Below are positions 1 to 64,000 of a DNA stretch of 64,000 nucleotides, one piece after another. The position numbers were made by a program, and so were the translations under genes. Source of the DNA: a virus (Duplodnaviria; Caudoviricetes); IMG/VR virus record IMGVR_UViG_3300025450_001231; one strand, written 5' to 3'. Numbering within the stretch: the first letter of the stretch is position 1; each line of letters opens with the position of its first letter. Under the pieces are notes generated by a model. The model made no database searches. It worked only from the letters and a program-made list of their open reading frames with translations, and was not told where the DNA came from.

Positions 1-1
1 C

Positions 2-697
2 AATGGTGTAGATTTTCTTAAAACTAAAATTGAAGGTTTTGTTAGTACATTACCATTCGGACATCTTAAAATTGTACTGTTGGATGAAGCAGACTATTTG
101 AGTCACAATGCACAAGGTCTGTTACGTGGGCTTATGGAAACATATCAAAGCCAAGCAAGATTTATCTTAACTTGTAATTTGATACACAAAATTATTCCGC
201 CACTGAGAAGTCGTTCTGCAGAAATACATATTAATAAAACTGATATAACTGAATTTACTGCCAGAGCTGCTACCATATTGGTAACTGAAGGTGTTGAGTT
301 TGATTTGGATACTTTGGACAGTTATGTCAAAGCAACTTATCCAGATCTTCGCAAGTGTTTGAATTTGCTACAACCAAACAGCTCTTCAGGCAAACTTATA
401 TCTCCCAAAGAGTCAGACTCTGGCACACAAGATTATAAACTTGCTATGGTAGACCTGTTTAAGCAACGTAAAATCAAAGAAGCAAGAGCATTGTTATGCA
501 GTCAAGCTCGTCCAGAAGAAATGGAAGACATCTTCCGTTGGATGTACGACAATCTAGATCTTTGGAGTGCCACTGATCAAGGACAAGATGAAGCCATCGT
601 TATTATTCGTCGAGGTTTAGCTAATCATACCTTGGTCGGAGATCACGAAATAAATTTAAGCGCAACCATTACAGAATTGGCCCGAATTGAGCAATAA
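2..697 (+). CDS. Clamp loader (RFC / T4 gp44-like AAA+) subunit, 5'-truncated by the window edge
   Basis: The frame is open from position 2 (NGVDFLKTKIEGFVSTLPFGHLKIVLLDEADYLS). Walker B IVLLDEAD, FILTCN, sensor LRSR and the RFC-type PDLRKCLNLLQ helix are present. Confidence 0.9.
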   Translation, partial: NGVDFLKTKIEGFVSTLPFGHLKIVLLDEADYLSHNAQGLLRGLMETYQSQARFILTCNLIHKIIPPLRSRSAEIHINKTDITEFTARAATILVTEGVEFDLDTLDSYVKATYPDLRKCLNLLQPNSSSGKLISPKESDSGTQDYKLAMVDLFKQRKIKEARALLCSQARPEEMEDIFRWMYDNLDLWSATDQGQDEAIVIIRRGLANHTLVGDHEINLSATITELARIEQ

Positions 698-1043
698 AGA
701 CATACATTTGGTAGCTTTTTACCACCTTAAACCCAAGAACCCTAACAAGACTAAAGATGCAGGGTATATGACTAATCCCGACAATATTGCGATGGATGAG
801 TCTATAAATATTACTAGAGGATTAAAAACTCGGGATCAACTGTCAGCAAGAGTGATACTGAATCTATCAAAAGAAACAGTAGTAAGAAATACTTTTAATG
901 ATGGTAGAGACTACGCCAGTTTGTTAGCACACTATCAAGAAGGCTACCCGCAGTATATTAATCCATTGCTAGCACAACTATATCCGGAGGAAGTCAATGG
1001 CAACGTCAATGTATCTAACCAAGAAGAAGAAAAGAGCAGTTGA
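687..1043 (+). CDS. Hypothetical phage protein
   Basis: 118 aa ORF tightly overlapping its neighbours; TTG start uncertain. Confidence 0.6.
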   Translation: MSNKDIHLVAFYHLKPKNPNKTKDAGYMTNPDNIAMDESINITRGLKTRDQLSARVILNLSKETVVRNTFNDGRDYASLLAHYQEGYPQYINPLLAQLYPEEVNGNVNVSNQEEEKSS

Positions 1044-1236
1044 TCTTGATGCTCCTCCTCGTCCCACACTATTGGGACACGAGAAGGAAATGAAACATTG
1101 GCGAGAACAATTCGGAGAGTTGGCTGATAGAAATGTTCACCAAACCATCACTATCAAAGCATTGGAACGCAAAGTCAATAGACTAGAAGCACAGTTAGAT
1201 GCACTGAGCAGTTATATGAAAAGAAATCTTAGATGA
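997..1236 (+). CDS. Hypothetical coiled-coil protein
   Basis: 79 aa ORF with a C-terminal heptad pattern (IKALERKVNRLEAQLDAL). Confidence 0.6.
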   Translation: MATSMYLTKKKKRAVDLDAPPRPTLLGHEKEMKHWREQFGELADRNVHQTITIKALERKVNRLEAQLDALSSYMKRNLR

Positions 1237-1424
1237 TGGATAACGATTATATAAAACAACGTATGGAAGCCATGATGGCTCCTATTGATAGTTGTATACA
1301 ACTCACCGACGACAGGCAAGATATGTTGATGTTGGCCTGTGCAATGATGCAACGTACTAGGGAAATCTTCGATAATGAAATCGGAGAAGAAGGTCGAAAA
1401 ATAATGTTCAAGGAATTAAGTTGA
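1233..1424 (+). CDS. Hypothetical protein
   Basis: 63 aa ORF with ATGA overlap to the previous gene. Confidence 0.6.
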   Translation: MMDNDYIKQRMEAMMAPIDSCIQLTDDRQDMLMLACAMMQRTREIFDNEIGEEGRKIMFKELS

Positions 1425-2017
1425 AAGATTCAGTAATACTAGTAGATGCAGACGGCGTACTTTTGAATTGGGAATATGCATTTGCAATTTGGATGGAACA
1501 ACACGGATTCAATATAATTCCTGGCGGCGAGCTAAAATATGATATTGGAGATAGATACAATATCGACCACGAACAAAGTCGCACCTTAATCAAGATGTTT
1601 AATGAATCTGCGGCCATTGGATTTTTGCCACCATTGCGTGATTCAATGCATTATGTAAAAAAACTGCACGAAGAACACGGCTATGTATTCCATTGCATTA
1701 CTAGTCTGAGCACAGATCCTAATGCACAAAAACTTAGAGAAATGAATCTGCGAAAGTTGTTTGGTAAAACAGCGTTTGCTAAGATTATTTGTTTGAGTAC
1801 TGGAGCCGATAAGGATTATGCACTAGCCCCTTATAAAAACTCAGAGTGTTGGTGGATTGAAGATAAACCTGAGAATGCCGAAACTGGTCATAAATTAGGA
1901 TTGAATTCTATTCTCATTGAACACGGTCATAATATGTGGTATCAGCACGATGCTATTCCACTGGTTAAAAACTGGCGTGATGTTTACAACATCATTACAG
2001 GGAACAACCTAAATTGA
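1421..2017 (+). CDS. HAD-superfamily hydrolase, 5'(3')-deoxyribonucleotidase-like
   Basis: Motif I LVDADGVLL and motif IV WIEDKPEN. Confidence 0.8.
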   Translation: MKDSVILVDADGVLLNWEYAFAIWMEQHGFNIIPGGELKYDIGDRYNIDHEQSRTLIKMFNESAAIGFLPPLRDSMHYVKKLHEEHGYVFHCITSLSTDPNAQKLREMNLRKLFGKTAFAKIICLSTGADKDYALAPYKNSECWWIEDKPENAETGHKLGLNSILIEHGHNMWYQHDAIPLVKNWRDVYNIITGNNLN

Positions 2018-2037
2018 TCCCTGTAATTATTGCGCGA

Positions 2038-2781
2038 TTAAATCTCCTTGTAAATTTTTAATACTTCGATAACTGCTGGATGTCTTTGAATATCCTTGCC
2101 AGTTAACTCGACTCCGTCAACAAAGCGTGCTGCTTTGTAACTGTCAACTAATGCTTTGAAGTCTAATAGGCCATTGTCTAGGTCTGATCGGTCCGCTTGG
2201 CGAGTATCGCCAGTGACTATCATTTTACTACCTTCGCCGATCCGGGTTAACAGCATTTTCATTTGGTTAGGTGTCGCGTTTTGCATTTCGTCTGCAATAA
2301 TCCACGAATTCTTAAATGTCCGTCCCCGCATGAATGCCAGTGGAGATATCTCGATAATTTGTTCGTCTAGCATTCGGGCAATTTCTTTTCTATCGTAATA
2401 TTCAGCCAATACGTCAAATAAAGGCCTTGTCCACGGTTCCATCTTTTGATTCAAATCTCCAGGTAGAAATCCGTGCTGTTCATCATCTACACCTACTGCT
2501 GGTCTGGTTAGCACGATTTTGGTAATCGATCCTTCCTTTAGTGCTTTTATCCCAGCTAACATAGCCAACATAGTTTTACCTGTACCAGCTGGTCCTGTGG
2601 CAAAGACTATAATCTTTGTAGGATCAGTTAACAAATTAACGTATGTTTCTTGATTTAGGGTTTTTGGTAGCAGATGAACTTGACGTTTTTTGCTGCTATA
2701 GTAAGTGTTCAAACTTACAATTTTGTTGTCTACAACCATTTGTGCTTGTAGTTCTCTACGATTGCTGCTTTTTCTTGACAA
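2038..2781 (-). CDS. phoH: PhoH-family ATPase
   Basis: GPAGTGKT Walker A, LTRPAV, PLAFMRGRTF, IIADEMQN, GDTRQAD, RHP. Start placed at TTG 2781 because GGAGG (2791-2787, - strand) precedes it. Confidence 0.92.
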   Translation of the reverse strand: MSRKSSNRRELQAQMVVDNKIVSLNTYYSSKKRQVHLLPKTLNQETYVNLLTDPTKIIVFATGPAGTGKTMLAMLAGIKALKEGSITKIVLTRPAVGVDDEQHGFLPGDLNQKMEPWTRPLFDVLAEYYDRKEIARMLDEQIIEISPLAFMRGRTFKNSWIIADEMQNATPNQMKMLLTRIGEGSKMIVTGDTRQADRSDLDNGLLDFKALVDSYKAARFVDGVELTGKDIQRHPAVIEVLKIYKEI

Positions 2782-2960
2782 TGTGTCCTCCTGATTGGAT
2801 TGTGGACTTGGTGTTGTTAAAAGGACTGTAACAACACAATCCACGATAATATTTAAGACTATGAAAATAGAGCAATCAATAGCTATAATTCTTATTTTAC
2901 AGACATAAGTATTAAGCTCCGAGCAAACTTCTAAGAAACTACATCTGCTGTCAAAAATAA

Positions 2961-2966
2961 TAAATA
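2961..2966 (+). promoter_or_regulatory. T4-late-type promoter TAAATA, probably giving a near-leaderless transcript
   Basis: TAAATA lies 5 nt before ATG 2972 and there is no SD; the motif recurs before many genes here. Confidence 0.6.
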
Positions 2967-2971
2967 ACTAT

Positions 2972-3526
2972 ATGGCCGCAAATATTAAAGATATCTTAGA
3001 TAACGTAAAAACCATCTATATGAGTGACAGCAGTTTAGAAACTCTGCTGGACTACGAACGTGTATTAGATGAGCTTGATCTCTATACTTTCAGTAACTGG
3101 AAAAAAGGCGAGCTGGTCAACGGCCCAGTATATGAAAAATACTTTGTAACCTGCACTTGGATGTATAACTTCAGAGAAATGCCTGATCCTGCAGGAGCAG
3201 AAAGACTATTAAATTATGGTTGCGAAATCAACTATAAAAAAGACACATTGGAATATCCTATCAAAGTTAAAAGTCCCGAAGACTTCAAACCTGGAACAAA
3301 AGTTCCACGTATGGTCAGCAAGCCAATTTGGCTAGTGGAAATTACCATTCCCAAACGTTTGATGAGTGACATACAACAGGGATCAATTGAATTAGAAAGC
3401 GAAACCCTGGATAGCGAAGAAATTGAAACCGCATACGAGCAAGGTGACGATGATGATGTTTTCCAAACCGCAAATAGCCCACAGGATCAAGCGCAACAAA
3501 CAGCGCCCAATATACCAAATGTCTAA
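2972..3526 (+). CDS. Conserved-type hypothetical jumbo-phage protein
   Basis: 184 aa ORF with an acidic C-terminus, under a late-type promoter. Confidence 0.7.
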   Translation: MAANIKDILDNVKTIYMSDSSLETLLDYERVLDELDLYTFSNWKKGELVNGPVYEKYFVTCTWMYNFREMPDPAGAERLLNYGCEINYKKDTLEYPIKVKSPEDFKPGTKVPRMVSKPIWLVEITIPKRLMSDIQQGSIELESETLDSEEIETAYEQGDDDDVFQTANSPQDQAQQTAPNIPNV

Positions 3527-4139
3527 ATTAGCTAAACTACTCGAGGGAGCAGAAAAGGGCGACTTGTTTAGAGTCGTTCATCCTAAACTTCACATTGACG
3601 AATTTAAGAGCAAAATGGGAAGTGACAGCAATATCATTGTTCTAAGTTTTAAGTTAACCAGCAAAGAACCCGCCAACGATTTGATGAATTTTATCGAACG
3701 TGGCTATCCTTGGGTATTGGATTCCGATGTTAGCTCAGGTGAATTAGATGACGGCGAGTATTTGGTATTTGTAGAACTAGAACGCGATCCCGAAGCTGCT
3801 GAACAAATAGTCAAGTTAATGAAGGATCTGCTTAATCTTACCAATCAAAAACTCAGTGACTGGCGTGTACAGTATCAAAAAAGCCGCGAAGAATACGAAA
3901 TCAGCGAAGAAAGTATTCGTACACACGTACCACTAACTCCCGAGTCGTATGATGCAAAATACAAGTCAGAAAAGGACGAAATCGAGTACGAAGTTCCTGA
4001 AATTAGTCCCGAAGATGAAGATGCCAAGTTCAACAAAGAACTAGAAGCAATGAAAGAATCCGCAAGGATTATTACACGTAAACAAGCACCAGTTAATGAC
4101 TGGACCAACAGTATCAGAGTAGCTGCCGGTTTGAAATAA
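3519..4139 (+). CDS. Hypothetical phage protein
   Basis: Likely start ATG 3519 (MSKLAKLLEG), overlapping the upstream stop. Confidence 0.7.
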   Translation: MSKLAKLLEGAEKGDLFRVVHPKLHIDEFKSKMGSDSNIIVLSFKLTSKEPANDLMNFIERGYPWVLDSDVSSGELDDGEYLVFVELERDPEAAEQIVKLMKDLLNLTNQKLSDWRVQYQKSREEYEISEESIRTHVPLTPESYDAKYKSEKDEIEYEVPEISPEDEDAKFNKELEAMKESARIITRKQAPVNDWTNSIRVAAGLK

Positions 4140-4149
4140 GTTGGTTTGC

Positions 4150-4155
4150 TAAATA
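4150..4155 (+). promoter_or_regulatory. T4-late-type promoter for the lysis cassette
   Basis: CTAAATA upstream of SD AAGGAG and ATG 4183. Confidence 0.6.
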
Positions 4156-4182
4156 CATTAGCAACTGAACGTTCAAGGAGCA

Positions 4183-4821
4183 ATGATGGCTGACAGTTTT
4201 ACTTTCAATTTCACGCAAGACCAATTAAATCAAATAGTACCTGGCAATCCTTATATTGACCACTGGTACGAAGCATTTTGTAAAATACTTCCTGATTACG
4301 ATATCAATACTCCTGCACGTGTAGCAGCATTCTTGGCGCAGTGCGCACACGAAAGCAATGGCTTCAAGGCTATTAAGGAAAACTTAAACTATCGTCCAGA
4401 AAGTTTAATGGCCTTGTTTGGCAAACATTTTCCTGGTGGTTTAGCAGAAGCACAACAGTATGCGCACAATCAAGAAATGATTGCCAATAGAATTTATGCA
4501 AATCGTATGGGCAACGGAGACGAAGCATCAGGTGATGGATTTCGTTATTGCGGTCGTGGGCTAATTCAATTGACTGGTAAAAGTAATTACAAGCGTTTTG
4601 CAGAAAGCATTGATACACCATTGGAAGAAGTTACAGAATTCATGGGCACATTTGAAGGATGTATTCAAAGTGCTTGTTGGTTTTGGGAAACCAACAATTT
4701 GAATCGCTGGGCAGACCAAGGCGACATACTTACATTAACTAAAAAAATCAACGGCGGTACACTAGGGTTGGCAGAACGCCAAGCACACTATCAAAAAGCA
4801 GTTCAAGTACTAGGCGGTTAA
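4183..4821 (+). CDS. Glycoside hydrolase family 19 endolysin
   Basis: AAFLAQCAHES, ENLNY, YANRMGNG, YCGRGLIQLTGKSNY, SACWFW, TKKINGGTLGL. Confidence 0.92.
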   Translation: MMADSFTFNFTQDQLNQIVPGNPYIDHWYEAFCKILPDYDINTPARVAAFLAQCAHESNGFKAIKENLNYRPESLMALFGKHFPGGLAEAQQYAHNQEMIANRIYANRMGNGDEASGDGFRYCGRGLIQLTGKSNYKRFAESIDTPLEEVTEFMGTFEGCIQSACWFWETNNLNRWADQGDILTLTKKINGGTLGLAERQAHYQKAVQVLGG

Positions 4822-4822
4822 T

Positions 4823-5272
4823 ATGTGGATACTGAGTTTTTTGCCTGATAGTTTGCTGCAACTTGCAGTATATGGCACTATCATTGCAGGCGGCGTTTTG
4901 TATGCGGCCGGCTTACTAATGAATTTTTTACCTTGGTTAGTACCTTATAAAGAACCAGTACGTATTTTGAGTACTGTATTTTTGGTAGCCGGTGTATATT
5001 TTTATGGAAGTTACGACAATGAAATGAGTTGGCGTAAACGAGTAGAAGAAATTCAAGCAAAAGTAGCAGTGGCCGAAGAACAAAGCAAAACTGCAAATGT
5101 AAAAATCGATAATAAAATTCAAACTCGCACACAGGTTGTGCACGATGTCAAAGTTGTAGTCAAAGAACGTATTCGCGAAATAGCTGCAAAAGCTGATGCC
5201 GAGTGCAAAGTTGATCCAGAAATAGTTAAATCTTTGAATAAGGCTGCAGTAGGCACAAAGGATAGTCAATGA
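4823..5272 (+). CDS. i-spanin (Rz)-like membrane protein
   Basis: N-terminal TM helices followed by a coiled coil, directly after the endolysin. Confidence 0.65.
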   Translation: MWILSFLPDSLLQLAVYGTIIAGGVLYAAGLLMNFLPWLVPYKEPVRILSTVFLVAGVYFYGSYDNEMSWRKRVEEIQAKVAVAEEQSKTANVKIDNKIQTRTQVVHDVKVVVKERIREIAAKADAECKVDPEIVKSLNKAAVGTKDSQ

Positions 5273-5535
5273 AAAAATCAATCGTAGCATTAGTGGTGTT
5301 ATTAACAGGATGTGCAACTACTGTACCTGTTACTATGAAATTCCCCCAACGTCCTGAAACTTTATCTCAGTCTTGCCCAGACTTAAAAACCATACCCGAA
5401 GACACTGATAAAATCAGTGTGGTATCTGATGTAGTAGTTGATAACTATGCACAATATCGTGAATGTAAAATCAAAGTGGACGGTTGGTTAGAATGGTATG
5501 AAAATCAACGTAAGATTTTTGAAAGCATCAAATGA
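5269..5535 (+). CDS. o-spanin (Rz1)-like lipoprotein
   Basis: Lipobox LLTG-C, Pro-rich segment, Cys pair, follows the Rz-like gene. Confidence 0.7.
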   Translation: MKKSIVALVVLLTGCATTVPVTMKFPQRPETLSQSCPDLKTIPEDTDKISVVSDVVVDNYAQYRECKIKVDGWLEWYENQRKIFESIK

Positions 5536-5933
5536 AAAAATTACTAGTACTGTTGTCAATATTTGCATTAAACGGATGTGCTGTTTATGATGCTTACTTT
5601 ATGGCCAAATTTGATAACAACGAATACAAGTTAATAAACGACATCCGAACAAAAGCAAATCTAGGTGCAGCAAAATGCGGTACCGATGATGCAATTGTAG
5701 CAGTGGATGATTTATACAGAACTACAGTAGAATTTAGAAACTACGCAGAATATATTCCTCATAACGAAGAAGTTATAAGGTTAAGCAAAGAGTTCAGCGA
5801 AATGGCAAAAACATTCAGTGAACACTACCACACTACTCCCAAGGTTAGTACAACATACTGTACTATTAAATTTGGTAGTTTAGAGAAAAATGCGGTTATA
5901 GTACAAAACGTAGTTGGAAGGAAACCAAAATGA
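5532..5933 (+). CDS. Second lipoprotein of the lysis region
   Basis: Signal peptide with lipobox ALNG-C. Confidence 0.65.
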   Translation: MKKLLVLLSIFALNGCAVYDAYFMAKFDNNEYKLINDIRTKANLGAAKCGTDDAIVAVDDLYRTTVEFRNYAEYIPHNEEVIRLSKEFSEMAKTFSEHYHTTPKVSTTYCTIKFGSLEKNAVIVQNVVGRKPK

Positions 5934-6178
5934 GTTTAGAAACAGATTTGCACGCAATGAAAGACAGTGGAGATCCATTTTTAATGGATTTAGGAACCCA
6001 AGCAGAAAACATTAAAACAATGTTTGACAACGGAGAACTAACCAACAGTGAGTATTTAGATCTGTTAAACGATCTTATTAAGAGTAAAAATATAAATGAT
6101 GCGGTACAAGACCTTGCTGCCAAAGAAAGAGTCAACAGTATACTTAACGCATTAGTAACCTTAGCCAGCGTATCATAA
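5930..6178 (+). CDS. Hypothetical protein
   Basis: 82 aa ORF, ATGA-coupled to the previous gene. Confidence 0.6.
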   Translation: MSLETDLHAMKDSGDPFLMDLGTQAENIKTMFDNGELTNSEYLDLLNDLIKSKNINDAVQDLAAKERVNSILNALVTLASVS

Positions 6179-6192
6179 TAAAGGAGCACAAA

Positions 6193-6789
6193 ATGGCATT
6201 AATCGATAGCGTATTAAATCTAATCACAAAACAACCAAAAGATCCGGACGCACCAAAGCCACCAGTAGGTAGCCGTAGCGAACGTGAAGCCAAAATCAAA
6301 GACAAAGCAGGTATGGTAATCAGTGTATTTGCACTGATCCTAGCTGTTAACAGTTGGTACGGCGGAAAACTAAGCAGTATTACATTAAACAATACCATTG
6401 CAGCCAATGATGTGTGGAGTTTTTACGAAGCCAAGAGCATTAAACAAATTTTAGCTCAACAAAGTTTAGACGATGCGGTTGAGCGCCACCAAGATGAAAA
6501 AGCTGCAAAATTAAAAGCCAAAATTGATCGTTACGAAAGTGAACCCGAGACCGGTGACGGCAAAAAAGAACTAATGGACAAAGCACATAAACTAGAAGCC
6601 GAGCGTGACTATGCTAAAAAGCAAAGTCCTTGGATCGGTTTTGCCAGTACACTATACCAATTGAGTATCGTTGTATTATCAGCAAGTATTTTAGCTGTTA
6701 GTATGGAAATGTTCTGGGGAAGTTTCTTTGTTGCAGGATTAGGTTTATTGCTAAGTAGTCAAGGTGTTTGGCTTTGGTTACCAATTTAA
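6193..6789 (+). CDS. DUF4337-like membrane protein
   Basis: SD AAGGAG. A TM helix, NNTIAANDVWSFYEAKSIKQ, a coiled coil and two C-terminal TM helices resemble DUF4337. Confidence 0.65.
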   Translation: MALIDSVLNLITKQPKDPDAPKPPVGSRSEREAKIKDKAGMVISVFALILAVNSWYGGKLSSITLNNTIAANDVWSFYEAKSIKQILAQQSLDDAVERHQDEKAAKLKAKIDRYESEPETGDGKKELMDKAHKLEAERDYAKKQSPWIGFASTLYQLSIVVLSASILAVSMEMFWGSFFVAGLGLLLSSQGVWLWLPI

Positions 6790-6796
6790 CCAAAAT

Positions 6797-6804
6797 TATA
6801 AATA
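6797..6804 (+). promoter_or_regulatory. T4-late promoter, perfect TATAAATA
   Basis: Exact T4 gp55 consensus upstream of ATG 6826. Confidence 0.7.
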
Positions 6805-6825
6805 ACATATCAATCAGGAACTAAA

Positions 6826-7572
6826 ATGGCTGACCAAGATTATTGCGCACCAAGTGCTAGCGAAACAAAAAAAGAAGATTGGATGAACAGTAAATGGCGT
6901 CCAATGATGGGCTGGATGTATATGCTAGTCTGTACTATGGACTTTGTAGGATTCCCAGTATTGTGGAGTTTATTACAAATGATTAGTCATGGTAATGTAA
7001 GTAGCCAATGGCAACCATTGACTTTACAGGGTGCTGGATTATTTCATATTGCAATGGGTGCAGTTATCGGTATTAGTGCTTATGGACGTACACAGGAAAA
7101 ATTAGGCGGTGCGGCAGGACCTACTATGAGCTTTCCACAAGGCGCAGGGACAACTTATGTGCCACCTGGGCAGGGAATGGTCAATGTAAGCAATCAGCCT
7201 AATATGGGCAGTGGAATGGGCGGAGGGTTTGGAGGAAGCTCTAGTGGGTTTGGAGGAGCAAGTAATGGCGGATTCGGTTCATCAACAGGCGGCAGTTCAG
7301 CATTTGGCGCACCTTCGTCAGGAGGATTCGGCGCATCAACCGGTGGTTTTGGTTCACCAACAACACCCGCCCCAGCCGCAGGAGGCTTTGGCAGCAGTAC
7401 AGGCACTGGAACGGGAACGTTTGGGGCTAGTACAACACCAGCACCAGCAGCCGGAGGCTTCGGAGGGGGTTTTAATAGCGGGTGTGGAACAACAACTCCC
7501 GCAACTTCCGCCCCAGCGTTAAACGCTAAGGGCCAAAAGGTTGTTCCAACAGATCCAGATCCAATACTATAA
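6826..7572 (+). CDS. Holin_3TM-like membrane protein with a long Gly/Ser FG-repeat tail
   Basis: N-terminal WMNSKWRPMMGWMY...FPVLWS...GLFHIAMGAVIGISAYGRTQEK resembles the 3TM gene-transfer holin family; low-complexity C-terminus. Confidence 0.65.
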   Translation: MADQDYCAPSASETKKEDWMNSKWRPMMGWMYMLVCTMDFVGFPVLWSLLQMISHGNVSSQWQPLTLQGAGLFHIAMGAVIGISAYGRTQEKLGGAAGPTMSFPQGAGTTYVPPGQGMVNVSNQPNMGSGMGGGFGGSSSGFGGASNGGFGSSTGGSSAFGAPSSGGFGASTGGFGSPTTPAPAAGGFGSSTGTGTGTFGASTTPAPAAGGFGGGFNSGCGTTTPATSAPALNAKGQKVVPTDPDPIL

Positions 7573-7581
7573 AGGAAAATT

Positions 7582-7773
7582 ATGAAAAGTCTATTAATCG
7601 TTTTATTGTCAATGTCGTTAGGTGTAGCATTTGCAGAAACTACACCCGCAGTTCATAAAAAAGCCGAGACAACAAAAGCAGCTCCTGCAAAAAAAGCAGA
7701 AGCAGCTCCTGCAGTCAAGCATCATAAAAAAGTTGAAGGAACAGAAATTCCTTCTGCTCCAGCTAAAAAATAA
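7582..7773 (+). CDS. Small secreted Ala/Lys-rich protein
   Basis: Signal peptide ending AFA, then KKAE/APAK repeats. Confidence 0.65.
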   Translation: MKSLLIVLLSMSLGVAFAETTPAVHKKAETTKAAPAKKAEAAPAVKHHKKVEGTEIPSAPAKK

Positions 7774-7794
7774 ATATCTTTAGCAAATGGTAAG

Positions 7795-7820
7795 AAGGCA
7801 GTTGACTACTGCCTTTTTTT
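7795..7820 (+). terminator. Intrinsic terminator
   Basis: Stem AAGGCAGT / ACTGCCTT (8 bp, 5-nt loop) followed by a T run. Confidence 0.8.
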
Positions 7821-7830
7821 ATTGTATACT
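7802..7830 (+). promoter_or_regulatory. sigma70-type promoter for dnaJ
   Basis: TTGACT-17 nt-TATACT; ATG 7837 lies 7 nt after the -10. Confidence 0.75.
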
Positions 7831-7836
7831 TTATCT

Positions 7837-8670
7837 ATGAATTACTATGAAACATTGGGTGTGCCAAATACTGCATCGGAAGATGAACTCAAAAGAGCTT
7901 ATCGAAAATTAGCCAGTCAGCATCATCCAGACAAAGGCGGAAATACTGCCAAGTTCCAGGAAATTCAAGAAGCTTATGCTACACTGAGTGATCCGCAAAA
8001 ACGTGCTCAATATGATAATCCTCAACCGCAAATGGGAGGGGTTCATTTTAATTTCAACGGTCATAATATAAACGATATATTCAGCCAATTTGGATTTAAT
8101 CCTTTTGGCGGCGGCGATCCTTTTGCCAATTTCAGACATCAGCAACAACGAAATAAAGATATACGGGCCAATTTAAGTGTGACGCTCGAAGATACACTAG
8201 CAGACAGGGAAAAACACCTAAACATTAGCACTGGCCCAGGACAAACACAAGAAGTTACTGTAACCATCCCACGTGGTATTACTCCACAGACCACAATCAA
8301 ATATCCTGGACTAGGTGAACAAGTATATCCAAATTTACCAAGAGGCGATCTATATCTTACTATAAATTTGATGACCAATTGGAAGTTTCAAACTGCTGGA
8401 TTAGACCTAATAACAGACTTGACATTAGACTGTTTTCAAGCTATACTAGGTAGTGAACAAACAGTAGTTGGCCTAGACGGAAAACAATTTGTAATCAAAA
8501 CACCCGCTGGTTGCCAACACGGTACCAAATTAAAAATTTCTGGTGAGGGCCTGTGGGGATTTCAACAAGACATCAAAGGACATTTATTTGCACGTGTTAA
8601 CATTACTATCCCAACCGATCTTTCGGAAGAAAAGGTAAGTATTATCCGTAATCAACTGCTCGCAGGTTAA
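7837..8670 (+). CDS. dnaJ: DnaJ/CbpA-type co-chaperone lacking the zinc finger
   Basis: [23 protein letters not shown] (HPD motif), G/F region, C-terminal GDLY domain; no CxxCxGxG. Confidence 0.9.
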
Positions 8671-8693
8671 ATATTTTATAACAACTAAATTAA

Positions 8694-10931
8694 ATGCTAC
8701 AAAACAATCCAGACATTGACTCTATTATCGAAGTTGCTACAAAAATAGCACAAAGTAAAAACCACGAATATGTAACCTTGGAACATTTATTGTTGTCTAT
8801 GGTAACGTATCAGCCATTTACAGAAACTCTATCATCATTTGGTTGTATTGTTGACGAAATGCAAAGAGAAATAGACACATATTTAGACAAACAAACATAT
8901 TTGAGCAACAAAGGGTTCGACCCGGTTCCCAAGAAAACTCATAGCCTAGAACGTGTATTCAACCGTGCATTCACACAGGTACTGTTCAGTGGCAGACAAA
9001 CAATGCAATTGGTTGATTTGTATTTGAGTTTAATGAACGAAGAACGCAGTCACGTAAGATACTTTTTACTCAAGTACGGAGTCGAGCGTGCTGCATTTGT
9101 GGAACATTGGAATAAAGTCAACGATTCACCTAAAGATGGAAAAAGCAAAAGGAGCAGATCTGCAGTGGACGGTATTTTAGAAGAACATTGCGAAAATCTA
9201 AACGAGCAAGCCGAGCGTGGGGAAATTGATCCTGTTATTGGTAGAGAGCTTGAAATCGAAGAAATCACACAGGTACTGGCTAAACGTAATAAATCAAATG
9301 TACTAATGGTAGGCGATCCTGGTGTAGGTAAAACTGCTATTGCAGAAGGCCTTGCACGTAATATTGTTAACGGCAATGTACCTGAATATTTGAAAGGGTT
9401 CGTAGTTTACAATTTAGATATTGGCAGTTTACTTGCTGGTAGTAAGTATCGCGGCGAATTCGAAGAAAAACTCAAGGATGTTATTCGTGCATTGAATACC
9501 AAAGGCAAGTGTATTTTGTTTATCGACGAAGCACATCAAATGAAAGGTGCAGGCGGCGGAGCACAAAGTAGTGTGGACTTTGCTAATATGATTAAACCAG
9601 CACTTACCAAAGGACGTATTAAAGTTATTGCTAGTACAACGTGGGAAGAATATACACAAAGTTTTGAAAAGGATCGTGCACTAATGCGCAGATTCTATAG
9701 ACTAACTGTAGAGGAACCTACCCCAGCGGTTGCTAAAGATATTCTTAAAGGATTGAAAGTGCATTTTGAAGCGTTTCACGGTGGTATGATTACCGATGAA
9801 GCCATTAACTCAGCAGTAGATCTCAGTGTGCGTTATCAAACAGACAAACGCTTGCCCGACAAGGCAATTGACTTAATCGATACTGCGGCTGCAAAACTTA
9901 AAATTGTTGCCCCAGACTTTATTGTACGCAAGAGTCATATTATCGATACACTCAGCAAGTTTACCAAGATTCCAGTGGATCAAATGGATCAACAGGGCAA
10001 CAATAGTTTAGAAAAATTGGAACCCAATATCAAAACTAAACTGTTTGGACAAGATGCTGCAGTAGATGCTGTATTAGATAAAATTTATGTAAGCCGTGCT
10101 GGACTTAAATCAATTAACAAGCCTGTGGGCAGTTTCTTGTTCTTGGGCCCAACAGGTACAGGTAAAACTGAACTTGCTAAATTGTTAGCCGAAAACTTAG
10201 GAATGAAACTGTTACGCTATGATATGAGTGAGTATCAAGAAAAGCACAGTATTGCCAAGTTGATTGGTGCACCTCCTGGATATATTGGCTACGATGATGG
10301 CAATATCGGTGGCGGATTACTGATCAGTGATGTTGAAAAGAATCCTAACTGTGTTATCTTATTTGATGAAATTGAAAAAGCACACACTGATGTCAGTAAC
10401 CTGTTGTTAAGTTTAATGGATGAGGGTATTATTACCAGCAGTAACGGCAAAAAAGCAGACTGCAGAAACGCCATTGTTATTTTAACCAGTAACTTAGGTG
10501 CTGCAGACGGGGAAAGAAATAGCATTGGCTTTGGTAGAGATCTTGAGCGCAAAGGCGAAGACGATAAAGCAGTTAAAGATTTCTTTAAGCCTGAGTTCCG
10601 TAATCGTTTGGATGCAATTATTAAGTTTAACAAGCTGAATAAAGAAAGCATTAAGAAAATTACTATTAGATTTATCAATGAGATGAATGACCTATTAGGC
10701 AACAAACAAATTACTGTTGCATTAACAGAAACAGCATACGATTATGTTATCAAAGAAGGTTTTGATAGTAAAATGGGTGCAAGACCATTGAATAGAAAAA
10801 TTAATGATTTAATTAAAACTCCGCTAAGTAAAAAGATACTATTTGAAAATATTTCAAACAGCATAATCAGAGTTGACTATACTGATAAAATTGAATTCCA
10901 TATTGAAAATCAATTTGCACCAACAACCTAA
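8694..10931 (+). CDS. clpA: ClpA-type AAA+ unfoldase
   Basis: N-domain HEYVTLEHLL; NBD1 GDPGVGKT / LFIDEAH; NBD2 GPTGTGKTE / ILFDEIEKAH; KPEFRNRLD; MGARPL. Confidence 0.93.
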   Translation: MLQNNPDIDSIIEVATKIAQSKNHEYVTLEHLLLSMVTYQPFTETLSSFGCIVDEMQREIDTYLDKQTYLSNKGFDPVPKKTHSLERVFNRAFTQVLFSGRQTMQLVDLYLSLMNEERSHVRYFLLKYGVERAAFVEHWNKVNDSPKDGKSKRSRSAVDGILEEHCENLNEQAERGEIDPVIGRELEIEEITQVLAKRNKSNVLMVGDPGVGKTAIAEGLARNIVNGNVPEYLKGFVVYNLDIGSLLAGSKYRGEFEEKLKDVIRALNTKGKCILFIDEAHQMKGAGGGAQSSVDFANMIKPALTKGRIKVIASTTWEEYTQSFEKDRALMRRFYRLTVEEPTPAVAKDILKGLKVHFEAFHGGMITDEAINSAVDLSVRYQTDKRLPDKAIDLIDTAAAKLKIVAPDFIVRKSHIIDTLSKFTKIPVDQMDQQGNNSLEKLEPNIKTKLFGQDAAVDAVLDKIYVSRAGLKSINKPVGSFLFLGPTGTGKTELAKLLAENLGMKLLRYDMSEYQEKHSIAKLIGAPPGYIGYDDGNIGGGLLISDVEKNPNCVILFDEIEKAHTDVSNLLLSLMDEGIITSSNGKKADCRNAIVILTSNLGAADGERNSIGFGRDLERKGEDDKAVKDFFKPEFRNRLDAIIKFNKLNKESIKKITIRFINEMNDLLGNKQITVALTETAYDYVIKEGFDSKMGARPLNRKINDLIKTPLSKKILFENISNSIIRVDYTDKIEFHIENQFAPTT

Positions 10932-10940
10932 TAGACAGAA

Positions 10941-11678
10941 ATGGATAAATTGCACTGGACCCAATTAAATCCATCACTTGAAATTAAAAATACCAAGAAG
11001 AAGTTTTTCAATCGGTATCTTTATAAAGCAGTGGTGTTTATGCCAGCCGGTAGAATTATTCACGCGACTTCAAAAGAGTCAACTGACGCATTGTTGGAAA
11101 CAAGAAAAACCATTGCGTTTAGTAATAGAAATATAAATTGGGGCGGCAGTTGGCAAAAGCGTCAAGTTGAAACTATAATAAAACATCAAGGTTCAGCTGA
11201 ACAAATAGATTATTTTAGACAACTGACTATCAAATTAGGTGACGATTTTAAGTTTAGAATCGAAGAACCCTATATGTCTATATACGCACAAGATGAATCT
11301 GCTTTATATAAAATATTAATTTCGTCACCGTTGAAAGAACGAGTGACTGAATTTTATAGGCCTGAAAATCCCGAAGCTGAAAAAGTATTAAATCAAGGCG
11401 AAATCATTGTTAAAAGAAATACAGAGTACGAATACAAAGTTGTATTTCGTGAAATGTATTGGGGCAATGTAGCCGAAAAGAATCAAATATATGACTATTT
11501 AGAAAGTCTGGGCGATGTAGTTAAATTGACAAAAAGTTGTAGAAGTACACTTGCGTCAAAAAGATCCTGGTTTAACAGCATTTACTTTTATACCAAAGAT
11601 CCCAGCATATTGACATTCTTGAATTTGATTTCTCCGGGAATCGTATCAGGAATATATAAGCTGACGAAACTCGACTGA
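10941..11678 (+). CDS. Hypothetical phage protein
   Basis: 245 aa ORF. Confidence 0.7.
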   Translation: MDKLHWTQLNPSLEIKNTKKKFFNRYLYKAVVFMPAGRIIHATSKESTDALLETRKTIAFSNRNINWGGSWQKRQVETIIKHQGSAEQIDYFRQLTIKLGDDFKFRIEEPYMSIYAQDESALYKILISSPLKERVTEFYRPENPEAEKVLNQGEIIVKRNTEYEYKVVFREMYWGNVAEKNQIYDYLESLGDVVKLTKSCRSTLASKRSWFNSIYFYTKDPSILTFLNLISPGIVSGIYKLTKLD

Positions 11679-11704
11679 TAAATATTTGTATATTCAAGGA
11701 GCCT

Positions 11705-11881
11705 ATGATGGCAAAAATCTACGAAGAATCAATTACGATTAAATTAAGTGTATTGGAAAAAGACAACACGATTGCCGACAGACAATCGCTAGTAACCGAC
11801 GACATTACATCTGCATTAGAATCAGTAGTGGAAGAACTATTAAACGACAAATCTGTTGTCGTTGAAGTATCAACAAATTAA
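11705..11881 (+). CDS. Small hypothetical protein absent from the ORF track (58 aa, MMAKIYEESITIKLSVLEKD...)
   Basis: Late motif TAAATA at 11679-11684, SD AAGGAG, ATG 11705, TAA 11879-11881. Confidence 0.75.
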   Translation: MMAKIYEESITIKLSVLEKDNTIADRQSLVTDDITSALESVVEELLNDKSVVVEVSTN

Positions 11882-11897
11882 CCAAAGAAAGTAATCA

Positions 11898-12860
11898 ATG
11901 AGCAATAAAACTCCTCCAAAAGCTACCCAAGTACAACCAAAACTTACTGGGGCAACACCAATTCCAAAGCTTACAAAAGCAATTATGCCTGTACCAGGTG
12001 CCGCAAAAACACAACCGCAAGCACCAGCAGGTCAACAATTTGACTTTACAAAAGTACACGTACATTTCGCAGTTCCTTGCTACGGTGGTATGGTTAGTGA
12101 ACCAACAATGACCAGCTTCTTGAGATTTACTCTTATTGCAGCCAAAGTAGGTCTTAACTGGAGTTTGGACACAATGGTTAATGAATCATTGGTAACTCGT
12201 GCACGTAATAACTTGTGTGCTAAGATGATGACCAACGATGCAGCAACACACTTTATGTTCATTGATGCTGACATACGTTTCGAGCCAGAAGCTATTTTTG
12301 GTATGATTGCAGCTGATAAAGATGTTATCGGCGGATTGTATCCTAAGAAATCATTGCCTATTGACTATGTTATTAACTTGAAAAACGGCGGACGTATTGA
12401 AGGCCCAATCTTCCAAGTTGATACACAAGGTACTGGATTCTTGTTGTTCAAGAAATCAGTATACAAGCAGTTGTGTGACAATCATCCAGAGTGCAAATAC
12501 GTTGATGACATTGGTTTAGGCAAGCAGTTTGAGCCATTTATGTACAGTATTTTTGATACTATCATCGACGAGCGTGGTCATTATTTGAGCGAAGACTGGA
12601 CATTCTGCCGTCGTTGGCAAGCAATGGGTGGCGATATTTGGGCCGATAGCCGTGTATTGTTGAATCACATTGGACACTATGAGTTCAAGGGCGATTTGGC
12701 AGCACTTGAGCGTAAAGGTCTCAAGCGTGTTGACACCAGCACTCCAGAGGGCAAAGCTGCAGTTGAAGCACAAATGGCCGCAGCGGCTGCTGCACAAGCC
12801 GAAGCTAATGCTGCCAGTGCATCTGCTGATGCTCCACAAACAGACGAAACCCCAGCTTAA
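11898..12860 (+). CDS. GT-A fold glycosyltransferase-like protein
   Basis: AVPCYGG, ESLVTRARN, HFMFIDADIRF (DxD), YLSEDWTFCRRW, HIGHYEF; disordered ends. Confidence 0.75.
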   Translation: MSNKTPPKATQVQPKLTGATPIPKLTKAIMPVPGAAKTQPQAPAGQQFDFTKVHVHFAVPCYGGMVSEPTMTSFLRFTLIAAKVGLNWSLDTMVNESLVTRARNNLCAKMMTNDAATHFMFIDADIRFEPEAIFGMIAADKDVIGGLYPKKSLPIDYVINLKNGGRIEGPIFQVDTQGTGFLLFKKSVYKQLCDNHPECKYVDDIGLGKQFEPFMYSIFDTIIDERGHYLSEDWTFCRRWQAMGGDIWADSRVLLNHIGHYEFKGDLAALERKGLKRVDTSTPEGKAAVEAQMAAAAAAQAEANAASASADAPQTDETPA

Positions 12861-12870
12861 CTAATTTGGC

Positions 12871-12904
12871 TAAATACTGCAATATAATTAAATTATTGCA
12901 GTAT
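12871..12904 (+). promoter_or_regulatory. Late promoter overlapping an 11-bp hairpin that covers the start codon
   Basis: TAAATA 12871-12876; arms ATACTGCAATA (12874-12884) and TATTGCAGTAT (12894-12904); ATG at 12903. Confidence 0.7.
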
Positions 12905-15122
12905 GTACTCATTTGAACTATTTGAAGCTGGCGCAACCCGTATAGTTGTAACCTACCCCGGACGTTTTCAACCCTTCCATCAAGGGCACGCCGGGGTTTT
13001 TCACGCACTCCAAAAAAAGTTTGGTAATGACAATGTGTATATTGTTACCAGCAATGATCAAAGCAGTGCCAAAAGTCCTTTTAATTTCAGCGACAAATAT
13101 CAGTTAATGACTGCTGCAGGTATCCCTGCCAATCATATCATTGAAGGCAATCAAATGTACAAATTGCCCGAAGGTTTTGATCCTGAGACTACAGTATTTG
13201 TTACTGCAGTGGGTGCACCTGATGCCAAAAGATTAAACCCCGATTCTTATCTAAAGCGTGATAATGCTGCTTCAGGCAAAAAAGCCGGAGATCCCAGTTA
13301 CTTTTTAACTTGGGGGAAGAATGATGCAATGCCTGCTATGGAACACGGCTATGTAGTTGTAGTTCCTGAAATCAAAAAATCAATTGATATCGACGGACAA
13401 ACATACGATGTTAGCCATGGCACTGAATGCCGTAATCTATGGCTAAGACTAAAAGATAACGAAAAAGGTCGTGCAGAATTCCTAAAACAGTTGTATGGCC
13501 GTGCTACACCAGAATTAGCACACATATTTGATAAAATACAACCTGTTAGTGAAGATGAAATGCCTGACGGCGATTACAGTACTAGTCCTATACACGGCGG
13601 TAATGTAAGAGAAGATGCCAGTGGATATATTCCTAAGAATAAAAAAGAAGCACGCGATCCACGTTGGAGCAATGCACTAACCGTAGACGTGCATCCAGAC
13701 ACTCCAATGAAGAACCTACGTGCATTTAAGTTAGCAGAAACTGTCAACCCAGACGATTTTCATATACACGACACTGACAAGCTGGATCGTGTATTGGCAC
13801 ATTTGTGTAAAATGATTATACAAGGTCAACAGGATCGTCCGGACTACTACGGTATGGTTGCATCGGCAGTAATTGATCCAAAAAATCAAATTGCATTGGG
13901 TATAAATTATCTTGCCGACGAAGGCAAACGTGTGCACGGCGAACGTGCAGCTATAGACGAGTATAATAAAAAATACGGCGAGATTCCCGAAGGCAGTATC
14001 ATTGTTACTACACTAAGCCCTTGTTGCAGTCCAATGGATGAGCGTTACGGTGAAAGTTGCACAGACCTTATCAATGATACCAATGTACACAAAGTTTACT
14101 GTGGTTACAAAGATCCTTCACAAGAAGAAACAATTAAAAAATTATTCCATACTGCAGCTACTCGAAATGATAAACTACAGTCGTTATGCAAAGACTTTGC
14201 CGATACATTCTTGGGTGTAATCAGCGAAGACGAAGAAGGCGGCCGTGCAATGATGGGCAAGTTGGCTGACACAGGTAAGATTGTGCGCATACTGCGTAAG
14301 CAATATTCAGTGCCGTTTAGCCAAGAAAAAGAATGGTTATTGATTGATACTGACCCTGAAAAAGGCAATCGCGGCCTAGGTATCAAGTGGGTACCTGCTA
14401 GTACCAAGTTTACTTGGATTCGTCCTTTTAGAGAAAAGATTGACGAAAACAAAGACAGTTGGCAAAAACATAAAAATCCACGTGCAGGTGGAATGAGTAA
14501 AAAAGCAGTAAAAAGCTATCGTCGTAGTCATCCAGGCAGTAAAATCAAAACTGCAGTTACCAAATCTCCTAAGAAGATTAAAAAAGGCAGTGCAGATGCC
14601 AAACGTCGTAGTAGTTTTTGTGCACGTATGAAAGGTATGAAAAAGAGTCGTACCAGTGCTAAAACCGCACGAGATCCTAACAGTAATATAAACAAAAGCC
14701 TGCGTCGTTGGCATTGTAACGAAAGCATCAACTCTAATAGTGATGCAGAGTTTCCAAATTTATTGGCCAAGTTTTTGCCTATAGCAATGCAGGATTTGAA
14801 ACTTGATAAGTTGCCTAAAATCAAGTTGGAGAAACACATTCAAGACAAAGACGGACAAGCAACTTTTGGACGTTTTGTCAACAACACCTGTACTATACAC
14901 CTTGCTATAGCTGATCGTCATCCAGTGGATATTTTACGCACTTTGGCACACGAATTAACACACTACAAACAATATACACTCAATGAACTAACTTCTGGCA
15001 GTGGACGTACTGGTAGTCCTGAAGAAAACCAAGCACACGTTATGGCGGGTATTATTATGCGTCATTTTAACAAGAGTTTTCCCACTGGAGTTAACTTAAC
15101 TCCAATTGAATTAAAATCTTAA
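12903..15122 (+). CDS. Multi-module protein: HIGH nucleotidyltransferase + Zn deaminase + basic DUF6321-like module + HEXXH metallopeptidase
   Basis: YPGRFQPFHQGH; RVHGERAAI...TTLSPCC...ESC; AGGMSKKAVKSYRR...RRSSFCARM...SLRRWHC; ILRTLAHELTHYKQ. Confidence 0.75.
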   Translation: MYSFELFEAGATRIVVTYPGRFQPFHQGHAGVFHALQKKFGNDNVYIVTSNDQSSAKSPFNFSDKYQLMTAAGIPANHIIEGNQMYKLPEGFDPETTVFVTAVGAPDAKRLNPDSYLKRDNAASGKKAGDPSYFLTWGKNDAMPAMEHGYVVVVPEIKKSIDIDGQTYDVSHGTECRNLWLRLKDNEKGRAEFLKQLYGRATPELAHIFDKIQPVSEDEMPDGDYSTSPIHGGNVREDASGYIPKNKKEARDPRWSNALTVDVHPDTPMKNLRAFKLAETVNPDDFHIHDTDKLDRVLAHLCKMIIQGQQDRPDYYGMVASAVIDPKNQIALGINYLADEGKRVHGERAAIDEYNKKYGEIPEGSIIVTTLSPCCSPMDERYGESCTDLINDTNVHKVYCGYKDPSQEETIKKLFHTAATRNDKLQSLCKDFADTFLGVISEDEEGGRAMMGKLADTGKIVRILRKQYSVPFSQEKEWLLIDTDPEKGNRGLGIKWVPASTKFTWIRPFREKIDENKDSWQKHKNPRAGGMSKKAVKSYRRSHPGSKIKTAVTKSPKKIKKGSADAKRRSSFCARMKGMKKSRTSAKTARDPNSNINKSLRRWHCNESINSNSDAEFPNLLAKFLPIAMQDLKLDKLPKIKLEKHIQDKDGQATFGRFVNNTCTIHLAIADRHPVDILRTLAHELTHYKQYTLNELTSGSGRTGSPEENQAHVMAGIIMRHFNKSFPTGVNLTPIELKS

Positions 15123-15152
15123 TAAATATAGTATCATCTGGGATAGTATACA

Positions 15153-15659
15153 ATGAACAGCAAAGATTTTTTACACGAAGGTATTGCGGAAGACGCACAT
15201 CAAATGCACATGGATCACGAAGTGCAAATGGCCCGCGAAGAGCTTTATCACGCTGCAGAACACGCAATTGCTCTGCACAAAATGTTGCAACACGTTAGCG
15301 AGCAACAGGGATTGGAAGGCTGGGTAAGTGCTAAAATTACGCTAGCCAATGACTATTTGAATACAGTCCGTGAGTATATGGAATACCAGTTAATGACACA
15401 GGACTCAACTCCTACAGATATGAGCCAAGAAGAACCAATCGACGAGCGCAACTCCATTGTTACCAAGTTAGCTAAAAATCAATTGCGCGGACATTACAGA
15501 CACGGTGTTAGAGAAAATGCCAGTGGTGGTGCAAGCAGTGCAGGCAGTGTTGCTACTGTAGTCAAAGGCGGTAGTGGCAAAACAAATTTATTAGGCGGCC
15601 CAGAGTGGAATGGTCCTAATCCATTTAAGAAAACTATTAAGAAACGAGCTGCCAAATGA
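15153..15659 (+). CDS. Modular hypothetical protein (probable virion-internal)
   Basis: TAAATA at 15123-15128; helical module DHEVQMAREELY...WVSAKITLANDY and an ENASGGASSAGSVA module. Confidence 0.65.
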   Translation: MNSKDFLHEGIAEDAHQMHMDHEVQMAREELYHAAEHAIALHKMLQHVSEQQGLEGWVSAKITLANDYLNTVREYMEYQLMTQDSTPTDMSQEEPIDERNSIVTKLAKNQLRGHYRHGVRENASGGASSAGSVATVVKGGSGKTNLLGGPEWNGPNPFKKTIKKRAAK

Positions 15660-16396
15660 GTTCAATGAAGCAGTTATTGGAAGCAGTCGACAAATATACT
15701 TTTGCCGGTGAGCCCGAGCAAAAGCCTGGAGACCAAGTTCGAGGCACAGACAAAGCCAAGCCAAGAAAAGATCACCGTCATCCATTTGCTGGTAAGTTGG
15801 TGGGTGGATGCGAAGAAAGCATTATGCTTGAGCTGGACAAAACTGCCAAAGCTACTTCAATGATTCGTCGTGTCAAAGAAGCATACGAACAAGTTGAAAA
15901 TTCAGAACCCAAGGCAGCTCCTAAAGACACAGTTGCTAAAACTTGGAACCAATTGAATCGCCAAGAACGCACAAGCGGTGTTAAAGGTCGCACTATTTGG
16001 AATCCGAAAATTCGCAAATATCAAGTGGTGTTTGATGTTCCTGCAAAACCACAACAAGTTAAAGAATACGGTGCAACACCAGGTGCTCCCAGTACCACAG
16101 GTGGTGCACAAAACCCAGATGCACAAACTACAGCTGCAAATGTACAAAAATCAATGATGGCCAAAAATAATCTCAGTAAGATTGCATCGGTTGATAAGAA
16201 TATCAATCCACAACAGGCCAATCAAGCATTGATGGCAATGGGCAATAGTAAAAATACCAATACACCTATTACTGGTCCACAACTAAGACAAACCAAACAA
16301 CTGGCAGACTTGGTAGGCGATGCACTCAGTGATCCTACCAAAGGTAGCCAAGTTGCTAACTTATTGCAACAAGTAGCAAGAAAGCAAGGACAATAA
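15656..16396 (+). CDS. Modular hypothetical protein (probable virion-internal)
   Basis: 246 aa, ATGA-coupled; Gln/Asn/Ala-rich C-terminal module. Confidence 0.65.
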   Translation: MSSMKQLLEAVDKYTFAGEPEQKPGDQVRGTDKAKPRKDHRHPFAGKLVGGCEESIMLELDKTAKATSMIRRVKEAYEQVENSEPKAAPKDTVAKTWNQLNRQERTSGVKGRTIWNPKIRKYQVVFDVPAKPQQVKEYGATPGAPSTTGGAQNPDAQTTAANVQKSMMAKNNLSKIASVDKNINPQQANQALMAMGNSKNTNTPITGPQLRQTKQLADLVGDALSDPTKGSQVANLLQQVARKQGQ

Positions 16397-18393
16397 TGTT
16401 TATTAACGATTTATTTGATAACAAAAAAATACAAGAAGCTGCTAATGCTGCTCAACAGGCTGCAATTGCCATTAATATGAAAAAACATCATCAAAAGCCC
16501 AAGGATATGAAAGAGGCTGAAGTAGATGAAATGTTTGGTTTTATGAGTCCTAAGAAACCTAGTCCCACTGACTATGCAACAAAAGTAAGCAGTGCCCCTA
16601 AGAAGTTAACTAAACAAGACTACGACGAATTAATGAAGCAGTCAGAAAGACCAAAAGGAACACAGGTTGTATATCATAACAGAGATGAATATGTTAAAGA
16701 TATGCAAAGAAGAAATATCAAGCCAGCAACCATTGAAGAAGAAGATATTGCAGAAGGCGAACGCAATATGAGTCGTGCTGCTAAAGGTGTAATGAAATAT
16801 GGCAAGGATGGTATGAAGGCATTGGCCAAAGCAGGTAGAGAAGGTGCCAGCGACGAAAAATTAGACACTATACGTGACAAGTACGACCATTATAACGAAA
16901 GTGTAGCAGAAGATTCAGAAAAACGTTGTATGCAATGTGGTATGAAAAACTGTAGTTGTACACCAGGTAAATGCAAGTGTAAGCCTGTTGCAGGTTGGGT
17001 ACCAGGCAAAGGTTTTAAGAAGGCTATGGAAGAAGCTGCATTAAACGAAAAATGGAGTCAAAAATACAAGAGCAGTATTAATTGCTCACATCCAAAAGGT
17101 TTCAGTCAAAAGGCGCATTGTGCCGGTAAAAAGAAACACAATGAAGATATAACTATGGAAATGACCTGCCCTGATTGCGGTATGTGCCAAACACACGGCA
17201 ATCTTAACGAAATTAAAAAGGGTCAAAAAGATTCAAATGGATACACCAAATGTTGGCCTGGCAAACACGCAGAAGGTACTAAGAAATCTAGTGTTACAGG
17301 TAAACAAGTAAGAAACTGTGTACCAAACAAAGGTGTGAAGGAAGGCCATGCAGACCAACAACGCAAAATCTTTAAGAAGAATGGTAAGCCAGTAGGCGAA
17401 GTTGGTATTGACCGTGAATCAAGTCCTGGCAACGGCCAATGGTATATGAAATGTTATGCTTACGACATAGACAATGCGGGCTACGATTCATACGAAGAAG
17501 CCGTTGAAGAACTAAAACATTGCTTAAAGCAAGGTGTGGCGGAAGGTGGTGCTGAGACAAGTTGGTCTAATGACACAGATACGATTACACTACAGGATAT
17601 TTTAGAATTAACCAAACACATTAAACAAATAAATTTACCGATAAACGATAATCTAAAGAGTAAACTACTTCATTGGGAAGGTAACCCAGAAGAAATAGAA
17701 AGAGTTAATCAAGTAACGGTGTCTAATCAATTTCCTATTTTAATTATGGTAAATGAGCAAGGTCAAATAGAATGGATCCTTGATGGCAACCATAGACTAC
17801 ATAAAGCAATACAGTCCCAAGCAAAAACAATACCTGCTAAACTTATTAGACCCAACAATCTTAACGACAAAGCAAAGAAAATATTTAATATAAAAGAACA
17901 AGGTGTGGCGGAAGGCCATCCTGAGGACGACGATGATCACGAGTGTTATGATTGCCGCGGCACTGGCGAAGGCCAACACGAAGGAACCAGTTGCAGAACC
18001 TGTGGTGGTACTGGCGTAGCACGCCCAGATCACGAAGAAGATGATTCAGATTATGAAGAACGCTTAAATTATCGCAGAAGATTTAGAGAAAGTAAAATCT
18101 ATTATAATGTAGTAGGTACACCTGCTGCAGCATTGCGTGAACAGTTTGGTATGAGAAAAGACCGCAATGGTTGGTACTTGAAAGAAACTGCTGGCCGTAA
18201 GCGTATACTTGAGGCACACAAAGCATTTGGTAATCCTTTGACAGAAGGTATGAATCTAGCTGCTTATAATGGCAGTACTGCTATCATCGGCGACGGTAAT
18301 GCCATTAGTCCAGTGGGCAGTAATCCACGCAGACAACAAGAATTGATCCCTACACGAAATAGTAAAGCGAAGAAAAATGGAAGAATTAGTTAA
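16396..18393 (+). CDS. Cassette-like multi-module protein with Cys-rich modules, a ParB/Srx-like domain and a CxxCxGxG finger
   Basis: CMQCGMKNCSCTPGKCKC; KWSQKYKSSINCSHPKGFSQKAHC; CPDCGMC; KCWPG...NCVP; ILDGNHRL; CYDCRGTG...CRTCGGTG. Confidence 0.7.
   Translation: MFINDLFDNKKIQEAANAAQQAAIAINMKKHHQKPKDMKEAEVDEMFGFMSPKKPSPTDYATKVSSAPKKLTKQDYDELMKQSERPKGTQVVYHNRDEYVKDMQRRNIKPATIEEEDIAEGERNMSRAAKGVMKYGKDGMKALAKAGREGASDEKLDTIRDKYDHYNESVAEDSEKRCMQCGMKNCSCTPGKCKCKPVAGWVPGKGFKKAMEEAALNEKWSQKYKSSINCSHPKGFSQKAHCAGKKKHNEDITMEMTCPDCGMCQTHGNLNEIKKGQKDSNGYTKCWPGKHAEGTKKSSVTGKQVRNCVPNKGVKEGHADQQRKIFKKNGKPVGEVGIDRESSPGNGQWYMKCYAYDIDNAGYDSYEEAVEELKHCLKQGVAEGGAETSWSNDTDTITLQDILELTKHIKQINLPINDNLKSKLLHWEGNPEEIERVNQVTVSNQFPILIMVNEQGQIEWILDGNHRLHKAIQSQAKTIPAKLIRPNNLNDKAKKIFNIKEQGVAEGHPEDDDDHECYDCRGTGEGQHEGTSCRTCGGTGVARPDHEEDDSDYEERLNYRRRFRESKIYYNVVGTPAAALREQFGMRKDRNGWYLKETAGRKRILEAHKAFGNPLTEGMNLAAYNGSTAIIGDGNAISPVGSNPRRQQELIPTRNSKAKKNGRIS
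17530..17915 (+). repeat. 17-bp in-frame direct repeat CAAGGTGTGGCGGAAGG (QGVAEG) flanking the ParB-like module
   Basis: Identical copies at 17530-17546 and 17899-17915, 369 bp apart; a 14/17 copy at 17329-17345. Confidence 0.9.
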
Positions 18394-18811
18394 AGCTCTC
18401 AAAATTGCATTTAGTACTGAATTCAGTTTCTATTTGAAAAGTCACTACTTTCACTGGAATGTGGAAGGTGCAGACTTTTTTGAATATCATCAATTGTTTG
18501 AAGCTATCTATAGCGAAGTTTACGAAAGCATCGATCCATTTGCAGAAAACATTCGCAAATTAGGCAGTTATACTCCTGGCAGCTACACACGCCTAAGTAT
18601 GCTGACACAAATTGAAGACGAAACCGATATTATTCCTGCTAAAGCAATGATTGCAGAATTATTGGAAGATAATGAAAAAATAATCAAAGTATTAAAACTG
18701 GTGTTCGAACTTAGCGAGCGCGAACGCGAAGCTGGACTCAGCAACTTTTTAGCCGAAAGAATGGATGCACATCGCAAACACGGCTGGATGTTGCGTGCTA
18801 GCTTAAAGTAA
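18377..18811 (+). CDS. dps: Dps / ferritin-like DNA-protection protein
   Basis: HYFHWNVEG, FFEYHQLFEAIY, DPFAENIRKLG, HRKHGWML. Confidence 0.9.
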   Translation: MEELVKALKIAFSTEFSFYLKSHYFHWNVEGADFFEYHQLFEAIYSEVYESIDPFAENIRKLGSYTPGSYTRLSMLTQIEDETDIIPAKAMIAELLEDNEKIIKVLKLVFELSEREREAGLSNFLAERMDAHRKHGWMLRASLK

Positions 18812-18812
18812 G

Positions 18813-18887
18813 ACCTTGGCCTTAGGACCGGGAGGGCGGGTGCTGCCCAGAATGAAGGAATTCGCTACTCTTTTATTCCAAAGTGAC
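18813..18887 (+). ncRNA. Candidate structured RNA element of unknown class
   Basis: GC-rich intergenic island with stems GGGCGG/CTGCCC and GAATGAAGGA/TCTTTTATTC (10 bp with G-U) around the loop ATTCGCTAC; strand not established. Confidence 0.45.
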
Positions 18888-18888
18888 C

Positions 18889-18916
18889 TTGACTTTCTAA
18901 TTAAATATAGTATAAT
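18889..18916 (+). promoter_or_regulatory. sigma70-type promoter with nested late motif
   Basis: TTGACT-16 nt-TATAAT; TAAATA at 18902-18907. Confidence 0.7.
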
Positions 18917-18939
18917 CAACTATAACTTTTAATTCAATT

Positions 18940-20040
18940 ATGATCATTTGGTTCAACTGTAAAATTACCGACGTAAGACTCAACCCTAACGTAATCCCCC
19001 GATACAATCTGCGCAACGACAATAGATACGATATTGCAAAATACAGCTTTGCCAGTTACGCACCATTACTACCATTAACTACTAAATTTATTTTTAATTT
19101 AGAACTAGCAGATGCATTTGCCGGCCGTGAAGCAGATATGCAGGCCTGGTTAGAAAGTATCTTTCCAGCAGATAGACTTAGCATTCATTGGTATAGAGCC
19201 AACACAAAAGAACAATGGCAAGCAGTCAAAGACGAAATGGATCAACTGGACGATGATCTAGTGTTCCCAATGGGTAATGAAGATCATATTTTTATGGACA
19301 GCAGTATTGAGATTATGTCTCGAGGATTAGACCTATTGCTTGCAGATCCAGATCCTTTTGCAGTTATCGGCACTAGCCATTATCCTGAAAGTATTCGTGC
19401 TTCCTATTTGGGACACGGTGCATTGACTGAGTGTAAGTCATATTTGGTTTGGAATTTTCCCTGCAATGATGCAATTCGCATTATGAAAAAAGAATTTTTG
19501 CAGTATTACATTACAAACTTTCCAGTTACCACAGGTCCAGTATTTAGAACAGAAAATTGGAATTCAGTAATGTTGCCTGACAACACAATGTATACTCCTA
19601 TCAAAGAACAGTTTAGACATTTTGATGGATATCATCACGTGGGCATCAATGCAGAAACTGCTCCACCTTTGGAAATTCCTCCAGGATTTTTTGAAAGTGC
19701 AATAATTGTTCGTTATGGATTCGATGATAATGATGCTAACAGTATCAACATCAATCCATTGGCAAAGAATTTATACGCTGCAGATATCAACGGTGCTGAC
19801 TATAAATTTACACTACAAGATATGCCATTATTTTGGTTGCCTTATATCAAAGAAATATTGTCTGCAGACAACATTGATCATCAAGCAATGGCCGAAGCTA
19901 GAGATCGATACTATATAGATTTGGCAAGAGTACACTTTAATTGGCCACATTTTAATCTAAGATTTGATGACTCAAATCAAATACCTTATGATTGGATTAG
20001 TCCAGTTATGATGGTAACCGAATTTGCAGAAGTAGATTGA
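18940..20040 (+). CDS. Hypothetical protein, possibly glycosyltransferase-like
   Basis: 366 aa; DDDLVFPMGNEDHIFMD resembles a GT-A DxD region; no certain family. Confidence 0.55.
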   Translation: MIIWFNCKITDVRLNPNVIPRYNLRNDNRYDIAKYSFASYAPLLPLTTKFIFNLELADAFAGREADMQAWLESIFPADRLSIHWYRANTKEQWQAVKDEMDQLDDDLVFPMGNEDHIFMDSSIEIMSRGLDLLLADPDPFAVIGTSHYPESIRASYLGHGALTECKSYLVWNFPCNDAIRIMKKEFLQYYITNFPVTTGPVFRTENWNSVMLPDNTMYTPIKEQFRHFDGYHHVGINAETAPPLEIPPGFFESAIIVRYGFDDNDANSININPLAKNLYAADINGADYKFTLQDMPLFWLPYIKEILSADNIDHQAMAEARDRYYIDLARVHFNWPHFNLRFDDSNQIPYDWISPVMMVTEFAEVD

Positions 20041-20065
20041 CTTACTGCAGGTATTCCTGTACAAT
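20037..20065 (+). promoter_or_regulatory. sigma70-type promoter upstream of the dsbA-like/polB operon
   Basis: TTGACT-17 nt-TACAAT followed by SD AGGAG and ATG 20084. Confidence 0.75.
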
Positions 20066-20083
20066 AATTTTTTAGGAGAACTT

Positions 20084-20344
20084 ATGAGCGACCGTACATT
20101 CAATGGCGAGGCGAAAATTAAACTTACCCAATTAATCAATGAGGGTATGACTGTACTACAAGAAGTAGAAGATCTTACTGCTGGACTTAACGACACAGTT
20201 AAAGCAATCGCAGAAGAATTGGAAATTAAACCAGCATTGCTTAAAAAAGCAATTAAAATTGCACACAAGGCTAAATTAGGCGAGACCAATAAAGATCACG
20301 ACGAGCTTAATACTATTTTGGAAACTGTAGGTAAAACCCTTTAA
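20084..20344 (+). CDS. T4 DsbA / GapR-like small DNA-binding protein
   Basis: LQEVEDLTAGLNDTVKAIAEELEIKPALLKKAIKIAHK helical pattern. Confidence 0.65.
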   Translation: MSDRTFNGEAKIKLTQLINEGMTVLQEVEDLTAGLNDTVKAIAEELEIKPALLKKAIKIAHKAKLGETNKDHDELNTILETVGKTL

Positions 20345-20643
20345 TGGATCAAATATCAAATGCATTTGTCGATATTTATAAATGGGCCGAGCGAGATTAT
20401 CGCGAGTGGCCACTGAGGTTCTGTGTTGAAATATTGGCTTGGGCTATTAGTATTAGTTGTAGCCTCACCATGGCTATTACAGTACCCAATCCTCCTCTTT
20501 TGGCTCTTTACCCTGTTTGGATATCTGGTTGCGCTATGTACGGTTGGGCTAGTTGGACTCGTGGAAGCTTTGGTATGCTTGCTAATTACTGTTTGCTTGT
20601 TAGCATTGACGCTGTGGGGTTATTCAGGATGATCACTCAATGA
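20344..20643 (+). CDS. Small membrane protein
   Basis: Three hydrophobic segments. Confidence 0.65.
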   Translation: MDQISNAFVDIYKWAERDYREWPLRFCVEILAWAISISCSLTMAITVPNPPLLALYPVWISGCAMYGWASWTRGSFGMLANYCLLVSIDAVGLFRMITQ

Positions 20644-23318
20644 GTTACGTAGACGCATTATTTGATCGCAAAGGTGATCGCATACACATTGTAGAACGTG
20701 TAAATGGCGAACGGGTATACAAAGAGTATCCTGCCAACTATGTGTTTTATTACGATGACCCAAGGGGCAAGCACCGTACTATTTACGGCACACCTGTTAG
20801 TAGATTTACCACCAACAACGGTAAAGAGTTCCAAAAGGAAATGCGTATACAGGGTAATAAGCGACTATGGGAAAGCGATATCAAACCTGTATTCAAATGC
20901 CTTGAAGAAAACTATTTAGGTGCAGAACCTCCCAAGTTACATACTGCATTTTTTGACATTGAAGTAGACTTTGATCCTAAACGTGGATTTAGTCCAGTTA
21001 GCGATCCGTTCAATGCTATCACTGCCATCAGTGTGTATATGGATTGGTTGGAAAAACTAGTAACGCTGGTAGTACCTCCCAAAGGTATGAGCTGGGCCAC
21101 CGCAGAAGAAATTACTAAAAAGTTTGATGACTGCTATATCTTCGAACGTGAGGAAGATATGTTGGATACATTTCTTAACCTAATAGACGATGCAGATATC
21201 CTAAGCGGTTGGAACTCGGAAGGCTATGATATTCCCTATACCACTGGACGCATTACTCGTGTGCTCAGCAAAGACGACACACGCAGATTATGCTTGTGGG
21301 GACAATATCCCAATCAAAGAATGTTTGAACGCTATGGTACAGAAAGCGTAACATTTGATTTAGTTGGTAGAGTCCACTTGGACTATATGCAACTGTATCG
21401 CAAGTATACATATGAAGAACGCCACAGTTATAGCTTGGATGCTATTTCTGAATATGAACTAGGAGAACGCAAAACACAATACGAAGGCACATTAGATCAG
21501 TTGTACAACAAGGATTTTCCAACGTTTATTACTTATAATCGCCAGGATACCATGTTGTTATCACGATTGGATAAGAAACTAAGATTCTTAGACTTAGCAA
21601 ATACCATTGCTCACGATAACACGGTGTTATTGATGACCACAATGGGCGCAGTAGCAACAACAGAACAGGCAATTATCAATGAAGCACACAGTCAAGGATT
21701 GGTCGTACCTAACAGGAAACATAGAGAAGAAGAATCAGACACAGAGTCGCAGGCCGCAGGTGCCTATGTTGCTTATCCCAAAGTCGGAATGCACGACTAC
21801 ATCGGAGCAATTGACATCAACTCGCTCTATCCCTCGGCTATTCGAGCCCTTAATATGGGACCAGAAACAATTATTGGACAGCTGAAACCTGTAATGACTG
21901 ACCACTACATCAAAGAAAAGATGTCCAGTGGTTCTAGTTTTGCAGCTGCTTGGGAGGGATTGTTTGGCAGCTTTGAATACGAAGCAGTTATGCGTGGCGA
22001 TGCCGGAACTGAAATTACTGTTGAGTGGGAAGCGGATGGTACCAGTGATGTAATGAGTGCTGCTGATATTTGGCGACTGGTATTTGACAGCAACAAGCCT
22101 TGGACTATTAGTGCCAATGGCACATTGTTTACCTATGAGAAAAAAGGTATTATCCCGGGACTGCTAGAACGGTGGTATGCTGAACGTAAACAGATGCAGG
22201 CCAAGCTCAAAGAAGCTATTGCGGCCGGAGACAAGGCCGCAGAAGAATACTGGGACAAACGACAACTGGTTAAGAAGATTAACTTGAATAGTCTGTATGG
22301 TGCTATTTTGAATCCAGGTTGTAGATTCTTTGATCATCGTATTGGACAAAGTACTACACTAACTGGCAGAACTATTGCTAAACATATGGATAGTTTTGTA
22401 AATGAAGCTATCACTGGAAAATATGATCACGTGGGTGATGCTATTATCTATGGTGATACTGACTCAGTTTATTTTACTGCTTGGCCTGCTATCAAAGATG
22501 ATGTGGCAGCCGGTCGTATGGAATGGAATAAGGATACTTGTATTCAGGTATATGATAATATTGCTGATCAAGTCAATGATTCATTCCCAGGATTTATGGA
22601 ACGTGCTTGCCATTGCCCCCGTGAGATGGGCGCTATTATCAAAGGTGGCCGAGAACTTATTGCCACTAAAGGTCTTTTTATTAAAAAGAAACGATACGCA
22701 GTATTGATCTTTGACAAAGAAGGCAAGCGACAAGATGTTGGCGGTAAGCCAGGTAAAGTTAAAGCCATGGGCTTGGACTTGAAGCGTAGCGATACTCCCA
22801 AAGTAGTGCAAGACTTTTTAAGTGAAATCTTGTTAGATGTGCTAACTGGTACAGAAAAAGAAGACATTTATAAAAAGGTCAAAGACTTTAAGTTATTGTT
22901 CCAAGACCGCCCGGCTTGGGAAAAAGGCACACCCAAACGTGTCAACAACTTGACCAAGTATACTGCCGAAGAAGCAAGACTTGGTAAAGCCAATATGCCC
23001 GGACACGTTCGTGCTGCTATGAACTGGAACAATCTGAAACGTATGTACGGTGACAACTATAGTATGGGCATTGTTGATGGTATGAAGACCATCGTATGTA
23101 AACTCAAAGATAATCCACTGGGCTACACCAGCGTAGGATATCCCACTGATGAAACACACATTCCACAGTGGTTCAAAGATTTACCATTTGATGATAACCT
23201 AATGGAATCCACCATTGTAGATCAAAAGGTAGACAACCTGTTGGGAGTATTGAACTGGCAAATTGCCGAAAATACTGACATCAGTTCAACCTTTGCTGAT
23301 TTATTCACTTTTGAATAA
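20640..23318 (+). CDS. polB: Family B DNA polymerase (T4 gp43-like)
   Basis: ExoI FFDIEVD, ExoII GWNSEGYDIPY, region II DINSLYPS, region III KKINLNSLYG, region I YGDTDS, KKRYA. Confidence 0.97.
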   Translation: MSYVDALFDRKGDRIHIVERVNGERVYKEYPANYVFYYDDPRGKHRTIYGTPVSRFTTNNGKEFQKEMRIQGNKRLWESDIKPVFKCLEENYLGAEPPKLHTAFFDIEVDFDPKRGFSPVSDPFNAITAISVYMDWLEKLVTLVVPPKGMSWATAEEITKKFDDCYIFEREEDMLDTFLNLIDDADILSGWNSEGYDIPYTTGRITRVLSKDDTRRLCLWGQYPNQRMFERYGTESVTFDLVGRVHLDYMQLYRKYTYEERHSYSLDAISEYELGERKTQYEGTLDQLYNKDFPTFITYNRQDTMLLSRLDKKLRFLDLANTIAHDNTVLLMTTMGAVATTEQAIINEAHSQGLVVPNRKHREEESDTESQAAGAYVAYPKVGMHDYIGAIDINSLYPSAIRALNMGPETIIGQLKPVMTDHYIKEKMSSGSSFAAAWEGLFGSFEYEAVMRGDAGTEITVEWEADGTSDVMSAADIWRLVFDSNKPWTISANGTLFTYEKKGIIPGLLERWYAERKQMQAKLKEAIAAGDKAAEEYWDKRQLVKKINLNSLYGAILNPGCRFFDHRIGQSTTLTGRTIAKHMDSFVNEAITGKYDHVGDAIIYGDTDSVYFTAWPAIKDDVAAGRMEWNKDTCIQVYDNIADQVNDSFPGFMERACHCPREMGAIIKGGRELIATKGLFIKKKRYAVLIFDKEGKRQDVGGKPGKVKAMGLDLKRSDTPKVVQDFLSEILLDVLTGTEKEDIYKKVKDFKLLFQDRPAWEKGTPKRVNNLTKYTAEEARLGKANMPGHVRAAMNWNNLKRMYGDNYSMGIVDGMKTIVCKLKDNPLGYTSVGYPTDETHIPQWFKDLPFDDNLMESTIVDQKVDNLLGVLNWQIAENTDISSTFADLFTFE

Positions 23319-23325
23319 ACAGGCA

Positions 23326-23354
23326 TTGATTTTTCTAAATATATCATATACAAT
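23326..23354 (+). promoter_or_regulatory. sigma70-type promoter with nested late motif
   Basis: TTGATT-17 nt-TACAAT; TAAATA at 23336-23341. Confidence 0.65.
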
Positions 23355-23377
23355 AACACAACATTAAGGAAATTAAT

Positions 23378-24109
23378 ATGAAAGACCACCTTTTAGACAT
23401 CGTACAACATACACACAGCCTCGGAGGCATTGATATTGCTAAAGTTACAGGCACAGAAGATAATACCATTTTAGAAGCACTTTCTGAAAATCGTAGCATC
23501 ATTCTGCAGGCCAAATTCAAAGGACCAGTAGCAGATTTTATTGGAGTATTTGGTATGCCTAATCTCAGCAAACTAAACACTATTTTGAATATTCCAGAAT
23601 ACAAAGAAGACGCAGTTATTACTGTTACTCGCCAAACCAAAGGCGAAGATAATGTACCAGTAGGCGTACACTTTGAAAACAAAGCTGGTGACTTTAAGAA
23701 TGATTATCGTTTTATGGCAGAAGCTATTGTAAGTGAGCAATTGAAAAGTGTTAAAATGAAATCTGTTAAATGGATTGTAGACTTTGTGCCTTCTAATAAC
23801 AGTTTGCAAAGATTGAAATTCCAAGCCAGTGCTAATAGTGAAGAGCCTAATTTTTCTGTAAAAACAGAAGGCACGGATCTTAAATTTTACTTTGGCGATC
23901 ACAGTAGCCACGCAGGAGACTTTGTGTTCCAAAGCGGTATCAGTGGCAAGTTGACTAAAACTTGGAGCTGGCCAGTTGCAGCAGTTACTAGCATTTTGAG
24001 CTTGCCCGGTGACAAAACATTTAAGATCAGTGACGAAGGTGTTGCAATGATTACTGTAGACAGTGGCATTGCTGACTACAACTATATGTTACCTGCACAA
24101 ACAAAATGA
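23378..24109 (+). CDS. Probable sliding clamp (gp45/PCNA-like)
   Basis: 243 aa alternating beta/alpha pattern directly after polB, with a clamp loader in the window; inferred from size and context. Confidence 0.5.
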   Translation: MKDHLLDIVQHTHSLGGIDIAKVTGTEDNTILEALSENRSIILQAKFKGPVADFIGVFGMPNLSKLNTILNIPEYKEDAVITVTRQTKGEDNVPVGVHFENKAGDFKNDYRFMAEAIVSEQLKSVKMKSVKWIVDFVPSNNSLQRLKFQASANSEEPNFSVKTEGTDLKFYFGDHSSHAGDFVFQSGISGKLTKTWSWPVAAVTSILSLPGDKTFKISDEGVAMITVDSGIADYNYMLPAQTK

Positions 24110-25671
24110 TCCGAGACGACTTAACCAGTAAGCAAAGCGACTATGCGGTATTTTTACCAGCACTCAGTAGCTTTTATGGCACTTACATAGGCAAACAAAG
24201 GCACGATCCCAACTACATAGATCCTGCTCGTATACCTGCACAATTTGAAAATGGAATTGAGGGCCTTAACTGGTTAAACAGTAAAGAAGGATACTTTCAT
24301 TACAAATGGGCATTGTATAGTGCAGGGCACGCCAATTTGGATGTTAATAAATTCGATCCCAAAGAAGATATGGTTCGCAATCGTGATCCCAATACCTTTG
24401 TATTGGGCGATAGTGGCGGATTCCAAATTGGTAAAGGGGTATGGGAAGGCGATTGGAAAGATCCCAATTGTCCCAAAGCTATGAAGAAACGTAGCCAAGT
24501 ATTAAGCTGGATGGATGCTTATATGGATCGCGGTATGACCCTGGATATTCCAGCGTGGGTAGCCCGTAGTCCTGCAGGCCAAAAGGCCACTGGCATTTAC
24601 TCATATCAAGATGCAGTTGATGCTACCTACATCAACAACGAATACTTTATGAACAATCGTACAGGTCGTTGCAAGTTCTTGAATGTGCTACAAGGCGAGG
24701 ATCACACTCAAGCAGATGATTGGTATGAACGTGTTAAAAAGTTCTGCGATCCCAAACAATACAACCGTCCGTTTGAAGGATGGGCTATGGGTGGACAGAA
24801 TATGTGTGACATACATCTTACACTTAGAAGATTGGTTGCACTGCGCTTTGATGGCCTGTTAGAAAAAGGTCTACACGATTGGATGCACTTCTTGGGCACC
24901 AGTAAACTCGAGTGGGCCACGTTGTTAACTGATATTCAACGTGCTGTTCGCAAATATCATAACAGCCAATTTACCATCAGCTTTGACTGTGCAAGTCCAT
25001 TCTTGGCAACTGCCAACGGACAGATCTACTATGATATCACTACTCCGGATCGTGGCAAGTGGAGCTATCAAATGCAACCCAGCGTTGATAATAAAAAGTA
25101 TGCTACAGACACAAGGCAGTTTGGTGATGCACTATTGCAAGACCGAATATTTGATACTTTTGTAGAAAGCCCAGTTAGTCTTAGAACACTAATCAAAGAT
25201 GTTTGTATATACAAACCCGGTGATCTAAATAAGATTGGTAAAGAAGGTAAAACTTCTTGGGATAGTTTCAGCTATGCCATTCAAATGGGTCATAATGTTT
25301 GGACACATATCGAAGCAGTTCAACGTGCCAATAGAGCATACGACAGTGGTAGTTATCCAAATATGTTGGTAGCCAGTAAAATGAATGGCAAAAAATTCCA
25401 ACAGTATGATCGCCATTTTTTCAGAGACATTGTTGACGCTATATTTGAAACCAGTGATCGTGGTCGTGCAGAAGAACTAATCGAACACTATAACAAATAT
25501 TGGAAAGCCATTCCTGGAACTCGTGGTTATACCGGTGAAAATACGCAAAATAGCAACACTATGTTCAATCAATTGTTTAGTACTGTTGACGATAATTCAG
25601 ATGATGTGTATAATACAAGAGATAACAGCGGATTAGATGAAACGAAACTTATAGAATTGGAGACTTTATAA
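24106..25671 (+). CDS. dpdA: TGT-fold guanine transglycosylase, DpdA-like (DNA 7-deazaguanine insertase)
   Basis: TGT motifs in order: VLGDSGGFQ, MTLDIP, NVLQG, GWAMGG, HFLG, ISFDCASP, MGHNV. The tRNA-TGT CxCxxC zinc site is absent; folE/queD/queE lie nearby. Confidence 0.8.
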   Translation: MIRDDLTSKQSDYAVFLPALSSFYGTYIGKQRHDPNYIDPARIPAQFENGIEGLNWLNSKEGYFHYKWALYSAGHANLDVNKFDPKEDMVRNRDPNTFVLGDSGGFQIGKGVWEGDWKDPNCPKAMKKRSQVLSWMDAYMDRGMTLDIPAWVARSPAGQKATGIYSYQDAVDATYINNEYFMNNRTGRCKFLNVLQGEDHTQADDWYERVKKFCDPKQYNRPFEGWAMGGQNMCDIHLTLRRLVALRFDGLLEKGLHDWMHFLGTSKLEWATLLTDIQRAVRKYHNSQFTISFDCASPFLATANGQIYYDITTPDRGKWSYQMQPSVDNKKYATDTRQFGDALLQDRIFDTFVESPVSLRTLIKDVCIYKPGDLNKIGKEGKTSWDSFSYAIQMGHNVWTHIEAVQRANRAYDSGSYPNMLVASKMNGKKFQQYDRHFFRDIVDAIFETSDRGRAEELIEHYNKYWKAIPGTRGYTGENTQNSNTMFNQLFSTVDDNSDDVYNTRDNSGLDETKLIELETL

Positions 25672-25880
25672 TGGTAGAAAATGCAACTAACATTTTGGCG
25701 ATGACCATACTTAGCGGATGTGCAGTAGTTTTGGCAATTATGTTTATTATCTTAATTAACAATTTGTTACATAAGTATTGGAAACCATTGGGTTGGTTCA
25801 GTGCGTGGGGTGTTGCACCAAGATTTGTGACTACCGAAGACGCCAAGCAAGACCCTGCAATGGATCCCAATCATAAATGA
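25671..25880 (+). CDS. Small single-TM protein
   Basis: 69 aa with a long hydrophobic helix. Confidence 0.55.
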   Translation: MVENATNILAMTILSGCAVVLAIMFIILINNLLHKYWKPLGWFSAWGVAPRFVTTEDAKQDPAMDPNHK

Positions 25881-26749
25881 AAGCACTTGTTGTTGGCTTA
25901 GGTATAGGACAGTTGTACAAAACTGTTTTAACCAATCTCGGTTATGAAGTAATAACTGTAGACTCCAATATTGCAAAAGGTGCAGACTTACCTACAGTAG
26001 ATTCTGCAGTAATAGCACACGCACCTTTTGATATTACATTTGTTTGCACACCAAATCATACACATTTTGAATTGGCCGCAAAGGTTGCACCCTACAGTAA
26101 AATTGTATTCATCGAAAAACCCGGAGTATCAAATAGTTTCAGTTGGACTAATTTGGTAACTGTGTTTAAGAAAACACGTTTTATGATGGTCAAGAACAAT
26201 ATGTGGCGCAGTAATATTGCCGAGTTACAATCGTTGGCCAGCCAATCTGATACAGTAAAGATACAATGGCTTAGGCATAATTGTATCCCTAATCCTGGCA
26301 GTTGGTTTACTACAAAACGATTAGCATTTGGTGGTGTTAGTCGAGACTTGATGCCACATTTGTTAAGCATATACATTGCTCTAAATCCCAATTGGCGTAA
26401 AGTGTCTGCAACCAACAGAAATGCAGTTACAAATTGGAAACTAGCAGATATCGAAAGTACAGAGTACGGCACAGTTAACTACAGTGGAACTTATGATGTA
26501 GACGACCGTTGTACTATTAACTTTGGCGATAAATGGGCTTTGGTTGCAGATTGGCGTACGCTCGAAGAGGACAACAGCTCAATCGATTTTATTGCTAATA
26601 CAAACACCAATGTGGAATTAGGTTGGTGTCCTGAAGATGCGTATACTGCAATGATTAAAGATGCAGTCGCTAATATTAATAATCATCAATTCTGGTTAGA
26701 TCAGTTTGAAATTGATACTTGGATTCACGAACAAATAGAAAATCTATGA
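25877..26749 (+). CDS. Gfo/Idh/MocA-family NAD(P) oxidoreductase
   Basis: LVVGLGIG Rossmann motif, VCTPNHTH, VFIEKP, GGVSRDLMPH. Confidence 0.85.
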   Translation: MKALVVGLGIGQLYKTVLTNLGYEVITVDSNIAKGADLPTVDSAVIAHAPFDITFVCTPNHTHFELAAKVAPYSKIVFIEKPGVSNSFSWTNLVTVFKKTRFMMVKNNMWRSNIAELQSLASQSDTVKIQWLRHNCIPNPGSWFTTKRLAFGGVSRDLMPHLLSIYIALNPNWRKVSATNRNAVTNWKLADIESTEYGTVNYSGTYDVDDRCTINFGDKWALVADWRTLEEDNSSIDFIANTNTNVELGWCPEDAYTAMIKDAVANINNHQFWLDQFEIDTWIHEQIENL

Positions 26750-27696
26750 CCAACAGAATTTTATATACCAACGGACAAGGTGAATTTGCAGAAACCGTAT
26801 ACGATAAACCTCCAGTGGGCGAATACGAAATCGAAGTTCGATCAGTGTTAACCGGGGTATGTCGCAGTGATGTGGATATGATGACGGGCAGTTTTGGTCC
26901 GCTACCTTTGAATATGAGTGGACACGAAGGCCTTGGTCAAGTCACTGCAGTGGGCAAAGGTATCTACGACATTAAAATTGGCGATTATGTTGCCACACGC
27001 GGTGAGCCGGCTTATGCTGATTCTTATAATGTTCGAATTAACGAATTTGTGCGTGTGCCATCAGCAGAACCTAAATACATATTAGAACCTGTGGCCTGTG
27101 GTATTAATATTATACAACAACCTATTAGGGAAATAGCAGAACGCAGTGGCCCGGGTAAACGATTGGTAATATTAGGTAGCGGATTCCTTGCGTGGGTTGC
27201 GTATAACACTATTAAATTATTGCATTTAGACTTTGATATAACTGTAGTCGGTCATAGCAATAAAGATCTTTGGGGTAGTGCACTCAAAGATGACGCCAAA
27301 GTTGGTCATAGCAATAAAGAGCAGTGGAGTAGTGTACTTAAAGATACTGCCGAAGGCACTTACGATGTGGTAATTGATCTAAGTGGTAATACCAATGTAT
27401 TCGAAAGTGATATGGTAAATGCCGAAGCATTGATTGTGTTTGGTGCACAAAAAATGCTTACAACTGATTTCTCCAATGTGTTGTGGAAAGCCTGTACTGT
27501 TATATTCCCAAGTCCAAGGACCAAAAGGTTTATTCAGTGTATGGAAGATGCAGCATATTGGATAGAAATGGGCGATTTAGTCGTTGACAGTTTCTGGACT
27601 AAAGGCTATAATAGAGACACTGAGTGGCAAAATGCATTCAGAGATTCATTAACCCGCCCTGAGAATTATTCAAGGGGCTACATTTATTGGAAGTAA
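26746..27696 (+). CDS. MDR (zinc alcohol/polyol dehydrogenase-like) oxidoreductase
   Basis: GVCRSD, GHEGLGQV, IKIGDYV, EPVAC, LVILGSGFL; start ATG 26746 (ATGA overlap). Confidence 0.8.
   Translation: MTNRILYTNGQGEFAETVYDKPPVGEYEIEVRSVLTGVCRSDVDMMTGSFGPLPLNMSGHEGLGQVTAVGKGIYDIKIGDYVATRGEPAYADSYNVRINEFVRVPSAEPKYILEPVACGINIIQQPIREIAERSGPGKRLVILGSGFLAWVAYNTIKLLHLDFDITVVGHSNKDLWGSALKDDAKVGHSNKEQWSSVLKDTAEGTYDVVIDLSGNTNVFESDMVNAEALIVFGAQKMLTTDFSNVLWKACTVIFPSPRTKRFIQCMEDAAYWIEMGDLVVDSFWTKGYNRDTEWQNAFRDSLTRPENYSRGYIYWK
27247..27354 (+). repeat. 54-bp in-frame tandem duplication within the MDR gene
   Basis: 27247-27300 vs 27301-27354, 43/54 identical (VGHSNKDLWGSALKDDAK / VGHSNKEQWSSVLKDTAE). Confidence 0.85.
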
Positions 27697-27697
27697 T

Positions 27698-28297
27698 ATG
27701 GCACTTGATACAGATAGCCGTAAGATGATTACCTACTTTGTAGGTACAGAAGTAGAAAACACCCCAATGAAGAATGAAACTACATTATTTGTAGTAGGCA
27801 TTCAACCAGTAGAAGACATCATTGCAATTGTCAATGAGTCATTAAAAGATCCTAATCCAAAAAATCATATCAAAAATATTTACTTTGGTACAAGCCAAAG
27901 TTTCCATCCCGAGAACGCATACGAATGGGCTGCGTGGGATGATATGATCAAACCTTTGTTGATCAAAGACTACTGGGTGACTTTAGACTTTGGTGTTGAA
28001 TATGCTCGAGAACTACACGAGAACGGTTGGTGCGAATACAACACATTCATCCCTATGATCAGTGTTAAGATTCCCTATATCAAGCTCTATAACTATAATG
28101 CTACACTAAAGATCGACGACAACACTTGGGGAGATACAAACCCCGGTGTTTGGTGCCATCCCTTAAACGAACTGCTAACCAGAAACGTCTACACAGACTG
28201 GCGTGAGTATGTTGGTGATACACCAGTGGGTGTGCCTGCCAAAGTTGAATTCGAAGATATTATACAACCACCTAAAATTAAGGCAAAAAAGAAATGA
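27698..28297 (+). CDS. Hypothetical protein within the deazaguanine cluster
   Basis: 199 aa, closely packed between the MDR gene and the QueD-like gene. Confidence 0.7.
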   Translation: MALDTDSRKMITYFVGTEVENTPMKNETTLFVVGIQPVEDIIAIVNESLKDPNPKNHIKNIYFGTSQSFHPENAYEWAAWDDMIKPLLIKDYWVTLDFGVEYARELHENGWCEYNTFIPMISVKIPYIKLYNYNATLKIDDNTWGDTNPGVWCHPLNELLTRNVYTDWREYVGDTPVGVPAKVEFEDIIQPPKIKAKKK

Positions 28298-28740
28298 TTA
28301 ATCAAGATCAACGTGCACAAATAGATAGAATTATGGCGGCTGCAGATCGTATGATCTCAGTTACATTCCAAAAGGAAGGCATTCACTGCTATCCAGCAGC
28401 TGCCACAGATCCAATGTTGGCTACAGGAGATATGTATGATGTTAGTTTTCTTGGCACTCCGCATCGTCACATTTTCCACTTCAGAGTCTATATTAGTGTT
28501 ACTCATAATGACCGCGATATTGAATTTATACAGTTCAAACGCTGGTTAGAACACTTATACTCTAATGGTACATTGGAATTAGATTATAAAAGTTGCGAAA
28601 TGATCAGTGATGATCTTTACTTACAGATCGCTGCTAAGTATCCTAACCGTACAGTTTGGATCGAAGTTAGCGAAGACGGCGAAAATGGTGCGGTAATCAA
28701 ATACAATACCACAAGACCCGATTTATCAGTTGTTATTTAA
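28294..28740 (+). CDS. Second T-fold QueD paralogue (DpdL-like)
   Basis: LGTPHRHIFHFRV (LxxxHRHxF in place of the QueD C..HGH motif), RDIEF, KSCEM. Confidence 0.6.
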   Translation: MINQDQRAQIDRIMAAADRMISVTFQKEGIHCYPAAATDPMLATGDMYDVSFLGTPHRHIFHFRVYISVTHNDRDIEFIQFKRWLEHLYSNGTLELDYKSCEMISDDLYLQIAAKYPNRTVWIEVSEDGENGAVIKYNTTRPDLSVVI

Positions 28741-28755
28741 TAATAAGGAAAACAA

Positions 28756-28965
28756 ATGTCACAACCAAAATGGCTTGAAAAATATCTAAGAATGAAACCC
28801 GAAGTCGATAGACTGTTTGATGACTTGGAAGGCTACAAAGATTTTTGTAGAATGAATATGTTGAAGTACGATGAGAAAGATTTATATCGCAGTGACCAAT
28901 ATCGCAAGTACGAGCGTTACAGGCACTATATGAATAAACAAGCAGAGTACAACAATCAGAGATAA
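28756..28965 (+). CDS. Hypothetical protein
   Basis: 69 aa, SD AAGGA. Confidence 0.6.
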   Translation: MSQPKWLEKYLRMKPEVDRLFDDLEGYKDFCRMNMLKYDEKDLYRSDQYRKYERYRHYMNKQAEYNNQR

Positions 28966-28966
28966 T

Positions 28967-30037
28967 ATGACCATCTTCTTAGTTGATTTAGAAGCGGTAG
29001 AAACAAGGTATACGGGTCAATGGAAGACTCATATACCTGATTTACTTACAAAGGCAGGACACAATGTCACGATTATATCGGGCCCTAGAGATATTCCTAG
29101 CGCCACTACTCCTGGTGCATTTCTCAATTTTGGGGGCACTAATATCTATAAGGCAAGCCAAGTTGAACAACTTGGAAGACTTTTTTGTACAGGAGCCGTC
29201 CAGGCTGGCGATCATTTTATCTTTACTGATGCCTGGCATCCTGGTATCATAAACCTAAAGTATATGAGTGAGTTGTTGGGAATCCCAGTAACTACACACG
29301 GACTTTGGCACGCTGGCAGTTATGATCCTCAAGACTTTTTAGGACGATTAGTCGGAGATAAACCTTGGGTTAGATTTGCTGAAAAAAGTTTCTTTGAAGC
29401 GTTTGATCACAACTACTTTGCCACAGACTTTCACATCGATATGTTTTGTAAAAATCTATTACATATCGTAATGCCGCAAACAATTGAAGGTTTCAAAGAG
29501 ATTGGAAAAATTGTTCGCACAGGTTGGCCGATGGAGTATATGGACGATACATTGTCTGCATATAAAAATATGACCAAGCGAGATCTTGTACTGTTTCCAC
29601 ATCGTATTGCTCCCGAGAAGCAAGTGGAAATTTTTAGAGATTTGGCCACTCACTTGCCACAATACGAGTTTGTGGTATGTCAGGATCAACAGTTAACCAA
29701 AGATCAATATCATCGATTATTGGGCGAATCCAAATTGGTTTTTAGTTGTAGTTTACAAGAAACACTGGGAATTGGTTGCTACGAAGGTTCGCTAGTAGAT
29801 GCTATCCCTATGGTTCCAGATAGACTTAGCTATAGTGAAATGTATTACGATACATTCAAATACCCAAGCGAATGGACAGAAAGTTTCGAAGCATACGAAG
29901 CGCATTGTCCAGAACTTTGTGAGAAGATTATCCAATATATGGATAACTATCCCCACTTTTTGCCCAAATTAAAACAACAAACTGTTGCGCTAATTGAAAA
30001 CTTTTTCAGTTGCAATAATTTTCTAAATAAGTTATAA
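28967..30037 (+). CDS. GT-B (group 1-like) glycosyltransferase
   Basis: FTDAWHPG, HAGSYDPQDF, FPHRIAPEKQ, LQETLGIGCYEG (Ex7E), PMVPDRLSY. Confidence 0.8.
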   Translation: MTIFLVDLEAVETRYTGQWKTHIPDLLTKAGHNVTIISGPRDIPSATTPGAFLNFGGTNIYKASQVEQLGRLFCTGAVQAGDHFIFTDAWHPGIINLKYMSELLGIPVTTHGLWHAGSYDPQDFLGRLVGDKPWVRFAEKSFFEAFDHNYFATDFHIDMFCKNLLHIVMPQTIEGFKEIGKIVRTGWPMEYMDDTLSAYKNMTKRDLVLFPHRIAPEKQVEIFRDLATHLPQYEFVVCQDQQLTKDQYHRLLGESKLVFSCSLQETLGIGCYEGSLVDAIPMVPDRLSYSEMYYDTFKYPSEWTESFEAYEAHCPELCEKIIQYMDNYPHFLPKLKQQTVALIENFFSCNNFLNKL

Positions 30038-30038
30038 T
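30010..30038 (+). promoter_or_regulatory. sigma70-type promoter with nested late motif upstream of folE
   Basis: TTGCAA-17 nt-TATAAT; TAAATA at 30024-30029. Confidence 0.6.
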
Positions 30039-30057
30039 AAACAAAGTTAGGAACTAT

Positions 30058-30798
30058 ATGAAATTAAAACCAGTATCATACGACAACATAGACGAAGGCG
30101 GCTATGAAGAATCTAGTTTAGCAGATGTTCTTCGTTTTAAGATGAAACGAGAAGGCAAACGCTTTTGGGCTAACGATAACATTAGTGAATATCTAAGCGA
30201 AGATGATAAAGAACGCCTAATAGAAGAAGCAACTGAAGCATTTGAGCAAGTACTGAAAACTTTACTGATCGACACAGATACCGATCCTAGTAGTAAAGGT
30301 ACTGCTCGACGACTGGCAAAAATGTACATTAATGAGGTGATGAGTGGAAGATATGATCCAGCCCCGGACGCAACAGCGTTCCCAAATGATTCGCAAGACC
30401 GTTACGAAGGTATGCTTGTTGTTCGCAGTGAACTGCGTAGTATGTGCAGTCATCATCACCAACCTGTGGCTGGTGTGGCTTATATTGGTATTATTGCTGC
30501 CAATAAACTTATTGGCTTATCTAAGTATTCCAGAATTGCACAGTGGTGTGCAAGACGAGGCACTCTCCAGGAGGAGCTTTGTAATGAAATTGCTAAAGAA
30601 ATAGGTCGAGCCACTGGTGCAAATGATATTGGTGTTTATGTTCAAATGACACACGGATGTTGCGAGAATCGAGGCATTATGGCACACAGTAGTTTAACAC
30701 AAACATCTGTGCTTAAAGGTGCATTCAAAGATGACTCTGGTACTAAGAAAGAGTTTTTTGATAATATTAAACTACAACAGGACTTTGCCCCAAGATGA
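30058..30798 (+). CDS. folE: GTP cyclohydrolase I
   Basis: TARRLAKMY, SMCSHHHQP, IGLSKYSRI, RRGTLQEEL, HGCCENRG. Confidence 0.93.
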   Translation: MKLKPVSYDNIDEGGYEESSLADVLRFKMKREGKRFWANDNISEYLSEDDKERLIEEATEAFEQVLKTLLIDTDTDPSSKGTARRLAKMYINEVMSGRYDPAPDATAFPNDSQDRYEGMLVVRSELRSMCSHHHQPVAGVAYIGIIAANKLIGLSKYSRIAQWCARRGTLQEELCNEIAKEIGRATGANDIGVYVQMTHGCCENRGIMAHSSLTQTSVLKGAFKDDSGTKKEFFDNIKLQQDFAPR

Positions 30799-31259
30799 GA
30801 CCATTAGCCCATTTAGGAGTCGGACCTAATTCCGAAGATTATAAATTATATTTGCTAGATCAACAATTATACGATGTGCTCACTGAGAGAGGAGAAAGTA
30901 TATTAGAAGATGCCATGAAAAAATTTATGGGCCACTATTATAACAATCCACCTTTACCAACGCTAATCGAATTAAACGAAAATTTTGATAAATGGTTGAA
31001 TAACAAACAGAATTTAGAAAAATTAAAAGCTCCAAAATCTTTAATAGATATAGCTGAAGAAAACATCACCGAGCTTTATCAAGACATTCAAAATAAAAAG
31101 TACGGATCAATGTCTGATTCTGTATATAAAAAATATCGAGAAGCTTATTTTGCAAAAGAAAACGAATGGCATAATTCAAAAGAAAAAGAAAAATTGTTGG
31201 ATGAAATCTATTCGTATAACGAAACTGAATATAATAAAATTAAAAACAAAATCAATTAA
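30795..31259 (+). CDS. Hypothetical AT-rich protein
   Basis: 154 aa, Lys/Asn/Glu-rich. Confidence 0.6.
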   Translation: MRPLAHLGVGPNSEDYKLYLLDQQLYDVLTERGESILEDAMKKFMGHYYNNPPLPTLIELNENFDKWLNNKQNLEKLKAPKSLIDIAEENITELYQDIQNKKYGSMSDSVYKKYREAYFAKENEWHNSKEKEKLLDEIYSYNETEYNKIKNKIN

Positions 31260-31454
31260 ATGATTAAAAAAGCATTTGCAAGAATAGTCAGCGAAGTGTT
31301 ATACTACTTAGGACACTGGATAAGTTTTCCAATGAGTCGTTTTGATTGGGATTGGTTATATCCTGTGTACAATCAATTGATGACGTGGAGTATCGATACA
31401 CAAGATTGGGCAGGAAATGATAAACCGTGGGAGAACGTAGATGAGCACAGCTAA
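31260..31454 (+). CDS. Hypothetical Trp-rich small protein
   Basis: 64 aa, closely packed. Confidence 0.55.
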   Translation: MIKKAFARIVSEVLYYLGHWISFPMSRFDWDWLYPVYNQLMTWSIDTQDWAGNDKPWENVDEHS

Positions 31455-31677
31455 AGCAATAAGCGATGATCTAATAAAAAAACTTAGAAATCCTAATGTA
31501 AAAATGTATACAGTCAAAAGACAGATGTCCAAAAAATGGTTACCAAAAGGTGTTGCACCTTTTGATATTCATATTAAAAATGGTACAGGAACTTTCGAAG
31601 TACTTGCAGAAAGTCAAGAATCTGCAGAGTCAATGGTTGATGAGTTTTTAAGCGGGCAAGAGAATCATAATGATTAA
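31441..31677 (+). CDS. Hypothetical protein
   Basis: 78 aa, overlaps its neighbours. Confidence 0.55.
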   Translation: MSTAKAISDDLIKKLRNPNVKMYTVKRQMSKKWLPKGVAPFDIHIKNGTGTFEVLAESQESAESMVDEFLSGQENHND

Positions 31678-32065
31678 AAGCCTTAGTAGCAGCGGCGATT
31701 GGTTGAATATAGCTGGCTCTGGCACCGGTGCCTCAATCTACATAGACAACTACAAGTTACAGCAAGGCCTAGCTGGGCAGGTTCGATATACTGGCGACCA
31801 TTTTGAAGTCAACGATGGCAACAGTTGGCGTCCTTTGTATGACAGTTATGCTACGATAGATGTTACTCATAAAGCTGATGCTGTGTTAAAATGGGCCTTC
31901 GAAAAAATGACCCAAGAACAAGAAGCAAAAGAATTGGCGACGAAACATCCAGCAGTTCAAGATGCTTTAGACTCTGTAAAAGATGCAGAAGACAAATTAA
32001 AAGTTATAATAGCATTGGTCAATGAAGAAGACCAAGGTATCGAAATATATCCACCAACAAGGTAA
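31670..32065 (+). CDS. Hypothetical protein
   Basis: 131 aa with a C-terminal coiled coil. Confidence 0.65.
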   Translation: MIKSLSSSGDWLNIAGSGTGASIYIDNYKLQQGLAGQVRYTGDHFEVNDGNSWRPLYDSYATIDVTHKADAVLKWAFEKMTQEQEAKELATKHPAVQDALDSVKDAEDKLKVIIALVNEEDQGIEIYPPTR

Positions 32066-32072
32066 AAATAAA

Positions 32073-32354
32073 ATGTTTGATAGTATTAAAAGAAAACTTG
32101 GCAATTGGTTACTTAGTAGCTCAAAAAATAGCATCGAACTAGAATCTTCAGCGAAATACTCAATTTCTCGTCATGATATTGACGGGCGTATTAGATTTGA
32201 ACTTACACCTGCTCGTGGAGGCACTATTGTTAGTATTAGAACTTACGATCATGCTAAAGATGAGCAACACGATGTTCTGCACGTTATCCATGAAAACGAT
32301 GATCTCAGTAAAGCGGTTGCAGATTTAGTTAGTTTAGAAATTTTAAGAATGTAA
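32073..32354 (+). CDS. Hypothetical protein
   Basis: Likely start ATG 32073 (MFDSIKRKLG). Confidence 0.6.
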   Translation: MFDSIKRKLGNWLLSSSKNSIELESSAKYSISRHDIDGRIRFELTPARGGTIVSIRTYDHAKDEQHDVLHVIHENDDLSKAVADLVSLEILRM

Positions 32355-32366
32355 AAGGAAATCATT

Positions 32367-32819
32367 ATGGTCTTGCTAAAGTTACTCGAAAGATTAGGAC
32401 GTAAAAGAATAATTATGGACCGAATTGACGATGAACCTTACTTAGAAAGATATTATGTATTCCTTAAAGAACGCACTTGGTTTCCCTTTAATGTATTTGT
32501 GCACAGGTTTCTTAAATCAGATCCTGATGATGTACACGATCATCCTTGGCCTTATGCTACCCTTATCCTTAAAGGCGGCTACTACGAATGGTTGCCACAG
32601 TTTAATAATCTTGGACAAAAAATAGGCGAAATAGCAGTATGGCGTGGTCCTGGTAGTTTTAGAATTTGTGGTGCCAAAAGCTATCATCGTATCGAAATTG
32701 ACGCCAATGTAGAAACTTGGACATTGTTTATGCCTGGCCCAAAACAACGCGAATGGGGATTCTTAACTCGCAAAGGGTGGATACAACACGAACAATATCT
32801 CTCAGCCAGAGCAAAATAA
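32367..32819 (+). CDS. Cupin-fold protein
   Basis: VHRFLKSDPDDVHDHPW...LKGGYYE...YHRIE...TWTLF metal-binding cupin pattern. Confidence 0.7.
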   Translation: MVLLKLLERLGRKRIIMDRIDDEPYLERYYVFLKERTWFPFNVFVHRFLKSDPDDVHDHPWPYATLILKGGYYEWLPQFNNLGQKIGEIAVWRGPGSFRICGAKSYHRIEIDANVETWTLFMPGPKQREWGFLTRKGWIQHEQYLSARAK

Positions 32820-32850
32820 TATAACCACTATAGCCTGCATAAAAACAAGA

Positions 32851-32930
32851 TAAATACACAAGCGGCCTTTGAGCATCATCCCGCTATACAAATTCTGCTG
32901 CCTATGCTACAATTAACATAGGAGAAAAGC
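32851..32930 (+). promoter_or_regulatory. Late promoter plus structured 5' leader of queD (preQ1-I-like pseudoknot and SD-sequestering stem)
   Basis: TAAATA 32851-32856; P1 AGCGG/CCGCT; A-rich tail; loop AGCA complementary to TGCT 32896-32899; CCTATG/CATAGG stem overlaps the SD. Confidence 0.55.
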
Positions 32931-33428
32931 ATGACACCCGTAACTTACAAATATACCTCAACAAAAGAATATGTGGACGCATTTCCTTGCGCTTACAGAC
33001 AATGGCGTGCAGACAGTCATTGCAATACTATTCACGGATACAGTTTTAGTATGAAATTTTATTTTGGTACTGACCAACTAGATGTTCGCAATTGGGTTGC
33101 CGATTACGGCGGCTTAAAAGAACTAAAGAAAATATTAGAGAGTCAATTTGATCATACGCTGCTAGTAGCAGAAGATGAACCAGAAATGGAAACATACAAG
33201 TTACTAGAATCAAAGGGGTTAGCAAAACTAACTATTTTACCAAAACTTGGTTGCGAGGGACTGGCTGATATGCTTTACAAGTATGTCAACAGTGTTTACA
33301 TTCCTGATATGTGGGGCCCAGGTGAAGCAGAAAGACTTTGGTGCTATAGAGTTGAAGTAAGAGAAACACAAGCTAATATGGCATTCAGAGAAGGTCATAG
33401 AGAATGGAATGAGGATTTATTTGTATGA
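32931..33428 (+). CDS. queD: 6-carboxy-5,6,7,8-tetrahydropterin synthase
   Basis: SHCNTIHGYS, DYGGLKELK, FDHTLL, VRET. Confidence 0.85.
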   Translation: MTPVTYKYTSTKEYVDAFPCAYRQWRADSHCNTIHGYSFSMKFYFGTDQLDVRNWVADYGGLKELKKILESQFDHTLLVAEDEPEMETYKLLESKGLAKLTILPKLGCEGLADMLYKYVNSVYIPDMWGPGEAERLWCYRVEVRETQANMAFREGHREWNEDLFV

Positions 33429-33766
33429 TCAAATACCATATTAATAACGTGGGCGGAGAAGTTATCAAAGATAACGAAACTTATACACTCAAAGATAATA
33501 AAACATTAAAAAACCTTGTGTTGAGCTCTACTAATTTACATAGAGGTATGAGTACACGTGGGCATCGTCACCCCGGGCAAGAAGAAATTTATATTTTTGT
33601 TTTGGGACACGGCCAAATGATTGTGGGAGATGAAACAGATGAGCCCTTTAGAGTCAGTGCAGGAGATATTGTACTAATCCCTGACGGGGCATTTCATCGT
33701 GTGATCAACGACGGCGACATCAATTTACTATTCAACTGTGTATTTGATGGTAAAAGAAATCATTAA
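33425..33766 (+). CDS. Cupin domain protein
   Basis: GHRHPGQEEIYIFVLGHG...AGDIVLIPDGAFHRV. Confidence 0.85.
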   Translation: MIKYHINNVGGEVIKDNETYTLKDNKTLKNLVLSSTNLHRGMSTRGHRHPGQEEIYIFVLGHGQMIVGDETDEPFRVSAGDIVLIPDGAFHRVINDGDINLLFNCVFDGKRNH

Positions 33767-33926
33767 ACAAGTTTGGCGCCTTTGGGCAAAATCGTTAGGT
33801 GAAAAAGCAGGTGATACGGACAAAGAAGCTGACCGTATTGCTTGCATTCGTACTGCAATTGTGTTATCATATATCATTACAAACTGCTTTATCGTAGCAG
33901 GTGTTATTCGACATTGGAATCAATAA
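33747..33926 (+). CDS. Small membrane protein
   Basis: C-terminal TM helix; likely start ATG 33747. Confidence 0.55.
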   Translation: MVKEIIKQVWRLWAKSLGEKAGDTDKEADRIACIRTAIVLSYIITNCFIVAGVIRHWNQ

Positions 33927-33927
33927 A

Positions 33928-34287
33928 ATGCTAACTTCAAAATTAAACAATCATATAGAAAAACGTGTTGTTCGAGAATTAGAAAAAAATTTACCAGTAG
34001 CAGTAAACTATTCTTCTACAGACAAAGTAGCCGAAGCATTAATTATACTAGCCGAAGAATGTGCAGAAGTTGTACAGGAAGTCTGCAAGATACAACGATT
34101 TGGTATTGAGTCAACTTCTCATCATACAGGGTTATCGCATAAAGCAACTTTAGCAAAAGAAGTAGCAGATGTATTGGCAATGGTTGATATCCTAGTAGAA
34201 CAAGGTGTAATTACATATAACGAATTAAATCTAGGTAAATTATCAAAAATCGAAAAATTAAAAAAATGGTCAAAGTTATATGAGTAA
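33928..34287 (+). CDS. MazG-like NTP pyrophosphohydrolase
   Basis: LAEECAEV...KEVADV (EExxE / ExxD metal motif). Confidence 0.75.
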   Translation: MLTSKLNNHIEKRVVRELEKNLPVAVNYSSTDKVAEALIILAEECAEVVQEVCKIQRFGIESTSHHTGLSHKATLAKEVADVLAMVDILVEQGVITYNELNLGKLSKIEKLKKWSKLYE

Positions 34288-35128
34288 AATTAAAATTTCA
34301 GAATTATTTTATAGTGTGCAGGGAGAAGGTCGCTATATGGGTGTACCATCTATATTTTTGCGTACATTCGGTTGTAACTTCAAATGCGCTGGCTTTGGAA
34401 TGCCAAGAGGAGAACTAAGTAATGAAACAGATGATATTGCAAGTGTTGTGCAAATGTACAACGATTATAAAGAATTGCCTTTGGTTTCTACAGGCTGTGA
34501 TTCTTATGCTAGTTGGGATCCTCGCTTTAAGCATCTCTCTCCTTTACTTTCTACTGATTCAATTGCCAATTCGATTATGGATATACTTCCTTACAAAGAA
34601 TGGCAAGACGAACATCTTGTAATCACTGGCGGCGAGCCATTGCTAGGTTGGCAACGTCAATATCCTGATTTGCTGGATCATCCTAAAATGCATGGACTCA
34701 AAGAGATTACATTTGAAACCAATGGCACTCAAAAGTTAACCCCAGAATTCAAACATTACTTGGATGACTGGACTATTGCCAACTGGGATAGAGAAATCAC
34801 ATTCAGTGTAAGTGCCAAACTTCCTGCCAGTGGAGAATCGTGGGAGGATGCTATTAAGCCCGAAGTTGTATGTGAATATGAACAAGTTGGTACTGCTTAC
34901 CTTAAATTAGTGGTTGCAACTGAACAAGATATCGCTGACGCAGAATGTGCAGTAGGAGCATTTCGTTCAGCAGGATTTAAGGGACACATTTATCTAATGC
35001 CTGTTGGTGGTGTGGAAAGTGTTTATACATTAAACGCAAAGAATGTAGCACTGGCCGCTATGAAGCGTGGATGGCGTTACAGTGATAGATTGCAAGTGCC
35101 ATTGTTTAAGAACGAGTGGGGCACCTGA
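34280..35128 (+). CDS. queE: 7-carboxy-7-deazaguanine synthase (radical SAM)
   Basis: ISELFYSVQGEG, FLRTFGCNFKC...GCDS, VITGGEPLL, ITFETNG, SVSAKL, RLQV. Confidence 0.88.
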   Translation: MSKIKISELFYSVQGEGRYMGVPSIFLRTFGCNFKCAGFGMPRGELSNETDDIASVVQMYNDYKELPLVSTGCDSYASWDPRFKHLSPLLSTDSIANSIMDILPYKEWQDEHLVITGGEPLLGWQRQYPDLLDHPKMHGLKEITFETNGTQKLTPEFKHYLDDWTIANWDREITFSVSAKLPASGESWEDAIKPEVVCEYEQVGTAYLKLVVATEQDIADAECAVGAFRSAGFKGHIYLMPVGGVESVYTLNAKNVALAAMKRGWRYSDRLQVPLFKNEWGT

Positions 35129-35364
35129 TGATGGGTGTAGGATACCAGAATCAGTGGATTGACGAAGACGATGCTTTTTATCGTAGAGCTGAATGGGAAG
35201 AACGTTTTGCACTAACACCGCAACGTTGCGATTTAAGTCGAAAGCGTATTTGGCTTAAAAAAGGATTTGTTGGTAGTGCTGCTTGGACTGGTCCCGGATC
35301 ACCTATATGGGAATATAGGTGGCACGATGCTAAAGAACATATGATGTGGTTACTAAAAAGATAA
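35128..35364 (+). CDS. Hypothetical protein
   Basis: Trp-rich ORF; start ATG 35128 or 35131. Confidence 0.55.
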   Translation: MMGVGYQNQWIDEDDAFYRRAEWEERFALTPQRCDLSRKRIWLKKGFVGSAAWTGPGSPIWEYRWHDAKEHMMWLLKR

Positions 35365-35365
35365 T

Positions 35366-35845
35366 ATGAGTAATGTAAGCAAGGGTAGAGAAAGTTACGA
35401 TATAACTACAGGCAACACCCTTGTTGCTTTTTTTAATCGCAATATCAGCACTTACGGCACTGAAGCCGGCGGTGTTAAGTTTGATCTTGTGCCGGTAACC
35501 AAGCAAAAAGATATAATGCTCAATGTGGCACGTATGCACGCAGAGCAAGAGTATAATCGTATTATGGAACTGGTAGCAGTATTGCAACGACAGGCTGCAG
35601 AAATAAAAGAACGATTGGATTTAACCGACCTAGTTCATTCAGCTAAATATGAATATCAACTAGCACACGGACAAACATATTGGATCGTATACGATCACAA
35701 AAAACAACAAACAATACTATTAAGTACTGGACCAAACGATTGGTCAACTGGTCCAGCACCAGAATGGGAATATCTCAAAGCAGTTAAATGGTTAGGTGAT
35801 CACACGTGGATAGAAGTCAAGGAAGATAATAATGGGAATATTTGA
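35366..35845 (+). CDS. Hypothetical protein (DUF2452-like)
   Basis: Coiled coil LQRQAAEIKER followed by GQTYWIVY. Confidence 0.55.
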   Translation: MSNVSKGRESYDITTGNTLVAFFNRNISTYGTEAGGVKFDLVPVTKQKDIMLNVARMHAEQEYNRIMELVAVLQRQAAEIKERLDLTDLVHSAKYEYQLAHGQTYWIVYDHKKQQTILLSTGPNDWSTGPAPEWEYLKAVKWLGDHTWIEVKEDNNGNI

Positions 35846-36230
35846 TAAATTTATAAAAAAACCAGAGCCACCTAAGGTAGAAACACCCAAAGTTGTTAAA
35901 CCAAAAGAGCCCAGGCCCAAAAAGAAAACAGAAAAAGAGTTGGCTACTGAGCGTGGTGAACCTTGGGTCAGTGTTGTTCAAGTTGAACTAGACCCTGAAA
36001 ACATTGGTAATGGTGCATTCGAATTAGATTGGAATGAATTCTTTGTGGCTAAATTGATTCGTGCTGGTTACAAAGGACGGGACGACAGCCAAATTGTTGA
36101 CCAATGGTTTCAGGATGTCTGCAGAAATGTCGTTTTGGAAACATTTGAGCAGTATGATGCCAACAACCCAAGACCCCCAAATGGCGTTCAACGCAAAGAT
36201 TTGGGCAACGGTTACTCAGAAGTTTCTTAA
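35832..36230 (+). CDS. Hypothetical phage protein
   Basis: Lys/Pro-rich N-terminus followed by GAFELDWNEFFV. Confidence 0.7.
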   Translation: MGIFDKFIKKPEPPKVETPKVVKPKEPRPKKKTEKELATERGEPWVSVVQVELDPENIGNGAFELDWNEFFVAKLIRAGYKGRDDSQIVDQWFQDVCRNVVLETFEQYDANNPRPPNGVQRKDLGNGYSEVS

Positions 36231-36249
36231 ACTTTTGGTTAACCGACGG

Positions 36250-36278
36250 TTGACCATAAATCTATTATATGCTATTAT
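36250..36278 (+). promoter_or_regulatory. sigma70-type promoter with extended -10; likely leaderless rnh mRNA
   Basis: TTGACC-17 nt-TATTAT with TGn; ATG 36285 lies 7 nt after the -10. Confidence 0.65.
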
Positions 36279-36284
36279 AATGAT

Positions 36285-37274
36285 ATGAAATACTTAATCG
36301 TTGATACCGCAAATACATTCTTCCGTGCACGTCACGGCGCCAGCAGACAAAGTGATGCGTGGGACCGTTTGGGTTTTGCCATACACGTTACACTCAGTAG
36401 TGTCAACAAAGCATTTAGAGACCAAAATGCTGATCACGTGGTGTTCTGTTTAGAAGGCCGTTCGTGGCGCAAGGACTATTATGAACCCTACAAGAAAAAC
36501 CGAGCAGTTGCCCGTGCCGCTCAAACAGAAGCCGAGCAAGAAGAAGACAAGCTCTTTTGGGAAACTTTTGACGATCTCAAAGACTTTATCTCAACCAAAA
36601 CAAATTGTACTGTTCTCAGGCACGAAAGACTGGAAGCAGATGACTTGGTGGCAGGATGGATCCAAAGTCACCCTGAGGATCACCACACCATCGTAAGCAG
36701 TGATACAGATTTTTATCAGTTACTGGGTCCTAATGTAAATCAGTACAATGGTATCAGTGACGAGCTACATACCATCGAAGGTATCTTTGATAAAAAAGGC
36801 AAGTTGGTAATTGATAAAAAGACCAAAGAGCCTAAACGCATTCCTGAACCTAAATGGATCTTATTTGAAAAGTGTATGCGTGGCGATCCCACTGACAATA
36901 TCTTTAGTGCATATCCAGGTGTGCGTACTAAAGGTTCTAAGAATAAAGTGGGTCTACAAGAAGCGTATGCAGACAAAGACCGCAAAGGATTTGCGTGGAA
37001 CAATCTAATGTTGCAACGTTGGACCGACCACAATGGCGAAGAACATCGTGTATTGGATGATTACGAACGCAATCGTGTACTAGTAGACTTAACTGCACAA
37101 CCAGATGATGTCAAGGCTGTAATTGCAGAAACTATTGCGGCAGGTAGTGTTAGTAAAAATATTCCAATGGTGGGTGCACATTTCTTAAAATTGTGCGGCA
37201 AATATGATTTGGTGCGGCTAAGTGAACAAGCATCAAGTTATAGTAGTTTTCTATCAAAAAGTTATCCTCAGTGA
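36285..37274 (+). CDS. rnh: T4 RNase H-like 5'-3' exonuclease (FEN family)
   Basis: LIVDTANTFFR, CLEG, KKNR, LEADD, VSSDTDFYQL, GDPTDNI. Confidence 0.9.
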   Translation: MKYLIVDTANTFFRARHGASRQSDAWDRLGFAIHVTLSSVNKAFRDQNADHVVFCLEGRSWRKDYYEPYKKNRAVARAAQTEAEQEEDKLFWETFDDLKDFISTKTNCTVLRHERLEADDLVAGWIQSHPEDHHTIVSSDTDFYQLLGPNVNQYNGISDELHTIEGIFDKKGKLVIDKKTKEPKRIPEPKWILFEKCMRGDPTDNIFSAYPGVRTKGSKNKVGLQEAYADKDRKGFAWNNLMLQRWTDHNGEEHRVLDDYERNRVLVDLTAQPDDVKAVIAETIAAGSVSKNIPMVGAHFLKLCGKYDLVRLSEQASSYSSFLSKSYPQ

Positions 37275-37323
37275 TACAAGAAAGTAGAACTACGCAAATT
37301 ATGTCATTAAAAAATCAAGGAGA

Positions 37324-37539
37324 ATGAAAATGGCAACAAAGAAAACATCAGTTAATAAAATCAGTGACAAATTAGACAAAGTCAGCGACTCATATACTAT
37401 CAATATGTATGACAATGGCTTTATGTTGGAAATCAGTGGACGCAAAGACGAAGATTGGAAAAATGCCAAGATTATGGTTCAATCAGTTGAACAACTATTC
37501 GAACTAATCAAAGAAGCTGCAGAAATGGAAAGGGATTAA
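37324..37539 (+). CDS. Hypothetical protein
   Basis: SD AAGGAG; 71 aa. Confidence 0.65.
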   Translation: MKMATKKTSVNKISDKLDKVSDSYTINMYDNGFMLEISGRKDEDWKNAKIMVQSVEQLFELIKEAAEMERD

Positions 37540-37541
37540 TC

Positions 37542-38048
37542 ATGGCTACCTGGAACGTTAGTACATATTACAAGAAATCTTGCGAAGAAGTCGAAACATA
37601 CCATCAACGAGAAGGTGACGGTATTGTAACTATTAGAAATGGTTATCGATATGGTGAGTGGATCGTGGAAACCACAGATGACAATCTGCCTGAATTCAAG
37701 TTTGTAGAAGTTACGGGTGGTGATGGTAAACGGGATAGCATTGATATGCTGGACTGCGAAGTTAACAATATTGAATATGTAGAGCTAGTCGAATTGTTTG
37801 ATGGCGGCTGCTGGTATGATGTGGCTATGGCTAATCTAGACGAAGACGAAGAAGCTGAGCTAGAAGAATTTCTCGACGAGCATAGTGCATACGAGTTAGA
37901 AGAACGCGAAGAAGACAGTTGGAGTCAAGGCGATACACAATGGTGGATTTGGGGACCGATTGCAATTAAAAACGAAGCAGGTGATACAGTTCGTATCATT
38001 TGTGCAGACGATGAAGGTAATGTTGTAGACTTCAAGGAAGAAGAATAA
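37542..38048 (+). CDS. Highly acidic hypothetical protein
   Basis: 168 aa, Asp/Glu-rich. Confidence 0.65.
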   Translation: MATWNVSTYYKKSCEEVETYHQREGDGIVTIRNGYRYGEWIVETTDDNLPEFKFVEVTGGDGKRDSIDMLDCEVNNIEYVELVELFDGGCWYDVAMANLDEDEEAELEEFLDEHSAYELEEREEDSWSQGDTQWWIWGPIAIKNEAGDTVRIICADDEGNVVDFKEEE

Positions 38049-38049
38049 T

Positions 38050-38211
38050 ATGGATCAGGATACCAGAATAGAAGTGCTATTGGAATTAGACGAAGAAACG
38101 CAATTTAAGCTAATGAAGTTAGCGCACGAGCAGGATATTACTCTTAATGAGTTCGTCAATTTTTTGCTTAGAAATCATATACAGGAAACAAATGAGTCAA
38201 TTATTAGCTAA
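38050..38211 (+). CDS. Small ribbon-helix-helix-like protein absent from the ORF track (53 aa)
   Basis: MDQDTRIEVLLELDEETQFKLMKLAHEQDITLNEFVNFLLR; fills the gap between two genes. Confidence 0.6.
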   Translation: MDQDTRIEVLLELDEETQFKLMKLAHEQDITLNEFVNFLLRNHIQETNESIIS

Positions 38212-38671
38212 AAATGTAGTTAAAAATAAGTTTTGGATTGTTGAAAATCAAGGCGAGAAGATTGCCACTATCCAAGCGGTTGAAGATGGTACGTTTGTTT
38301 ACGTCGATACTTCAGACAGAAAAAAGTATCCTAGTATCAAACTGCTATCAAAAGAACATAATATTGTGTTCGACAATACCGTTGTTAAAAAAGAGCGAGT
38401 GGAACAAAAAAACCATACTGTACACGGATTTCCAGTTAAACAGAAACCGTGGAATATTTTATGGGATGTACGACATCATTTCCCTATCTATACTAAAACC
38501 AGTAAAAGCAAAAGTTATTACTGTGCAGGCTATTACTTAATTAAGTTTAACAACGGATGGGTTAAAAGTAATTGCCCTAAGTACATTACCTTAAATCGTT
38601 ATCCGTTCAAAGGTCCGTTTAAGTCAATGGCTCAAGCACAAGAAATGCTCAGAGAATTAGATGGAAAGTAA
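38192..38671 (+). CDS. Hypothetical phage protein
   Basis: Likely start ATG 38192 (MSQLLAKNVVKNKFWIV). Confidence 0.7.
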   Translation: MSQLLAKNVVKNKFWIVENQGEKIATIQAVEDGTFVYVDTSDRKKYPSIKLLSKEHNIVFDNTVVKKERVEQKNHTVHGFPVKQKPWNILWDVRHHFPIYTKTSKSKSYYCAGYYLIKFNNGWVKSNCPKYITLNRYPFKGPFKSMAQAQEMLRELDGK

Positions 38672-39233
38672 TTTTATACTGCAATCATACATAAAGGATA
38701 TAACTTTGTGTGATGATATTATCGAGTATTTTGAAGAAAATACTCAGTATCAGTATGACGGATTAATATCAGCAGCCGGCGAGTTCACTAATGTAAACAA
38801 AAAAATAAAAGATTCGACCGATTGTTTGCTTAGTCATAATCAAGATTTATATACAAAATACTGCAACGAATTACAACCCATTATTGAAAAATACGTAGAA
38901 AAATTTCCTTATAGTAATGAATATGCTCCGTGGCGATTAATAGAAGAAATTGTAGTCCAGCGATATTTGCCAGGGCAAGCATTTTATGAATGGCACACTG
39001 AACGCAGCAATTCCAAAATGCCTGCTACTACCAGACATATTGTTTTTATGACATATTTGAATGATGTGTATGACGGGGGCGGTACTGAGTTTTATCATCA
39101 AAATTTAGTAACTCCAGCAAAAAAAGGATCTACTATATTGTGGCCAGCAGATTGGACACATACCCATAGAGGCCAAGTATCGCTTACTGAAACAAAATAT
39201 ATCATAACTGGATGGCTTAACTATGTTGGGTAA
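38661..39233 (+). CDS. 2OG-Fe(II) oxygenase
   Basis: FYEWHTE, FMTYLNDVYDGGGTEF, WPADWTHTHRG, KYIITGW. Confidence 0.88.
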   Translation: MESNFILQSYIKDITLCDDIIEYFEENTQYQYDGLISAAGEFTNVNKKIKDSTDCLLSHNQDLYTKYCNELQPIIEKYVEKFPYSNEYAPWRLIEEIVVQRYLPGQAFYEWHTERSNSKMPATTRHIVFMTYLNDVYDGGGTEFYHQNLVTPAKKGSTILWPADWTHTHRGQVSLTETKYIITGWLNYVG

Positions 39234-39238
39234 CTATT

Positions 39239-39460
39239 ATGGAAAGTAATTTCTCCAATATGCATTTGAAAATGTTTAACGATAAAGTTAAATTAATGAA
39301 TCAAAGCAACAATAAGAACTTGGTACTATCGGCTACAGAAGCACGCAGTTTGCAGGCTGAAATATACGATTTATTGAATTATTGTGCAAATTTAAGCCGG
39401 AAAACTACTACTACAGAAGAAGTAATTAGTGTAGTAATGGACGGTGGTAGTTATAAATAA
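39239..39460 (+). CDS. Hypothetical protein
   Basis: 73 aa. Confidence 0.6.
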   Translation: MESNFSNMHLKMFNDKVKLMNQSNNKNLVLSATEARSLQAEIYDLLNYCANLSRKTTTTEEVISVVMDGGSYK

Positions 39461-39484
39461 TCTACGCACTTTTAATGATAAATA
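39452..39484 (+). promoter_or_regulatory. Tandem T4-late-type promoters
   Basis: TATAAATA 39452-39459 and TAAATA 39479-39484 before ATG 39503. Confidence 0.6.
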
Positions 39485-39502
39485 ATATATCGAAGAAACA
39501 TT

Positions 39503-39790
39503 ATGAGCAGACCTAAACCTAAAGTGTTAGCAGAACACGTCAATAAAATAAACTACAAGAGTGAGCAGATCTTGAGTAGCGAAGGGATTTGGGCTGTGTT
39601 TTATGAAGACCAACCTATCAACTTGAAGAGTCACAATATGTTGGTCAATTACCCCGGACCTAAATATAAAAAGACTAGTTTTAGTAATCCCGGGCACGCA
39701 ATTAATTTGGCTAAAAAGTTAAATGCGTTATTCAAAACAGAATCATTTTCTGTGGTTCTACTTAAAAGTGGTGACAAAATCTTCCCCTAA
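39503..39790 (+). CDS. Hypothetical phage protein
   Basis: MSRPKPKVL...YPGPKYKKTSFSNPGHAINLAKKLN. Confidence 0.7.
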   Translation: MSRPKPKVLAEHVNKINYKSEQILSSEGIWAVFYEDQPINLKSHNMLVNYPGPKYKKTSFSNPGHAINLAKKLNALFKTESFSVVLLKSGDKIFP

Positions 39791-40151
39791 GACTTATAGT
39801 CAAAGTCAATTAACAAAAATATTTGCAGTAACTGCCAATGTGCCAGCTGCTGATCAACTTACATTAAAGTATCGTATTTGGTTTAACCCTACCGAAGATT
39901 CTAGTCTCAGACTGACCTTGGAGGGCTATAGATTTGTTACCAAAGATGTCAAGTTACAAAGTTACACATTCGAATTGGAAGAACCTTTGACCAATCGTAA
40001 CTTACTGCAATTAGAAAGATACTTTCAAAGCGTTTACTATCTTTTTAAGAATACCAAAATTGTAGTATTCGAAGAATCCGAAGCCACTATGCTAGCACTT
40101 CACAGTGGAGATTTGAAAACCTATTTGGAAAACTTGGAATTAGAAAAGTAG
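39723..40151 (+). CDS. Hypothetical protein (start uncertain)
   Basis: True start probably further downstream, near 39770. Confidence 0.6.
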   Translation: MRYSKQNHFLWFYLKVVTKSSPKTYSQSQLTKIFAVTANVPAADQLTLKYRIWFNPTEDSSLRLTLEGYRFVTKDVKLQSYTFELEEPLTNRNLLQLERYFQSVYYLFKNTKIVVFEESEATMLALHSGDLKTYLENLELEK

Positions 40152-40206
40152 TACTAAAGTATTACTTTTATTTGATGCCGCTAAACCCGTTCTTTTTATC
40201 GGGTTA

Positions 40207-40235
40207 TTGACCGAAATACCAAACTTTGCTATAAT
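40207..40235 (+). promoter_or_regulatory. Strong sigma70-type (early) promoter
   Basis: TTGACC-17 nt-TATAAT with extended TGc; SD AAGGAG before ATG 40263. Confidence 0.85.
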
Positions 40236-40262
40236 ACATACATAGCAACAAAGGAGTGGTAA

Positions 40263-40532
40263 ATGGATATTAAAGCAGTCAATCGTGAGATTATGAGCGG
40301 CAATCTAACCAATGAAGATTTAGAATCTATCATTTTAGCAATTAAATTTGCCCGTGCTCAAATTGCAACTAGAACCAAACGCTCATTAAGTATCGGAAAT
40401 ACTGTTGTATTCAGATCCACTAAACTTGGCACACACACTGGCCGAGTTGAAAAAATTGCTATCAAATATATCACTATTCGTACTCCGAAAGGATTGTATA
40501 AGGTTCCTGCCAATATGGTAGAAGTAGTTTAA
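40263..40532 (+). CDS. Small early protein with an SH3-like C-terminus
   Basis: LSIGNTVVF...GRVEKIAIKYITIRT...YKVPANMVE. Confidence 0.65.
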   Translation: MDIKAVNREIMSGNLTNEDLESIILAIKFARAQIATRTKRSLSIGNTVVFRSTKLGTHTGRVEKIAIKYITIRTPKGLYKVPANMVEVV

Positions 40533-40541
40533 GGAAGCATC

Positions 40542-40778
40542 GTGTTTGTAGTATACAAAGTCAAAACTGGTAAAACTATATCGGTCTACACCCGAGAAAG
40601 TAGTGCCAAATCTCGGGTTACAAAAAATAATCGCGAGCATTTGATGCAGTTGCTAAAAAACAACGGTGAAAGACTATTCTTTTCTTGGAATCGCAAAGAC
40701 GAGTGGGCCTACTGTAGTTATACAGATTATGCTCCGATTTTTTACGAATTTCATAAGAAAAATCCAGGAATTTTTTAA
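40542..40778 (+). CDS. Small early hypothetical protein
   Basis: GTG start after AAGGAAG. Confidence 0.55.
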   Translation: MFVVYKVKTGKTISVYTRESSAKSRVTKNNREHLMQLLKNNGERLFFSWNRKDEWAYCSYTDYAPIFYEFHKKNPGIF

Positions 40779-40856
40779 TCTGTTGCACAAATACAACAGA
40801 CAATAATTCAAGAGTATTGTATAATACATTTTTAACGCAACAAAAAGGAGAAAGTT

Positions 40857-41966
40857 ATGGCTAAAGATAGTATCAGCGAACACCGCACAGTGACCTCAGA
40901 AACAGGTCGTCGTGCTATTATTAAATGTTTCCAAAAACAACGTCCAGTGTTTCTTTGGGGTCCTCCCGGCATTGGTAAATCAGAAGTTGTGGCAAGTATT
41001 GCTGCAGAAATGAAAGGTGCAATGATTGACCTTCGTCTTGCACAAATGGAGCCCACAGATCTGCGCGGTATTCCATATTTTAACAAAGACCTAGGTCTTA
41101 TGGATTGGGCGGCTCCCATTGATTTGCCCGATGCAGAATTTGCCAGCAAATATCCTGTCGTGGTACTTTTCTTAGATGAAATGAACTCTGCGGCACCCAG
41201 CATTCAAGCAGCTGCATATCAGTTGATTTTGAATCGTAGAATTGGTAAGTATCACCTGCCTGACAATGTGGTAGTTATTGCCGCTGGTAATAGAGAGTCG
41301 GATAAAGGTGTTACTTATCGTATGCCTGCTCCGTTGGCTAATCGTTTTGTTCACTTGGAAATGCGTCCAGATCACGCTGCCTGGGAACAATGGGCTGTGT
41401 TGAATCAAATTCACAAAGATGTTGTGGGCTATGTAGGTTTTGCCAAACAAGACTTATATGACTTTGATCCCCGTAGCTCAAGTCGTAGTTTTGCTACACC
41501 ACGTTCGTGGACTTTTGTTAGTGAGTTGTTGGCAGATGACGACTGTACTGACAGTGAGTTAACTGACTTGGTAGCAGGTGCAGTTGGTGAAGGTGTTGCA
41601 GTTAAGTTTATGGCACACCGCAAGATTGCTGGACAATTGCCCAAGCCCAGTGAAATCCTTAAAGGTAAAGTACACGAGCTTAAAATCAAAGAAGTTAGTG
41701 CTATGTATTCTTTGGTTATTAGTATGTGTTATGAGCTTAAGGATGAAGCTGGTAAGAATGGCGGCAAGCCAACTACAGAATGGCACGAAATGGCCGATAA
41801 CTTCTTTAAGTTTATGATGGATAATTTCACCACAGAACTTACTGTTATGGGCGCTCGTGTTGCATTGACTACTTATGCACTACCGTTTATCCCTGGTAAG
41901 CTCAAACACTTTGATGAGTTCCACAAGCGTTTCGGTAAGTACATTGTGGCGGCAAGCCAAAAGTAA
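40857..41966 (+). CDS. MoxR-family AAA+ ATPase
   Basis: WGPPGIGKS, DLRGIP, LFLDEMN, AAGNR, PAPLANRF, TPRSW; TATAAT at 40820-40825 and SD AAGGAG. Confidence 0.9.
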   Translation: MAKDSISEHRTVTSETGRRAIIKCFQKQRPVFLWGPPGIGKSEVVASIAAEMKGAMIDLRLAQMEPTDLRGIPYFNKDLGLMDWAAPIDLPDAEFASKYPVVVLFLDEMNSAAPSIQAAAYQLILNRRIGKYHLPDNVVVIAAGNRESDKGVTYRMPAPLANRFVHLEMRPDHAAWEQWAVLNQIHKDVVGYVGFAKQDLYDFDPRSSSRSFATPRSWTFVSELLADDDCTDSELTDLVAGAVGEGVAVKFMAHRKIAGQLPKPSEILKGKVHELKIKEVSAMYSLVISMCYELKDEAGKNGGKPTTEWHEMADNFFKFMMDNFTTELTVMGARVALTTYALPFIPGKLKHFDEFHKRFGKYIVAASQK

Positions 41967-42026
41967 AAGTTATTGGGGCAGAGAGTTTTCCTCCTCCTTT
42001 CTCTCTCGTAAGTCCTCGATTTTATT

Positions 42027-42329
42027 ATGCAATTAAATAAATTAGATGGCAGGCATTCCGGAAAAACGTGGTTTTCACACTATGTTAATTCCTCTCCTAC
42101 TTTAAGTGCCCGTGAAATTCGAATACAAGAATTCATAAATTGGAGAAACTGGTGTCAAGAAACATTTGGACCAGGTTGTGAAAGAAATTGGGCCACTAAT
42201 TATCGAGTGGTACACGGTGTTGCTCCTCGATGGGGATGGATCACAGATGAGCGCATTGTAGGCACTTTCCCAAGATTATATTTGGCTACAGAAGCAGAAG
42301 TGTCGCTTTTTACACTAAAATGGGGTTGA
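42027..42329 (+). CDS. Hypothetical protein ending in LKWG
   Basis: 100 aa ORF between moxR and the VWA gene. Confidence 0.6.
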   Translation: MQLNKLDGRHSGKTWFSHYVNSSPTLSAREIRIQEFINWRNWCQETFGPGCERNWATNYRVVHGVAPRWGWITDERIVGTFPRLYLATEAEVSLFTLKWG

Positions 42330-42354
42330 TGGTAATTCAATTCCCTGTTATAAT
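42326..42354 (+). promoter_or_regulatory. sigma70-type promoter with extended -10
   Basis: TTGATG-17 nt-TATAAT with TGt; SD AAGGAG before ATG 42377. Confidence 0.7.
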
Positions 42355-42376
42355 TGTATTTTAAGGAGCAGAAATT

Positions 42377-43651
42377 ATGGCAACTCAAACAACCAGTAAC
42401 GAAAAAACTAAAAAATCCCGTATCAAAGAAACTACAGATCCCGCATTGGATCGTTTGATTCGTGAAAAATTGGTTACTGCTCGAATTGGACTTTTGCTCA
42501 GAGCACCATTCTTTGGTAACTTGGCAACTCGTTTGGAATTGATTAATGCAGACGCTTGGTGTGATACTGCTGCTACCGACGGTCGCAAGTTTTATTACAA
42601 TACAGAATTTATCAATGGTCTCAAACCTAAAGAAGTAGAATTCTTATTTGGTCACGAAGTGTTGCACAATGTTTATGATCATATGGGCCGTAACGGTGAT
42701 CACAGAGATCGTCGATTGTTTAATTGTGCCGCAGACTATTGTGTTAATGCAGATTTGCTTGAACAAAGAATTGGCGACAAAATTACTCCTTGCTTGTATG
42801 ATCCAAAATACAAAGGTTGGAGTGCTGAAGAAGTCTATGATGACTTATACGACAAGGCAGAAAAAATCGACATCGGCGCACTAATGGACCAATTGCTAGA
42901 CGAACATATGGACGGTGATGATGGAGAAGGCGAAGGTGAGGGTGACGGTGATGGTAACGATCGTCCACGTTTGAGTGCTGCAGACCGCCAGGCCGTCAGA
43001 GACGAGATTCGTGAAGCAGTATTACAAGCCGCACAGGCTACAGGGGCAAGTAACTTGCCGTCAGGTGTAAAACGCCTTATTAAGGATCTAACTGCTCCTG
43101 TTGTCGACTGGCGTGAACTGTTAGAGCAACAGATTCAAAGTACAGTTAAAGATGACTTCAGCTGGATGCGTCCCAATCGTCGCAGTTGGCATATGGATGC
43201 TATTATGCCTGGTATGAAACCCGGTACACAAATTGATGTGTGTATTGCTATTGATACTTCGGGCAGTATCGGCGAGGACGATATCAAAGCATTTATGACT
43301 GAGATCAAAGGTATTATGGAAGCATATGATGAGTATAAAATACAAGTGTGGAGTTTCGACACAAGTGTATACAATCATAAAACATATACTAGCGATACGC
43401 TAACGGACATTTTGACTTACGAACCCCAAGGTGGGGGCGGTACAGACTTTGAAGTCAATTGGGTTTATATGAAAGAAAATCAAATTGAGCCTAAGAAGTT
43501 TATTATGTTTACAGACGGATGCCCATTTGGTTCGTGGGGTGACCCAGACTACTGTGACACAGTATTTGTTATCAAAGGCAACGAGCGAGCTGAGCCACCA
43601 TTTGGTGTTTGGGCAATTTATGAACAAGCAAAAGAAAAGGCCAAAGCATAA
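42377..43651 (+). CDS. Metallopeptidase-like + VWA domain protein (DUF2201-type MoxR partner)
   Basis: TAATDG, GHEVLHNVYDH (HEXXH), NCAADY, acidic linker, MIDAS IDTSGS, GGGGTDF, MFTDG. Confidence 0.88.
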   Translation: MATQTTSNEKTKKSRIKETTDPALDRLIREKLVTARIGLLLRAPFFGNLATRLELINADAWCDTAATDGRKFYYNTEFINGLKPKEVEFLFGHEVLHNVYDHMGRNGDHRDRRLFNCAADYCVNADLLEQRIGDKITPCLYDPKYKGWSAEEVYDDLYDKAEKIDIGALMDQLLDEHMDGDDGEGEGEGDGDGNDRPRLSAADRQAVRDEIREAVLQAAQATGASNLPSGVKRLIKDLTAPVVDWRELLEQQIQSTVKDDFSWMRPNRRSWHMDAIMPGMKPGTQIDVCIAIDTSGSIGEDDIKAFMTEIKGIMEAYDEYKIQVWSFDTSVYNHKTYTSDTLTDILTYEPQGGGGTDFEVNWVYMKENQIEPKKFIMFTDGCPFGSWGDPDYCDTVFVIKGNERAEPPFGVWAIYEQAKEKAKA

Positions 43652-43929
43652 TGCTTAAACACGGAGAAATCAATCCGTTAAATGTGTTTGGGTTAAGGGA
43701 GGTCGACCATCTCCCTCCCCATTTTTCTCAAGTACCGTTTAATATCAGCACTACAGAAAAACATATCAAAGACTGGATATACGAAAACTTAGAAGGTCGA
43801 TTTTGGTTAGGTGACATTTATAATTCTTCCGGTAAAACAGCAGAAATGCACAAGTGTGCGGCCTTTGAAGTTCACAGTGAAGCGTCTTATTTTAGTTTAT
43901 TATTAGACCAAATCAACAAGTGGGAATAA
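43651..43929 (+). CDS. Hypothetical phage protein
   Basis: 92 aa. Confidence 0.65.
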   Translation: MLKHGEINPLNVFGLREVDHLPPHFSQVPFNISTTEKHIKDWIYENLEGRFWLGDIYNSSGKTAEMHKCAAFEVHSEASYFSLLLDQINKWE

Positions 43930-43990
43930 AAAATTTCGTACCTGACAAAATAGAGTAAATATTTGTACATTAATTAATGGAGTATATATA

Positions 43991-44308
43991 ATGTCAGACG
44001 ATATCCAAACAACACCAGATACAGCAGAAGCTGCACCTGCACAAACCCAAATTCAATTACCTATCAATGATATGGTAGTAGCACTTCAAGCAATTCAATT
44101 GGCTTCTCAACGTGGTGCATATCAACCAGGCGATTTTTCTAGCATTGGCGGTTCTTATGAAAGAATTTTTAACTTCTTAGTAAGCGTCGGCGCAGTTGGA
44201 GCTCCTGAAGCTACACAAGAAGCAACTGAAGAAACTGCACCAGAAACTACCTCGGATGTTCCTGTAGATGCAGCACCTGTAGCAGATAGCACAGTAGCAC
44301 CACAATAA
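43991..44308 (+). CDS. Acidic hypothetical protein
   Basis: TAAATA at 43956-43961; core LQAIQLASQRGAYQ with disordered ends. Confidence 0.7.
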   Translation: MSDDIQTTPDTAEAAPAQTQIQLPINDMVVALQAIQLASQRGAYQPGDFSSIGGSYERIFNFLVSVGAVGAPEATQEATEETAPETTSDVPVDAAPVADSTVAPQ

Positions 44309-44327
44309 GCAATTCAAGGATAATATC

Positions 44328-45020
44328 ATGATCAAACACGTAGGTAAACACAACAACAAAAAATGTATTCTATTATTCAGAACCGTTCCAGGCGAACCAC
44401 ATATGTGCTTGGTCATTTATCCTGACACACTTCCACGTCATATCCATGATGATATCATGACTGCTTTGGAATCTGAAAGCGGCCAACAAGCCAAAGAGTT
44501 CAGTGATTATTTGTTCAGAGTCACACTAAGCGATGGCAACAACGCATTGGAAACTCTACACAAAGAACAAATGATTAAGAAAGTCCCAACTAACCAAGTT
44601 ATCGTTACACCAAATGTAAAGAGTACTGTTAGATTAGACGAACTTAACAGCATCCTTGACAAGATGTCTGCGGGCGAAGAAGCCGTTAAAGAAATGGCCG
44701 ATTTGGACAATGCTGCCGGGATGACTGGCAAACGTAGAGTTCAAGAAGGTCGTACTCCAGGTGAAGTTCGAGTGCCTCGCGAAAGTCGCAGCCAACCTGC
44801 AGTAGTACCAAACACACCGGTTGATTTGACTGAAGTGTTAACAGATGAACAGCTAGCTCAACAAAGATTAGCACAGGCTCAAAAAATGACGGCAGATGCC
44901 AAGGCTTTACTAGCCGAAGCAGATCGTTTGCAGAAAGAAGCAACTGCACTAACTGGTACTAAAAAAGAAAATGGCACAAGAAAAACCAAAAAAACCAAAG
45001 TCGAAAAAGCTGACGCTTAA
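44328..45020 (+). CDS. Hypothetical phage protein
   Basis: 230 aa with a C-terminal coiled coil. Confidence 0.7.
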   Translation: MIKHVGKHNNKKCILLFRTVPGEPHMCLVIYPDTLPRHIHDDIMTALESESGQQAKEFSDYLFRVTLSDGNNALETLHKEQMIKKVPTNQVIVTPNVKSTVRLDELNSILDKMSAGEEAVKEMADLDNAAGMTGKRRVQEGRTPGEVRVPRESRSQPAVVPNTPVDLTEVLTDEQLAQQRLAQAQKMTADAKALLAEADRLQKEATALTGTKKENGTRKTKKTKVEKADA

Positions 45021-45306
45021 TCCAAAGACAACTTGGAAAAATATTCTTAAGGACGTTGACAAACAAGAAGTACCAATACACGTATTAGAAAAACTAATGG
45101 TGTATCTTAAAGACGGAACTATTATTACTGTAGATATTAAAAAATTATTAAGCGAAGGAGCGGATCCTACAGAAGTAGAAGATCACGTACAATCCAGACT
45201 TACTGATTTAGATATGTACATCGACAACGTTGACTTTTTTGTGGATATTGATCTAGTAGAGCGTACAGTACAACCAGAGACAGATAGAATATTATCAAAA
45301 TTATGA
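44971..45306 (+). CDS. Hypothetical phage protein
   Basis: 111 aa. Confidence 0.65.
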   Translation: MAQEKPKKPKSKKLTLNPKTTWKNILKDVDKQEVPIHVLEKLMVYLKDGTIITVDIKKLLSEGADPTEVEDHVQSRLTDLDMYIDNVDFFVDIDLVERTVQPETDRILSKL

Positions 45307-45809
45307 TCAAGGCAATTTTTGCTGTAGATTATTGGGGTGGAATGGGCTTTAACGGTACACTACCGTGGCCCAGTCATTCCGAAGATTTACAATACTTCAA
45401 AGAACAAACACAGGGACATATAGTCATAATGGGTCGTAAGACCTGGGATGATCCCAAGATGCCTAAGCCGTTGGCCGACAGGACTACTTACGTAGTTACC
45501 AATAGGCCTTTATTTGGTCACGGTGTAAAAACAATTCGAGGTGACATAGCTGAACGTGTTAAAAATATACAAGCAGAAAATCCCACCAAGACTGTTTGGA
45601 TTATAGGTGGGCCAGATATTTTAATGGCCACAAAAGATATTGTGCAAGAAGCACATATTACGCATTTCAAAACTCAATGTAGAGTAGATGTTCAAATTGA
45701 CTTGAGAAAGTATTTGAGCTTATTCAGAGCAACAGGTGCAGCTCCTAGTACTGATAGGAAGTGTAACTGGACTACTTACAAAAACATCAATCCTTTTAAT
45801 TCATATTAA
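45303..45809 (+). CDS. folA: Dihydrofolate reductase
   Basis: IFAVD..GGMG..GTLPWP, DLQYFK, VIMGRKTW, PLADR, WIIGG. Confidence 0.93.
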   Translation: MIKAIFAVDYWGGMGFNGTLPWPSHSEDLQYFKEQTQGHIVIMGRKTWDDPKMPKPLADRTTYVVTNRPLFGHGVKTIRGDIAERVKNIQAENPTKTVWIIGGPDILMATKDIVQEAHITHFKTQCRVDVQIDLRKYLSLFRATGAAPSTDRKCNWTTYKNINPFNSY

Positions 45810-45812
45810 ATT

Positions 45813-46712
45813 ATGCAACAATATTTAACTGCGCTAGAGCAAGTATTAACCCAAGGCACGACTAAATCGGATAGAACCGGAACAGGAACTATTAGTTTAT
45901 TCGGTATGCAACAACGCTATGATCTCAGTCAAAGCTTTCCTGCAGTTACTACTAAAAAACTAGCGTGGCGTAGTGTTGTATCAGAGTTGTTGTGGTTTAT
46001 TGAAGGTTCAGGGGACGAACGACGCCTACGGGAAATCTTACACGGGGATAGAAACTCAGTGAAAGACACCATCTGGACTGCCAATGCCACAGCACCATAT
46101 TGGCAACCTCGAGCCAATTATGATGGAGACTTAGGTCGTATATACGGAGTACAGTGGAGGCACTGGAGGAAATATACAGAACAAAAAGATATGGGCCCTG
46201 CTCATTTAGGAGGTACCCGTGTTGCCGCAGATCGTTATGAAATAGATCAACTTGTACAGTTAATCGAAGGAATTAAAAGCGATCCCAACGGACGCAGACA
46301 TATATTAAGTGCGTGGAATCCTGGAGAGTTAGATCAAATGGCATTACCTCCTTGCCACGTATTTGCGCAGTTCTCTGTTACAGATGGCCGACTAAGTTGC
46401 CAAATGTATCAAAGAAGTTGTGATATGGTTTTAGGTGTACCTTTCAATATTGCCAGCTATTCCTTGCTTACGCATCTGATAGCTCAAGTGTGCGAATTAC
46501 AGGTAGGAGAGTTCGTTCACGTACTAGGCGACGCACACATATACCTAAACCATGTAGATCAGGCAAAAGAACAATTGAAGCGTGAACCCTTGCCTGCGCC
46601 ACAACTTTGGTTAAATCCTGATATTACTGATATCGATAAGTTTACTATGAGTGATATCCGACTGGATAATTATCAATCTCACAGTGCAATACACGCACCA
46701 ATGGCAGTATGA
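45813..46712 (+). CDS. thyA: Thymidylate synthase
   Basis: DRTGTGT, TTKKLAW, ELLWF, YGVQWR, RRHILSAWNP, MALPPCH, YQRSCD..LGVPFNIASY, DAHIY. Confidence 0.96.
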   Translation: MQQYLTALEQVLTQGTTKSDRTGTGTISLFGMQQRYDLSQSFPAVTTKKLAWRSVVSELLWFIEGSGDERRLREILHGDRNSVKDTIWTANATAPYWQPRANYDGDLGRIYGVQWRHWRKYTEQKDMGPAHLGGTRVAADRYEIDQLVQLIEGIKSDPNGRRHILSAWNPGELDQMALPPCHVFAQFSVTDGRLSCQMYQRSCDMVLGVPFNIASYSLLTHLIAQVCELQVGEFVHVLGDAHIYLNHVDQAKEQLKREPLPAPQLWLNPDITDIDKFTMSDIRLDNYQSHSAIHAPMAV

Positions 46713-46963
46713 CAAAATTAGTTGTGCACAGTTTTACTATGTCTGACTGTGAAGATCCTGAGATTTATGCTGCTGAGCCAGTTTGGCAATGGCAACAAAC
46801 TGATGCAGGTCGATGGATTATGGAAAATAGTCGACCCGATCCCCAATGGACTGTAAGTCTCGACCATAGAACATATGGGTATCGAGTACATATTACTGCT
46901 AATTTAGAGCCCGATCTTGCTACTTACTGGGCCCTAAAGTGGGGAAATACTAGTAAGAATTAA
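46709..46963 (+). CDS. Hypothetical protein with LKWG near the C-terminus
   Basis: 84 aa, ATGA-coupled to thyA. Confidence 0.6.
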   Translation: MTKLVVHSFTMSDCEDPEIYAAEPVWQWQQTDAGRWIMENSRPDPQWTVSLDHRTYGYRVHITANLEPDLATYWALKWGNTSKN

Positions 46964-47136
46964 CCGCCACGTCCCGCAGCACGTTTTGTCGGTCTATTCA
47001 TTTGTACTTGTGGTTTGAATTTTGCAGCCTGTACTGCTGATGTTTTTGAACCTGGAACTTTTGGTTGCGCTGCAGCTGCTTTGGCTGCATTGGCCATATT
47101 AATAAATGGATTAGTTGATTTTTTCTGTTCAGTCAT
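46960..47136 (-). CDS. Small basic Ala/Lys-rich protein absent from the ORF track (58 aa, ends RAAGRGG)
   Basis: SD AAGGAG 8 nt before the ATG; MTEQKKSTNPFINMANAAKAAAAQPKVPG... Confidence 0.75.
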   Translation of the reverse strand: MTEQKKSTNPFINMANAAKAAAAQPKVPGSKTSAVQAAKFKPQVQMNRPTKRAAGRGG

Positions 47137-47148
47137 TTTAGAATCTCC

Positions 47149-48555
47149 TTAAAAAATTCCTTGCCAAGTAGTTGAATTAGTTTTTGTACTTATGTTAGCA
47201 GGTCTCCAAGTAGTTGCATCTGTTTTAACATATACTGCAGTAACATTAGCCCACGTAGTTGCATCTGTTTTGACACGTATATTAGAACCAGTGGAAACAA
47301 CATTACCGCTACTACCTATTGCATTGGAATATATATTATACACTAAATCACTGTAAGGTGCACCCAATCCGGTTACCGGATCCCATCCTACAGTAGATGC
47401 ATAACCAATAATACTTACATTTGTATCATTGTTACCTGTTGTAATATCGTAGAAAGCAGTGGTATTACCGTAAAATAACGGTCCCAATGGTTGTGTTGGT
47501 CGTTTGCCTGTTAATGCTACATAACGTGCTATCATACCAGCCATCATTGGTGCGGCTGCACTGGTACCACCAAATCCGCCGATAGAACCATTCATATACA
47601 ATCCATAGGCATTCATGGGACCAGCTATGTCAGGCACACCTCTGTATGTTAGTGAAGTAGGACTACCTGTTGTATTTGTAGATGCTTGATAAGTTCTATA
47701 AGTAAGACCTGACTGCCAACTTGGCACTGGTACATAAGTACTCAATCCACCACCACCGCCCCAAGTAGTTGGAAATCCAGGATCAACTGCATGAGATTCT
47801 GGTACTTCACTTGCACGTACATTTCCTGTACCAAAAGATAAATGCGTTCCGCCTACACTTATTATGTTAGGGCTTGAGCCAGGGTATTGCACTTCTGTTA
47901 AAGGAGTACCGGTAGTTGGCTCCGATCCGTTGTCGCCTGATGCTACAACAACGGTTATGCCTTTTGCGGCTGCGTTGGCAAAAGTATTAGCAAGAAAATC
48001 ACCTAAATAATATGAAGTCCCGCTTTGAACTAACTTTTCAGCATACCCCCAACTAATACTAATAACATCAACATTATCGTCGATCGCTCTTTGGACTGCA
48101 TTTGCAAATCCTGTTGGATGCGCAGCATTATAACTTGCTGCATATACTGGATCTGCAAATAAACTTGGAAGAATTCCGCCTGATATATAAATTGAAATAT
48201 TAGCTGATGGAACTAATCCTGCCACGCAATATAAATCTAAAGTATTTTCTCCGCTGCCGTTATCTGATGGATTAAAAACACCAGATGCTCCATCGAGTAA
48301 AACTTTTCGTATGGTAGGAGCAGTCAAGCCTATGTCCGATAACGAACTATTAAGATCACTTTGTAAAAATCCACCACCCAAACTAATAACACCAACTTTT
48401 ACACCAGCGCCATTGCTAGCTGGCATATTATACGCAGTTGAGATCTGCGGAGGGGTCATCCCTGCATCTGCAACGTGAGTATAGTTGGGATCAGTGCCGT
48501 ATACAGTTAAGTAAGAATTTACATTGGCTTGGATTGATTGAATGGTATCACTCAT
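47149..48555 (-). CDS. S53 (sedolisin/kumamolisin-like) serine protease, tail-associated
   Basis: GENTLD (E-x3-D), ASGDNG, RGVPDIA, GGTSAAAP, Ca site YDITTGNN / GWDPVTGLG; C-terminal VKTDATTW repeats. Confidence 0.88.
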   Translation of the reverse strand: MSDTIQSIQANVNSYLTVYGTDPNYTHVADAGMTPPQISTAYNMPASNGAGVKVGVISLGGGFLQSDLNSSLSDIGLTAPTIRKVLLDGASGVFNPSDNGSGENTLDLYCVAGLVPSANISIYISGGILPSLFADPVYAASYNAAHPTGFANAVQRAIDDNVDVISISWGYAEKLVQSGTSYYLGDFLANTFANAAAKGITVVVASGDNGSEPTTGTPLTEVQYPGSSPNIISVGGTHLSFGTGNVRASEVPESHAVDPGFPTTWGGGGGLSTYVPVPSWQSGLTYRTYQASTNTTGSPTSLTYRGVPDIAGPMNAYGLYMNGSIGGFGGTSAAAPMMAGMIARYVALTGKRPTQPLGPLFYGNTTAFYDITTGNNDTNVSIIGYASTVGWDPVTGLGAPYSDLVYNIYSNAIGSSGNVVSTGSNIRVKTDATTWANVTAVYVKTDATTWRPANISTKTNSTTWQGIF

Positions 48556-48557
48556 TT

Positions 48558-49946
48558 TTAACTATATTTAATCCAAATATCGCCAATAGCACCTTGCCCC
48601 GATGATGGTGCTGAACTACTTACAAATATGTTTCTAGTTTGGCTAGAAGTTACTACTGCATTTCCGCCGATATTAGCTTGAGTAGCAGTAACTGTACCAG
48701 TTATACTAATTCCGCCTGTACCAGTGATATTGTGGTTGTTCAAACTTAAACTGCCGCCCAATGAAGGATTGGTATCTTGTGAAACTGATGTTATGCCGGA
48801 CCCACCGCCGCCACCTGACGCTGTAATCCATTGTATTCCAGTTCCTGTAGAAGATAGTACTTGTCCACTTGTGCCAAGCGAATAATTGTTATCGATTATG
48901 CCTCTATTATTAAATATTGCAATATTACCATATACTGACAGATTTCCAAATACTGACGCATCCCCAAAAGAAGTGACAGTAAGACCGCTTATGCCACCAT
49001 AGACTTGTACGTTACCAGTACCACCAATACTATGATTAAATAAATTCAGATTCCCGCCAAGTCTTGGACACGTATCACAATGTAATCCTGATATCCCAGA
49101 ACCACCTGATGCCGTAGTCCACTGGACTCCAGTGCCTGTAGAAGATAGTACTTGTCCACTTGTGCCATATGAGAAACTATTATCTCTTATTCCGCCGCCG
49201 ATACCTAAGTTACCGCCAAATTGACCACCGCCCACTACTGATAATGCAACAGGTGCACTACTTAAAATAGTAGTTGCATTAGCTATATAACCGCCTGAGA
49301 ATGAGCCGCCACCGCTTGGGCCTGACGGTCCTTGCGGTCCTTGTGGTCCTTGTGCCCCAGACCCACCGCCGCCAGAAGAGCAAGACCATTGCACTCCGGT
49401 ACCTGTAGAAGTTAATACTTGTCCACTTGTACCATAATTACTACCTGCTTTGAGTGCGCCAGATACTTGTAGGTTTCCGCTAACACCAATATTACCAACA
49501 ACACTTAATCCTAGTGCTGCGCCAGATATAATAGTAATGGCAGATGTTACAATTCCGCCATTAAAAGTAGGACCGCTTGGTCCGCTTGGTCCTTGTGGTC
49601 CAGATACTCCCGATGGTCCGCTTGGTCCTTGTGGGCCAGACGCACCCGATGGTCCGCTTGGTCCTTGTGGTCCAGATACGCCTGATGGTCCGCTTGGTCC
49701 TTGTGGACCAGATGCACCCGATGGTCCGCTTGGGCCGGACGCACCCGATGGTCCTTGCGGTCCTCTAAGTCCAGTAGGACCTTGTGCGCCTTGCGGGCCT
49801 TGTGTTCCTGATATTGCGTGACCGCCCGCCGTGGTTCCGTCACCCATATAGAGTGTATAAGTGTCTGTCGCCCAGACCGGTTCACCTAACGCAGGGGTTA
49901 CGTTAGCTATTTGTGAAGCAGTGCCTTTTCTAAATTTTAATGCCAT
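48558..49946 (-). CDS. Collagen-like tail fibre protein
   Basis: N-terminal LKFRKG...[15 protein letters not shown] (Mtd_N-like), G-P-x repeats, three GTSGQVL(T/S)STGTG(V/I)QW modules, C-terminal GDIW; TATAAATA on the - strand at 49971-49978. Confidence 0.85.
49565..49805 (-). repeat. Collagen-coding tandem repeats (36-bp unit, [10 protein letters not shown](A/V)S)
   Basis: Repeated GGTCCGCTTGGTCCTTGTGG on the + strand at 36-bp spacing. Confidence 0.9.
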
Positions 49947-49973
49947 TGCTGTATTCTCGAGTATATTTTATAT

Positions 49974-52805
49974 TTATATGTTTCCAAAATCAATATCAAC
50001 AGGATTTGAGCTATTGATATCTCCAAAATCTAAATCACTACCGCCAAGGCTAACAGTTCCGGTGGCAGGTGTAGTCCATTGGACTCCTGTACCCGTAGAA
50101 GTTAATACTTGTCCGCTTGTGCCGTACCCGCCGCCGGCATTGATTGCTCCAGATATTTGTAAATTTCCGCTAACACCAACATTACCAACAACACTCAATC
50201 CCAATGTTGCGCCGGTTATAAGTGTAATAGGGTTAGTTACATACCCGCCATTGAAACTACTGCCGCCGCCTGACGGTGTAGTCCATTGGACTCCTGTGCC
50301 CGTAGAAGTTAATACTTGTCCGTTTGCACCTATAGAACCGTTTGCTGACAAACTACCGCTCAATGTTAAAGAACTACCAATTGTAGCATTGGTATTAACT
50401 ATCAATACATTTGTTGCAGTATTACCAGTAAATTGTGCAGTAGATGCAGTAATGGTACCATTTGTACTAATTGCAAATACTGTTTGACTGTTAGCAGCAT
50501 TTACACCCCTAACATAGTATCCTACAGGAGAAGAGTCTGAGGATCTTTGTAAAAATAGTGTATCGTATCCAGGCTGATTACCAAATTGTCTTAGTCCAAC
50601 CGGTGTATTTTGTACTGGAGAAGTTGCTCCCACACGTACACCTTGATAATTTATGTTAGCAAGACTTAGATCTAATCCATAATCTACAGTAACACCTGAA
50701 GTGGTATTGGCTGCTTTTATTAGTGTAGAACCAGTTTGTCCGCCCACTCCGTCGAACCACATACCGTGCTTCCAACGATTCGACGTCGAAGTAGATCCAG
50801 CTAAAAATGCTGCACTAGGAGCTGCAGAACCGCCGGACATCATATCAACACCTAAATTATGTCCTACTGTTCTAGGATCAGGAGCATTGACAGTAGAATT
50901 CATATCTCCTTCTAATACCCAAGATGTTGCACCGTTCGCAGAATCGACAATAGGATTCATACTCCATACTCTTGTATGGGTAGAATCGCCTACCATATAT
51001 GAGTAAACACCTACTAGATCGCCTGCATTTGGATTACCAACCCACCCTGTTTCTTGCCCGGTTACCGGATTGCCGACTCTTAATACTGCTCCACCAACTT
51101 GTGCACCTGCAGAATTTCTATGGGTTACAATTTCTGCACCATCTTCAAATCTATTACCGTTGCCTAGATTATATTGATCTACACTACTGCCAAAATTACA
51201 AGCAACTAATGACAATGGAAATGCCTGATTGTAATTGTTAATTGCAGGTCTTGATGATGTAGGAGTATATCCACCGATTGTAGTGGCAAACCCTGTTCCT
51301 ATTATTGCTATTGGAAATGCGTAAGAGTCGACTGATGCTTGCAAAAACAACAGACTTGTTGCGTATGCATTTGCCAAATGATGGAAATCGCATCCAGTAA
51401 TAGTTGCAGAAATACCTGGTCTATTTACAGTTTGATCTACCCATAACGCTGCTATTCCGCCATTACCTTCAAAGTAAATACCGTGAAGTGCAAAACCAAC
51501 TCCAGATCCTGCTGCACCATTGCCGCCGGAATTACTAATTCTCAATCCCCAACCAGCACCAAGACTTGTTGGAGGACCATTGCCTTCAATACTGCCGCCG
51601 ATAAAATTAAATGTACCGGCACCGGTTACCCATCCGCCATAAGTAAGATTATTTGAAACTGTACAAGAATTAAACTCTATAGCATTTGATTCAGCCACTG
51701 CAGTGCCAGATACAGTTGAGGGAGAAATATTAAATCCCATTTGATTAAATGATATAATATTGCGGTCAAATTTGGAACTTATTAAGTTTGTTCCGACAAT
51801 AGCTTGATTCCAACTTATAAATTCACAATCTCGAACAGATACTGACCATAAGCTCTTTAGGACCAAACCAGCACCGGTACTTGGTATTGAGCCAGTACTT
51901 GCGCCCCCGCCCGACAAAGTTAATCCAGATATAACAACACCAACGCCAAAATCTGTAGAAGAGCTAGGGAAAACATTTAGACCAGTGGCAGTTCGAGTCG
52001 CTTGATAAATCGTAGACGCTCCTGGGCCTTCACCTAACAAGTGAACTCTGACCCCGTGTGCTGGAGTAGCTCCGCCATAATACCCTAATGAAGGGACTAT
52101 TAAATTTAATGCACTGGTTATCTTGTATGTGCCTGCAGGAAAAAATACTGTTCCGCCAGTTACTTGTGCAGCATTAATTGCACTTTGAATGGCAAGAGTA
52201 TCATCGGTGGTCCCGTTGCCTGCTGCACCATAACTTTTTACACTATAGACATATGAAGACGGCCCAGGTGATCCTTGCGGTCCTTGTGGACCTTGTGGCC
52301 CAGTTGTTCCTGCTAGACCAGATGGGCCTGACGGACCTGTAGGACCTGTGCCACCTGGACCTTGTGGTCCTCTGAGTCCGCTTGGACCTTGTGGACCTTG
52401 TGGCCCAGATAAACCAGCTGGACCTTGCGGTCCTTTAAGTCCACTGGGTCCAGTTGGTCCAGTTGGGCCTTGAGCACCAGTTGGGCCTTGAGCACCTTGT
52501 ATACCGGTCCCGTCTGGGCCAGTATTACCGCCGGTATTACCAGTTGTGTGCCAGCTTCCACTGTAATACACATTAAGTTGTTTTGTGCTACTGTTAAACC
52601 AAATTTGCCCAGTTAATGGATTGGCTGGTGCAGCATTACTACTAAAATTTTCTAATAGATGAATAAAATTTTCATCAATAATAGAACCAAAATCACCTGT
52701 GTAATTTTGTCCTATCATTGGCAAAGTAGTTGCAGTAGTATTGATAGTACCGTTTGCAACTACAGTCAATACTGATCCATTTGCTAATTTTAGTGTATAT
52801 GCCAT
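49974..52805 (-). CDS. Tail fibre/spike with collagen segment and pectate-lyase-like beta-helix (depolymerase)
   Basis: Baseplate-anchor N-terminus (YTLKLANG...[10 protein letters not shown]), GPQ/GPS repeats, [26 protein letters not shown]...[10 protein letters not shown], parallel beta-helix pattern. Confidence 0.88.
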
Positions 52806-52814
52806 AGTAAGATA

Positions 52815-53192
52815 TTAAGGGCTCGTAGGCCAAGTTATGTTATTTGGAAATCCTGCTTGTTGCGGAATATCACGAAGTGCTTGACGATAGGCAGCCCATT
52901 TAGTTTTTATAGCTTCTGGCACATCACCTGCTTGTGTCCAATCTGTTTGTGATATCAATTGATTACGTTTAGATCTAGCTTTTGCTGCCAATGCATCGTT
53001 GCTAACAATTACTGGACTTAAACTAACGACTCCATTGGCTACTACAATAGCATTGCCATATGTTGCCATACCAACTAGTAATTCTAGATGGAGTTCGTCG
53101 GATATTGCTATAGTATCGTTGGGGATTGGATTGATATAGTTAATATCACTACTATAAAATCCTTTAGTTGATGGAGAGTATGAAATTGTCAC
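52815..53192 (-). CDS. Tail fibre assembly chaperone
   Basis: RSKRNQLISQTDWTQ..DVP...WAAYRQALRDIPQQAGFP..ITWP. Confidence 0.88.
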   Translation of the reverse strand: MTISYSPSTKGFYSSDINYINPIPNDTIAISDELHLELLVGMATYGNAIVVANGVVSLSPVIVSNDALAAKARSKRNQLISQTDWTQAGDVPEAIKTKWAAYRQALRDIPQQAGFPNNITWPTSP

Positions 53193-53206
53193 AATTGTTC
53201 CTTAAA

Positions 53207-54469
53207 TTAATAGCCGATAACTAGCCAAGATGCCAAACCTTTAGTACCGGTGGTATTTATAGTACACCCTGTGCCAGTGAAATTATTGAAGTAAAACGGG
53301 CCTTGCCCTACTCCGCCAGGTCCTGCGTACGGGCTTACTAGCCCAGATACAATTATATTAAATGCAACAGGAAAAGTAACTGTTTCATTTTGTGGGCCAT
53401 CTGCATCAGTGTTAATATTTCCCCACTGGATTAAAAGACCGTTATTTAACCGCCAATAACCATGGCTAGTGGTACCAACATACGTTCCTTGGGGACCAGG
53501 AGGGCCGCTTGGGCCAGATGGTCCGGCTACTGTGCTAGCTGCACCCGAAGGACCTGAAGGGCCTTGTGGGCCTTGTGGGCCTTGTGGACCACTTCCGCCA
53601 GGCCCGCCGCCACCTCCTGTGGATACATTAGCCCAAGTAACACCTGTGCCTGTACTAGTCAGCGCATAGCCAGACGGGCCTAATCTACCGCCGGCTACTA
53701 CTCCACCATTCAGTATCACTGGACTACTGAAAGTGGCGTTTGCTGAAAAAGTATTTTGATGTGTGAATGTGTTTGTTTGATCAACTCTTGCATACTGACT
53801 TGGTGCAACATTGCCAAATAAGTCTGCATCACTTGCACGAGTAACTGTGCCATAAAAAGAAGAACCAGGTAATACACCTGGATCAATTAAATTAATACCA
53901 GGTTTAATGGTTGAAAAACCTGAAATAGGAGTTGCTGGAGTATACACATTTGGTGTACCGCTAAAAATAGCAACCAATTGATTACCAACAAATAATTCTA
54001 CTGCAGTATGGCTAACTGGAGGAACTTGTGTATCTACGATGGTAGTTACAATTGTACCGCTTGTTCCGTTTGTAGTAGTAAATGCTGGGCCTACTAGAAC
54101 CCACGAAGAACCATTCCATACATTAAGTTGATTGTTAACAGTATCCCACCACGCATTTCCAGTTACAGGATTCAATGGTTGGCTACTACTGCTGGTAGTA
54201 CTGCCCAATGTTTTGAAGTGTACACCATCTGTACAAACATTAAGATTATTATTAATATTATCCCACCACAATTGTCCCGCCAAAGCTGGAGCTGGTTGTG
54301 TGCTTGCACTGCTGTTTTCTAGTAAGTGAACTAGATTGTCGTTAAGAAATTGTCCGTAACCGGAAAAGTTTTTACCAATCAGTACTAAACTGGTAGAAGT
54401 GTTATCAACTGTACCATCTGCTATAGTAGATAGTGTTGTGCCATCGGTTAAATTTATTGTATACGACAT
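53207..54469 (-). CDS. Baseplate-anchored tail fibre with gp53-like C-terminal domain
   Basis: YTINLTDG...NLVHLLEN, GQLWWD repeats, collagen stretch, GYWRLNNGLLIQWG...TFPVAF; late motif on the - strand at 54489-54494. Confidence 0.8.
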   Translation of the reverse strand: MSYTINLTDGTTLSTIADGTVDNTSTSLVLIGKNFSGYGQFLNDNLVHLLENSSASTQPAPALAGQLWWDNINNNLNVCTDGVHFKTLGSTTSSSSQPLNPVTGNAWWDTVNNQLNVWNGSSWVLVGPAFTTTNGTSGTIVTTIVDTQVPPVSHTAVELFVGNQLVAIFSGTPNVYTPATPISGFSTIKPGINLIDPGVLPGSSFYGTVTRASDADLFGNVAPSQYARVDQTNTFTHQNTFSANATFSSPVILNGGVVAGGRLGPSGYALTSTGTGVTWANVSTGGGGGPGGSGPQGPQGPQGPSGPSGAASTVAGPSGPSGPPGPQGTYVGTTSHGYWRLNNGLLIQWGNINTDADGPQNETVTFPVAFNIIVSGLVSPYAGPGGVGQGPFYFNNFTGTGCTINTTGTKGLASWLVIGY

Positions 54470-54506
54470 TGTTTTAGTCCATTTTGTTTATTTATTGAGT
54501 TACACA

Positions 54507-55100
54507 TTACAAATTACTGCTCAAGTTGGTCAGTGTTTGGATTCTGATTGTGTAATCTACTTGTATTAATCTGTTCAATGCTTTTTGCACTGGATGAAAA
54601 ACCACGTGTGACAACAATCTGCCACTACTGCTGATCAACCCTAATTCGTCAAATACATAAGTGCCTTGCATTGTACTGCTGTTATCAAATGCCGATTGCC
54701 CTGTTGGTTCTGCATAATCTAAATAACAACTGATAAACAAATCAGTATAAATTAAACCAGGGGTATGTCGAACTTGTATGTAATTTCTTGCAGGATCTGT
54801 GTTTAACGCACTGGTATTATCAACTACTTTTTGGTAAGTTTGATTGTATAATGTAGCAGTTTGCCCAAATGTATTAGTGGGCAAGTAAGTAATAATACCA
54901 GTACCGTCTACTGCAGTGGCTCCATTACCAAAAGCCATATTTGTAATAATGCCCAATCCTTTATTGGCCAAGCTCTGAGCAAGAGCTTCACTCATATTTT
55001 CATAATGAATAGCATTATCTTTATCAATAAAAACCTCACCTGTAGAGGGATCAGTGATTTTAATGTGCCCTTGAATTATTGTATTTGTTTTATCTAGCAT
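54507..55100 (-). CDS. Virion structural protein (baseplate/tail region)
   Basis: GHIKITDP.TGEV, FGNG, FDELGL, FHPVQK, IDY-type C-terminus. Confidence 0.7.
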   Translation of the reverse strand: MLDKTNTIIQGHIKITDPSTGEVFIDKDNAIHYENMSEALAQSLANKGLGIITNMAFGNGATAVDGTGIITYLPTNTFGQTATLYNQTYQKVVDNTSALNTDPARNYIQVRHTPGLIYTDLFISCYLDYAEPTGQSAFDNSSTMQGTYVFDELGLISSSGRLLSHVVFHPVQKALNRLIQVDYTIRIQTLTNLSSNL

Positions 55101-55103
55101 AGT

Positions 55104-55256
55104 TTATCCGTTTGTCTCTACTAGAACTTCACCTGATTCAGGATCACTGATCTTTACGAATCCTCGTACATATATACCAGTAGACTCATTTGGACGAGTA
55201 GATTCGTTCGTTGTCTGCTGGTTTTGGGTGTTAGGTTGTTCTTTGTTTGATTCCAT
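55104..55256 (-). CDS. Small protein absent from the ORF track (50 aa) resembling the next gene's N-terminus
   Basis: Late motif at 55261-55266; ...GIYVRGFVKISDPESGEVLVETNG. Confidence 0.7.
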   Translation of the reverse strand: MESNKEQPNTQNQQTTNESTRPNESTGIYVRGFVKISDPESGEVLVETNG

Positions 55257-55284
55257 CTTTTATTTATCAGGGTTTTAAGGTGTT

Positions 55285-55656
55285 TTACAGAACCACTGCT
55301 GGTATCATTCTGGCACCAGTACCAGCATCAGTTACTAAACTTTTAGCAAATACACTATTGGCCATATCAATAGTAAAACTAAGAGCCAATGTGTTATATG
55401 TTTGGAGACTTTTCGCTAGTCCTGAATTATCCGCTACTACCAATAAATCGCCTTGATTGACTGGTCCCATAACCATTATAGTTGTACGGCCTTTTAATAC
55501 CACTGTGGCTTGTGTGCCTGCACTAGATGCAATCACACCGGCAACTGAAGTATCACCAAATAAACTGCTGGTAGTAACTTCGTTAGCTCCGCCGTAGACC
55601 ACAACTGTGCCAGCTGGGTAATTTGCATCTGCTAAAAATGTATCTGTATATGCCAT
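55285..55656 (-). CDS. Stand-alone intramolecular-chaperone (peptidase G2-like) domain protein
   Basis: YPAGTVVVYGGANEVT...VAGVIAS...VVLKGRT..MVMGPVNQGDLLV; late motif at 55678-55683. Confidence 0.55.
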   Translation of the reverse strand: MAYTDTFLADANYPAGTVVVYGGANEVTTSSLFGDTSVAGVIASSAGTQATVVLKGRTTIMVMGPVNQGDLLVVADNSGLAKSLQTYNTLALSFTIDMANSVFAKSLVTDAGTGARMIPAVVL

Positions 55657-55685
55657 TGATTTTCCTAGGTTATAGTGTATTTATT

Positions 55686-58600
55686 TTAATTATCTTTGAT
55701 GAATTCGGCTTGTATTTGTGTGCTTTCAAACAATCCTGTGCCATCCGTTGGAGTTATTCCGTAATTGGTATTCAACCAAAGTTTACTTTGCTGATAAGTA
55801 TGACCTTCTGCTAAAGTATAAGTTTTGCCTGCAGTAGTCGTAACAGTATTGTTGGCCACTGGAGTATAAGAAGTGTGAGCACTTTGCGGGACTACTTGGA
55901 ATACACTGCCGTCAATCATTCTCGAACCAGCTAAATGTACATTTGCGCCAGTGCCTGCAGTTGCTCTTCGAATATTACTGAGCGTATTTGTGGAATTATC
56001 CACAGTCCAGTAGGTTATTCTTTCACCGTTAATGAACACTACGCCAGGTCTAAGTCCTTGCGATCCCACTGATGGAATTGGCAGTCTAGTAACATCGTCT
56101 ACTTGAATAACTGTGTCCAGTAATCCTAAATCTGCAGTTAAATTGGCTGTGCTATTGGTTTTTGGTATTCTCAAATACTGATATTCATCATTCATTGATT
56201 TGAATATTCTGTAATCAAAAGTAACAAAACTTGCAGCAGTCATTACAACTGTAGCGTTTGCTGGGCTAGTATTAGCTCCTAATATTACAACAGTCGGTGC
56301 TGTATGATAGATAACTGTTGGATCGTCTGGCGTAATACTGATAATACTACCGTTTCCGTCAAACGTTGCAGTTGCATTGTTTGTTATAACTGTAGTAGTT
56401 GAAATCTCATCACTGGAAAGATCAGTTTCGTCGGATGTTATTGTGTTACCACCAAATGGGAATAGTATTCTAGTATCATCTGCAGTAAGGTTAGCGGTAT
56501 AGGTATTTTCTAACAATACTCTTACATTTCCGTATCCCAATCCAGGATCGTTAATGATAATAGAAGTAATAACAAAGCTAGTGGCAATACCGTCACCGTT
56601 ACTGGCAATGGTACTAATTCTCATATCCAACGTATCATATACCCTGCCTGGTATTAGTTCTTCCGGAGCGTGACTGCTATATGTATCAACATATCCACCG
56701 CCGTCAACAATAACATCGTCAGGTCTATAGCCTAATGAAGAATCAGTATATTTTGACTCTATTACTGAATCTAACAACGAATCGCTGATGCTAACTGTAC
56801 CGTCAGGATTTAATATCAGTCCATCAAATGATGAAATATCAAATCCGCCTTGTCCAAAACCGCCGTTATCTGTATACAAAGGTCCTTCTACTATAACACC
56901 AGGATAATCTATCCCGGATTGTAGTAAACTGTAATCCAAACCTGGCATACCTAAAGTAGGCTGATAAAATGCACGTATTCTATCATTTGCAGGTGCAGTA
57001 ATTTTTTCTATTATATAATTCTGGTCTGTGGTCAATGACGCACTGTCTGCAAAGAAACCTACATCAGTTGTTAAATCAAACTCAGACAGTGTTGTATCCA
57101 ATGGTAATGCAACTGTGTTATAATTGTCTGCAGTAATAGTCAGGGCTCTTACGCCAGGTGTAACCAGTTGTGTGGCATCTGCTGTAATTGTTTTATTACC
57201 TGCTTTAACATTGATGTTATCAGCAGTTAATCTTGTTCCTGTTAGCGGTGCCGCACCATAATTGATTCTATCATAGACTAGTGTAGCTTTGAGCTTACGT
57301 GTAGTATTGTTGACCAAATGAGCCAACAAACGTGCTTCTGTTACAGCAGGGCCAGATCCTGAAGTACCAAACCCACCACCACCAAATATACTGGTGTTTA
57401 TACCAATTATTGGTTGTGTAGTATAATGCGACCCAGGATAAGTTACTACTATAGAAACAATAGAACCATTATGCATAATAGGTATAGCTGTGGCATCATC
57501 GCCTATTGCACTTCCAGTGATAGTAATGATAGGTGGCGTAGGATAATCTTTTCCACCATCGATAACTTCAATTGATCCAACTGAATATGTATAAGAAGTG
57601 ATCCAGTCTTGATATGTTAAATTATTTTGTAATTGATTTATATCTTGTCCAAACTCACCGCTTGGACTACGATATTTTTGAAACACCGTATCATAGTAAG
57701 CTGGTAAATCATAATCAGTAACGTACCCCATAACATTATCAATTGCAGTATAATCCAATGTGTATTCACGTATGGTGGTATGATAAGGTTTAACTTCCTC
57801 TATGTACTGCTGATAGTAGTCTTGATTTTCATTACGATAAATTGGAGTCTGATTCAGATTTCTAATAGTATGCAATACATTTACAAAACTAGTTTTGAAT
57901 ACCCAATCAACAGACTTTTGTTCTTTTAATGCATAATAAATTAAGCTGAAGAACATACTAACAAAATCACTATCCATTGTATTGATAAAGATATCGTCTC
58001 GTAAGGCTGTAAATATATTTCTAATTTCAATTGATGGGTTTTGATCGAAGCCACGAGTATCAAAATTATCGTTATCAAACCCCATTCCGTTGCCTTCTAA
58101 ATCGTAAAGATTAGAAGTTAACTGTATGGTTCCATTTTGTAAACCGATTGGTAAAACAACATTAGGAAATACCTGTATGAGACTCCATTGCCCTTGACCG
58201 TTGTTTAGAATTTTAACAATATCACCAGTAACCAATGATAGTGTACTTAAATCTGCAGGTTGGCCGATTGTATATGTAGGCTTTGTACTACGGTCAAATC
58301 CTGTAGCATACCAATCTACAAATTCCCAGTAATCAGCAGTATTATAAGTTTGAGTTCTTGTTAATTGCCAAGTGTTGTTTCTTCGTTTAGTATAAATGGT
58401 CCAATGATTGTTTGCTGAACTATCGTTTTCAACTAAAACTGTGTAACCGGCTGGATATATAGCAATGTCTACATATCCCAATGTTTCTAAGTTAGGTACA
58501 GATGTATTGTAAAGACCAAGTCCCACATTAGGTATAGGTTCCCCTGCACTTAAATTAGCAAGATTAAAACCTTTACTAATTGTATTCTTTATTAGTATAC

Positions 58601-61600
58601 TATTGATATAATCAACCATCTCGTGGACAGCTTGATTTTTATCAATGAACATACTTTGACGAGGACGAATTCCAATTCCGTAACGTGTTTGTACCGGCAA
58701 CAAAGGATCTGGAACTTGATTACCAAATGCATCTATTCCGCTAACACTATCAACTAGTTTGTTATAGATCGCAGTGGGGATATCATCTGCACGACTATTT
58801 GTTTCACTTAATAATACAAATTCACTGTGAATAATATTATCAGCATCAGTACGAGTAGAATAATCTATGTGGAGTATGGTATCTTTACCTGTTGCCGTAC
58901 CTGCTAAATTATAAATTGCAATACTATCATTTCTGATTGCAGCAAAATACTCGACCCCACTATTTTTAGGATCTTTTATATAACTTGCAATTGCTGATAC
59001 CGGAGCAGTTCTGTTCTTTAATTTTACGTCAACTGTAGACTTATCTTTGACCCAATAGTAGTATTTTACAATAGTCTGATTTGTTTCAGGATCTACATAA
59101 TTTACTGTACTGTATGCACTATTGTCTGGATATTTTGGTGTCCCGTCTCCACCAGTGGCTACATATTGGCTTGGTGGATACATACTTTCTACCCACTCGT
59201 ATACATCAATACTGCTGCCAGGGAATGTTCCTCCCCAGTTTGTAGTGCGATATTGTATACTGCCTTGTTCGTAGTTCAAGAATCGTACTGTGCTAAGATC
59301 CCACCAAACTTTTCCAACTTCGTTGCTGTCCCAGTGGAACGCAGAGTCTAAAGTAACTGTACCGTTTGTTCCGTGATTGTAAACACCGGGATCGTGTGCC
59401 ACTTTATAACTGATATCTTGTTCAGCTATTCCCAATATTTTACCTTTTGCAGGATCAATATAATCTAGGGTATGTGTAATTGTTTGTGATTTATCACTGT
59501 AGACAAATGCTTTTACAATAGAATTAATATCAACTTCAGGTTCTTCGGCGGTATAAACGTCCCACCCCAATAGTCCTGCAGGATTACTAAATTGATAAAT
59601 TCTTCCAGCTGCGGTACCATATGTATTATCAAAATTAGATCCAATAATCATTTCAGTGGAATTAAAATCTATCGCACTACCAAAATTAACATAAGGTTGC
59701 AATGATGGGTTAATTCCGGAACTGTAGGGATTAATCTGTTGAACAAATGCAAATACTCCAGGATCAGCAATATCATTTTTACTGTTTGCCAAATAGCTAA
59801 ACATCCAAACCCCGCCGGAAATCACTTCATCAACAAACACCATTGATCCAGAATCAAAAGTAGTGGCTATATGGTCCGTATCAAATATAGTAACTTCGCT
59901 TGTTATAGCAGCAGTACTAGATACTGCCAATACATTATTTGATGGATTAATTTTTACATTTTGTCCAAACAAGTCGTATGCATTGTTAGTCGGATTATTG
60001 ATAATTTCAACTTGAACAAATACATCTAGTCCCAAATCCTGGATACTATTTCCCATTCCAGGTAAGATTCTTATTTTGTTTGAATCTGCAGTTGCAGTTG
60101 TTGTCAATTGCAAATAACCGTTGACATTAGCCGCTGACAATCCAGGGATAAAGTGATTATTAATTGCAGTTACTGTGCTATCTAAATCGCTGTAGATGAA
60201 TATAATTTCAAAGTCGTTGATTCTAATACTATTACCAGGAGTAACGGTTGGGTTTTGTACTTTACCAGTAATGGTTCCGTATACTCTTGCTTGGTTTACA
60301 TATCTATAGACTTGACCAGCATAGTATCTATTTGTATTTGCGTGTGGTGCTCCTGCATATACAGTACTGTCAGTTGCATCAATGTCAACACTGAATCCCA
60401 ACTGTGCTTTTGTTCCGGCTGGATTGCTAAATCGTTTTAGTAATTTGAATTGATTTGTTTCTATTGTAACAATACTATTTTGTGGGGGAGCAACTGTAAA
60501 TTCAAATTCACTGTGATGTGTAGGATAACCGCTAACACTATAAATGGTATAATCAGTACCGTAAGTTTGCAAAATATCATTTACATAAACTCTATCTGTG
60601 TAAACTAACTCACGGGGGCTACTGAATTTAGTTTCTATTCCGTTACCTAAGAATTGTTCCACAGTTCTGTCGTATATACTAACACTACCTGCTTCGCCAT
60701 TATCAGTGGGTGCACCTACTGCAATTTGTCTGCCATCGGTAGTTGTTGCAATACTGTAGCCAAAATTATTGTCACCGTTGTTATAAAATATTTTATCTTT
60801 CAACTGGTAACCAGGTTGTTGACGAACAATCAGTGTACCGGCAGGCACAGGATTGACAAAAGTTAATGTAGTACCCGATACTGTAAAACCAGTGCCGTAT
60901 ACTAATGTATATGATTCTAAAGAAGTAATTACTGTTGCAGTTAAAAATTCAGGTCCTGCAATTGTAAAATCAGTAATCATATACTGTGTGTCTGATCCTG
61001 TTGTAGCAGAGAATGTCTGACTACTTGATGTTAAATTAGAGAACCATTGGTACGCATAAACTGCTTTTTCTCCAGGTGCGCCTACATACATCCAATGTGC
61101 ATCTTCACTGATTGCAACACTAGTACCAAATTCTGATGAATTTGTAGTCGTTGGTCCTAAAATTTGTTGTTGAGTAATAACGCCCAAGAAGTTTTTAGTA
61201 TAAACATACACATAGCCTGACCCGTCGGAACTGCCAGGAGCTCCAGTTACAATATGATTGGAACCTAATGCAAGACTTGTGCCCATACCGGCAGTATTTT
61301 GTGCAGATCCAATGATTGTAGAGTTTTCTGCTAATTTTCCAGTAGTAGTTGAATAAGCATACAAGTATTCAACTAGTGCACCTGTTCCATTGGCATATCC
61401 AGGAGCACCAACTATTGCTAATTTATTATCTGCACTAAGTTTTACACTTGTACCAAAATTGGCGCCAGCATATGGGCTTTCAGTTGCAAAGCTTAAAATT
61501 GGTTGCCAAGGATCTGTTTTGTTGTATACTGCCCAATTGTTATTTGCAGTATTGTCATTGATCCATACTTTACTGTTAGCAGTCCACCCGTTAACTGGAG

Positions 61601-63998
61601 TATAAGAAATAACATCACTGGGCTCATTAAAACGTAAACTTACCAATTTATGTAGGCCATCTGACTCTGTGGTTCCACTAAAGCCAGTTAGATCTCCGTT
61701 GTACTTAACTACAAAACTTGTCAGTGATTCTACTCTTTCAATTTTATAAAATCCGTCAAATTGACTGCTGTTGGATACTAAAACTGTGTCGTTTTCTTTG
61801 AGTCCGTGATAGCCGTCAGTTTTCATTAGTACACGGCCATTTAGTGCATTGGTAATTTTAACTACATTTGTGGTAGACTCATTTACTCTATATACATTCC
61901 AATCTTTGGTATAATCAACCGCACACCATATAATATTACCTGCACCAATTTCTTCTACTTTTCCGCTTAGTGTAGAAGTGTCTGTTAAATCAAATATTGT
62001 GTAATCTACATCATCTAAATTAACAAATCCAGCAGTTTGAATATCATTTGTATAATCGCTATCTGTGGTTCTTGTCAAGAAGAACGGACTTGTCCATACT
62101 TTATCAGTGGCAGAAGTTTTATGTACTCCTGTTCCACTGGTGTATAAATTTGCATATACCACTGTTGCATTATCAACAACCTGTAAACTTGTGGGATTGT
62201 TTAATGTATAGTTTTCGTCTAATACTATCTCAACATACTGATTGGTTTCTAAACTACCATAACTGCCCAATCTAAATGCCCATTCTTCATTGACTGCAAT
62301 ACTGTTGGATTCTTGTGAATTGAAACTTACATCAGCCAATGCGTTAATGGCATTGTGTGTGCCTTTTTCTTTAATAAATCCTTGATAGAATTTTACTTGA
62401 GTAGTATCATCTAAACCTAGTTCTGTCAAGTAACTGCGATTTCTATAGCCTATTAATCCCAATGCATATTGTGCAAAATCACTTTGCAGATTTACGTGGT
62501 CGGTATCATAAAAATGACGACCCATACTTGCATTTGTGGCAAAGTTATTCATTAGTCCGGTATTCATACGATTCTTATCGTATGGTAACCAGTCTGCAAA
62601 AGTAAATGTTGATGTGGCAGGAATATCCTTACTAGCGGTATAATAGAAATTCTTGTACTGTACAAGATCGCCTTTAAGGTAATCGTTTCCAGCAGCCCAA
62701 AGTTGCACAACATCATTGTTGTATACAAATCCCTGCGGATTTAATATTCCAGTCCAACCATTGGTTTTACTGCCGACTAATTTTAATCTAAACTGTCGTT
62801 GGCCTAACGCAGGATCATATATCAAATCATTGAACTGTGTTTTATTGTTTAATATAATTGCGTGCTCGTATTGAACAACACTCAAGTCTAAAAATGCTAT
62901 CATATCAGCACTCTTAGAATTAGTAGCCAAAACAAACAAGTTATCATCTCTGACAACCTTATAAGAGTCTGGATCTAAAGTAATGAAATTTTGATTCATT
63001 ATCTTGTTGCCGTAAAAACTATTAGAGATTTTATCAACTACTCCATCTGCACGACCAAACTCAACTCTATCTGCAAATGGACTTAATACTATTAAACTAC
63101 CCACTGCCCAGTTTTGTTGCACCCAGAATAATAATTCATTTACACTTAGTGCCCAATTTCTAATTTGCTCGAGGTCTGTGTCAAAGTAATTGAATCTAAA
63201 TCCCTGCAATGTTAAAAATTGTTCGTAACCTGATAAGAATCCTACCAACTGTTGAACAGTGGAAAATGTTGTGCCGTATGGTACTGCTATTTTGTAGTTG
63301 GTGAATTCAGTGTAGTAAGCAGCTGATTCTTTTAGTACTGATATTTCATAACTGTTGCCAGTTGTATTAGGTATAACAACAGTAAAATAAGGATTGAATG
63401 TGTCATACCCCGTGACTTTGAATCCGTCTGATGTTTTTTCAACACTAACTGCACTATATCTAGGATTGCCTATAGGAGTAGATTTGTTCAATACTAAAGA
63501 ATAATCTTCTTCAGGAATAATAACACTATCACTAATTGAATTAGGACTATTTTGTTCTGCTAGTATTTTTAGGAATTGTTTTCCGCTAAATCCTGCCATT
63601 CTGTAGCTCAATTGTACAGTATAATTTTGTGCATATCGTTGCAAAGTGGCAGACGACAGTATGCCTAAATGTGTTTGATAATCTGCAATCCAATTTAGAT
63701 ATCCTGCAGCACGAGTAACATTGCCTGACAAATCTGTGTAGCCATTTATGTCAATATCAGCAGGAGTCAATCTAAAGTTTGTTGTGTCTAATAAGAACTG
63801 ACCCAAGTCATAATTATATCTGCATTTGTGTACTGCAACACCTAGTCCAAAATATTTTGCAGGGCTGGTTAATGCCAAAGCTATTTGCACATCATAAGCA
63901 TATTCGCTGCTGTTTCTCCAAGCAGTTTCTACTGGGCTATACTGTCCTACTTGCCAGTTTTGTACAAAATGGTCAGTTATTGTGTCATTTGTTAGCAG
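55686..63998 (-). CDS. Giant baseplate/tail structural protein (>2770 aa), 5'-truncated by the window edge
   Basis: The frame stays open to 63998. About seven FG-GAP-like blades (FGTSV...VGAPG), an IEVIDGGKDY..PP.ITITG repeat type and GFD motifs; sits within the tail module. Confidence 0.8.
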   Translation of the reverse strand: MLTNDTITDHFVQNWQVGQYSPVETAWRNSSEYAYDVQIALALTSPAKYFGLGVAVHKCRYNYDLGQFLLDTTNFRLTPADIDINGYTDLSGNVTRAAGYLNWIADYQTHLGILSSATLQRYAQNYTVQLSYRMAGFSGKQFLKILAEQNSPNSISDSVIIPEEDYSLVLNKSTPIGNPRYSAVSVEKTSDGFKVTGYDTFNPYFTVVIPNTTGNSYEISVLKESAAYYTEFTNYKIAVPYGTTFSTVQQLVGFLSGYEQFLTLQGFRFNYFDTDLEQIRNWALSVNELLFWVQQNWAVGSLIVLSPFADRVEFGRADGVVDKISNSFYGNKIMNQNFITLDPDSYKVVRDDNLFVLATNSKSADMIAFLDLSVVQYEHAIILNNKTQFNDLIYDPALGQRQFRLKLVGSKTNGWTGILNPQGFVYNNDVVQLWAAGNDYLKGDLVQYKNFYYTASKDIPATSTFTFADWLPYDKNRMNTGLMNNFATNASMGRHFYDTDHVNLQSDFAQYALGLIGYRNRSYLTELGLDDTTQVKFYQGFIKEKGTHNAINALADVSFNSQESNSIAVNEEWAFRLGSYGSLETNQYVEIVLDENYTLNNPTSLQVVDNATVVYANLYTSGTGVHKTSATDKVWTSPFFLTRTTDSDYTNDIQTAGFVNLDDVDYTIFDLTDTSTLSGKVEEIGAGNIIWCAVDYTKDWNVYRVNESTTNVVKITNALNGRVLMKTDGYHGLKENDTVLVSNSSQFDGFYKIERVESLTSFVVKYNGDLTGFSGTTESDGLHKLVSLRFNEPSDVISYTPVNGWTANSKVWINDNTANNNWAVYNKTDPWQPILSFATESPYAGANFGTSVKLSADNKLAIVGAPGYANGTGALVEYLYAYSTTTGKLAENSTIIGSAQNTAGMGTSLALGSNHIVTGAPGSSDGSGYVYVYTKNFLGVITQQQILGPTTTNSSEFGTSVAISEDAHWMYVGAPGEKAVYAYQWFSNLTSSSQTFSATTGSDTQYMITDFTIAGPEFLTATVITSLESYTLVYGTGFTVSGTTLTFVNPVPAGTLIVRQQPGYQLKDKIFYNNGDNNFGYSIATTTDGRQIAVGAPTDNGEAGSVSIYDRTVEQFLGNGIETKFSSPRELVYTDRVYVNDILQTYGTDYTIYSVSGYPTHHSEFEFTVAPPQNSIVTIETNQFKLLKRFSNPAGTKAQLGFSVDIDATDSTVYAGAPHANTNRYYAGQVYRYVNQARVYGTITGKVQNPTVTPGNSIRINDFEIIFIYSDLDSTVTAINNHFIPGLSAANVNGYLQLTTTATADSNKIRILPGMGNSIQDLGLDVFVQVEIINNPTNNAYDLFGQNVKINPSNNVLAVSSTAAITSEVTIFDTDHIATTFDSGSMVFVDEVISGGVWMFSYLANSKNDIADPGVFAFVQQINPYSSGINPSLQPYVNFGSAIDFNSTEMIIGSNFDNTYGTAAGRIYQFSNPAGLLGWDVYTAEEPEVDINSIVKAFVYSDKSQTITHTLDYIDPAKGKILGIAEQDISYKVAHDPGVYNHGTNGTVTLDSAFHWDSNEVGKVWWDLSTVRFLNYEQGSIQYRTTNWGGTFPGSSIDVYEWVESMYPPSQYVATGGDGTPKYPDNSAYSTVNYVDPETNQTIVKYYYWVKDKSTVDVKLKNRTAPVSAIASYIKDPKNSGVEYFAAIRNDSIAIYNLAGTATGKDTILHIDYSTRTDADNIIHSEFVLLSETNSRADDIPTAIYNKLVDSVSGIDAFGNQVPDPLLPVQTRYGIGIRPRQSMFIDKNQAVHEMVDYINSILIKNTISKGFNLANLSAGEPIPNVGLGLYNTSVPNLETLGYVDIAIYPAGYTVLVENDSSANNHWTIYTKRRNNTWQLTRTQTYNTADYWEFVDWYATGFDRSTKPTYTIGQPADLSTLSLVTGDIVKILNNGQGQWSLIQVFPNVVLPIGLQNGTIQLTSNLYDLEGNGMGFDNDNFDTRGFDQNPSIEIRNIFTALRDDIFINTMDSDFVSMFFSLIYYALKEQKSVDWVFKTSFVNVLHTIRNLNQTPIYRNENQDYYQQYIEEVKPYHTTIREYTLDYTAIDNVMGYVTDYDLPAYYDTVFQKYRSPSGEFGQDINQLQNNLTYQDWITSYTYSVGSIEVIDGGKDYPTPPIITITGSAIGDDATAIPIMHNGSIVSIVVTYPGSHYTTQPIIGINTSIFGGGGFGTSGSGPAVTEARLLAHLVNNTTRKLKATLVYDRINYGAAPLTGTRLTADNINVKAGNKTITADATQLVTPGVRALTITADNYNTVALPLDTTLSEFDLTTDVGFFADSASLTTDQNYIIEKITAPANDRIRAFYQPTLGMPGLDYSLLQSGIDYPGVIVEGPLYTDNGGFGQGGFDISSFDGLILNPDGTVSISDSLLDSVIESKYTDSSLGYRPDDVIVDGGGYVDTYSSHAPEELIPGRVYDTLDMRISTIASNGDGIATSFVITSIIINDPGLGYGNVRVLLENTYTANLTADDTRILFPFGGNTITSDETDLSSDEISTTTVITNNATATFDGNGSIISITPDDPTVIYHTAPTVVILGANTSPANATVVMTAASFVTFDYRIFKSMNDEYQYLRIPKTNSTANLTADLGLLDTVIQVDDVTRLPIPSVGSQGLRPGVVFINGERITYWTVDNSTNTLSNIRRATAGTGANVHLAGSRMIDGSVFQVVPQSAHTSYTPVANNTVTTTAGKTYTLAEGHTYQQSKLWLNTNYGITPTDGTGLFESTQIQAEFIKDN

Positions 63999-64000
63999 TC

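Follow-up and report, generated by a model that had tools for sequence, protein, structure and literature searches.

Phage T4 loads its head with the internal proteins IPI, IPII and IPIII and with Alt, each of which carries a short N-terminal leader that ends in a hydrophobic-x-Glu motif (PMC3012670, PMC9026906, PMC5694885). T4-type proteases cleave C-terminal to Glu (PMC5694885, PMC9026906), and the leader has already been proposed as the means by which T4-like phages load varied head proteins (PMC9026906). The cassette polyproteins analyzed here begin with leaders of the same kind (MRAQEFITE↓G and MKINEIISE↓Q vs. MKTYQEFIAE↓A in T4; T4 leaders from NC_000866), their cargo is likewise highly diverse, small and soluble, and relatives have a gene for a T4-type S77 protease. 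However, T4 cargo proteins are separate genes with one leader each, whereas here a single ORF holds many units and an internal repeated site; unlike in T4 cargo, this site is conserved in its DNA and serves as an exchange junction, and packaging and cleavage are steps that we infer. Cleavage after Glu also occurs in many head proteins of the giant phages phiKZ, 201phi2-1 and SPN3US, including inner-body and ejection proteins, at A-X-E or S/A/G-X-E motifs that are often present several times per protein (PMC5694885, PMC9026906). In those phages it is the propeptides of paralogous structural or ejection proteins that are cut off, and no universal linker or cassette exchange is described there.

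Multidomain architecture of a comparable kind is known from the polyvalent proteins of phages and conjugative elements, which combine two to fifteen unrelated domains in one polypeptide, are extremely variable in architecture and are predicted to be delivered with the DNA (Iyer, Burroughs, Anand, de Souza, Aravind 2017; PMC5512222). The present system likewise joins unrelated domains in one phage polypeptide, with module order and content varying across more than 2000 relatives. Domains that it may have in common with polyvalent proteins are a weakly supported ParB/Srx-like domain and, in a neighboring gene rather than in the polyprotein itself, a HExxH peptidase, a deaminase and a nucleotidyltransferase. 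In contrast, its modules are much smaller than polyvalent-protein domains and mostly lack a Pfam family; the polyvalent-protein paper does not mention a linker or shared junction sequence, and it proposes processing by built-in zincin peptidases, unlike the proposal made here (PMC5512222). As to exchange, the PeSLs of T4-type phages are short conserved flanks of variable units that act as preferred homologous-recombination sites, so that insertions and deletions land at acceptable places (Arbiol et al. 2010; PMC2839356). A unit found between two PeSL copies in one phage corresponds to a single copy in a close relative, comparable to the L001 contig and our window described below, and here too indels and replacements map to a conserved flank. 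However, PeSLs are ~100 bp intergenic promoter-terminator cassettes around whole genes, whereas the junction here is 17-18 nt long, in frame and translated, and has neither the intergenic early promoter nor the stem-loop terminator. The glycine-rich motifs of the gp38 adhesins of T4-type phages (PMC3157838) also alternate as conserved in-frame segments with hypervariable ones, in a single folded domain with variable loops rather than a string of independent modules. No cultured phage was found to carry the linker system: megablast with the locus returned no match among cultured phages, tblastn against them matched only a 50-aa module in two cyanophages, and no published description of the system was found.

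The gene under study (P0001; 16396..18393, ORF call and translation) encodes a 665-aa protein and lies, like all features below unless stated, on the + strand of the 64-kb stretch of DNA that was analyzed (the window). Its neighbors are of the replication type (PolB, clamp, Dps); head genes are not adjacent, and none were found within the window. The gene belongs to a large pool of cassette polyproteins in T4-related giant freshwater phages. Pieces of P0001 were found in more than 2200 proteins, in other orders and contexts, and 3059 representatives at 50% identity contain such pieces. In general, such a polyprotein opens with a leader, behind which small and for the most part soluble modules (median length 77 aa) are strung in variable combinations; every module closes with the linker (K/E)QGVAE↓G or with a degenerate version of it, hydrophobic-small-Glu. 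The P0001 ORF itself was confirmed to be a mosaic of ~10 short unrelated modules. Pfam searches of P0001 and seven long polyproteins assigned almost nothing, and modules are also known as independent small ORFs outside polyproteins.

The N-terminal leader (residues 1-14, 16396..16437) ends in IQE↓A and resembles the extended capsid-targeting leaders that open other polyproteins, e.g. MFVDDLFDQKTLTE↓A. Next to it lies a basic mini-cassette of the AQQAAIAI..KK..KPK type (residues 15-42, 16438..16521), which recurs in other polyproteins, either internally or directly behind the leader, and over which contig depth was elevated in lake metagenomes. The following module (residues 43-121, 16522..16758) terminates at an IAE↓G junction with homology breakpoints at 112-122, and the one after it (residues 122-173, 16759..16914) terminates in VAE↓D, with HSPs starting at 167-168 and ending at 172-175. 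The Cys-rich modules and CxxCxGxG finger that the earlier note had read in the protein are both present in the translation. One Cys-rich module (residues 174-218, 16915..17049) terminates in MEEA/LNE, and the other (residues 219-317, 17050..17346) in the degenerate linker KGVKE↓G. The latter is the most widely shared P0001 block (coverage ~190 of 240 proteins) and occurs as small stand-alone ORFs in the cyanophages S-SM2 and P-TIM68. Its assignment to DUF6321, which is listed for many homologues, was rejected: Pfam DUF6321 is a different basic module that is absent from the P0001 ORF. Residues 318-384 (17347..17547) form a module that terminates in KQGVAE↓G and belongs to cassette family 3 of the IMG/VR polyproteins. 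Behind the ParB/Srx-like cassette (residues 385-507, 17548..17916), which terminates in EQGVAE↓G, lies an acidic module (residues 508-555, 17917..18060) with two CxxCxGxG (DnaJ-type) zinc-finger motifs at residues 517-524 and 533-540, both read from the translation; a Pfam search matched nothing in it. The conserved C-terminal module (residues 556-665, 18061..18393) comprises an alpha/beta core of ~50 aa that is predicted confidently (pLDDT 90 or higher), an LTE↓G motif and a disordered tail carrying ISPVGS.PR.Q. It occupies the C-terminal position in each of 7 other proteins, and no significant structural neighbor was found in PDB or BFVD.

For the ParB/Srx-like module suggested in the earlier note, support was at most moderate, the evidence from the predicted fold being weak, and no Pfam match reached the threshold. 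Residues 385-500 contain a DGNHR motif, which is invariant across 25 sequences of this cassette, and were modeled with a pLDDT of 70. Foldseek against PDB returned almost exclusively sulfiredoxin, ParB, Noc or KorB among the top ~35 matches, all of them weak (E-values 6e-3 to 1, TM 0.3-0.4), and the profile match to sulfiredoxin was likewise weak (E about 2). The AT-richness noticed by eye was borne out by measurement, the GC of the module being 0.32 vs. 0.39 for the window. In 12 other contigs, with a local GC of 0.35-0.49, the GC of the module was 0.32-0.35. Across 12 contigs the DNA of the cassette is 82-97% identical, with homology beginning and ending at both linkers, and linkers flank it in ~60 unrelated architectures.

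The linker 17-mer, CAAGGTGTGGCGGAAGG, occurs exactly at 17530..17546 and 17899..17915, on either side of the ParB-like cassette, and with three mismatches (14/17 nt) at 17329..17345; the earlier note had described this arrangement, and its coordinates and frame were verified. Each copy is translated in frame (KQGVAEG, EQGVAEG and NKGVKEG, respectively), and no further copies were found in the window (chance expectation 0.04). In IMG/VR the 17-mer was found in at least 118 stretches, where 157 of the 158 copies encode an in-frame QGVAEG. Among the matches listed, every spacing between copies proved on inspection by eye to be divisible by 3. The relative G004 carries seven near-copies spread over three genes, and ~220 cassette families from 122 genes, most of them without a known family or nuclease, all use this linker. 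The linker holds the rare codons GTG-GCG far above the prediction from codon usage: GCG was found in 12 of 12 cases against a background of 10%, and GTG in 10 of 12 against 17%. Frames with several linkers numbered at least 133 for the exact 17-mer vs. 23 and 4 for commoner synonymous versions, a ratio that is approximate, with synonymous-control scans of at least 50 stretches each. At the peptide level, diverged linkers around the ParB cassette retain [VMIL]-[ATSV]-E-[GADSN] despite differing DNA, and this retention of hydrophobic-small-Glu points to selection on the peptide. P0001 as a whole contains 21 [ILVM]xE motifs vs. 9.3 +/- 2.7 in shuffles and 10 [ILVM]xE[GDAS] motifs vs. 2.5 +/- 1.5 (p about 5e-4 each). 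Of the boundaries, six could be defined independently by homology breakpoints (118-121, 170-173, 211-218, 314-317, 381-384 and 504-507), and all six fall on such a motif, in agreement with the earlier proposal that modules end in hydrophobic-X-Glu. A reading of the linker as an internal ribosome-binding site, considered because it is purine-rich, was rejected: no start codon lies at a usable distance, and Met is absent from most cassettes.

Comparison of nearly isogenic contigs placed recombination at the linker. The sister contig L001 is 100% identical to the window over 10396-17546 and 17528-24000 and differs by an insert of 918 nt, which holds two extra cassettes and has the 17-mer at either end; in L002, identity to the window is 99.6% as far as 17545, within the same 17-mer copy, and the sequence beyond is unrelated. 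Among 230 internal DNA-homology endpoints, 51% lie within 12 nt of a linker center vs. 4% at random. Supportively, contigs from four lake metagenomes diverge from the window at 17328/9, 17545/6 and 17914-6, the last being loose ends at the second exact copy, and the divergence at 17545/6 was seen in two to seven contigs per metagenome run. In one lake contig (run X11), 16742 is fused to 17201 through an IAED junction, and in runs X10 and X11 the module of residues 318-384 reached a depth of 74-383x vs. 2-10x in its flanks. A joint that skips 347 nt (17545 to 17893) was rejected as a deletion allele, its flanks being only 18-20 nt long, that is, the linker itself. The orthologous slot is not fixed in its module content: in G004, whose PolB is 82% identical, the polyprotein slot holds other modules and shares only the C-terminal ~100 aa, at 47% identity. 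These comparisons strongly support the view that the modules are plug-in cassettes gained, lost and exchanged by recombination at the linker, as the earlier note had supposed. In its DNA the linker of 17-18 nt offers a short stretch of identity where the general recombination and replication machinery of the phage crosses over or slips. Cassettes are thereby gained, lost and swapped without loss of the reading frame, among alleles of a single phage as well as among phages whose PolB is only ~70-80% identical.

It is plausible that the polyprotein is packaged, cut by the prohead protease and injected. Four consecutive genes of the window carry capsid-targeting-like leaders. Upstream of P0001, whose 14-aa leader ends as given above, these are a 739-aa polyvalent-type protein (12903..15122; leader MYSFELFE↓A), a 168-aa protein (15153..15659; leader ending EGIAE↓D) and a 246-aa protein (15656..16396; leader MSSMKQLLE↓A), the stop of which overlaps the start of the polyprotein gene. 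The 739-aa protein comprises cytidylyltransferase-like and dCMP-deaminase-like domains, a basic DUF6321 module and a C-terminal HExxH motif. The G004 orthologue of the 168-aa protein matches it over the first 84 aa (82% identity), beyond which come two extra cassettes behind GVAEG and GVAEA linkers. A T4-CTS-like pattern was found in 25 of 76 polyprotein N-termini, that is, only ~1/3 of leaders in its strict form, vs. 0.6 in shuffles and 6 of 1418 internal Mets. Genes for an S77 protease, a gp22-like scaffold and gp23 are present both in G004, the closest near-complete relative, and in G002, and in the gp23 N-terminus of these relatives LLE↓G sites are conserved with T4 and LAE↓N lies near the position of the T4 mature N-terminus. 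Searches of G001, G003 and G005 for S77 and gp23 gave no match, one of these contigs being rated 99% complete and the contigs being possibly partial. The linker matches the T4-type rule of a cut after Glu with a hydrophobic P3; T4 gp21 prefers Leu or Ile, not Val, at P3. A Tat-type signal (PF10518, 22.6 bits) directly follows a linker in an extra L001 cassette. As general proof of cleavage, signal peptides behind linkers were rejected, since they are not enriched (2 observed vs. 2.1 expected); the Tat case and one Sec-like family are anecdotes. A scaffold-like C-terminal KRLAGL tail was likewise rejected as a second targeting signal: it is absent from the window, is limited in G004 to the scaffold and one other protein, and is present in a few IMG/VR polyproteins. 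Mechanistically, the leader would act like the capsid-targeting sequence of T4 and recruit the chain to the prohead scaffolding core, where the S77 protease would cleave behind the leader Glu and every linker Glu; the freed small proteins would remain associated with the DNA and pass into the host upon infection, forming a changeable early-acting or counter-defense set, as with T4 IPI. The model as a whole, cassette exchange at the linker together with head targeting, S77 cleavage and injection, we judge to be slightly on the probable side.

Other readings of the locus concern either the junctions or the fate of the protein. An assembly artefact, in which a short repeat leads assemblers to join unrelated pieces, would be suggested by the fact that every dataset is a short-read assembly and that contigs do break at linkers. 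We nevertheless consider this scarcely credible: the final assembly k, 141 according to the contig names, is much longer than a repeat of 17-19 nt, the frame is intact in 157 of 158 copies within frames of median 500 aa, identical architectures were recovered from independent samples and studies and by independent assemblers, and L001 equals the window over 7 kb and 6.5 kb on either side. The cassettes could also be selfish in-frame mobile elements, with the ParB-like nuclease cutting empty linkers and copying itself and the polyprotein architecture arising as a by-product. This would fit the ParB-like cassette: no other cassette is spread as widely, its DNA reaches 97% identity between unrelated contexts, and its GC stays low even in genomes with a GC of 0.35-0.49. 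Yet two intact linkers remain after insertion, so that the target site is not destroyed, unlike in homing; ~220 cassette families share the linker, most without a nuclease; and DGNHR is the sole candidate nuclease motif in a weakly matched ParB/Srx fold. We regard this explanation as very improbable.

With cassette exchange as the preferred reading of the junctions, the fate of the chain may still differ from the one proposed. In an uncleaved polyvalent multidomain protein, packaged or not, the linker would merely be a recombination-friendly joint of a multi-headed chain, and linkers would be identical because exchange homogenizes them. The conservation of the linker DNA beyond the need of the peptide could alone account for its persistence, the orthologous slot retains its C-terminal module in the manner of a fixed chassis, deaminase, GNAT and nucleotidyltransferase cassettes could work equally well in an uncleaved chain, and phage polyvalent proteins are predicted to be multidomain units, some transferred unprocessed (PMC5512222). 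However, DNA-drifted linkers retain hydrophobic-small-Glu, the linker composition is like that of T4-type cleavage sites and unlike flexible Gly/Ser/Pro joints, the N-terminal leaders end in the same hydrophobic-x-Glu motif, a Tat signal right behind a linker requires a free N-terminus, and modules are found as independent small ORFs; we consider an uncleaved chain unlikely. A true polyprotein might instead be cut by a zincin-type (HExxH) module or a cytoplasmic protease, the modules acting unpackaged in the infected cell. For polyvalent proteins, Iyer et al. have predicted that peptidases of this type carry out autoprocessing (PMC5512222). The replication-gene neighborhood would suit this reading, as would the terminal HExxH module of the 739-aa neighbor and the HELVHH modules at the ends of other polyproteins. 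Against it, P0001 lacks a peptidase module, the motif fits the specificity class of the S77 protease of the relatives, and the leaders look like those that target proteins to the T4 capsid; a preference for P1 Glu is not known from zincins, and we hold such processing to be improbable.

If packaging and prohead cleavage do follow, the T4-related giant phages of lakes would share a community-wide, integron-like system of in-frame cassettes, in which the linker is both recombination junction and protease site and, with the leader, loads the capsid with dozens of exchangeable small proteins to be injected; we regard this broader interpretation as possible, though short of probable. If true, it would constitute a previously undescribed viral route to evolve and deliver counter-defense cargo. 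A single leader would load the entire chain and a single linker would render all modules exchangeable, which would explain a large, fast-changing arsenal of injected mini-proteins without a promoter, ribosome-binding site or targeting signal for each gene. The ~220 families offer a route to hundreds of candidate early-acting or anti-defense mini-proteins, and the linker shows that ~17 nt of identity are enough for a natural in-frame recombination site. The arrangement could also guide the design of T4-type capsids that carry more than one cargo protein.

With regard to expression, a T4-late-promoter-like ATAAATA (15122..15128) lies ~25 nt upstream of the four-gene operon 15153-18811; its reading as a late promoter of the polyprotein operon is only suggestive, because TATAAATA was not enriched within the window. 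The final gene of the operon encodes a Dps/ferritin-like protein (18377..18811) and overlaps the 3′-end of the polyprotein gene by 17 nt. Elsewhere in the window, ATAAATA was also observed at equal distance upstream of tail-fibre genes on the minus strand, with starts at 49946, 54469 and 55656.

The proposal that modules of the 665-aa polyprotein are gained and lost at the 17-mer encoding its QGVAEG linker was borne out by comparison with related contigs. The near-identical sister contig L001 is 100% identical to the window over 10396-17546 and 17528-24000, and between these identical flanks it carries 918 bases more than the window, owing to either an insertion in L001 or a deletion in the window. 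The extra 918 nt make up two cassettes (152 and 154 aa; L001:7152-8050; residues 385-690 of the L001 polyprotein), each with QGVAEG at its end; the first starts SEQKYLWHGS and had no Pfam match, and the second starts with a Tat-type signal. Another contig, L002, is 99.6% identical to the window up to 17545 and unrelated beyond that point, with downstream genes only 67-78% identical, which is the pattern to be expected if two related phages had crossed over once at the linker. In the related contig G004 the region is syntenic with the window, and the slot is filled by a 661-aa polyprotein that has in common with the window's polyprotein only the linkers and the last ~100 aa (47%); the G004 orthologue of gene 15153 has acquired two cassettes, each following a linker. 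DNA homology to the ParB-like cassette (12 IMG/VR contigs, 82-97% identity) starts and ends at the two linkers. When 122 polyprotein genes were compared all against all, 230 internal homology endpoints were obtained; 51% of them fell at most 12 nt from a linker centre versus 4% of random points, with a median endpoint-to-linker distance of 11.5 nt versus 128.5 nt. Contigs from four lake metagenomes diverge from the window at 17328/9, 17526/7, 17545/6, 17892-6 and 17914-6, and one lake contig joins 16742 to 17201 via an IAED junction. Single-cassette depth in the lake contigs was 10-40x flank depth (window 17310-17537 and 17880-17993), indicating that other genomes, of higher abundance in these samples, carry the cassettes.

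Within the window, exact 17-mers at 17530 and 17899 bracket the ParB-like module and a 14/17 copy lies at 17329, as the earlier note had described; no further copies were found in the window (chance expectation 0.04). The AT-richness of this module, previously judged by eye, was confirmed by its GC of 0.32 vs 0.39 for the window. The ParB/Srx-like assignment is moderately supported. Module boundaries were set independently, from the start and stop points of local alignments to 240 other proteins, and all six of them (residues 118-121, 170-173, 211-218, 314-317, 381-384 and 504-507) fell on a hydrophobic-x-Glu motif, in line with the earlier reading; [ILVM]xE[GDAS] is enriched over background, occurring 10 times in the polyprotein vs 2.5 +/- 1.5 in shuffles. 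The Cys-rich module (17050-17346; residues 203-255) shares 57-66% identity with small hypothetical ORFs in the cyanophages S-SM2 and P-TIM68, beyond which no cultured-phage matches to the rest of the polyprotein were found. A basic mini-cassette of ~25 aa (AQQAAIAI..KK.G.KPK; 16438-16521) stands directly after the leader in many polyproteins (L108, L114 and L139 among the comparison loci) and also, near 139.3 kb in G004, at the C-terminal end of another polyprotein.

The linker count was extended beyond the window, and the exact 17-mer occurred in at least 118 IMG/VR stretches, many of which carry 2-4 same-strand copies; the listed spacings, inspected by eye, are without exception divisible by three. 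Of 158 copies, 157 translate to QGVAEG within open frames of median 500 aa. The linker codons were GCG in 12 of 12 cases (background 10%) and GTG in 10 of 12 (background 17%). From codon usage, the GTA-GCA and GTT-GCT versions would each be expected to outnumber the exact version about seven- to eightfold; among frames with two or more linkers, at least 133 carried the exact version vs 23 and 4, respectively. By these counts, conservation of the linker at the DNA level exceeds what the peptide needs. The ParB-like cassette has a GC of 0.32-0.35 inside loci of GC 0.35-0.49, and its similarity between phages far exceeds that of their PolB. The cassettes travel.

Pieces of the polyprotein are shared by more than 2212 proteins (90% clusters) and 3059 representatives (50% identity), and local BLAST showed that its blocks recur in different orders, positions and companies; the protein is a single combination out of a very large, shuffled module pool. 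Across the first 121 proteins, QGVAE was the most widespread 5-mer (87 proteins, 162 copies), and within-protein repetition was substantial for only three of the 40 most widespread 5-mers, the linker-derived QGVAE, GVAEG and EQGVA. The ParB-like block is linker-flanked on both sides in ~60 proteins, with unrelated sequence beyond the linkers. Splitting the 122 polyproteins at their linkers (1-10 per gene) gave internal cassettes of median 77 aa and ~220 cassette families, 162 of them singletons; hydrophobic segments were present in 17 of 337 cassettes, and net charge was near neutral to slightly basic. Pfam searches of the polyproteins returned almost no families, the exceptions being GNAT, NT5C and the Tat signal, and modules were also found as stand-alone small ORFs. 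For the conserved C-terminal module of the window's polyprotein, a confident small alpha/beta core with a disordered conserved tail was predicted, and no structural neighbour of it was found.

The best-fitting rival to processing at the linkers is that the 665-aa protein is an uncleaved polyvalent protein, in which the linker is merely a recombination joint. The linker is, however, constrained as a peptide too: linkers with drifted DNA still keep [VMIL]-[ATSV]-E plus a small residue (VAES, VTEG, MAEG, VVEG, MVEG), which a recombination patch alone would not maintain and which is unlike an ordinary flexible joint. This pattern is that of cleavage after Glu by T4-type prohead proteases, for which several sites in one substrate are usual (PMC5694885; PMC9026906). 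In the second extra cassette of L001 a twin-arginine signal directly follows the linker (PF10518, 22.6 bits vs a cut-off of 22.7) and would need a free N-terminus; no general enrichment of signal peptides after linkers was found. The classical T4 preference at P3 is not for Val, which the linker has at this position. From the sequence patterns we infer that the polyprotein may be cleaved at its linkers and be present in virions. Such cassette polyproteins overlap in part with T4 internal proteins bearing a capsid-targeting sequence (PMC3012670, PMC9026906), with polyvalent proteins, which come with no linker concept in PMC5512222, and with shuffling mediated by PeSLs, the intergenic promoter-terminator recombination cassettes of T4-type phages (PMC2839356). 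None of these three known ideas describes an in-frame, translated and DNA-conserved junction stringing cargo units together, and full-text literature searches for the linker motif and related wording found no description of it.

Four consecutive window genes start MYSFELFE/A, MNSKDFLHEGIAE/D, MSSMKQLLE/A and MFINDLFDNKKIQE/A; the T4 genome record has MKTYQEFIAE/A (IPII, IPIII), MLKEQLIAE/A (gp22) and MAKINELLRE/S (gp24). Of the 76 polyproteins whose 5' end was defined, 25 matched a strict leader pattern, compared with 0.6 in shuffles and 6 of 1418 internal Mets, and many other polyproteins have visible variants outside it. These leaders may be taken as signs of head targeting. Head genes were seen in relatives only: G004 and the related contig G002 have, in the same order as T4, genes for an S77 prohead protease (G004: 192411-192863, minus strand), a gp22-like scaffold and gp23, and their gp23 N-terminus keeps T4's LLE/G and has LAE/N near the start of the T4 mature chain (the T4 propeptide is 65 residues; PMC5694885). 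Three related contigs yielded no head genes. In G003 (the contig behind L066; 342,865 bp, rated 99% complete), whose PolB shares 72% identity with that of the window, neither gp23 nor the S77 protease was detected by Pfam models or G004 proteins, which leaves two readings: an erroneous completeness estimate for this lineage, or a highly diverged head module. The gp22-like scaffolds at L245:2093-3187 and L246:2641-3738 end in (I/L)KRLAGL, and similar tails (..RKLSGL, ..KELSGMKK, ..KKLAGLR) close several unrelated polyproteins (IMG/VR L045, L095, L097, L102, L126); this tail, absent from the window's ORFs, may be a second head-binding signal.

The window comes from a giant phage of the T4 superfamily: its PolB is ~50% identical to those of Sinorhizobium phage Phosso and Agrobacterium phage Atu_ph07, and 82% identical to that of the IMG/VR contig G004 (338.5 kb, rated 97% complete). 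The stretch occurs in sequencing runs from freshwater and lake metagenomes. The polyprotein gene (16396-18393, +) is the third of a tightly overlapping four-gene unit, behind genes at 15153-15659 (+) and 15656-16396 (+) and ahead of a Dps/ferritin-like gene (18377-18811, +). An ATAAATA motif lies at 15122, and three tail-fibre genes have the same motif upstream at equal distance, which is a hint, not proof, of late expression. The neighbouring 739-aa protein (12903-15122) resembles a classical polyvalent protein: it combines a capsid-targeting-like leader, cytidylyltransferase-like and dCMP-deaminase-like domains, the basic module DUF6321 and, at the C-terminus, an HExxH motif (HELTH). Its G004 orthologue has a different module content. 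Farther upstream, a few genes before the polyprotein operon, 8694-10931 encodes a 745-aa ClpA/ClpB-type double-AAA+ unfoldase (phrog_4871, 'ATP-dependent protease'). A TAAATA core 25-40 nt upstream of many window genes, including the ClpB-like, clamp and fibre genes (starts at 8694, 12903, 18940 and 23378 on the + strand and 48555 on the - strand), is a candidate for a general middle or late promoter of the phage.

Follow-up and report, generated by a model that had tools for sequence, protein, structure and literature searches.

Gene organization of the locus

The window analysed here is a stretch of 64,000 nucleotides (64 kb) from a freshwater giant phage, which is represented by assembled short-read contigs. 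Directly behind the gene for a family B DNA polymerase (polB), a module of genes occupies positions 24106-35128 on the plus strand (table 1). All the genes that the initial annotation had listed after polB were recovered from the ORF list, the MazG-like protein by a weak match only. The polymerase lies upstream of the module in every relative, with synteny across 80 relatives. The 243-aa protein that follows it has no match in Pfam or NCBIfam; its Phosso homologue (30% identical) is annotated as sliding clamp beta, and its PA5oct homologue as a structural protein. The start of the MDR gene was taken as the ATG at 26746, as called on identical contigs, and the five small ORFs behind FolE have no matches in Pfam or PHROG.

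Table 1. Genes of the module and of its upstream flank, with the basis of each assignment
Feature	Position	Strand	Basis
Family B DNA polymerase (context gene)	20640..23318	+	Pfam DNA_pol_B 1.2e-35, exo domain 1.2e-16
243-aa protein, possible sliding clamp	23378..24109	+	Annotations of homologues
TGT-fold, DpdA-like putative base-exchange enzyme, 521 aa, divergent zinc-less family	24106..25671	+	AlphaFold2 model, Foldseek, VIA-align, motifs
69-aa ORF	25671..25880	+	~62-aa ORF at same position in most relatives
Gfo/Idh/MocA NAD(P) oxidoreductase, lineage-variable accessory	25877..26749	+	Pfam 30.7 bits (cut-off 24)
MDR / zinc-alcohol-dehydrogenase-like oxidoreductase, lineage-variable accessory	26746..27696	+	ADH_N 38.9 bits (cut-off 23.5)
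199-aa protein, no assigned fold, co-conserved with module	27698..28297	+	Occurrence in relatives
DpdL, 148 aa, QueD paralogue, proposed CDG decarboxylase	28294..28740	+	Motif LGTPHRHIF, tblastn
69-aa basic protein, pI 9.0, between DpdL and GT, conserved	28756..28965	+	Relatives
GT-B fold, GT4-like glycosyltransferase (GT), 356 aa, invariant E-x7-E	28967..30037	+	AlphaFold2 model, Foldseek, alignment
GTP cyclohydrolase I (FolE)	30058..30798	+	Pfam 129.9 bits
Five small ORFs (154, 64, 78, 131, 110 aa)	30795..32354	+	Patchy among relatives
Cupin, variable accessory; PHROG family name 'cysteine dioxygenase'	32367..32819	+	phrog_4786, E 1.6e-36
QueD / PTPS (CPH4 synthase), CxxxHGY variant	32931..33428	+	Pfam PTPS 60.4 bits (cut-off 22.4)
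Small metal-type cupin (Cupin_2)	33425..33766	+	Pfam 45.4 bits
MazG-like all-alpha NTP pyrophosphohydrolase, weak call	33901..34287	+	Pfam MazG E 7e-4, 20.3 bits (below cut-off 22)
QueE (radical-SAM CDG synthase), divergent	34280..35128	+	Five NCBIfam QueE models, all below cut-off

A QueC-free deazaguanine core and a TGT-fold protein

FolE, QueD and QueE together convert GTP into 7-carboxy-7-deazaguanine (CDG). The FolE of the window matches NCBIfam FolE models at 2.6e-40, below their equivalog cut-offs, and in the alignment QueD carries the motif CxxxHGY, as do the QueD proteins of phiST and ACP17. The last gene product is read as a divergent QueE because five QueE models match it (4e-14 to 5e-11; best score 52.8 bits, where the cut-off is 206) and because it carries the N-terminal SVQGEG motif; it shares 31% identity with the protein annotated as QueE in PA5oct. 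The second QueD paralogue of the initial annotation can now be assigned to DpdL, since its motif fits LxxxHRHxF, in which the CxxxHGH of QueD is replaced, and tblastn relates it to the DpdL proteins of ACP17 (5e-39) and phiST (7e-11); His, Glu and Cys positions are invariant across 12 DpdLs. DpdL is a proposed CDG decarboxylase, and in the 64-kb window it co-occurs with FolE, QueD, QueE and a DpdA-like enzyme. The reported absence of QueC and QueF was borne out, as tblastn with phage QueC and QueF queries found neither in the window. No QueC was found in five relatives of 119-189 kb, nor in the complete genomes of PA5oct, ACP17 and phiST.

This core gene set does not point outside the known bases: FolE-QueD-QueE-DpdL with a DNA transglycosylase (DpdA) and without QueC is the published configuration of the Cellulophaga phage phiST, proposed as the pathway to 2'-deoxy-7-deazaguanine (dDG) (Cui et al. 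2023, PMC10516641). The DNA of phiST contains 100% dDG (PMC10516641), and full dDG is also found in vibriophage VP1 (bioRxiv 10.1101/2025.10.29.685425). Like the window, phiST encodes the CxxxHGY variant of QueD and a DpdL whose motif is LxxxHRHxF, with a MazG-like gene next to the latter; its TGT-fold enzyme is likewise remote, and its cluster adjoins replication genes. In contrast to phiST, the transglycosylase of the window, 521 aa long, belongs to a different branch, and the window adds a conserved GT4, the 199-aa and 69-aa proteins, and variable tailoring genes beside the transglycosylase.

The 521-aa protein has no sequence match in Pfam (including PF01702), NCBIfam, PHROG or the PDB, and a profile of its family retrieved no TGT from the PDB sequences. 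Its AlphaFold2 model (pLDDT 89.5) was compared with the PDB using Foldseek, and the top 50 matches are all tRNA-guanine transglycosylases (E ~2e-6). With VIA-align, the model gives Z scores of 17.2 for arcTGT, 16.7 for QTRT2, 15.5 for bTGT and 14.9 for bacterial DpdA (PDB 7ui4), while generic TIM barrels score at most 11.7. According to the model, therefore, the protein has the TIM-barrel fold of the TGTs, as had been claimed. Across 47 diverse relatives D102, S103, G105, N193, H261, G264 and D294 are invariant, D102 lying in DSGGFQ and D294 in SFDCASP, and D147 (in LD) is retained in at least 90%. The motifs align with DSGG...LD...VQG...HLLG...SYD of the ACP17 protein, and hhalign gives 96.4% against this protein and only 62.8% against DpdA3 of phiST (BFVD, E 6e-3). 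The positions of the three active-site Asp residues of DpdA and the TGTs (general acid/base in DSGG, base recognition and nucleophile) are shared, as assigned from motif position rather than from structural superposition.

Unlike bacterial DpdA and the TGTs, in which a structural zinc site (CxCx2Cx22H) is conserved (PMC10164549), the protein lacks the CxCxxC...H motif, as the initial annotation had noticed: it has one Cys after D294, and the alignment of relatives has no conserved Cys columns. It also differs from them by the absence of a PF01702 match and by an acidic C-terminal tail of about 100 residues, modelled with low confidence. The family is very large (990 clusters at 50% identity) and unannotated, and both its size and its lack of annotation appear to be new.

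Because the fold is closest to the tRNA transglycosylases, with arcTGT, QTRT2 and bTGT slightly above DpdA, the enzyme and its pathway might make a queuosine-like modification at the tRNA wobble position and not a DNA base. We regard this as highly improbable, given that the protein has neither a PUA or tRNA-binding extension nor the zinc site, and that in all relatives its gene lies within a module of polB, clamp-like and RNase H genes. Furthermore, the DNA of PA5oct is itself resistant to five G-containing restriction enzymes (PMC12191111), and the DpdL-type phages examined so far carry the base in DNA. These data support the view that the locus, which sits in the replication module, is a 7-deazaguanine cluster without QueC that encodes both DpdL and a TGT-fold enzyme.

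The glycosyltransferase and the variable slot

The AlphaFold2 model of the GT (pLDDT 84) has the two Rossmann domains of a GT-B fold and matches BshA, glycogen synthase and PglA in Foldseek (E 6e-9), as well as GT4 enzymes in Swiss-Prot. Both Glu residues of the C-terminal E-x7-E (E265-TLGIGCY-E273) are invariant in 28 sequences. The family has only weak Pfam matches (Glycos_transf_1 in 9 of 28 members, Glyco_transf_4 in 4 of 28; best E 2e-3) and is acidic, with a median pI of 5.6. The GT-B fold is shared with the T4 hydroxymethylcytosine glucosyltransferases, which sugar-coat a modified base of phage DNA and so evade restriction. Those enzymes act on the hydroxymethyl group of a pyrimidine, whereas the best structural matches of the window's GT are GT4 enzymes. 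No hydroxymethylase was found in the window, which has a canonical thymidylate synthase.

Co-conservation of the GT with the deazaguanine module, tested as set beforehand, held: of 57 metagenomic loci with DpdL, 55 have the GT4 no more than 6 kb away from it. Such counts come mostly from one abundant lineage and are not independent. The GT also adjoins or neighbours DpdL in PA5oct-like phages, ACP17, Phosso, Xanthomonas X1 and Burkholderia BCSR5. Overall, in six or more unrelated phage groups the GT accompanies DpdL, mostly as its direct neighbour, and it occurs with both types of TGT, the 521-aa type and that of ACP17. This association of GT4 and DpdL appears to be new. Neither the phiST-type phages nor Vibrio phage 2.275.O, whose genome encodes QueC and QueF, have the GT. 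The 199-aa protein, which has 35 invariant residues and no family match in Pfam, PHROG, NCBIfam and further searches, accompanies the GT in several lineages; it occurs in nearly all relatives, in PA5oct-like phages (43%), in ACP17 (28%) and in MAG-binned phage contigs.

Among cultured phages, the cluster of the Pseudomonas jumbo phage PA5oct (EST35_0316 to _0322) contains the TGT-like protein (37%), GT (40%), DpdL (56%), the 199-aa protein (43%) and QueE, and that of Acidovorax phage ACP17 (ASD50399 to ASD50406) contains a remote TGT-like protein, GT (40%), DpdL (59%), the 199-aa protein (28%) and QueE. Both lack QueC and, unlike the window, Gfo, MDR and cupins. In their annotations the shared genes are hypothetical except QueE and, in ACP17, also QueD and FolE.

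The gap between the TGT-like and 199-aa genes differs in content by sublineage, a variability that appears to be new. Gfo and MDR fill it here, and radical SAM enzymes or a methyltransferase in other sublineages; across the relatives only enzyme-type genes and one permease were found in this slot. The best PDB sequence matches of Gfo are 3e18 and the glycoside 3-oxidoreductase DgpA (E 1e-5 to 1e-6). In MDR only the N-terminal domain is detected, and its PDB matches to zinc alcohol dehydrogenases are limited to that part. Nine of the 77 relatives carry Gfo and MDR in the slot; the two are always paired, stand at three or more separate positions in the tree, and are absent from most GT-bearing relatives; the expected co-conservation with the transglycosylase was thus not observed. 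The earlier proposal of a sugar-decorated deazaguanine is plausible for the co-conserved GT and less so for the oxidoreductases, which occur in roughly one in eight relatives, and for the cupins, as Cupin_2 has one homologue elsewhere, adjoining polB in L101, and phrog_4786 occurs in about a dozen relatives. Decoration with a cyclitol found no specific support.

The phage could instead contain plain dDG only, as phiST does, with the GT, the 199-aa protein, Gfo, MDR and the cupins serving host envelope or protein glycosylation or general metabolism and merely sharing a hot spot in the replication module. The core set is identical to that of phiST, whose dDG is unadorned, genes in the slot are gained and lost fast (eight changes for nine rows with radical SAM in the tree), and the GT is acidic and could use an acceptor other than the base. 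7-Deazaguanine also has no obvious hydroxyl group for O-glycosylation, which counts against the addition of a sugar. Even so, we consider plain dDG rather unlikely, because the GT tracks DpdL in unrelated phages with two TGT types and is absent exactly where dDG is known to be plain, in phiST, and where QueC and QueF replace DpdL. Moreover, dpdA and dpdL of ACP17 alone were insufficient for dDG in E. coli, and the authors of that work raised the possibility that the reaction requires enzymes not yet known.

Regarding nucleotides, a PF00156 phosphoribosyltransferase (PRTase) lies between FolE and QueE in 31 of 32 relatives, some of which also have a GMP reductase, so the general pathway may run partly through nucleotides. 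CDG or DG might then be converted to a ribonucleotide along the lines of tubercidin and toyocamycin biosynthesis, or to a base glycoside of the huimycin kind, and serve as a dNTP precursor or free antimetabolite, DNA base exchange not being the main route. The tubercidin pathway likewise starts from CDG and lacks QueC, and its enzymes include a PRTase, a decarboxylase and a GMP reductase; HuiG, encoded alongside FolE/QueD/QueE-type genes, is a precedent for a glycosyltransferase that acts on a 7-deazapurine base, and the MazG-like NTPase is in keeping with such a route. The huimycin and tubercidin clusters are actinobacterial and have no transglycosylase. Nevertheless, a nucleotide-level or small-molecule route is improbable for this phage. 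The window has no PRTase (tblastn, E up to 1; 850-bp indel relative to L012) yet keeps the TGT-like gene. Both catalytic Asp residues are kept in 47 of 47 TGT-like relatives, the gene lies behind polB, and the PRTase could equally salvage guanine freed by base exchange.

Proposed pathway and its meaning

Our preferred reading, to which we give a probability of roughly 0.55, is that the module swaps guanine in phage DNA for a GTP-derived 7-deazaguanine by a phiST-like core, and that the GT4 adds a sugar. From gene identities, folds, motifs, synteny and co-occurrence we infer the enzymatic steps, their DNA target, any sugar and a final base beyond dDG. FolE, QueD and QueE would make CDG from GTP and, without QueC, DpdL would decarboxylate it to 7-deazaguanine; the zinc-less TGT-fold enzyme, judging from its fold and motifs, would then exchange it for guanine in DNA by means of Asp102 and Asp294. 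Up to this point the steps would be those of the dDG pathway of phiST. The GT4, probably with the 199-aa protein, may glycosylate the deazaguanine as the free base or in DNA, and in the present sublineage the Gfo/MDR pair may oxidise or reduce the sugar or the sugar donor.

As the GT4 travels with the QueC-free set in many phage lineages, the DNA of this phage may contain a guanine substitute that bears a sugar and has not been described before; we know of no sugar-bearing 7-deazaguanine in DNA. PA5oct, with its restriction-resistant DNA, has the same TGT-like, GT, DpdL and QueE genes, and the presence of the module in cultured phages makes the idea of sugar decoration directly testable. More broadly, and tentatively, it is possible that the phages with the TGT-like, 199-aa, DpdL and GT4 module (among them this abundant freshwater lineage and the cultured PA5oct, ACP17, Phosso and X1) carry glycosylated 7-deazaguanine in their DNA, and that the slot, with Gfo and MDR, radical SAM enzymes or a methyltransferase, would diversify the adduct between sublineages as a hot spot of an arms race.

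The putative modification cluster and its phage

The gene list that the initial annotation gave for 24106-35128 was recovered in full (see table). The window covers part of a large phage from metagenomic DNA, and an identical 521-aa protein, with a tRNA-guanine transglycosylase (TGT)-like fold, is found on 15 freshwater-metagenome contigs of up to 264 kb. At least half of the words sampled from 24106-32000 are present in each of 13 runs from 13 studies, labelled as freshwater or lake-water metagenomes (2017-18), where the stretch occurs in assembled contigs; five of these runs may be the source sample. The phage is recurrent in this habitat. Megablast of the cluster DNA against phages gave no match, nor did IMG/VR contain an exact DNA pattern that was looked up there. 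Elsewhere in the window, the DnaJ-like and ClpB-like genes are unusual as phage cargo.

Features of the window and of related loci (L numbers, metagenomic relatives)
Locus	Coordinates	Strand	Feature
Window	7822-10931		DnaJ-like co-chaperone (DnaJ + DnaJ_C), then 745-aa ClpB-like double-AAA protein
Window	12903-15122		739-aa protein: cytidylyltransferase-like and dCMP/cytidine deaminase domains, DUF6321
Window	20640-23318	+	polB
Window		+	243-aa protein
Window	24106-25671	+	521-aa TGT-like protein
Window		+	69-aa ORF
Window		+	Gfo/Idh/MocA oxidoreductase (Gfo)
Window		+	MDR/Zn-ADH-like oxidoreductase (MDR)
Window		+	199-aa protein
Window	28294-28740	+	148-aa protein (DpdL)
Window		+	69-aa ORF
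Window	28967-30037	+	356-aa glycosyltransferase (GT)
Window		+	FolE
Window		+	Five small ORFs
Window		+	First cupin
Window	32820-32930		111-bp spacer
Window		+	QueD
Window		+	Second cupin
Window		+	MazG-like protein
Window	ends 35128	+	QueE
Window		+	DUF2452
Window		+	132-aa protein
Window		+	5'-3' exonuclease/RNase H
Window	40857-43651		MoxR-like AAA ATPase near DUF2201 putative metallopeptidase with VWA-like domain
Window	45303-46712		Dihydrofolate reductase adjoining canonical thymidylate synthase (above NCBIfam cut-offs)
Window	55686-63998	-	Giant ORF (> 2,734 aa), continues past window end
L021	6927-8063		Slot insert
L030	9151-11655		Slot insert
L080	8312-12689		Slot insert
L016	6023-6820		Slot insert
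L068	12759-13163		Second, divergent DpdL type
L083	17263-18294		GMP reductase/IMPDH-family gene
L046	10708-12735		B12-binding radical-SAM enzyme (675 aa) in the FolE-QueE interval (one relative)

The TGT-like protein and the deazaguanine core

The 521-aa protein has no match in Pfam, NCBIfam, PHROGs or PDB sequences, and a profile of 47 relatives recovered no TGT from the PDB sequences. An AlphaFold2 model built on an alignment of 47 diverse relatives is confident (pLDDT 89.5, pTM 0.90), and its best 50 PDB structural matches are all tRNA-guanine transglycosylases. Exhaustive structural comparison gave Z scores of 17.2 for archaeosine TGT, 16.7 for QTRT2, 15.5 for bacterial TGT, 14.9 for the DNA preQ0 insertase DpdA (7ui4) and 13.7 for Cap10, with generic TIM barrels at 11.7 or less. 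The invariant residues of the family are D102, S103 and G105 (DSGGFQ), N193, H261, G264 and D294 (SFDCASP), which line up with the aspartates that act as general acid/base and as nucleophile in TGT and DpdA (PMC10164549). Unlike TGT and bacterial DpdA, the family does not have the CxCx2Cx22H zinc site. It comprises 990 clusters at 50% identity (E < 1e-3), and in a 90%-identity collection 7,990 of 8,000 scored candidates match at E <= 1e-5. Cultured members, annotated as hypothetical, occur in PA5oct-like Pseudomonas jumbo phages, Vibrio phage 2.275.O and Sinorhizobium phage Phosso. By hhalign, the family is connected to the 424-aa TGT-like protein of phage ACP17 (96.4%) and, weakly, to DpdA3 of phage phiST (62.8%). 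An apparent TGT-Gfo fusion in two relatives (L035/L036) was ruled out by a TAA stop between the two genes.

Regarding the synthesis of the base, FolE and QueD pass the Pfam cut-offs, and five NCBIfam QueE models match QueE, each below its cut-off. The 148-aa protein carries LGTPHRHIF, which fits the LxxxHRHxF signature that defines DpdL, the proposed decarboxylase of 7-carboxy-7-deazaguanine (CDG) (Cui et al. 2023, PMC10516641), and it matches DpdL of ACP17 (5e-39) and phiST (7e-11). Phage queries for QueC and QueF found nothing in the 64-kb window, and PF06508 (QueC) has no match in five relatives of 119-189 kb or in PA5oct, ACP17 and phiST, whose genomes are complete; Vibrio phage 2.275.O, itself without DpdL, does have it. 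Since FolE, QueD, QueE and DpdL are present and QueC was not found in the window, the core is the published phiST configuration, so this part adds one more example of a pathway already known. The DNA of phiST is fully 2'-deoxy-7-deazaguanine (dDG) (Cui et al. 2023, PMC10516641), and the base installed here is predicted to be at least of this known type.

Two other groups of DpdL were observed. The second, divergent type (38-40% identity to that of the window) occupies the same position in L068, L082 and L088. Bacterial homologues (33-35%) were found in a Paenibacillus polymyxa ISL-58 contig of 804 kb (L110) and a Bryobacterales MAG (L106), near QueE- and FolE-like genes, where the 10 kb around them contain neither a TGT-like gene nor a GT; these may be part of a small-molecule deazapurine cluster.

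The glycosyltransferase linked to DpdL

The model of the 356-aa protein is a confident GT-B enzyme fold (pLDDT 84). Its nearest structures are the GT4 members BshA, glycogen synthase and PglA (E 6e-9), Swiss-Prot matches were also obtained, and the E-x7-E motif is invariant. Sequence profiles of the TGT-like, GT and 199-aa families against the PDB yielded nothing useful. The gene adjoining DpdL has 40% identity to this GT in both PA5oct and ACP17 and 51% in Phosso; less similar genes (24-27%) lie 1.4 kb from DpdL in Xanthomonas phages X1 and BUDD, and in Burkholderia phage BCSR5 the spacing is 2.8 kb. Both flanks extend for 2.5 kb or more in 57 of 85 metagenomic DpdL loci, and the GT lies within 6 kb of DpdL in 55 of these, counts that are not independent because the loci are mostly of one lineage. 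The two loci without it are bacterial contexts that have no TGT-like gene. The pairing is shared by no fewer than six clearly distinct groups of phages and occurs with both transglycosylase types, the 521-aa and that of ACP17; this GT is absent from phiST-type phages and from the QueC/QueF-bearing Vibrio phage. A literature search found no report connecting a GT with DpdL.

A hydroxymethyl-pyrimidine was rejected as the target of the GT, as the sole ThyA-like gene in the window is a canonical thymidylate synthase. Isoelectric point was dropped as a discriminating criterion because polB is acidic as well.

The 199-aa protein co-occurs with the DpdL module much as the GT does. It matches nothing in Pfam at E values up to 10, and two ESM Atlas look-ups returned low-feature matches only and no model. 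Relationships of its family to the Phosso "glycosylase" and to a 143-aa X1 protein were both rejected by hhalign. E. coli carrying ACP17 dpdA and dpdL makes no dDG, and unknown enzymes are perhaps needed (Cui et al., PMC10516641). Two proteins of the module, the GT and the 199-aa protein, are obvious candidates for what that test was missing. Its tight association with DpdL in phages of many unrelated kinds makes the GT a concrete candidate for the "unknown enzymes" whose lack blocked reconstitution of the DpdL pathway.

Variable genes and the proposed modified base

The gap between the TGT-like and 199-aa genes was surveyed in 77 relatives with full coverage. This slot contains only a small ORF in 56 loci, one or two radical-SAM enzymes in nine, Gfo with MDR in seven, radical SAM, Gfo, a SulP permease and MDR in two, an unknown 255-aa protein in two and a SAM methyltransferase in one. 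On the tree of the TGT-like protein, Gfo and MDR mark the window's own seven-member clade and appear at two other places, paired every time; the nine rows with radical-SAM inserts need eight changes. The radical-SAM enzymes of the slot (378-409 aa) are gained or lost between backbones that are almost identical. The initial annotation had made co-conservation of the GT and the oxidoreductases with dpdA a test; it was observed for the GT and not for the oxidoreductases, present in 9 of 77 slots. Gfo and MDR appear to have been added in particular sublineages, at a site where tailoring-type enzymes gather. The best PDB sequence matches of Gfo include DgpA (E about 1e-5), an oxidoreductase working on the sugar of a C-glycoside, and this likeness is weak evidence that would fit sugar tailoring.

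The Cupin_2 protein has a single homologue elsewhere (L101) and the other cupin is found in about a dozen relatives. A PF00156 phosphoribosyltransferase (PRTase) lies between FolE and QueE in 31 of 32 relatives, and none was found anywhere in the window: compared with the closest relative, L012, it is missing 850 bp between cupin and QueD (a 112-aa gene and the PRTase), with a 111-bp spacer instead. A preQ1 riboswitch at 32851-32933 was rejected, with no Rfam match. A GMP reductase/IMPDH-family gene stands beside the PRTase in L083, L062, L063 and L094. Together the two enzymes of the relatives recall the tubercidin route, which is QueC-free and starts from CDG. The PRTase could serve to form a deazaguanine nucleotide or to salvage guanine released by base exchange.

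The proposal of a sugar-decorated deazaguanine is thus upheld in part, favoured by the co-conserved GT and losing the oxidoreductases as general components. From the linkage of GT and DpdL it is reasonable, if tentative, to infer that a further sugar may be placed on the installed base, with a probability of roughly 0.35-0.45; roles proposed for the Gfo and MDR pair and for the cupins are more speculative.

DNA containing 7-deazaguanine is one of the main escapes of phages from restriction and CRISPR, and few derivatives are known. From the link of GT with DpdL, a purine adduct of a new class would be expected. As the TGT-like family is very numerous in metagenomes and has no annotation, many phage genomes may now pass as unmodified. 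The same module is present in cultured phages, which makes the question directly accessible to experiment.

What the first reader, a model, noticed from the sequence alone, without database searches (positions are those of the whole stretch)
32851..32930. preQ1-I-like pseudoknot leader on phage queD: candidate phage riboswitch with altered ligand
Seen: after a late promoter the leader reads AGCGG-CCUUUGAGCAUCAUC-CCGCU-AUACAAAUUC-UGCU. This gives a 5-bp P1, a C just before the 3' strand, an A-rich tail, and a loop AGCA that can pair with the tail UGCU (H-type pseudoknot). A CCUAUG/CAUAGG stem then covers part of the SD (AGGAG 32920-32924). An alternative GCGGC/GCUGC pairing is possible. Established: the B. 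subtilis queC preQ1-I aptamer has this layout (AGAGG-UUCUAGCUACAC-CCUCU-AUAAAAAA-CUAA). Differences are C rather than U at the first loop position and a 15-nt loop. Inference: feedback control of the deazaguanine pathway. Because no QueC is seen, the ligand could be CDG, DG or a pterin rather than preQ1.
Basis: partly seen in the sequence, partly recalled or inferred. Interest (0 to 1): 0.72.

Follow-up and report, generated by a model that had tools for sequence, protein, structure and literature searches.

The report
Phage queD-leader pseudoknot riboswitch candidate
The 70-base leader in front of this lake phage's queD gene folds into a small RNA pseudoknot that well over a hundred uncultured phages keep with compensating base changes; it matches no catalogued RNA family and looks like a new, phage-only relative of the class I preQ1 riboswitch that probably switches translation of a DNA-modification operon on.

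Summary
Window 32861-32901 is an H-type pseudoknot: a 5-bp P1, an invariant C just before the P1 3' strand, an A-rich L3, and a P2 helix.

Both helices covary in three alignments (84-95% standard pairs against 29-51% for slid controls; 0 of 500 shuffles reach the covariation score). A covariance model finds one copy per phage genome. Every true copy precedes queD or a queD-containing operon, across QueD proteins only 31-90% identical.

Rfam 15 gives no PreQ1 hit or any other credible hit. Among the genome contigs pattern hits examined (80 of 103), only three short, phage-like MAG contigs carry the motif. Five cultured relatives lack it.

The 3' strand of P2 doubles as the anti-SD strand (class A, as here) or the anti-start-codon strand (class B). 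Folding of the knot should therefore free the ribosome site.

The carriers encode FolE, QueD, QueE, DpdL and a TGT-fold DpdA-like protein but no QueC. This is the proposed 7-deazaguanine DNA-modification route.

The ligand is unknown and binding is untested. This scan has already reported the same motif on at least eight other genomes, with the same reading.

The parts
32850..32856 (+). ATAAATA box, a T4-late-promoter-like element 4 nt upstream of P1
   Evidence: Of the 15 copies in the window, 14 are co-oriented with the genes. TAAATA lies within 30 nt upstream of P1 in 38 of 65 homologues. Promoter function is inferred.
32861..32865 (+). P1 5' strand (AGCGG)
   Evidence: 99-100% paired. Positions 2 and 3 covary (GC/CG/UA; CG/UA/AU).
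32866..32872 (+). L1 (CCUUUGA). It begins Y-C-U in most homologues and is variable in length.
32873..32878 (+). P2 5' strand (GCA-U-CA). U32876 is an invariant mismatch partner.
   Evidence: Five of the seven P2 pairs show double changes. A32878:U32896 switches to G:C in three lineages.
32879..32880 (+). L2 (UC). C32880 is invariant and is the candidate specificity base.
   Evidence: C 61/61, U 54/61. The review PMC11625349 gives 'UC' here as the type I preQ1-I signature.
32881..32885 (+). P1 3' strand (CCGCU)
32886..32895 (+). L3, the A-rich tail (AUACAAAUUC). A32888, A32892, U32894 and C32895 are invariant.
32896..32901 (+). P2 3' strand (UG-C-UGC). C32898 is invariant and lies opposite U32876.
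32901..32922 (+). SD-sequestering hairpin: CCUAUG 32901-06, loop 32907-16, CAUAGG 32917-22. It shares C32901 with P2 here, and shares CC in most homologues.
   Evidence: 94 distinct class A sequences, 99-100% canonical at six positions, G:C to A:U change at position 6..
32920..32924 (+). Shine-Dalgarno sequence AGGAG
32885..32913 (+). Embedded sigma-70-like promoter match (TATACA-17-TACAAT, with TG before the -10). The -35 lies in L3 and the -10 in the hairpin loop.
   Evidence: Found in 45 of 65 homologues. Function unknown.
32931..33428 (+). queD (PTPS/QueD family, 165 aa), the regulated gene
33425..33766 (+). Cupin gene, second gene of the operon
   Evidence: In L249 the motif sits before cupin-queD.
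33901..34287 (+). MazG-like NTP pyrophosphohydrolase
34280..35128 (+). QueE-like radical SAM enzyme (CDG synthase)
30058..30798 (+). FolE (GTP cyclohydrolase I), pathway context
28294..28740 (+). DpdL-like QueD paralogue carrying LGTPHRHIF (the LxxxHRHxF motif), the proposed CDG decarboxylase
   Evidence: The motif definition comes from PMC10516641. Homologues are present in 10 of 10 motif-bearing records.
24106..25671 (+). TGT-fold, DpdA-like transglycosylase candidate (521 aa, with a DSGGFQ motif)
   Evidence: motif; model, pLDDT 85.9; Foldseek: top 50 hits all tRNA-guanine transglycosylase, E 1.6e-7.

Best explanation
The leader of the queD operon mRNA carries a small aptamer-like H-type pseudoknot at or near its 5' end.

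Anatomy:
- P1 is 5 bp.
- L2 is UC, with an invariant C next to P1.
- L3 is an A-rich loop of 10 nt.
- P2 has 6-9 positions and an invariant U.C mismatch.

The fold works like a class I preQ1 riboswitch aptamer but is a separate, phage-specific class.

Proposed mechanism (inferred):
- Without ligand, the 3' strand of P2 pairs downstream with the SD (here CC of 32901-02 with GG of 32921-22) and translation initiation is blocked.
- A guanine-faced heterocycle binds at the P1/P2 junction against C32880 and stabilises P2.
- This pulls the anti-SD strand away and turns on translation of queD-cupin-mazG-queE.
- Those genes feed a FolE-QueD-QueE-DpdL-DpdA route that puts 7-deazaguanine into phage DNA.

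Shown: the structure, its conservation, its gene linkage, and the overlap of P2 with the sequestering helix.
Inferred: that a small molecule binds, which one, and the direction of switching.
For: Structure:
- Covariation is seen in an unselected MAFFT alignment (A1: 84% paired, 0/500), a seed alignment (A2: 95%), the model-fitted unbiased set (A3: 61 distinct, 94%) and a second set (A5: 93 distinct, 94%, 200 double-change cells).
- Slid controls give 29-51% paired.
- G.U pairs occur only as read on the + strand, which points to RNA rather than DNA.
- Seven unpaired bases are invariant.

Linkage:
- 75 of 81 sources fetched by QueD similarity carry one copy just upstream of queD.
- 113 of 119 pattern hits in IMG/VR are followed by QueD homologues of 31-90% identity. 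Of the other six, four have a QueD-family gene as the first or second gene, one is cut off by the contig end and one is a chance match.
- Five large records, three of them 98-100% complete, each hold one copy.

Variable expression platforms on a constant aptamer:
- Class A has an SD hairpin (94 distinct sequences).
- Class B has a start-codon helix (39 distinct sequences, 97-100% canonical).
- Both use the P2 3' strand.
- Modelled SD accessibility rises from 0.32 to 0.74 when the aptamer is closed. It goes up in 53 of 61 sequences and down in none.

Context:
- FolE, QueD, QueE, DpdL and a TGT-fold protein are present.
Against: - No ligand binding or switching has been measured, and no RNA data exist for this phage.
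- The ON inference rests on nearest-neighbour modelling that cannot treat pseudoknots or coaxial stacking.
- In this window P2 and the SD hairpin overlap by only one base (C32901), because A32872 faces C32902. A stacked P2-hairpin arrangement (OFF or neutral) is therefore not excluded here.
- ON control of a biosynthetic operon by a pathway metabolite is unusual.
- The P2-fitted alignments (A3, A5) lean towards the model's structure.
- An embedded sigma-70-like promoter in 45 of 65 homologues could account for part of the sequence conservation in L3 and the hairpin loop.
- With T4-like promoter geometry, the transcript in this window would start inside P1.
Confidence: 0.6

Rival explanations
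1. It is an ordinary member of the preQ1-I family (RF00522) that binds preQ1 or preQ0 and represses queD, as in bacteria.
For: It shares the pseudoknot topology, the 5-bp P1 topped by G-C pairs, the C before the P1 3' strand with the type I 'UC', the A-rich L3 and the queD association (review).
Against: - No PreQ1 hit appears even at E <= 10 in the 211-nt region or in nine diverse carrier loci.
- P2 has 6-9 positions with an invariant U.C mismatch, rather than 3-4 bp.
- The SD is not part of P2.
- L1 starts YCU, not UU.
- The wiring reads ON.
- The carriers lack QueC and so cannot make preQ0 or preQ1 themselves.
Confidence: 0.07
2. The pseudoknot is an operator for a phage or host protein, such as an autoregulating pathway enzyme or a translational repressor or activator, and not a metabolite sensor.
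For: - Phage leaders with protein-bound pseudoknots exist; T4 gene 32 is an example from general knowledge.
- The related phage ACP17 encodes RegA.
- Invariant unpaired bases would also suit a protein site.
Against: - The RNA stays nearly constant while QueD diverges to 31% identity and the upstream genes differ.
- The small size, the junction C and the A-rich L3 match the known small-molecule pocket of preQ1-I.
- The modular expression platforms are typical of riboswitches.
Confidence: 0.15
3. It is a ligand-independent structural element, for example a 5'-terminal stabiliser, a folding device that constitutively holds the anti-SD strand away, or a thermometer.
For: It sits at the probable 5' end of the transcript. 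The pseudoknot alone would free the SD.
Against: A constitutive opener together with a conserved sequestering helix serves no purpose unless the balance is regulated. Seven invariant unpaired bases and an invariant internal mismatch go beyond what stability requires.
Confidence: 0.12
4. The conservation is mainly at the DNA level. A sigma-70-type promoter (-35 in 'L3', -10 in the hairpin loop) and flanking operator repeats drive queD.
For: TATACA-17-TACAAT lies at 32885-32913. Comparable matches occur in 45 of 65 homologues, and the hairpin loops nearly all read TAnnnT.
Against: - Class B and other carriers lack the promoter match but keep the pseudoknot.
- Compensatory changes and strand-specific G.U pairs in P1 and P2 are not explained by a promoter.
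Confidence: 0.04

Closest known systems
preQ1-I riboswitch (Rfam RF00522), especially type I (for example Carnobacterium antarcticum; review PMC11625349)
   Same: - H-type pseudoknot.
- 5-bp P1 capped by G-C pairs.
- 'UC' directly before the P1 3' strand, with the C as the likely Watson-Crick partner of a guanine-like ligand.
- A-rich L3, often interrupted by a C.
- Location in front of a 7-deazaguanine biosynthesis gene.
   Different: - Not matched by the Rfam model.
- P2 is about twice as long and has an invariant U.C mismatch.
- L3 ends in an invariant UC.
- L1 begins YCU, not UU.
- The SD lies 20-30 nt downstream and is controlled through a competing helix.
- The wiring reads ON, whereas all described preQ1 switches repress.
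- It was found only in phage-like contigs.
- The carriers lack QueC.
preQ1-II and preQ1-III riboswitches (RF01054, RF02680)
   Same: Pseudoknotted aptamers for a 7-deazaguanine, in front of queuosine-related genes.
   Different: Those are HLout-type pseudoknots with an embedded hairpin. No Rfam match was obtained here.
Phage-encoded riboswitches already described (for example the glutamine riboswitch in Melnitz-like and pelagiphage genomes, PMC9004378)
   Same: A metabolite-type RNA switch carried by T4-like aquatic phages.
   Different: Those are copies of bacterial classes. This motif turned up in no bacterial chromosome among the pattern hits examined.
7-deazaguanine DNA-modification clusters with DpdL (Cellulophaga phage phiST, Acidovorax phage ACP17; PMC10516641)
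   Same: Same gene set: FolE, QueD, QueE, DpdL (LxxxHRHxF) and a transglycosylase, with no QueC.
   Different: The cultured representatives tested (ACP17, PA5oct, Phosso, RHph_I1_18, X1) lack the RNA motif. In ACP17, queD overlaps the upstream gene.

Membership tests
preQ1-I riboswitch (RF00522) | Match to the Rfam covariance model | tested here: not met
   There is no hit at gathering score on the 64-kb window. There is no PreQ1 hit at E <= 10 on 32780-32990 or on nine diverse carrier loci.
preQ1-I riboswitch (RF00522) | H-type pseudoknot with a 5-bp P1 and a loop-to-3'-tail P2 | tested here: met
   P1 and P2 are supported by covariation.
preQ1-I riboswitch (RF00522) | Specificity cytosine immediately 5' of the P1 3' strand (UC in type I, AC in types II/III) | tested here: met
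   C32880 is invariant (61/61). The preceding base is U in 54 of 61 sequences. The feature is as defined in PMC11625349.
preQ1-I riboswitch (RF00522) | A-rich L3 able to line the P1 minor groove | tested here: met
   L3 consensus is WUAMAAAYUC, with A32888 and A32892 invariant and A32890/A32891 near-invariant. The tertiary contacts themselves cannot be tested here.
preQ1-I riboswitch (RF00522) | Conserved U or UU at the start of L1 | tested here: not met
   The first L1 base is C in 32, U in 22 and A in 6 sequences. The second is C in 52 of 61.
preQ1-I riboswitch (RF00522) | Short P2 (3-4 pairs) that holds SD bases or precedes a terminator, with OFF logic | tested here: not met
   P2 spans 6-9 positions with an invariant U.C mismatch. 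The SD lies 19-33 nt downstream. The P2 3' strand is the anti-SD or anti-AUG strand, which gives ON wiring.
preQ1-I riboswitch (RF00522) | Binds preQ1 (or preQ0) | not testable with these tools
   This needs in-line probing or ITC.
Riboswitch (general) | Conserved aptamer joined to variable expression platforms in the 5' leader of functionally related genes | tested here: met
   One aptamer is joined to at least two platform classes, always before queD or queD-containing operons.
Riboswitch (general) | Direct, selective binding of a small molecule that changes expression | not testable with these tools
DpdL-type 7-deazaguanine DNA modification cluster (PMC10516641) | FolE + QueD + QueE + DpdL (LxxxHRHxF) + DpdA, without QueC | tested here: met
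   FolE, QueD and QueE are present. DpdL carries LGTPHRHIF. A TGT-fold protein is present. QueC is absent from 10 carrier records, apart from weak partial N-terminal hits. QueC was not searched in the unseen rest of this phage's genome.

The most novel reading that the evidence does not exclude
A new riboswitch class confined to phages. It would be a preQ1-I-like pseudoknot that senses a guanine-faced metabolite other than preQ1: 7-deazaguanine or CDG, free guanine released by the DpdA base exchange, or the pterin substrate of QueD. It would activate, not repress, translation of the operon that makes the 7-deazaguanine base for phage DNA. That would be the first riboswitch dedicated to viral DNA hypermodification and the first ON switch with this fold.
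Probability: 0.5. Interest if true: 0.88.

Novelty: new variant of a known kind. Interest (0 to 1): 0.8.

Why it matters
Riboswitch classes that occur only in viruses are essentially unknown; the phage riboswitches described so far are copies of bacterial classes.

- This motif would show that phages evolved their own metabolite sensor for a DNA-hypermodification pathway.
- It would extend the smallest known aptamer fold to a new ligand and to ON logic.
- It would give a handle on the poorly understood DpdL/7-deazaguanine route: what limits it, and when it is switched on during infection.
- It is abundant in freshwater jumbo and T4-like phages. The aptamer is under 45 nt, so it is directly testable in vitro and usable as a compact sensor part.

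Tried and rejected
- Rfam at gathering and permissive thresholds gave only chance microRNA or lncRNA hits.
- The nested MFE fold of the leader is not better than shuffles (z = -0.23). It picks the non-conserved GCGGC/GCUGC pairing and is uninformative for a pseudoknot.
- TATAAATA is not enriched in the window (6 copies against 6.9 expected).
- DNA searches of cultured phages found no match for the locus or for the 76-nt leader, apart from 20-nt chance hits.
- The covariance model run on the complete genomes of ACP17, Phosso, RHph_I1_18, PA5oct and X1 gave nothing except a 14-bit hit away from queD.
- The pattern scan of 596 Gb of prokaryote genomes returned 103 stretches, close to my own rough estimate of about 70 chance matches for this pattern. 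Of the 80 examined, only L150, L160 and L100 are full-length motifs, all on 4-6 kb MAG contigs with queD downstream. The other full-length alignments lie inside unrelated sequence and score 17-27 bits.
- For the 521-aa ORF, Pfam, PHROGs, NCBIfam and PDB sequence searches were empty or spurious, and a single-sequence AlphaFold model failed (pLDDT 32). Only the MSA-based model and Foldseek identified the TGT fold.
- Literature searches for a phage queD or 7-deazaguanine riboswitch found no prior description. The Seurat genome note only cites a preQ1 review.
- DpdL presence does not separate motif-bearing phages from motif-less relatives.

Full report
**What is there.** The window is from an uncultured freshwater phage. 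The DNA is held in lake and freshwater metagenome runs, there is no DNA match to cultured phages, and the best QueD match is 53% to Acidovorax phage ACP17. The finding lies in the 111-nt gap between a cupin-like gene (32367-32819, phrog_4786) and queD (32931-33428; PF01242, phrog_2389). The quoted sequence is correct.

**Is it more than chance?** Not on thermodynamics. The nested MFE is no better than shuffles (z = -0.23), as expected for a pseudoknot.

The comparative evidence is strong. Fetching IMG/VR loci by QueD similarity gave 80 loci with 83-90% protein identity, and their leaders share the element. By eye:
- P1 changes AGCGG/CCGCU to ACCGG/CCGGU, AGUGG/CCACU, AGAGG/CCUCU or AUCGG/CCGAU.
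- The loop-tail helix changes GGCA/UGCC to GGCG/CGCC, GGCU/AGCC, GACUU/AAGUC, GACAU/AUGUC or GGUG/CACC.
- UCAUC/UCUGC changes to UCGUC/UCCGC in three lineages.

Formal counts for the pseudoknot (12 pairs):

| Alignment | Distinct sequences | Standard pairs |
|---|---|---|
| A1, unselected MAFFT | 59 | 84% |
| A2, seed | 26 | 95% |
| A3, model-fitted, RNA-unbiased | 61 | 94% |
| A5, second set, pattern-fetched | 93 | 94% (200 double-change cells) |

Slid controls give 29-51% paired, and no shuffle out of 500 reaches the observed covariation score. A3 and A5 were fitted to P2 by the model and lean that way. P1 was not in the model, and A1 was not fitted at all.

**Anatomy in window coordinates.**
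- P1: 32861-65 with 32881-85.
- L1: 32866-72.
- P2: G32873:C32901, C32874:G32900, A32875:U32899, the U32876.C32898 mismatch, C32877:G32897 and A32878:U32896.
- L2: U32879-C32880.
- L3: 32886-95.
- Invariant unpaired bases in 61 distinct sequences: U32876, C32880, A32888, A32892, U32894, C32895 and C32898.

In this window A32872 faces C32902, so P2 is one pair shorter than in most relatives.

**Distribution and linkage.**
- The model R1 finds exactly one copy in 75 of 81 sources, always just before queD.
- It finds one copy in each of five large viral records, three of them 98-100% complete.
In 113 of them a QueD homologue of 31-90% identity follows.
- Of the six exceptions, L249 (cupin then QueD), L260 and L295 (unknown gene then QueD) have QueD as the second gene. 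L276 is followed by a 306-aa PTPS-like protein. One exception is truncated and one is a chance match.
- The RNA is therefore far better conserved than the protein it precedes, and it travels with queD across different upstream genes.
- In 596 Gb of prokaryote genomes the same pattern gave 103 stretches, close to my own rough estimate of about 70 chance matches. Of the 80 examined, only three (L150, L160, L100) are full-length motifs, all on 4-6 kb MAG contigs with queD downstream.
- No cultured phage has it, either by BLAST or by the model on the whole genomes of ACP17, Phosso, RHph_I1_18, PA5oct and X1.

**Expression platform.**
- Class A (94 distinct sequences, including the window) has the hairpin CCUAUG/CAUAGG. 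Its 5' CC is the end of the P2 3' strand and its 3' AGG is the start of the SD. Six positions are 99-100% canonical, and position 6 shows a G:C to A:U change.
- Class B (39 distinct sequences) has no such hairpin. Instead (U)GUC[AG]UC, which starts with the last bases of the P2 3' strand, pairs with G-AUG-GC at the start codon. This is 97-100% canonical over six positions.
- A third small group (for example L067) pairs AUGUCU with the bases just after the SD.
- In a partition-function model, blocking the aptamer bases raises the mean unpaired probability of the SD from 0.32 to 0.74. It rises in 53 of 61 sequences and falls in none. In the window it goes from 0.38 to 0.74.
- Different platforms thus converge on the same logic: knot formation frees the initiation region. 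This is ON wiring.
- The inference is model-based. It ignores coaxial stacking, and it is weakest in this window, where P2 and the hairpin share only C32901.

**Pathway context.**
- The operon is queD, cupin, MazG-like and QueE-like.
- Upstream lie FolE (30058-30798) and a QueD paralogue with LGTPHRHIF (28294-28740). LxxxHRHxF is the signature of DpdL, the proposed CDG decarboxylase of phages that have DpdA, FolE, QueD and QueE but no QueC; phiST carries dDG and ACP17 carries DpdL (PMC10516641).
- A 521-aa protein (24106-25671) has a DSGGFQ motif. Its MSA-based model (pLDDT 85.9) matches only tRNA-guanine transglycosylases in its top 50 Foldseek hits (E 1.6e-7).
- DpdL homologues occur in 10 of 10 motif-bearing records.
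- QueC is absent from those ten, apart from weak partial N-terminal hits.
- The regulated pathway is therefore most likely GTP, H2NTP, CPH4, CDG, 7-deazaguanine and then DNA.

**Comparison with known families.**
- Shared with preQ1-I: the topology, the 5-bp P1, the junction C with the type I 'UC', and the A-rich L3 (review PMC11625349).
- Membership fails on several tests. There is no Rfam match. P2 is long with an invariant mismatch. L1 does not begin with U or UU. The SD is not in P2. The switching logic is opposite.
- The 2024 review mentions no phage example and no activating preQ1 switch.
- My literature searches found no description of this motif.
- Phage riboswitches reported so far are bacterial classes such as the glutamine riboswitch (PMC9004378).

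**Ligand (inference only).** An invariant C at the junction suggests a 2-amino-4-oxo, guanine-like face. Rough odds:
- 7-deazaguanine or CDG: about 35%.
- Guanine, which DpdA releases and which competes with the modified base: about 20%.
- A pterin such as QueD's substrate H2NTP, or CPH4: about 20%.
- preQ0 or preQ1: about 10%.
- No small-molecule ligand: about 15%.

ON logic fits a precursor or a demand signal better than an end product.

**Earlier notes of this scan.** At least eight follow-up reports on other genomes describe the same queD-leader pseudoknot as a new preQ1-I-like, probably ON, phage riboswitch. They are AI notes, not independent evidence. I re-derived the structure, the linkage, the Rfam negatives and the ON wiring here. 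A first-reader note on this window's gene cluster led me to test DpdL and the TGT fold, and both held.

**Verdict.** This is a real, strongly conserved cis-regulatory RNA pseudoknot and a very good candidate for a new phage-specific riboswitch class. I put about 0.9 on a functional structured RNA, about 0.6 on the full riboswitch-ON model, and leave the ligand open.

Noticed in passing
window 32885-32913: A sigma-70-like promoter (TATACA-17-TACAAT, with TG before the -10) is embedded in the element. The -35 lies in L3 and the -10 in the loop of the SD hairpin. Comparable matches occur in 45 of 65 homologues, and the hairpin loops nearly all read TAnnnT. A transcript from it would lack the aptamer. 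It could be a bypass promoter, a pause signal or a coincidence.
   Followed up: partly
window 804, 2960, 6798, 7770, 11678, 15122, 32850, 39453, 39478 (+); 20373, 49971, 53254, 54489, 55261, 55678 (-): ATAAATA boxes are fewer than chance overall (15 against 26). However, 14 of the 15 are co-oriented with the local genes, and those I checked against the ORF list lie shortly upstream of ORF starts. This looks like a T4-late-type promoter of this phage group. TAAGTA variants appear in relatives.
   Followed up: partly
window 24106-25671: A 521-aa protein with no Pfam, PHROG or NCBIfam match belongs to a family of at least 7990 metagenomic homologues. It is predicted with high confidence to have the tRNA-guanine transglycosylase fold (DSGGFQ motif). 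It is probably an uncatalogued DpdA subfamily. PA5oct-like Pseudomonas jumbo phages carry a 37%-identical homologue next to their DpdL.
   Followed up: yes
window 25877-28297 and 28967-30037: Between the DpdA-like gene and DpdL/FolE lie a Gfo/Idh/MocA-type oxidoreductase, a zinc alcohol-dehydrogenase-like protein, and unknown proteins of 199 aa and 356 aa. The base may be modified further, beyond 7-deazaguanine.
   Followed up: no
L027, L040, L043, L075, L077, L079 and about 39 distinct class B leaders: Class B leaders keep a conserved RUCAAACUU(G/A)CU(A/C) block between P2 and the SD. Its role is unclear. ACUUGC can also pair with the P2 3' strand, which suggests a third alternative helix.
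   Followed up: partly
L005, L006, L012, L052, L061: Close QueD relatives (85-90% identity) have no leader and no motif; queD follows the upstream gene directly. Three of these five records still encode DpdL. The switch is therefore dispensable within the same phage group.
   Followed up: partly
window 55686-63998 (-): A very long open frame of at least 2734-2770 aa runs off the end of the window on the minus strand. It was not examined.
   Followed up: no
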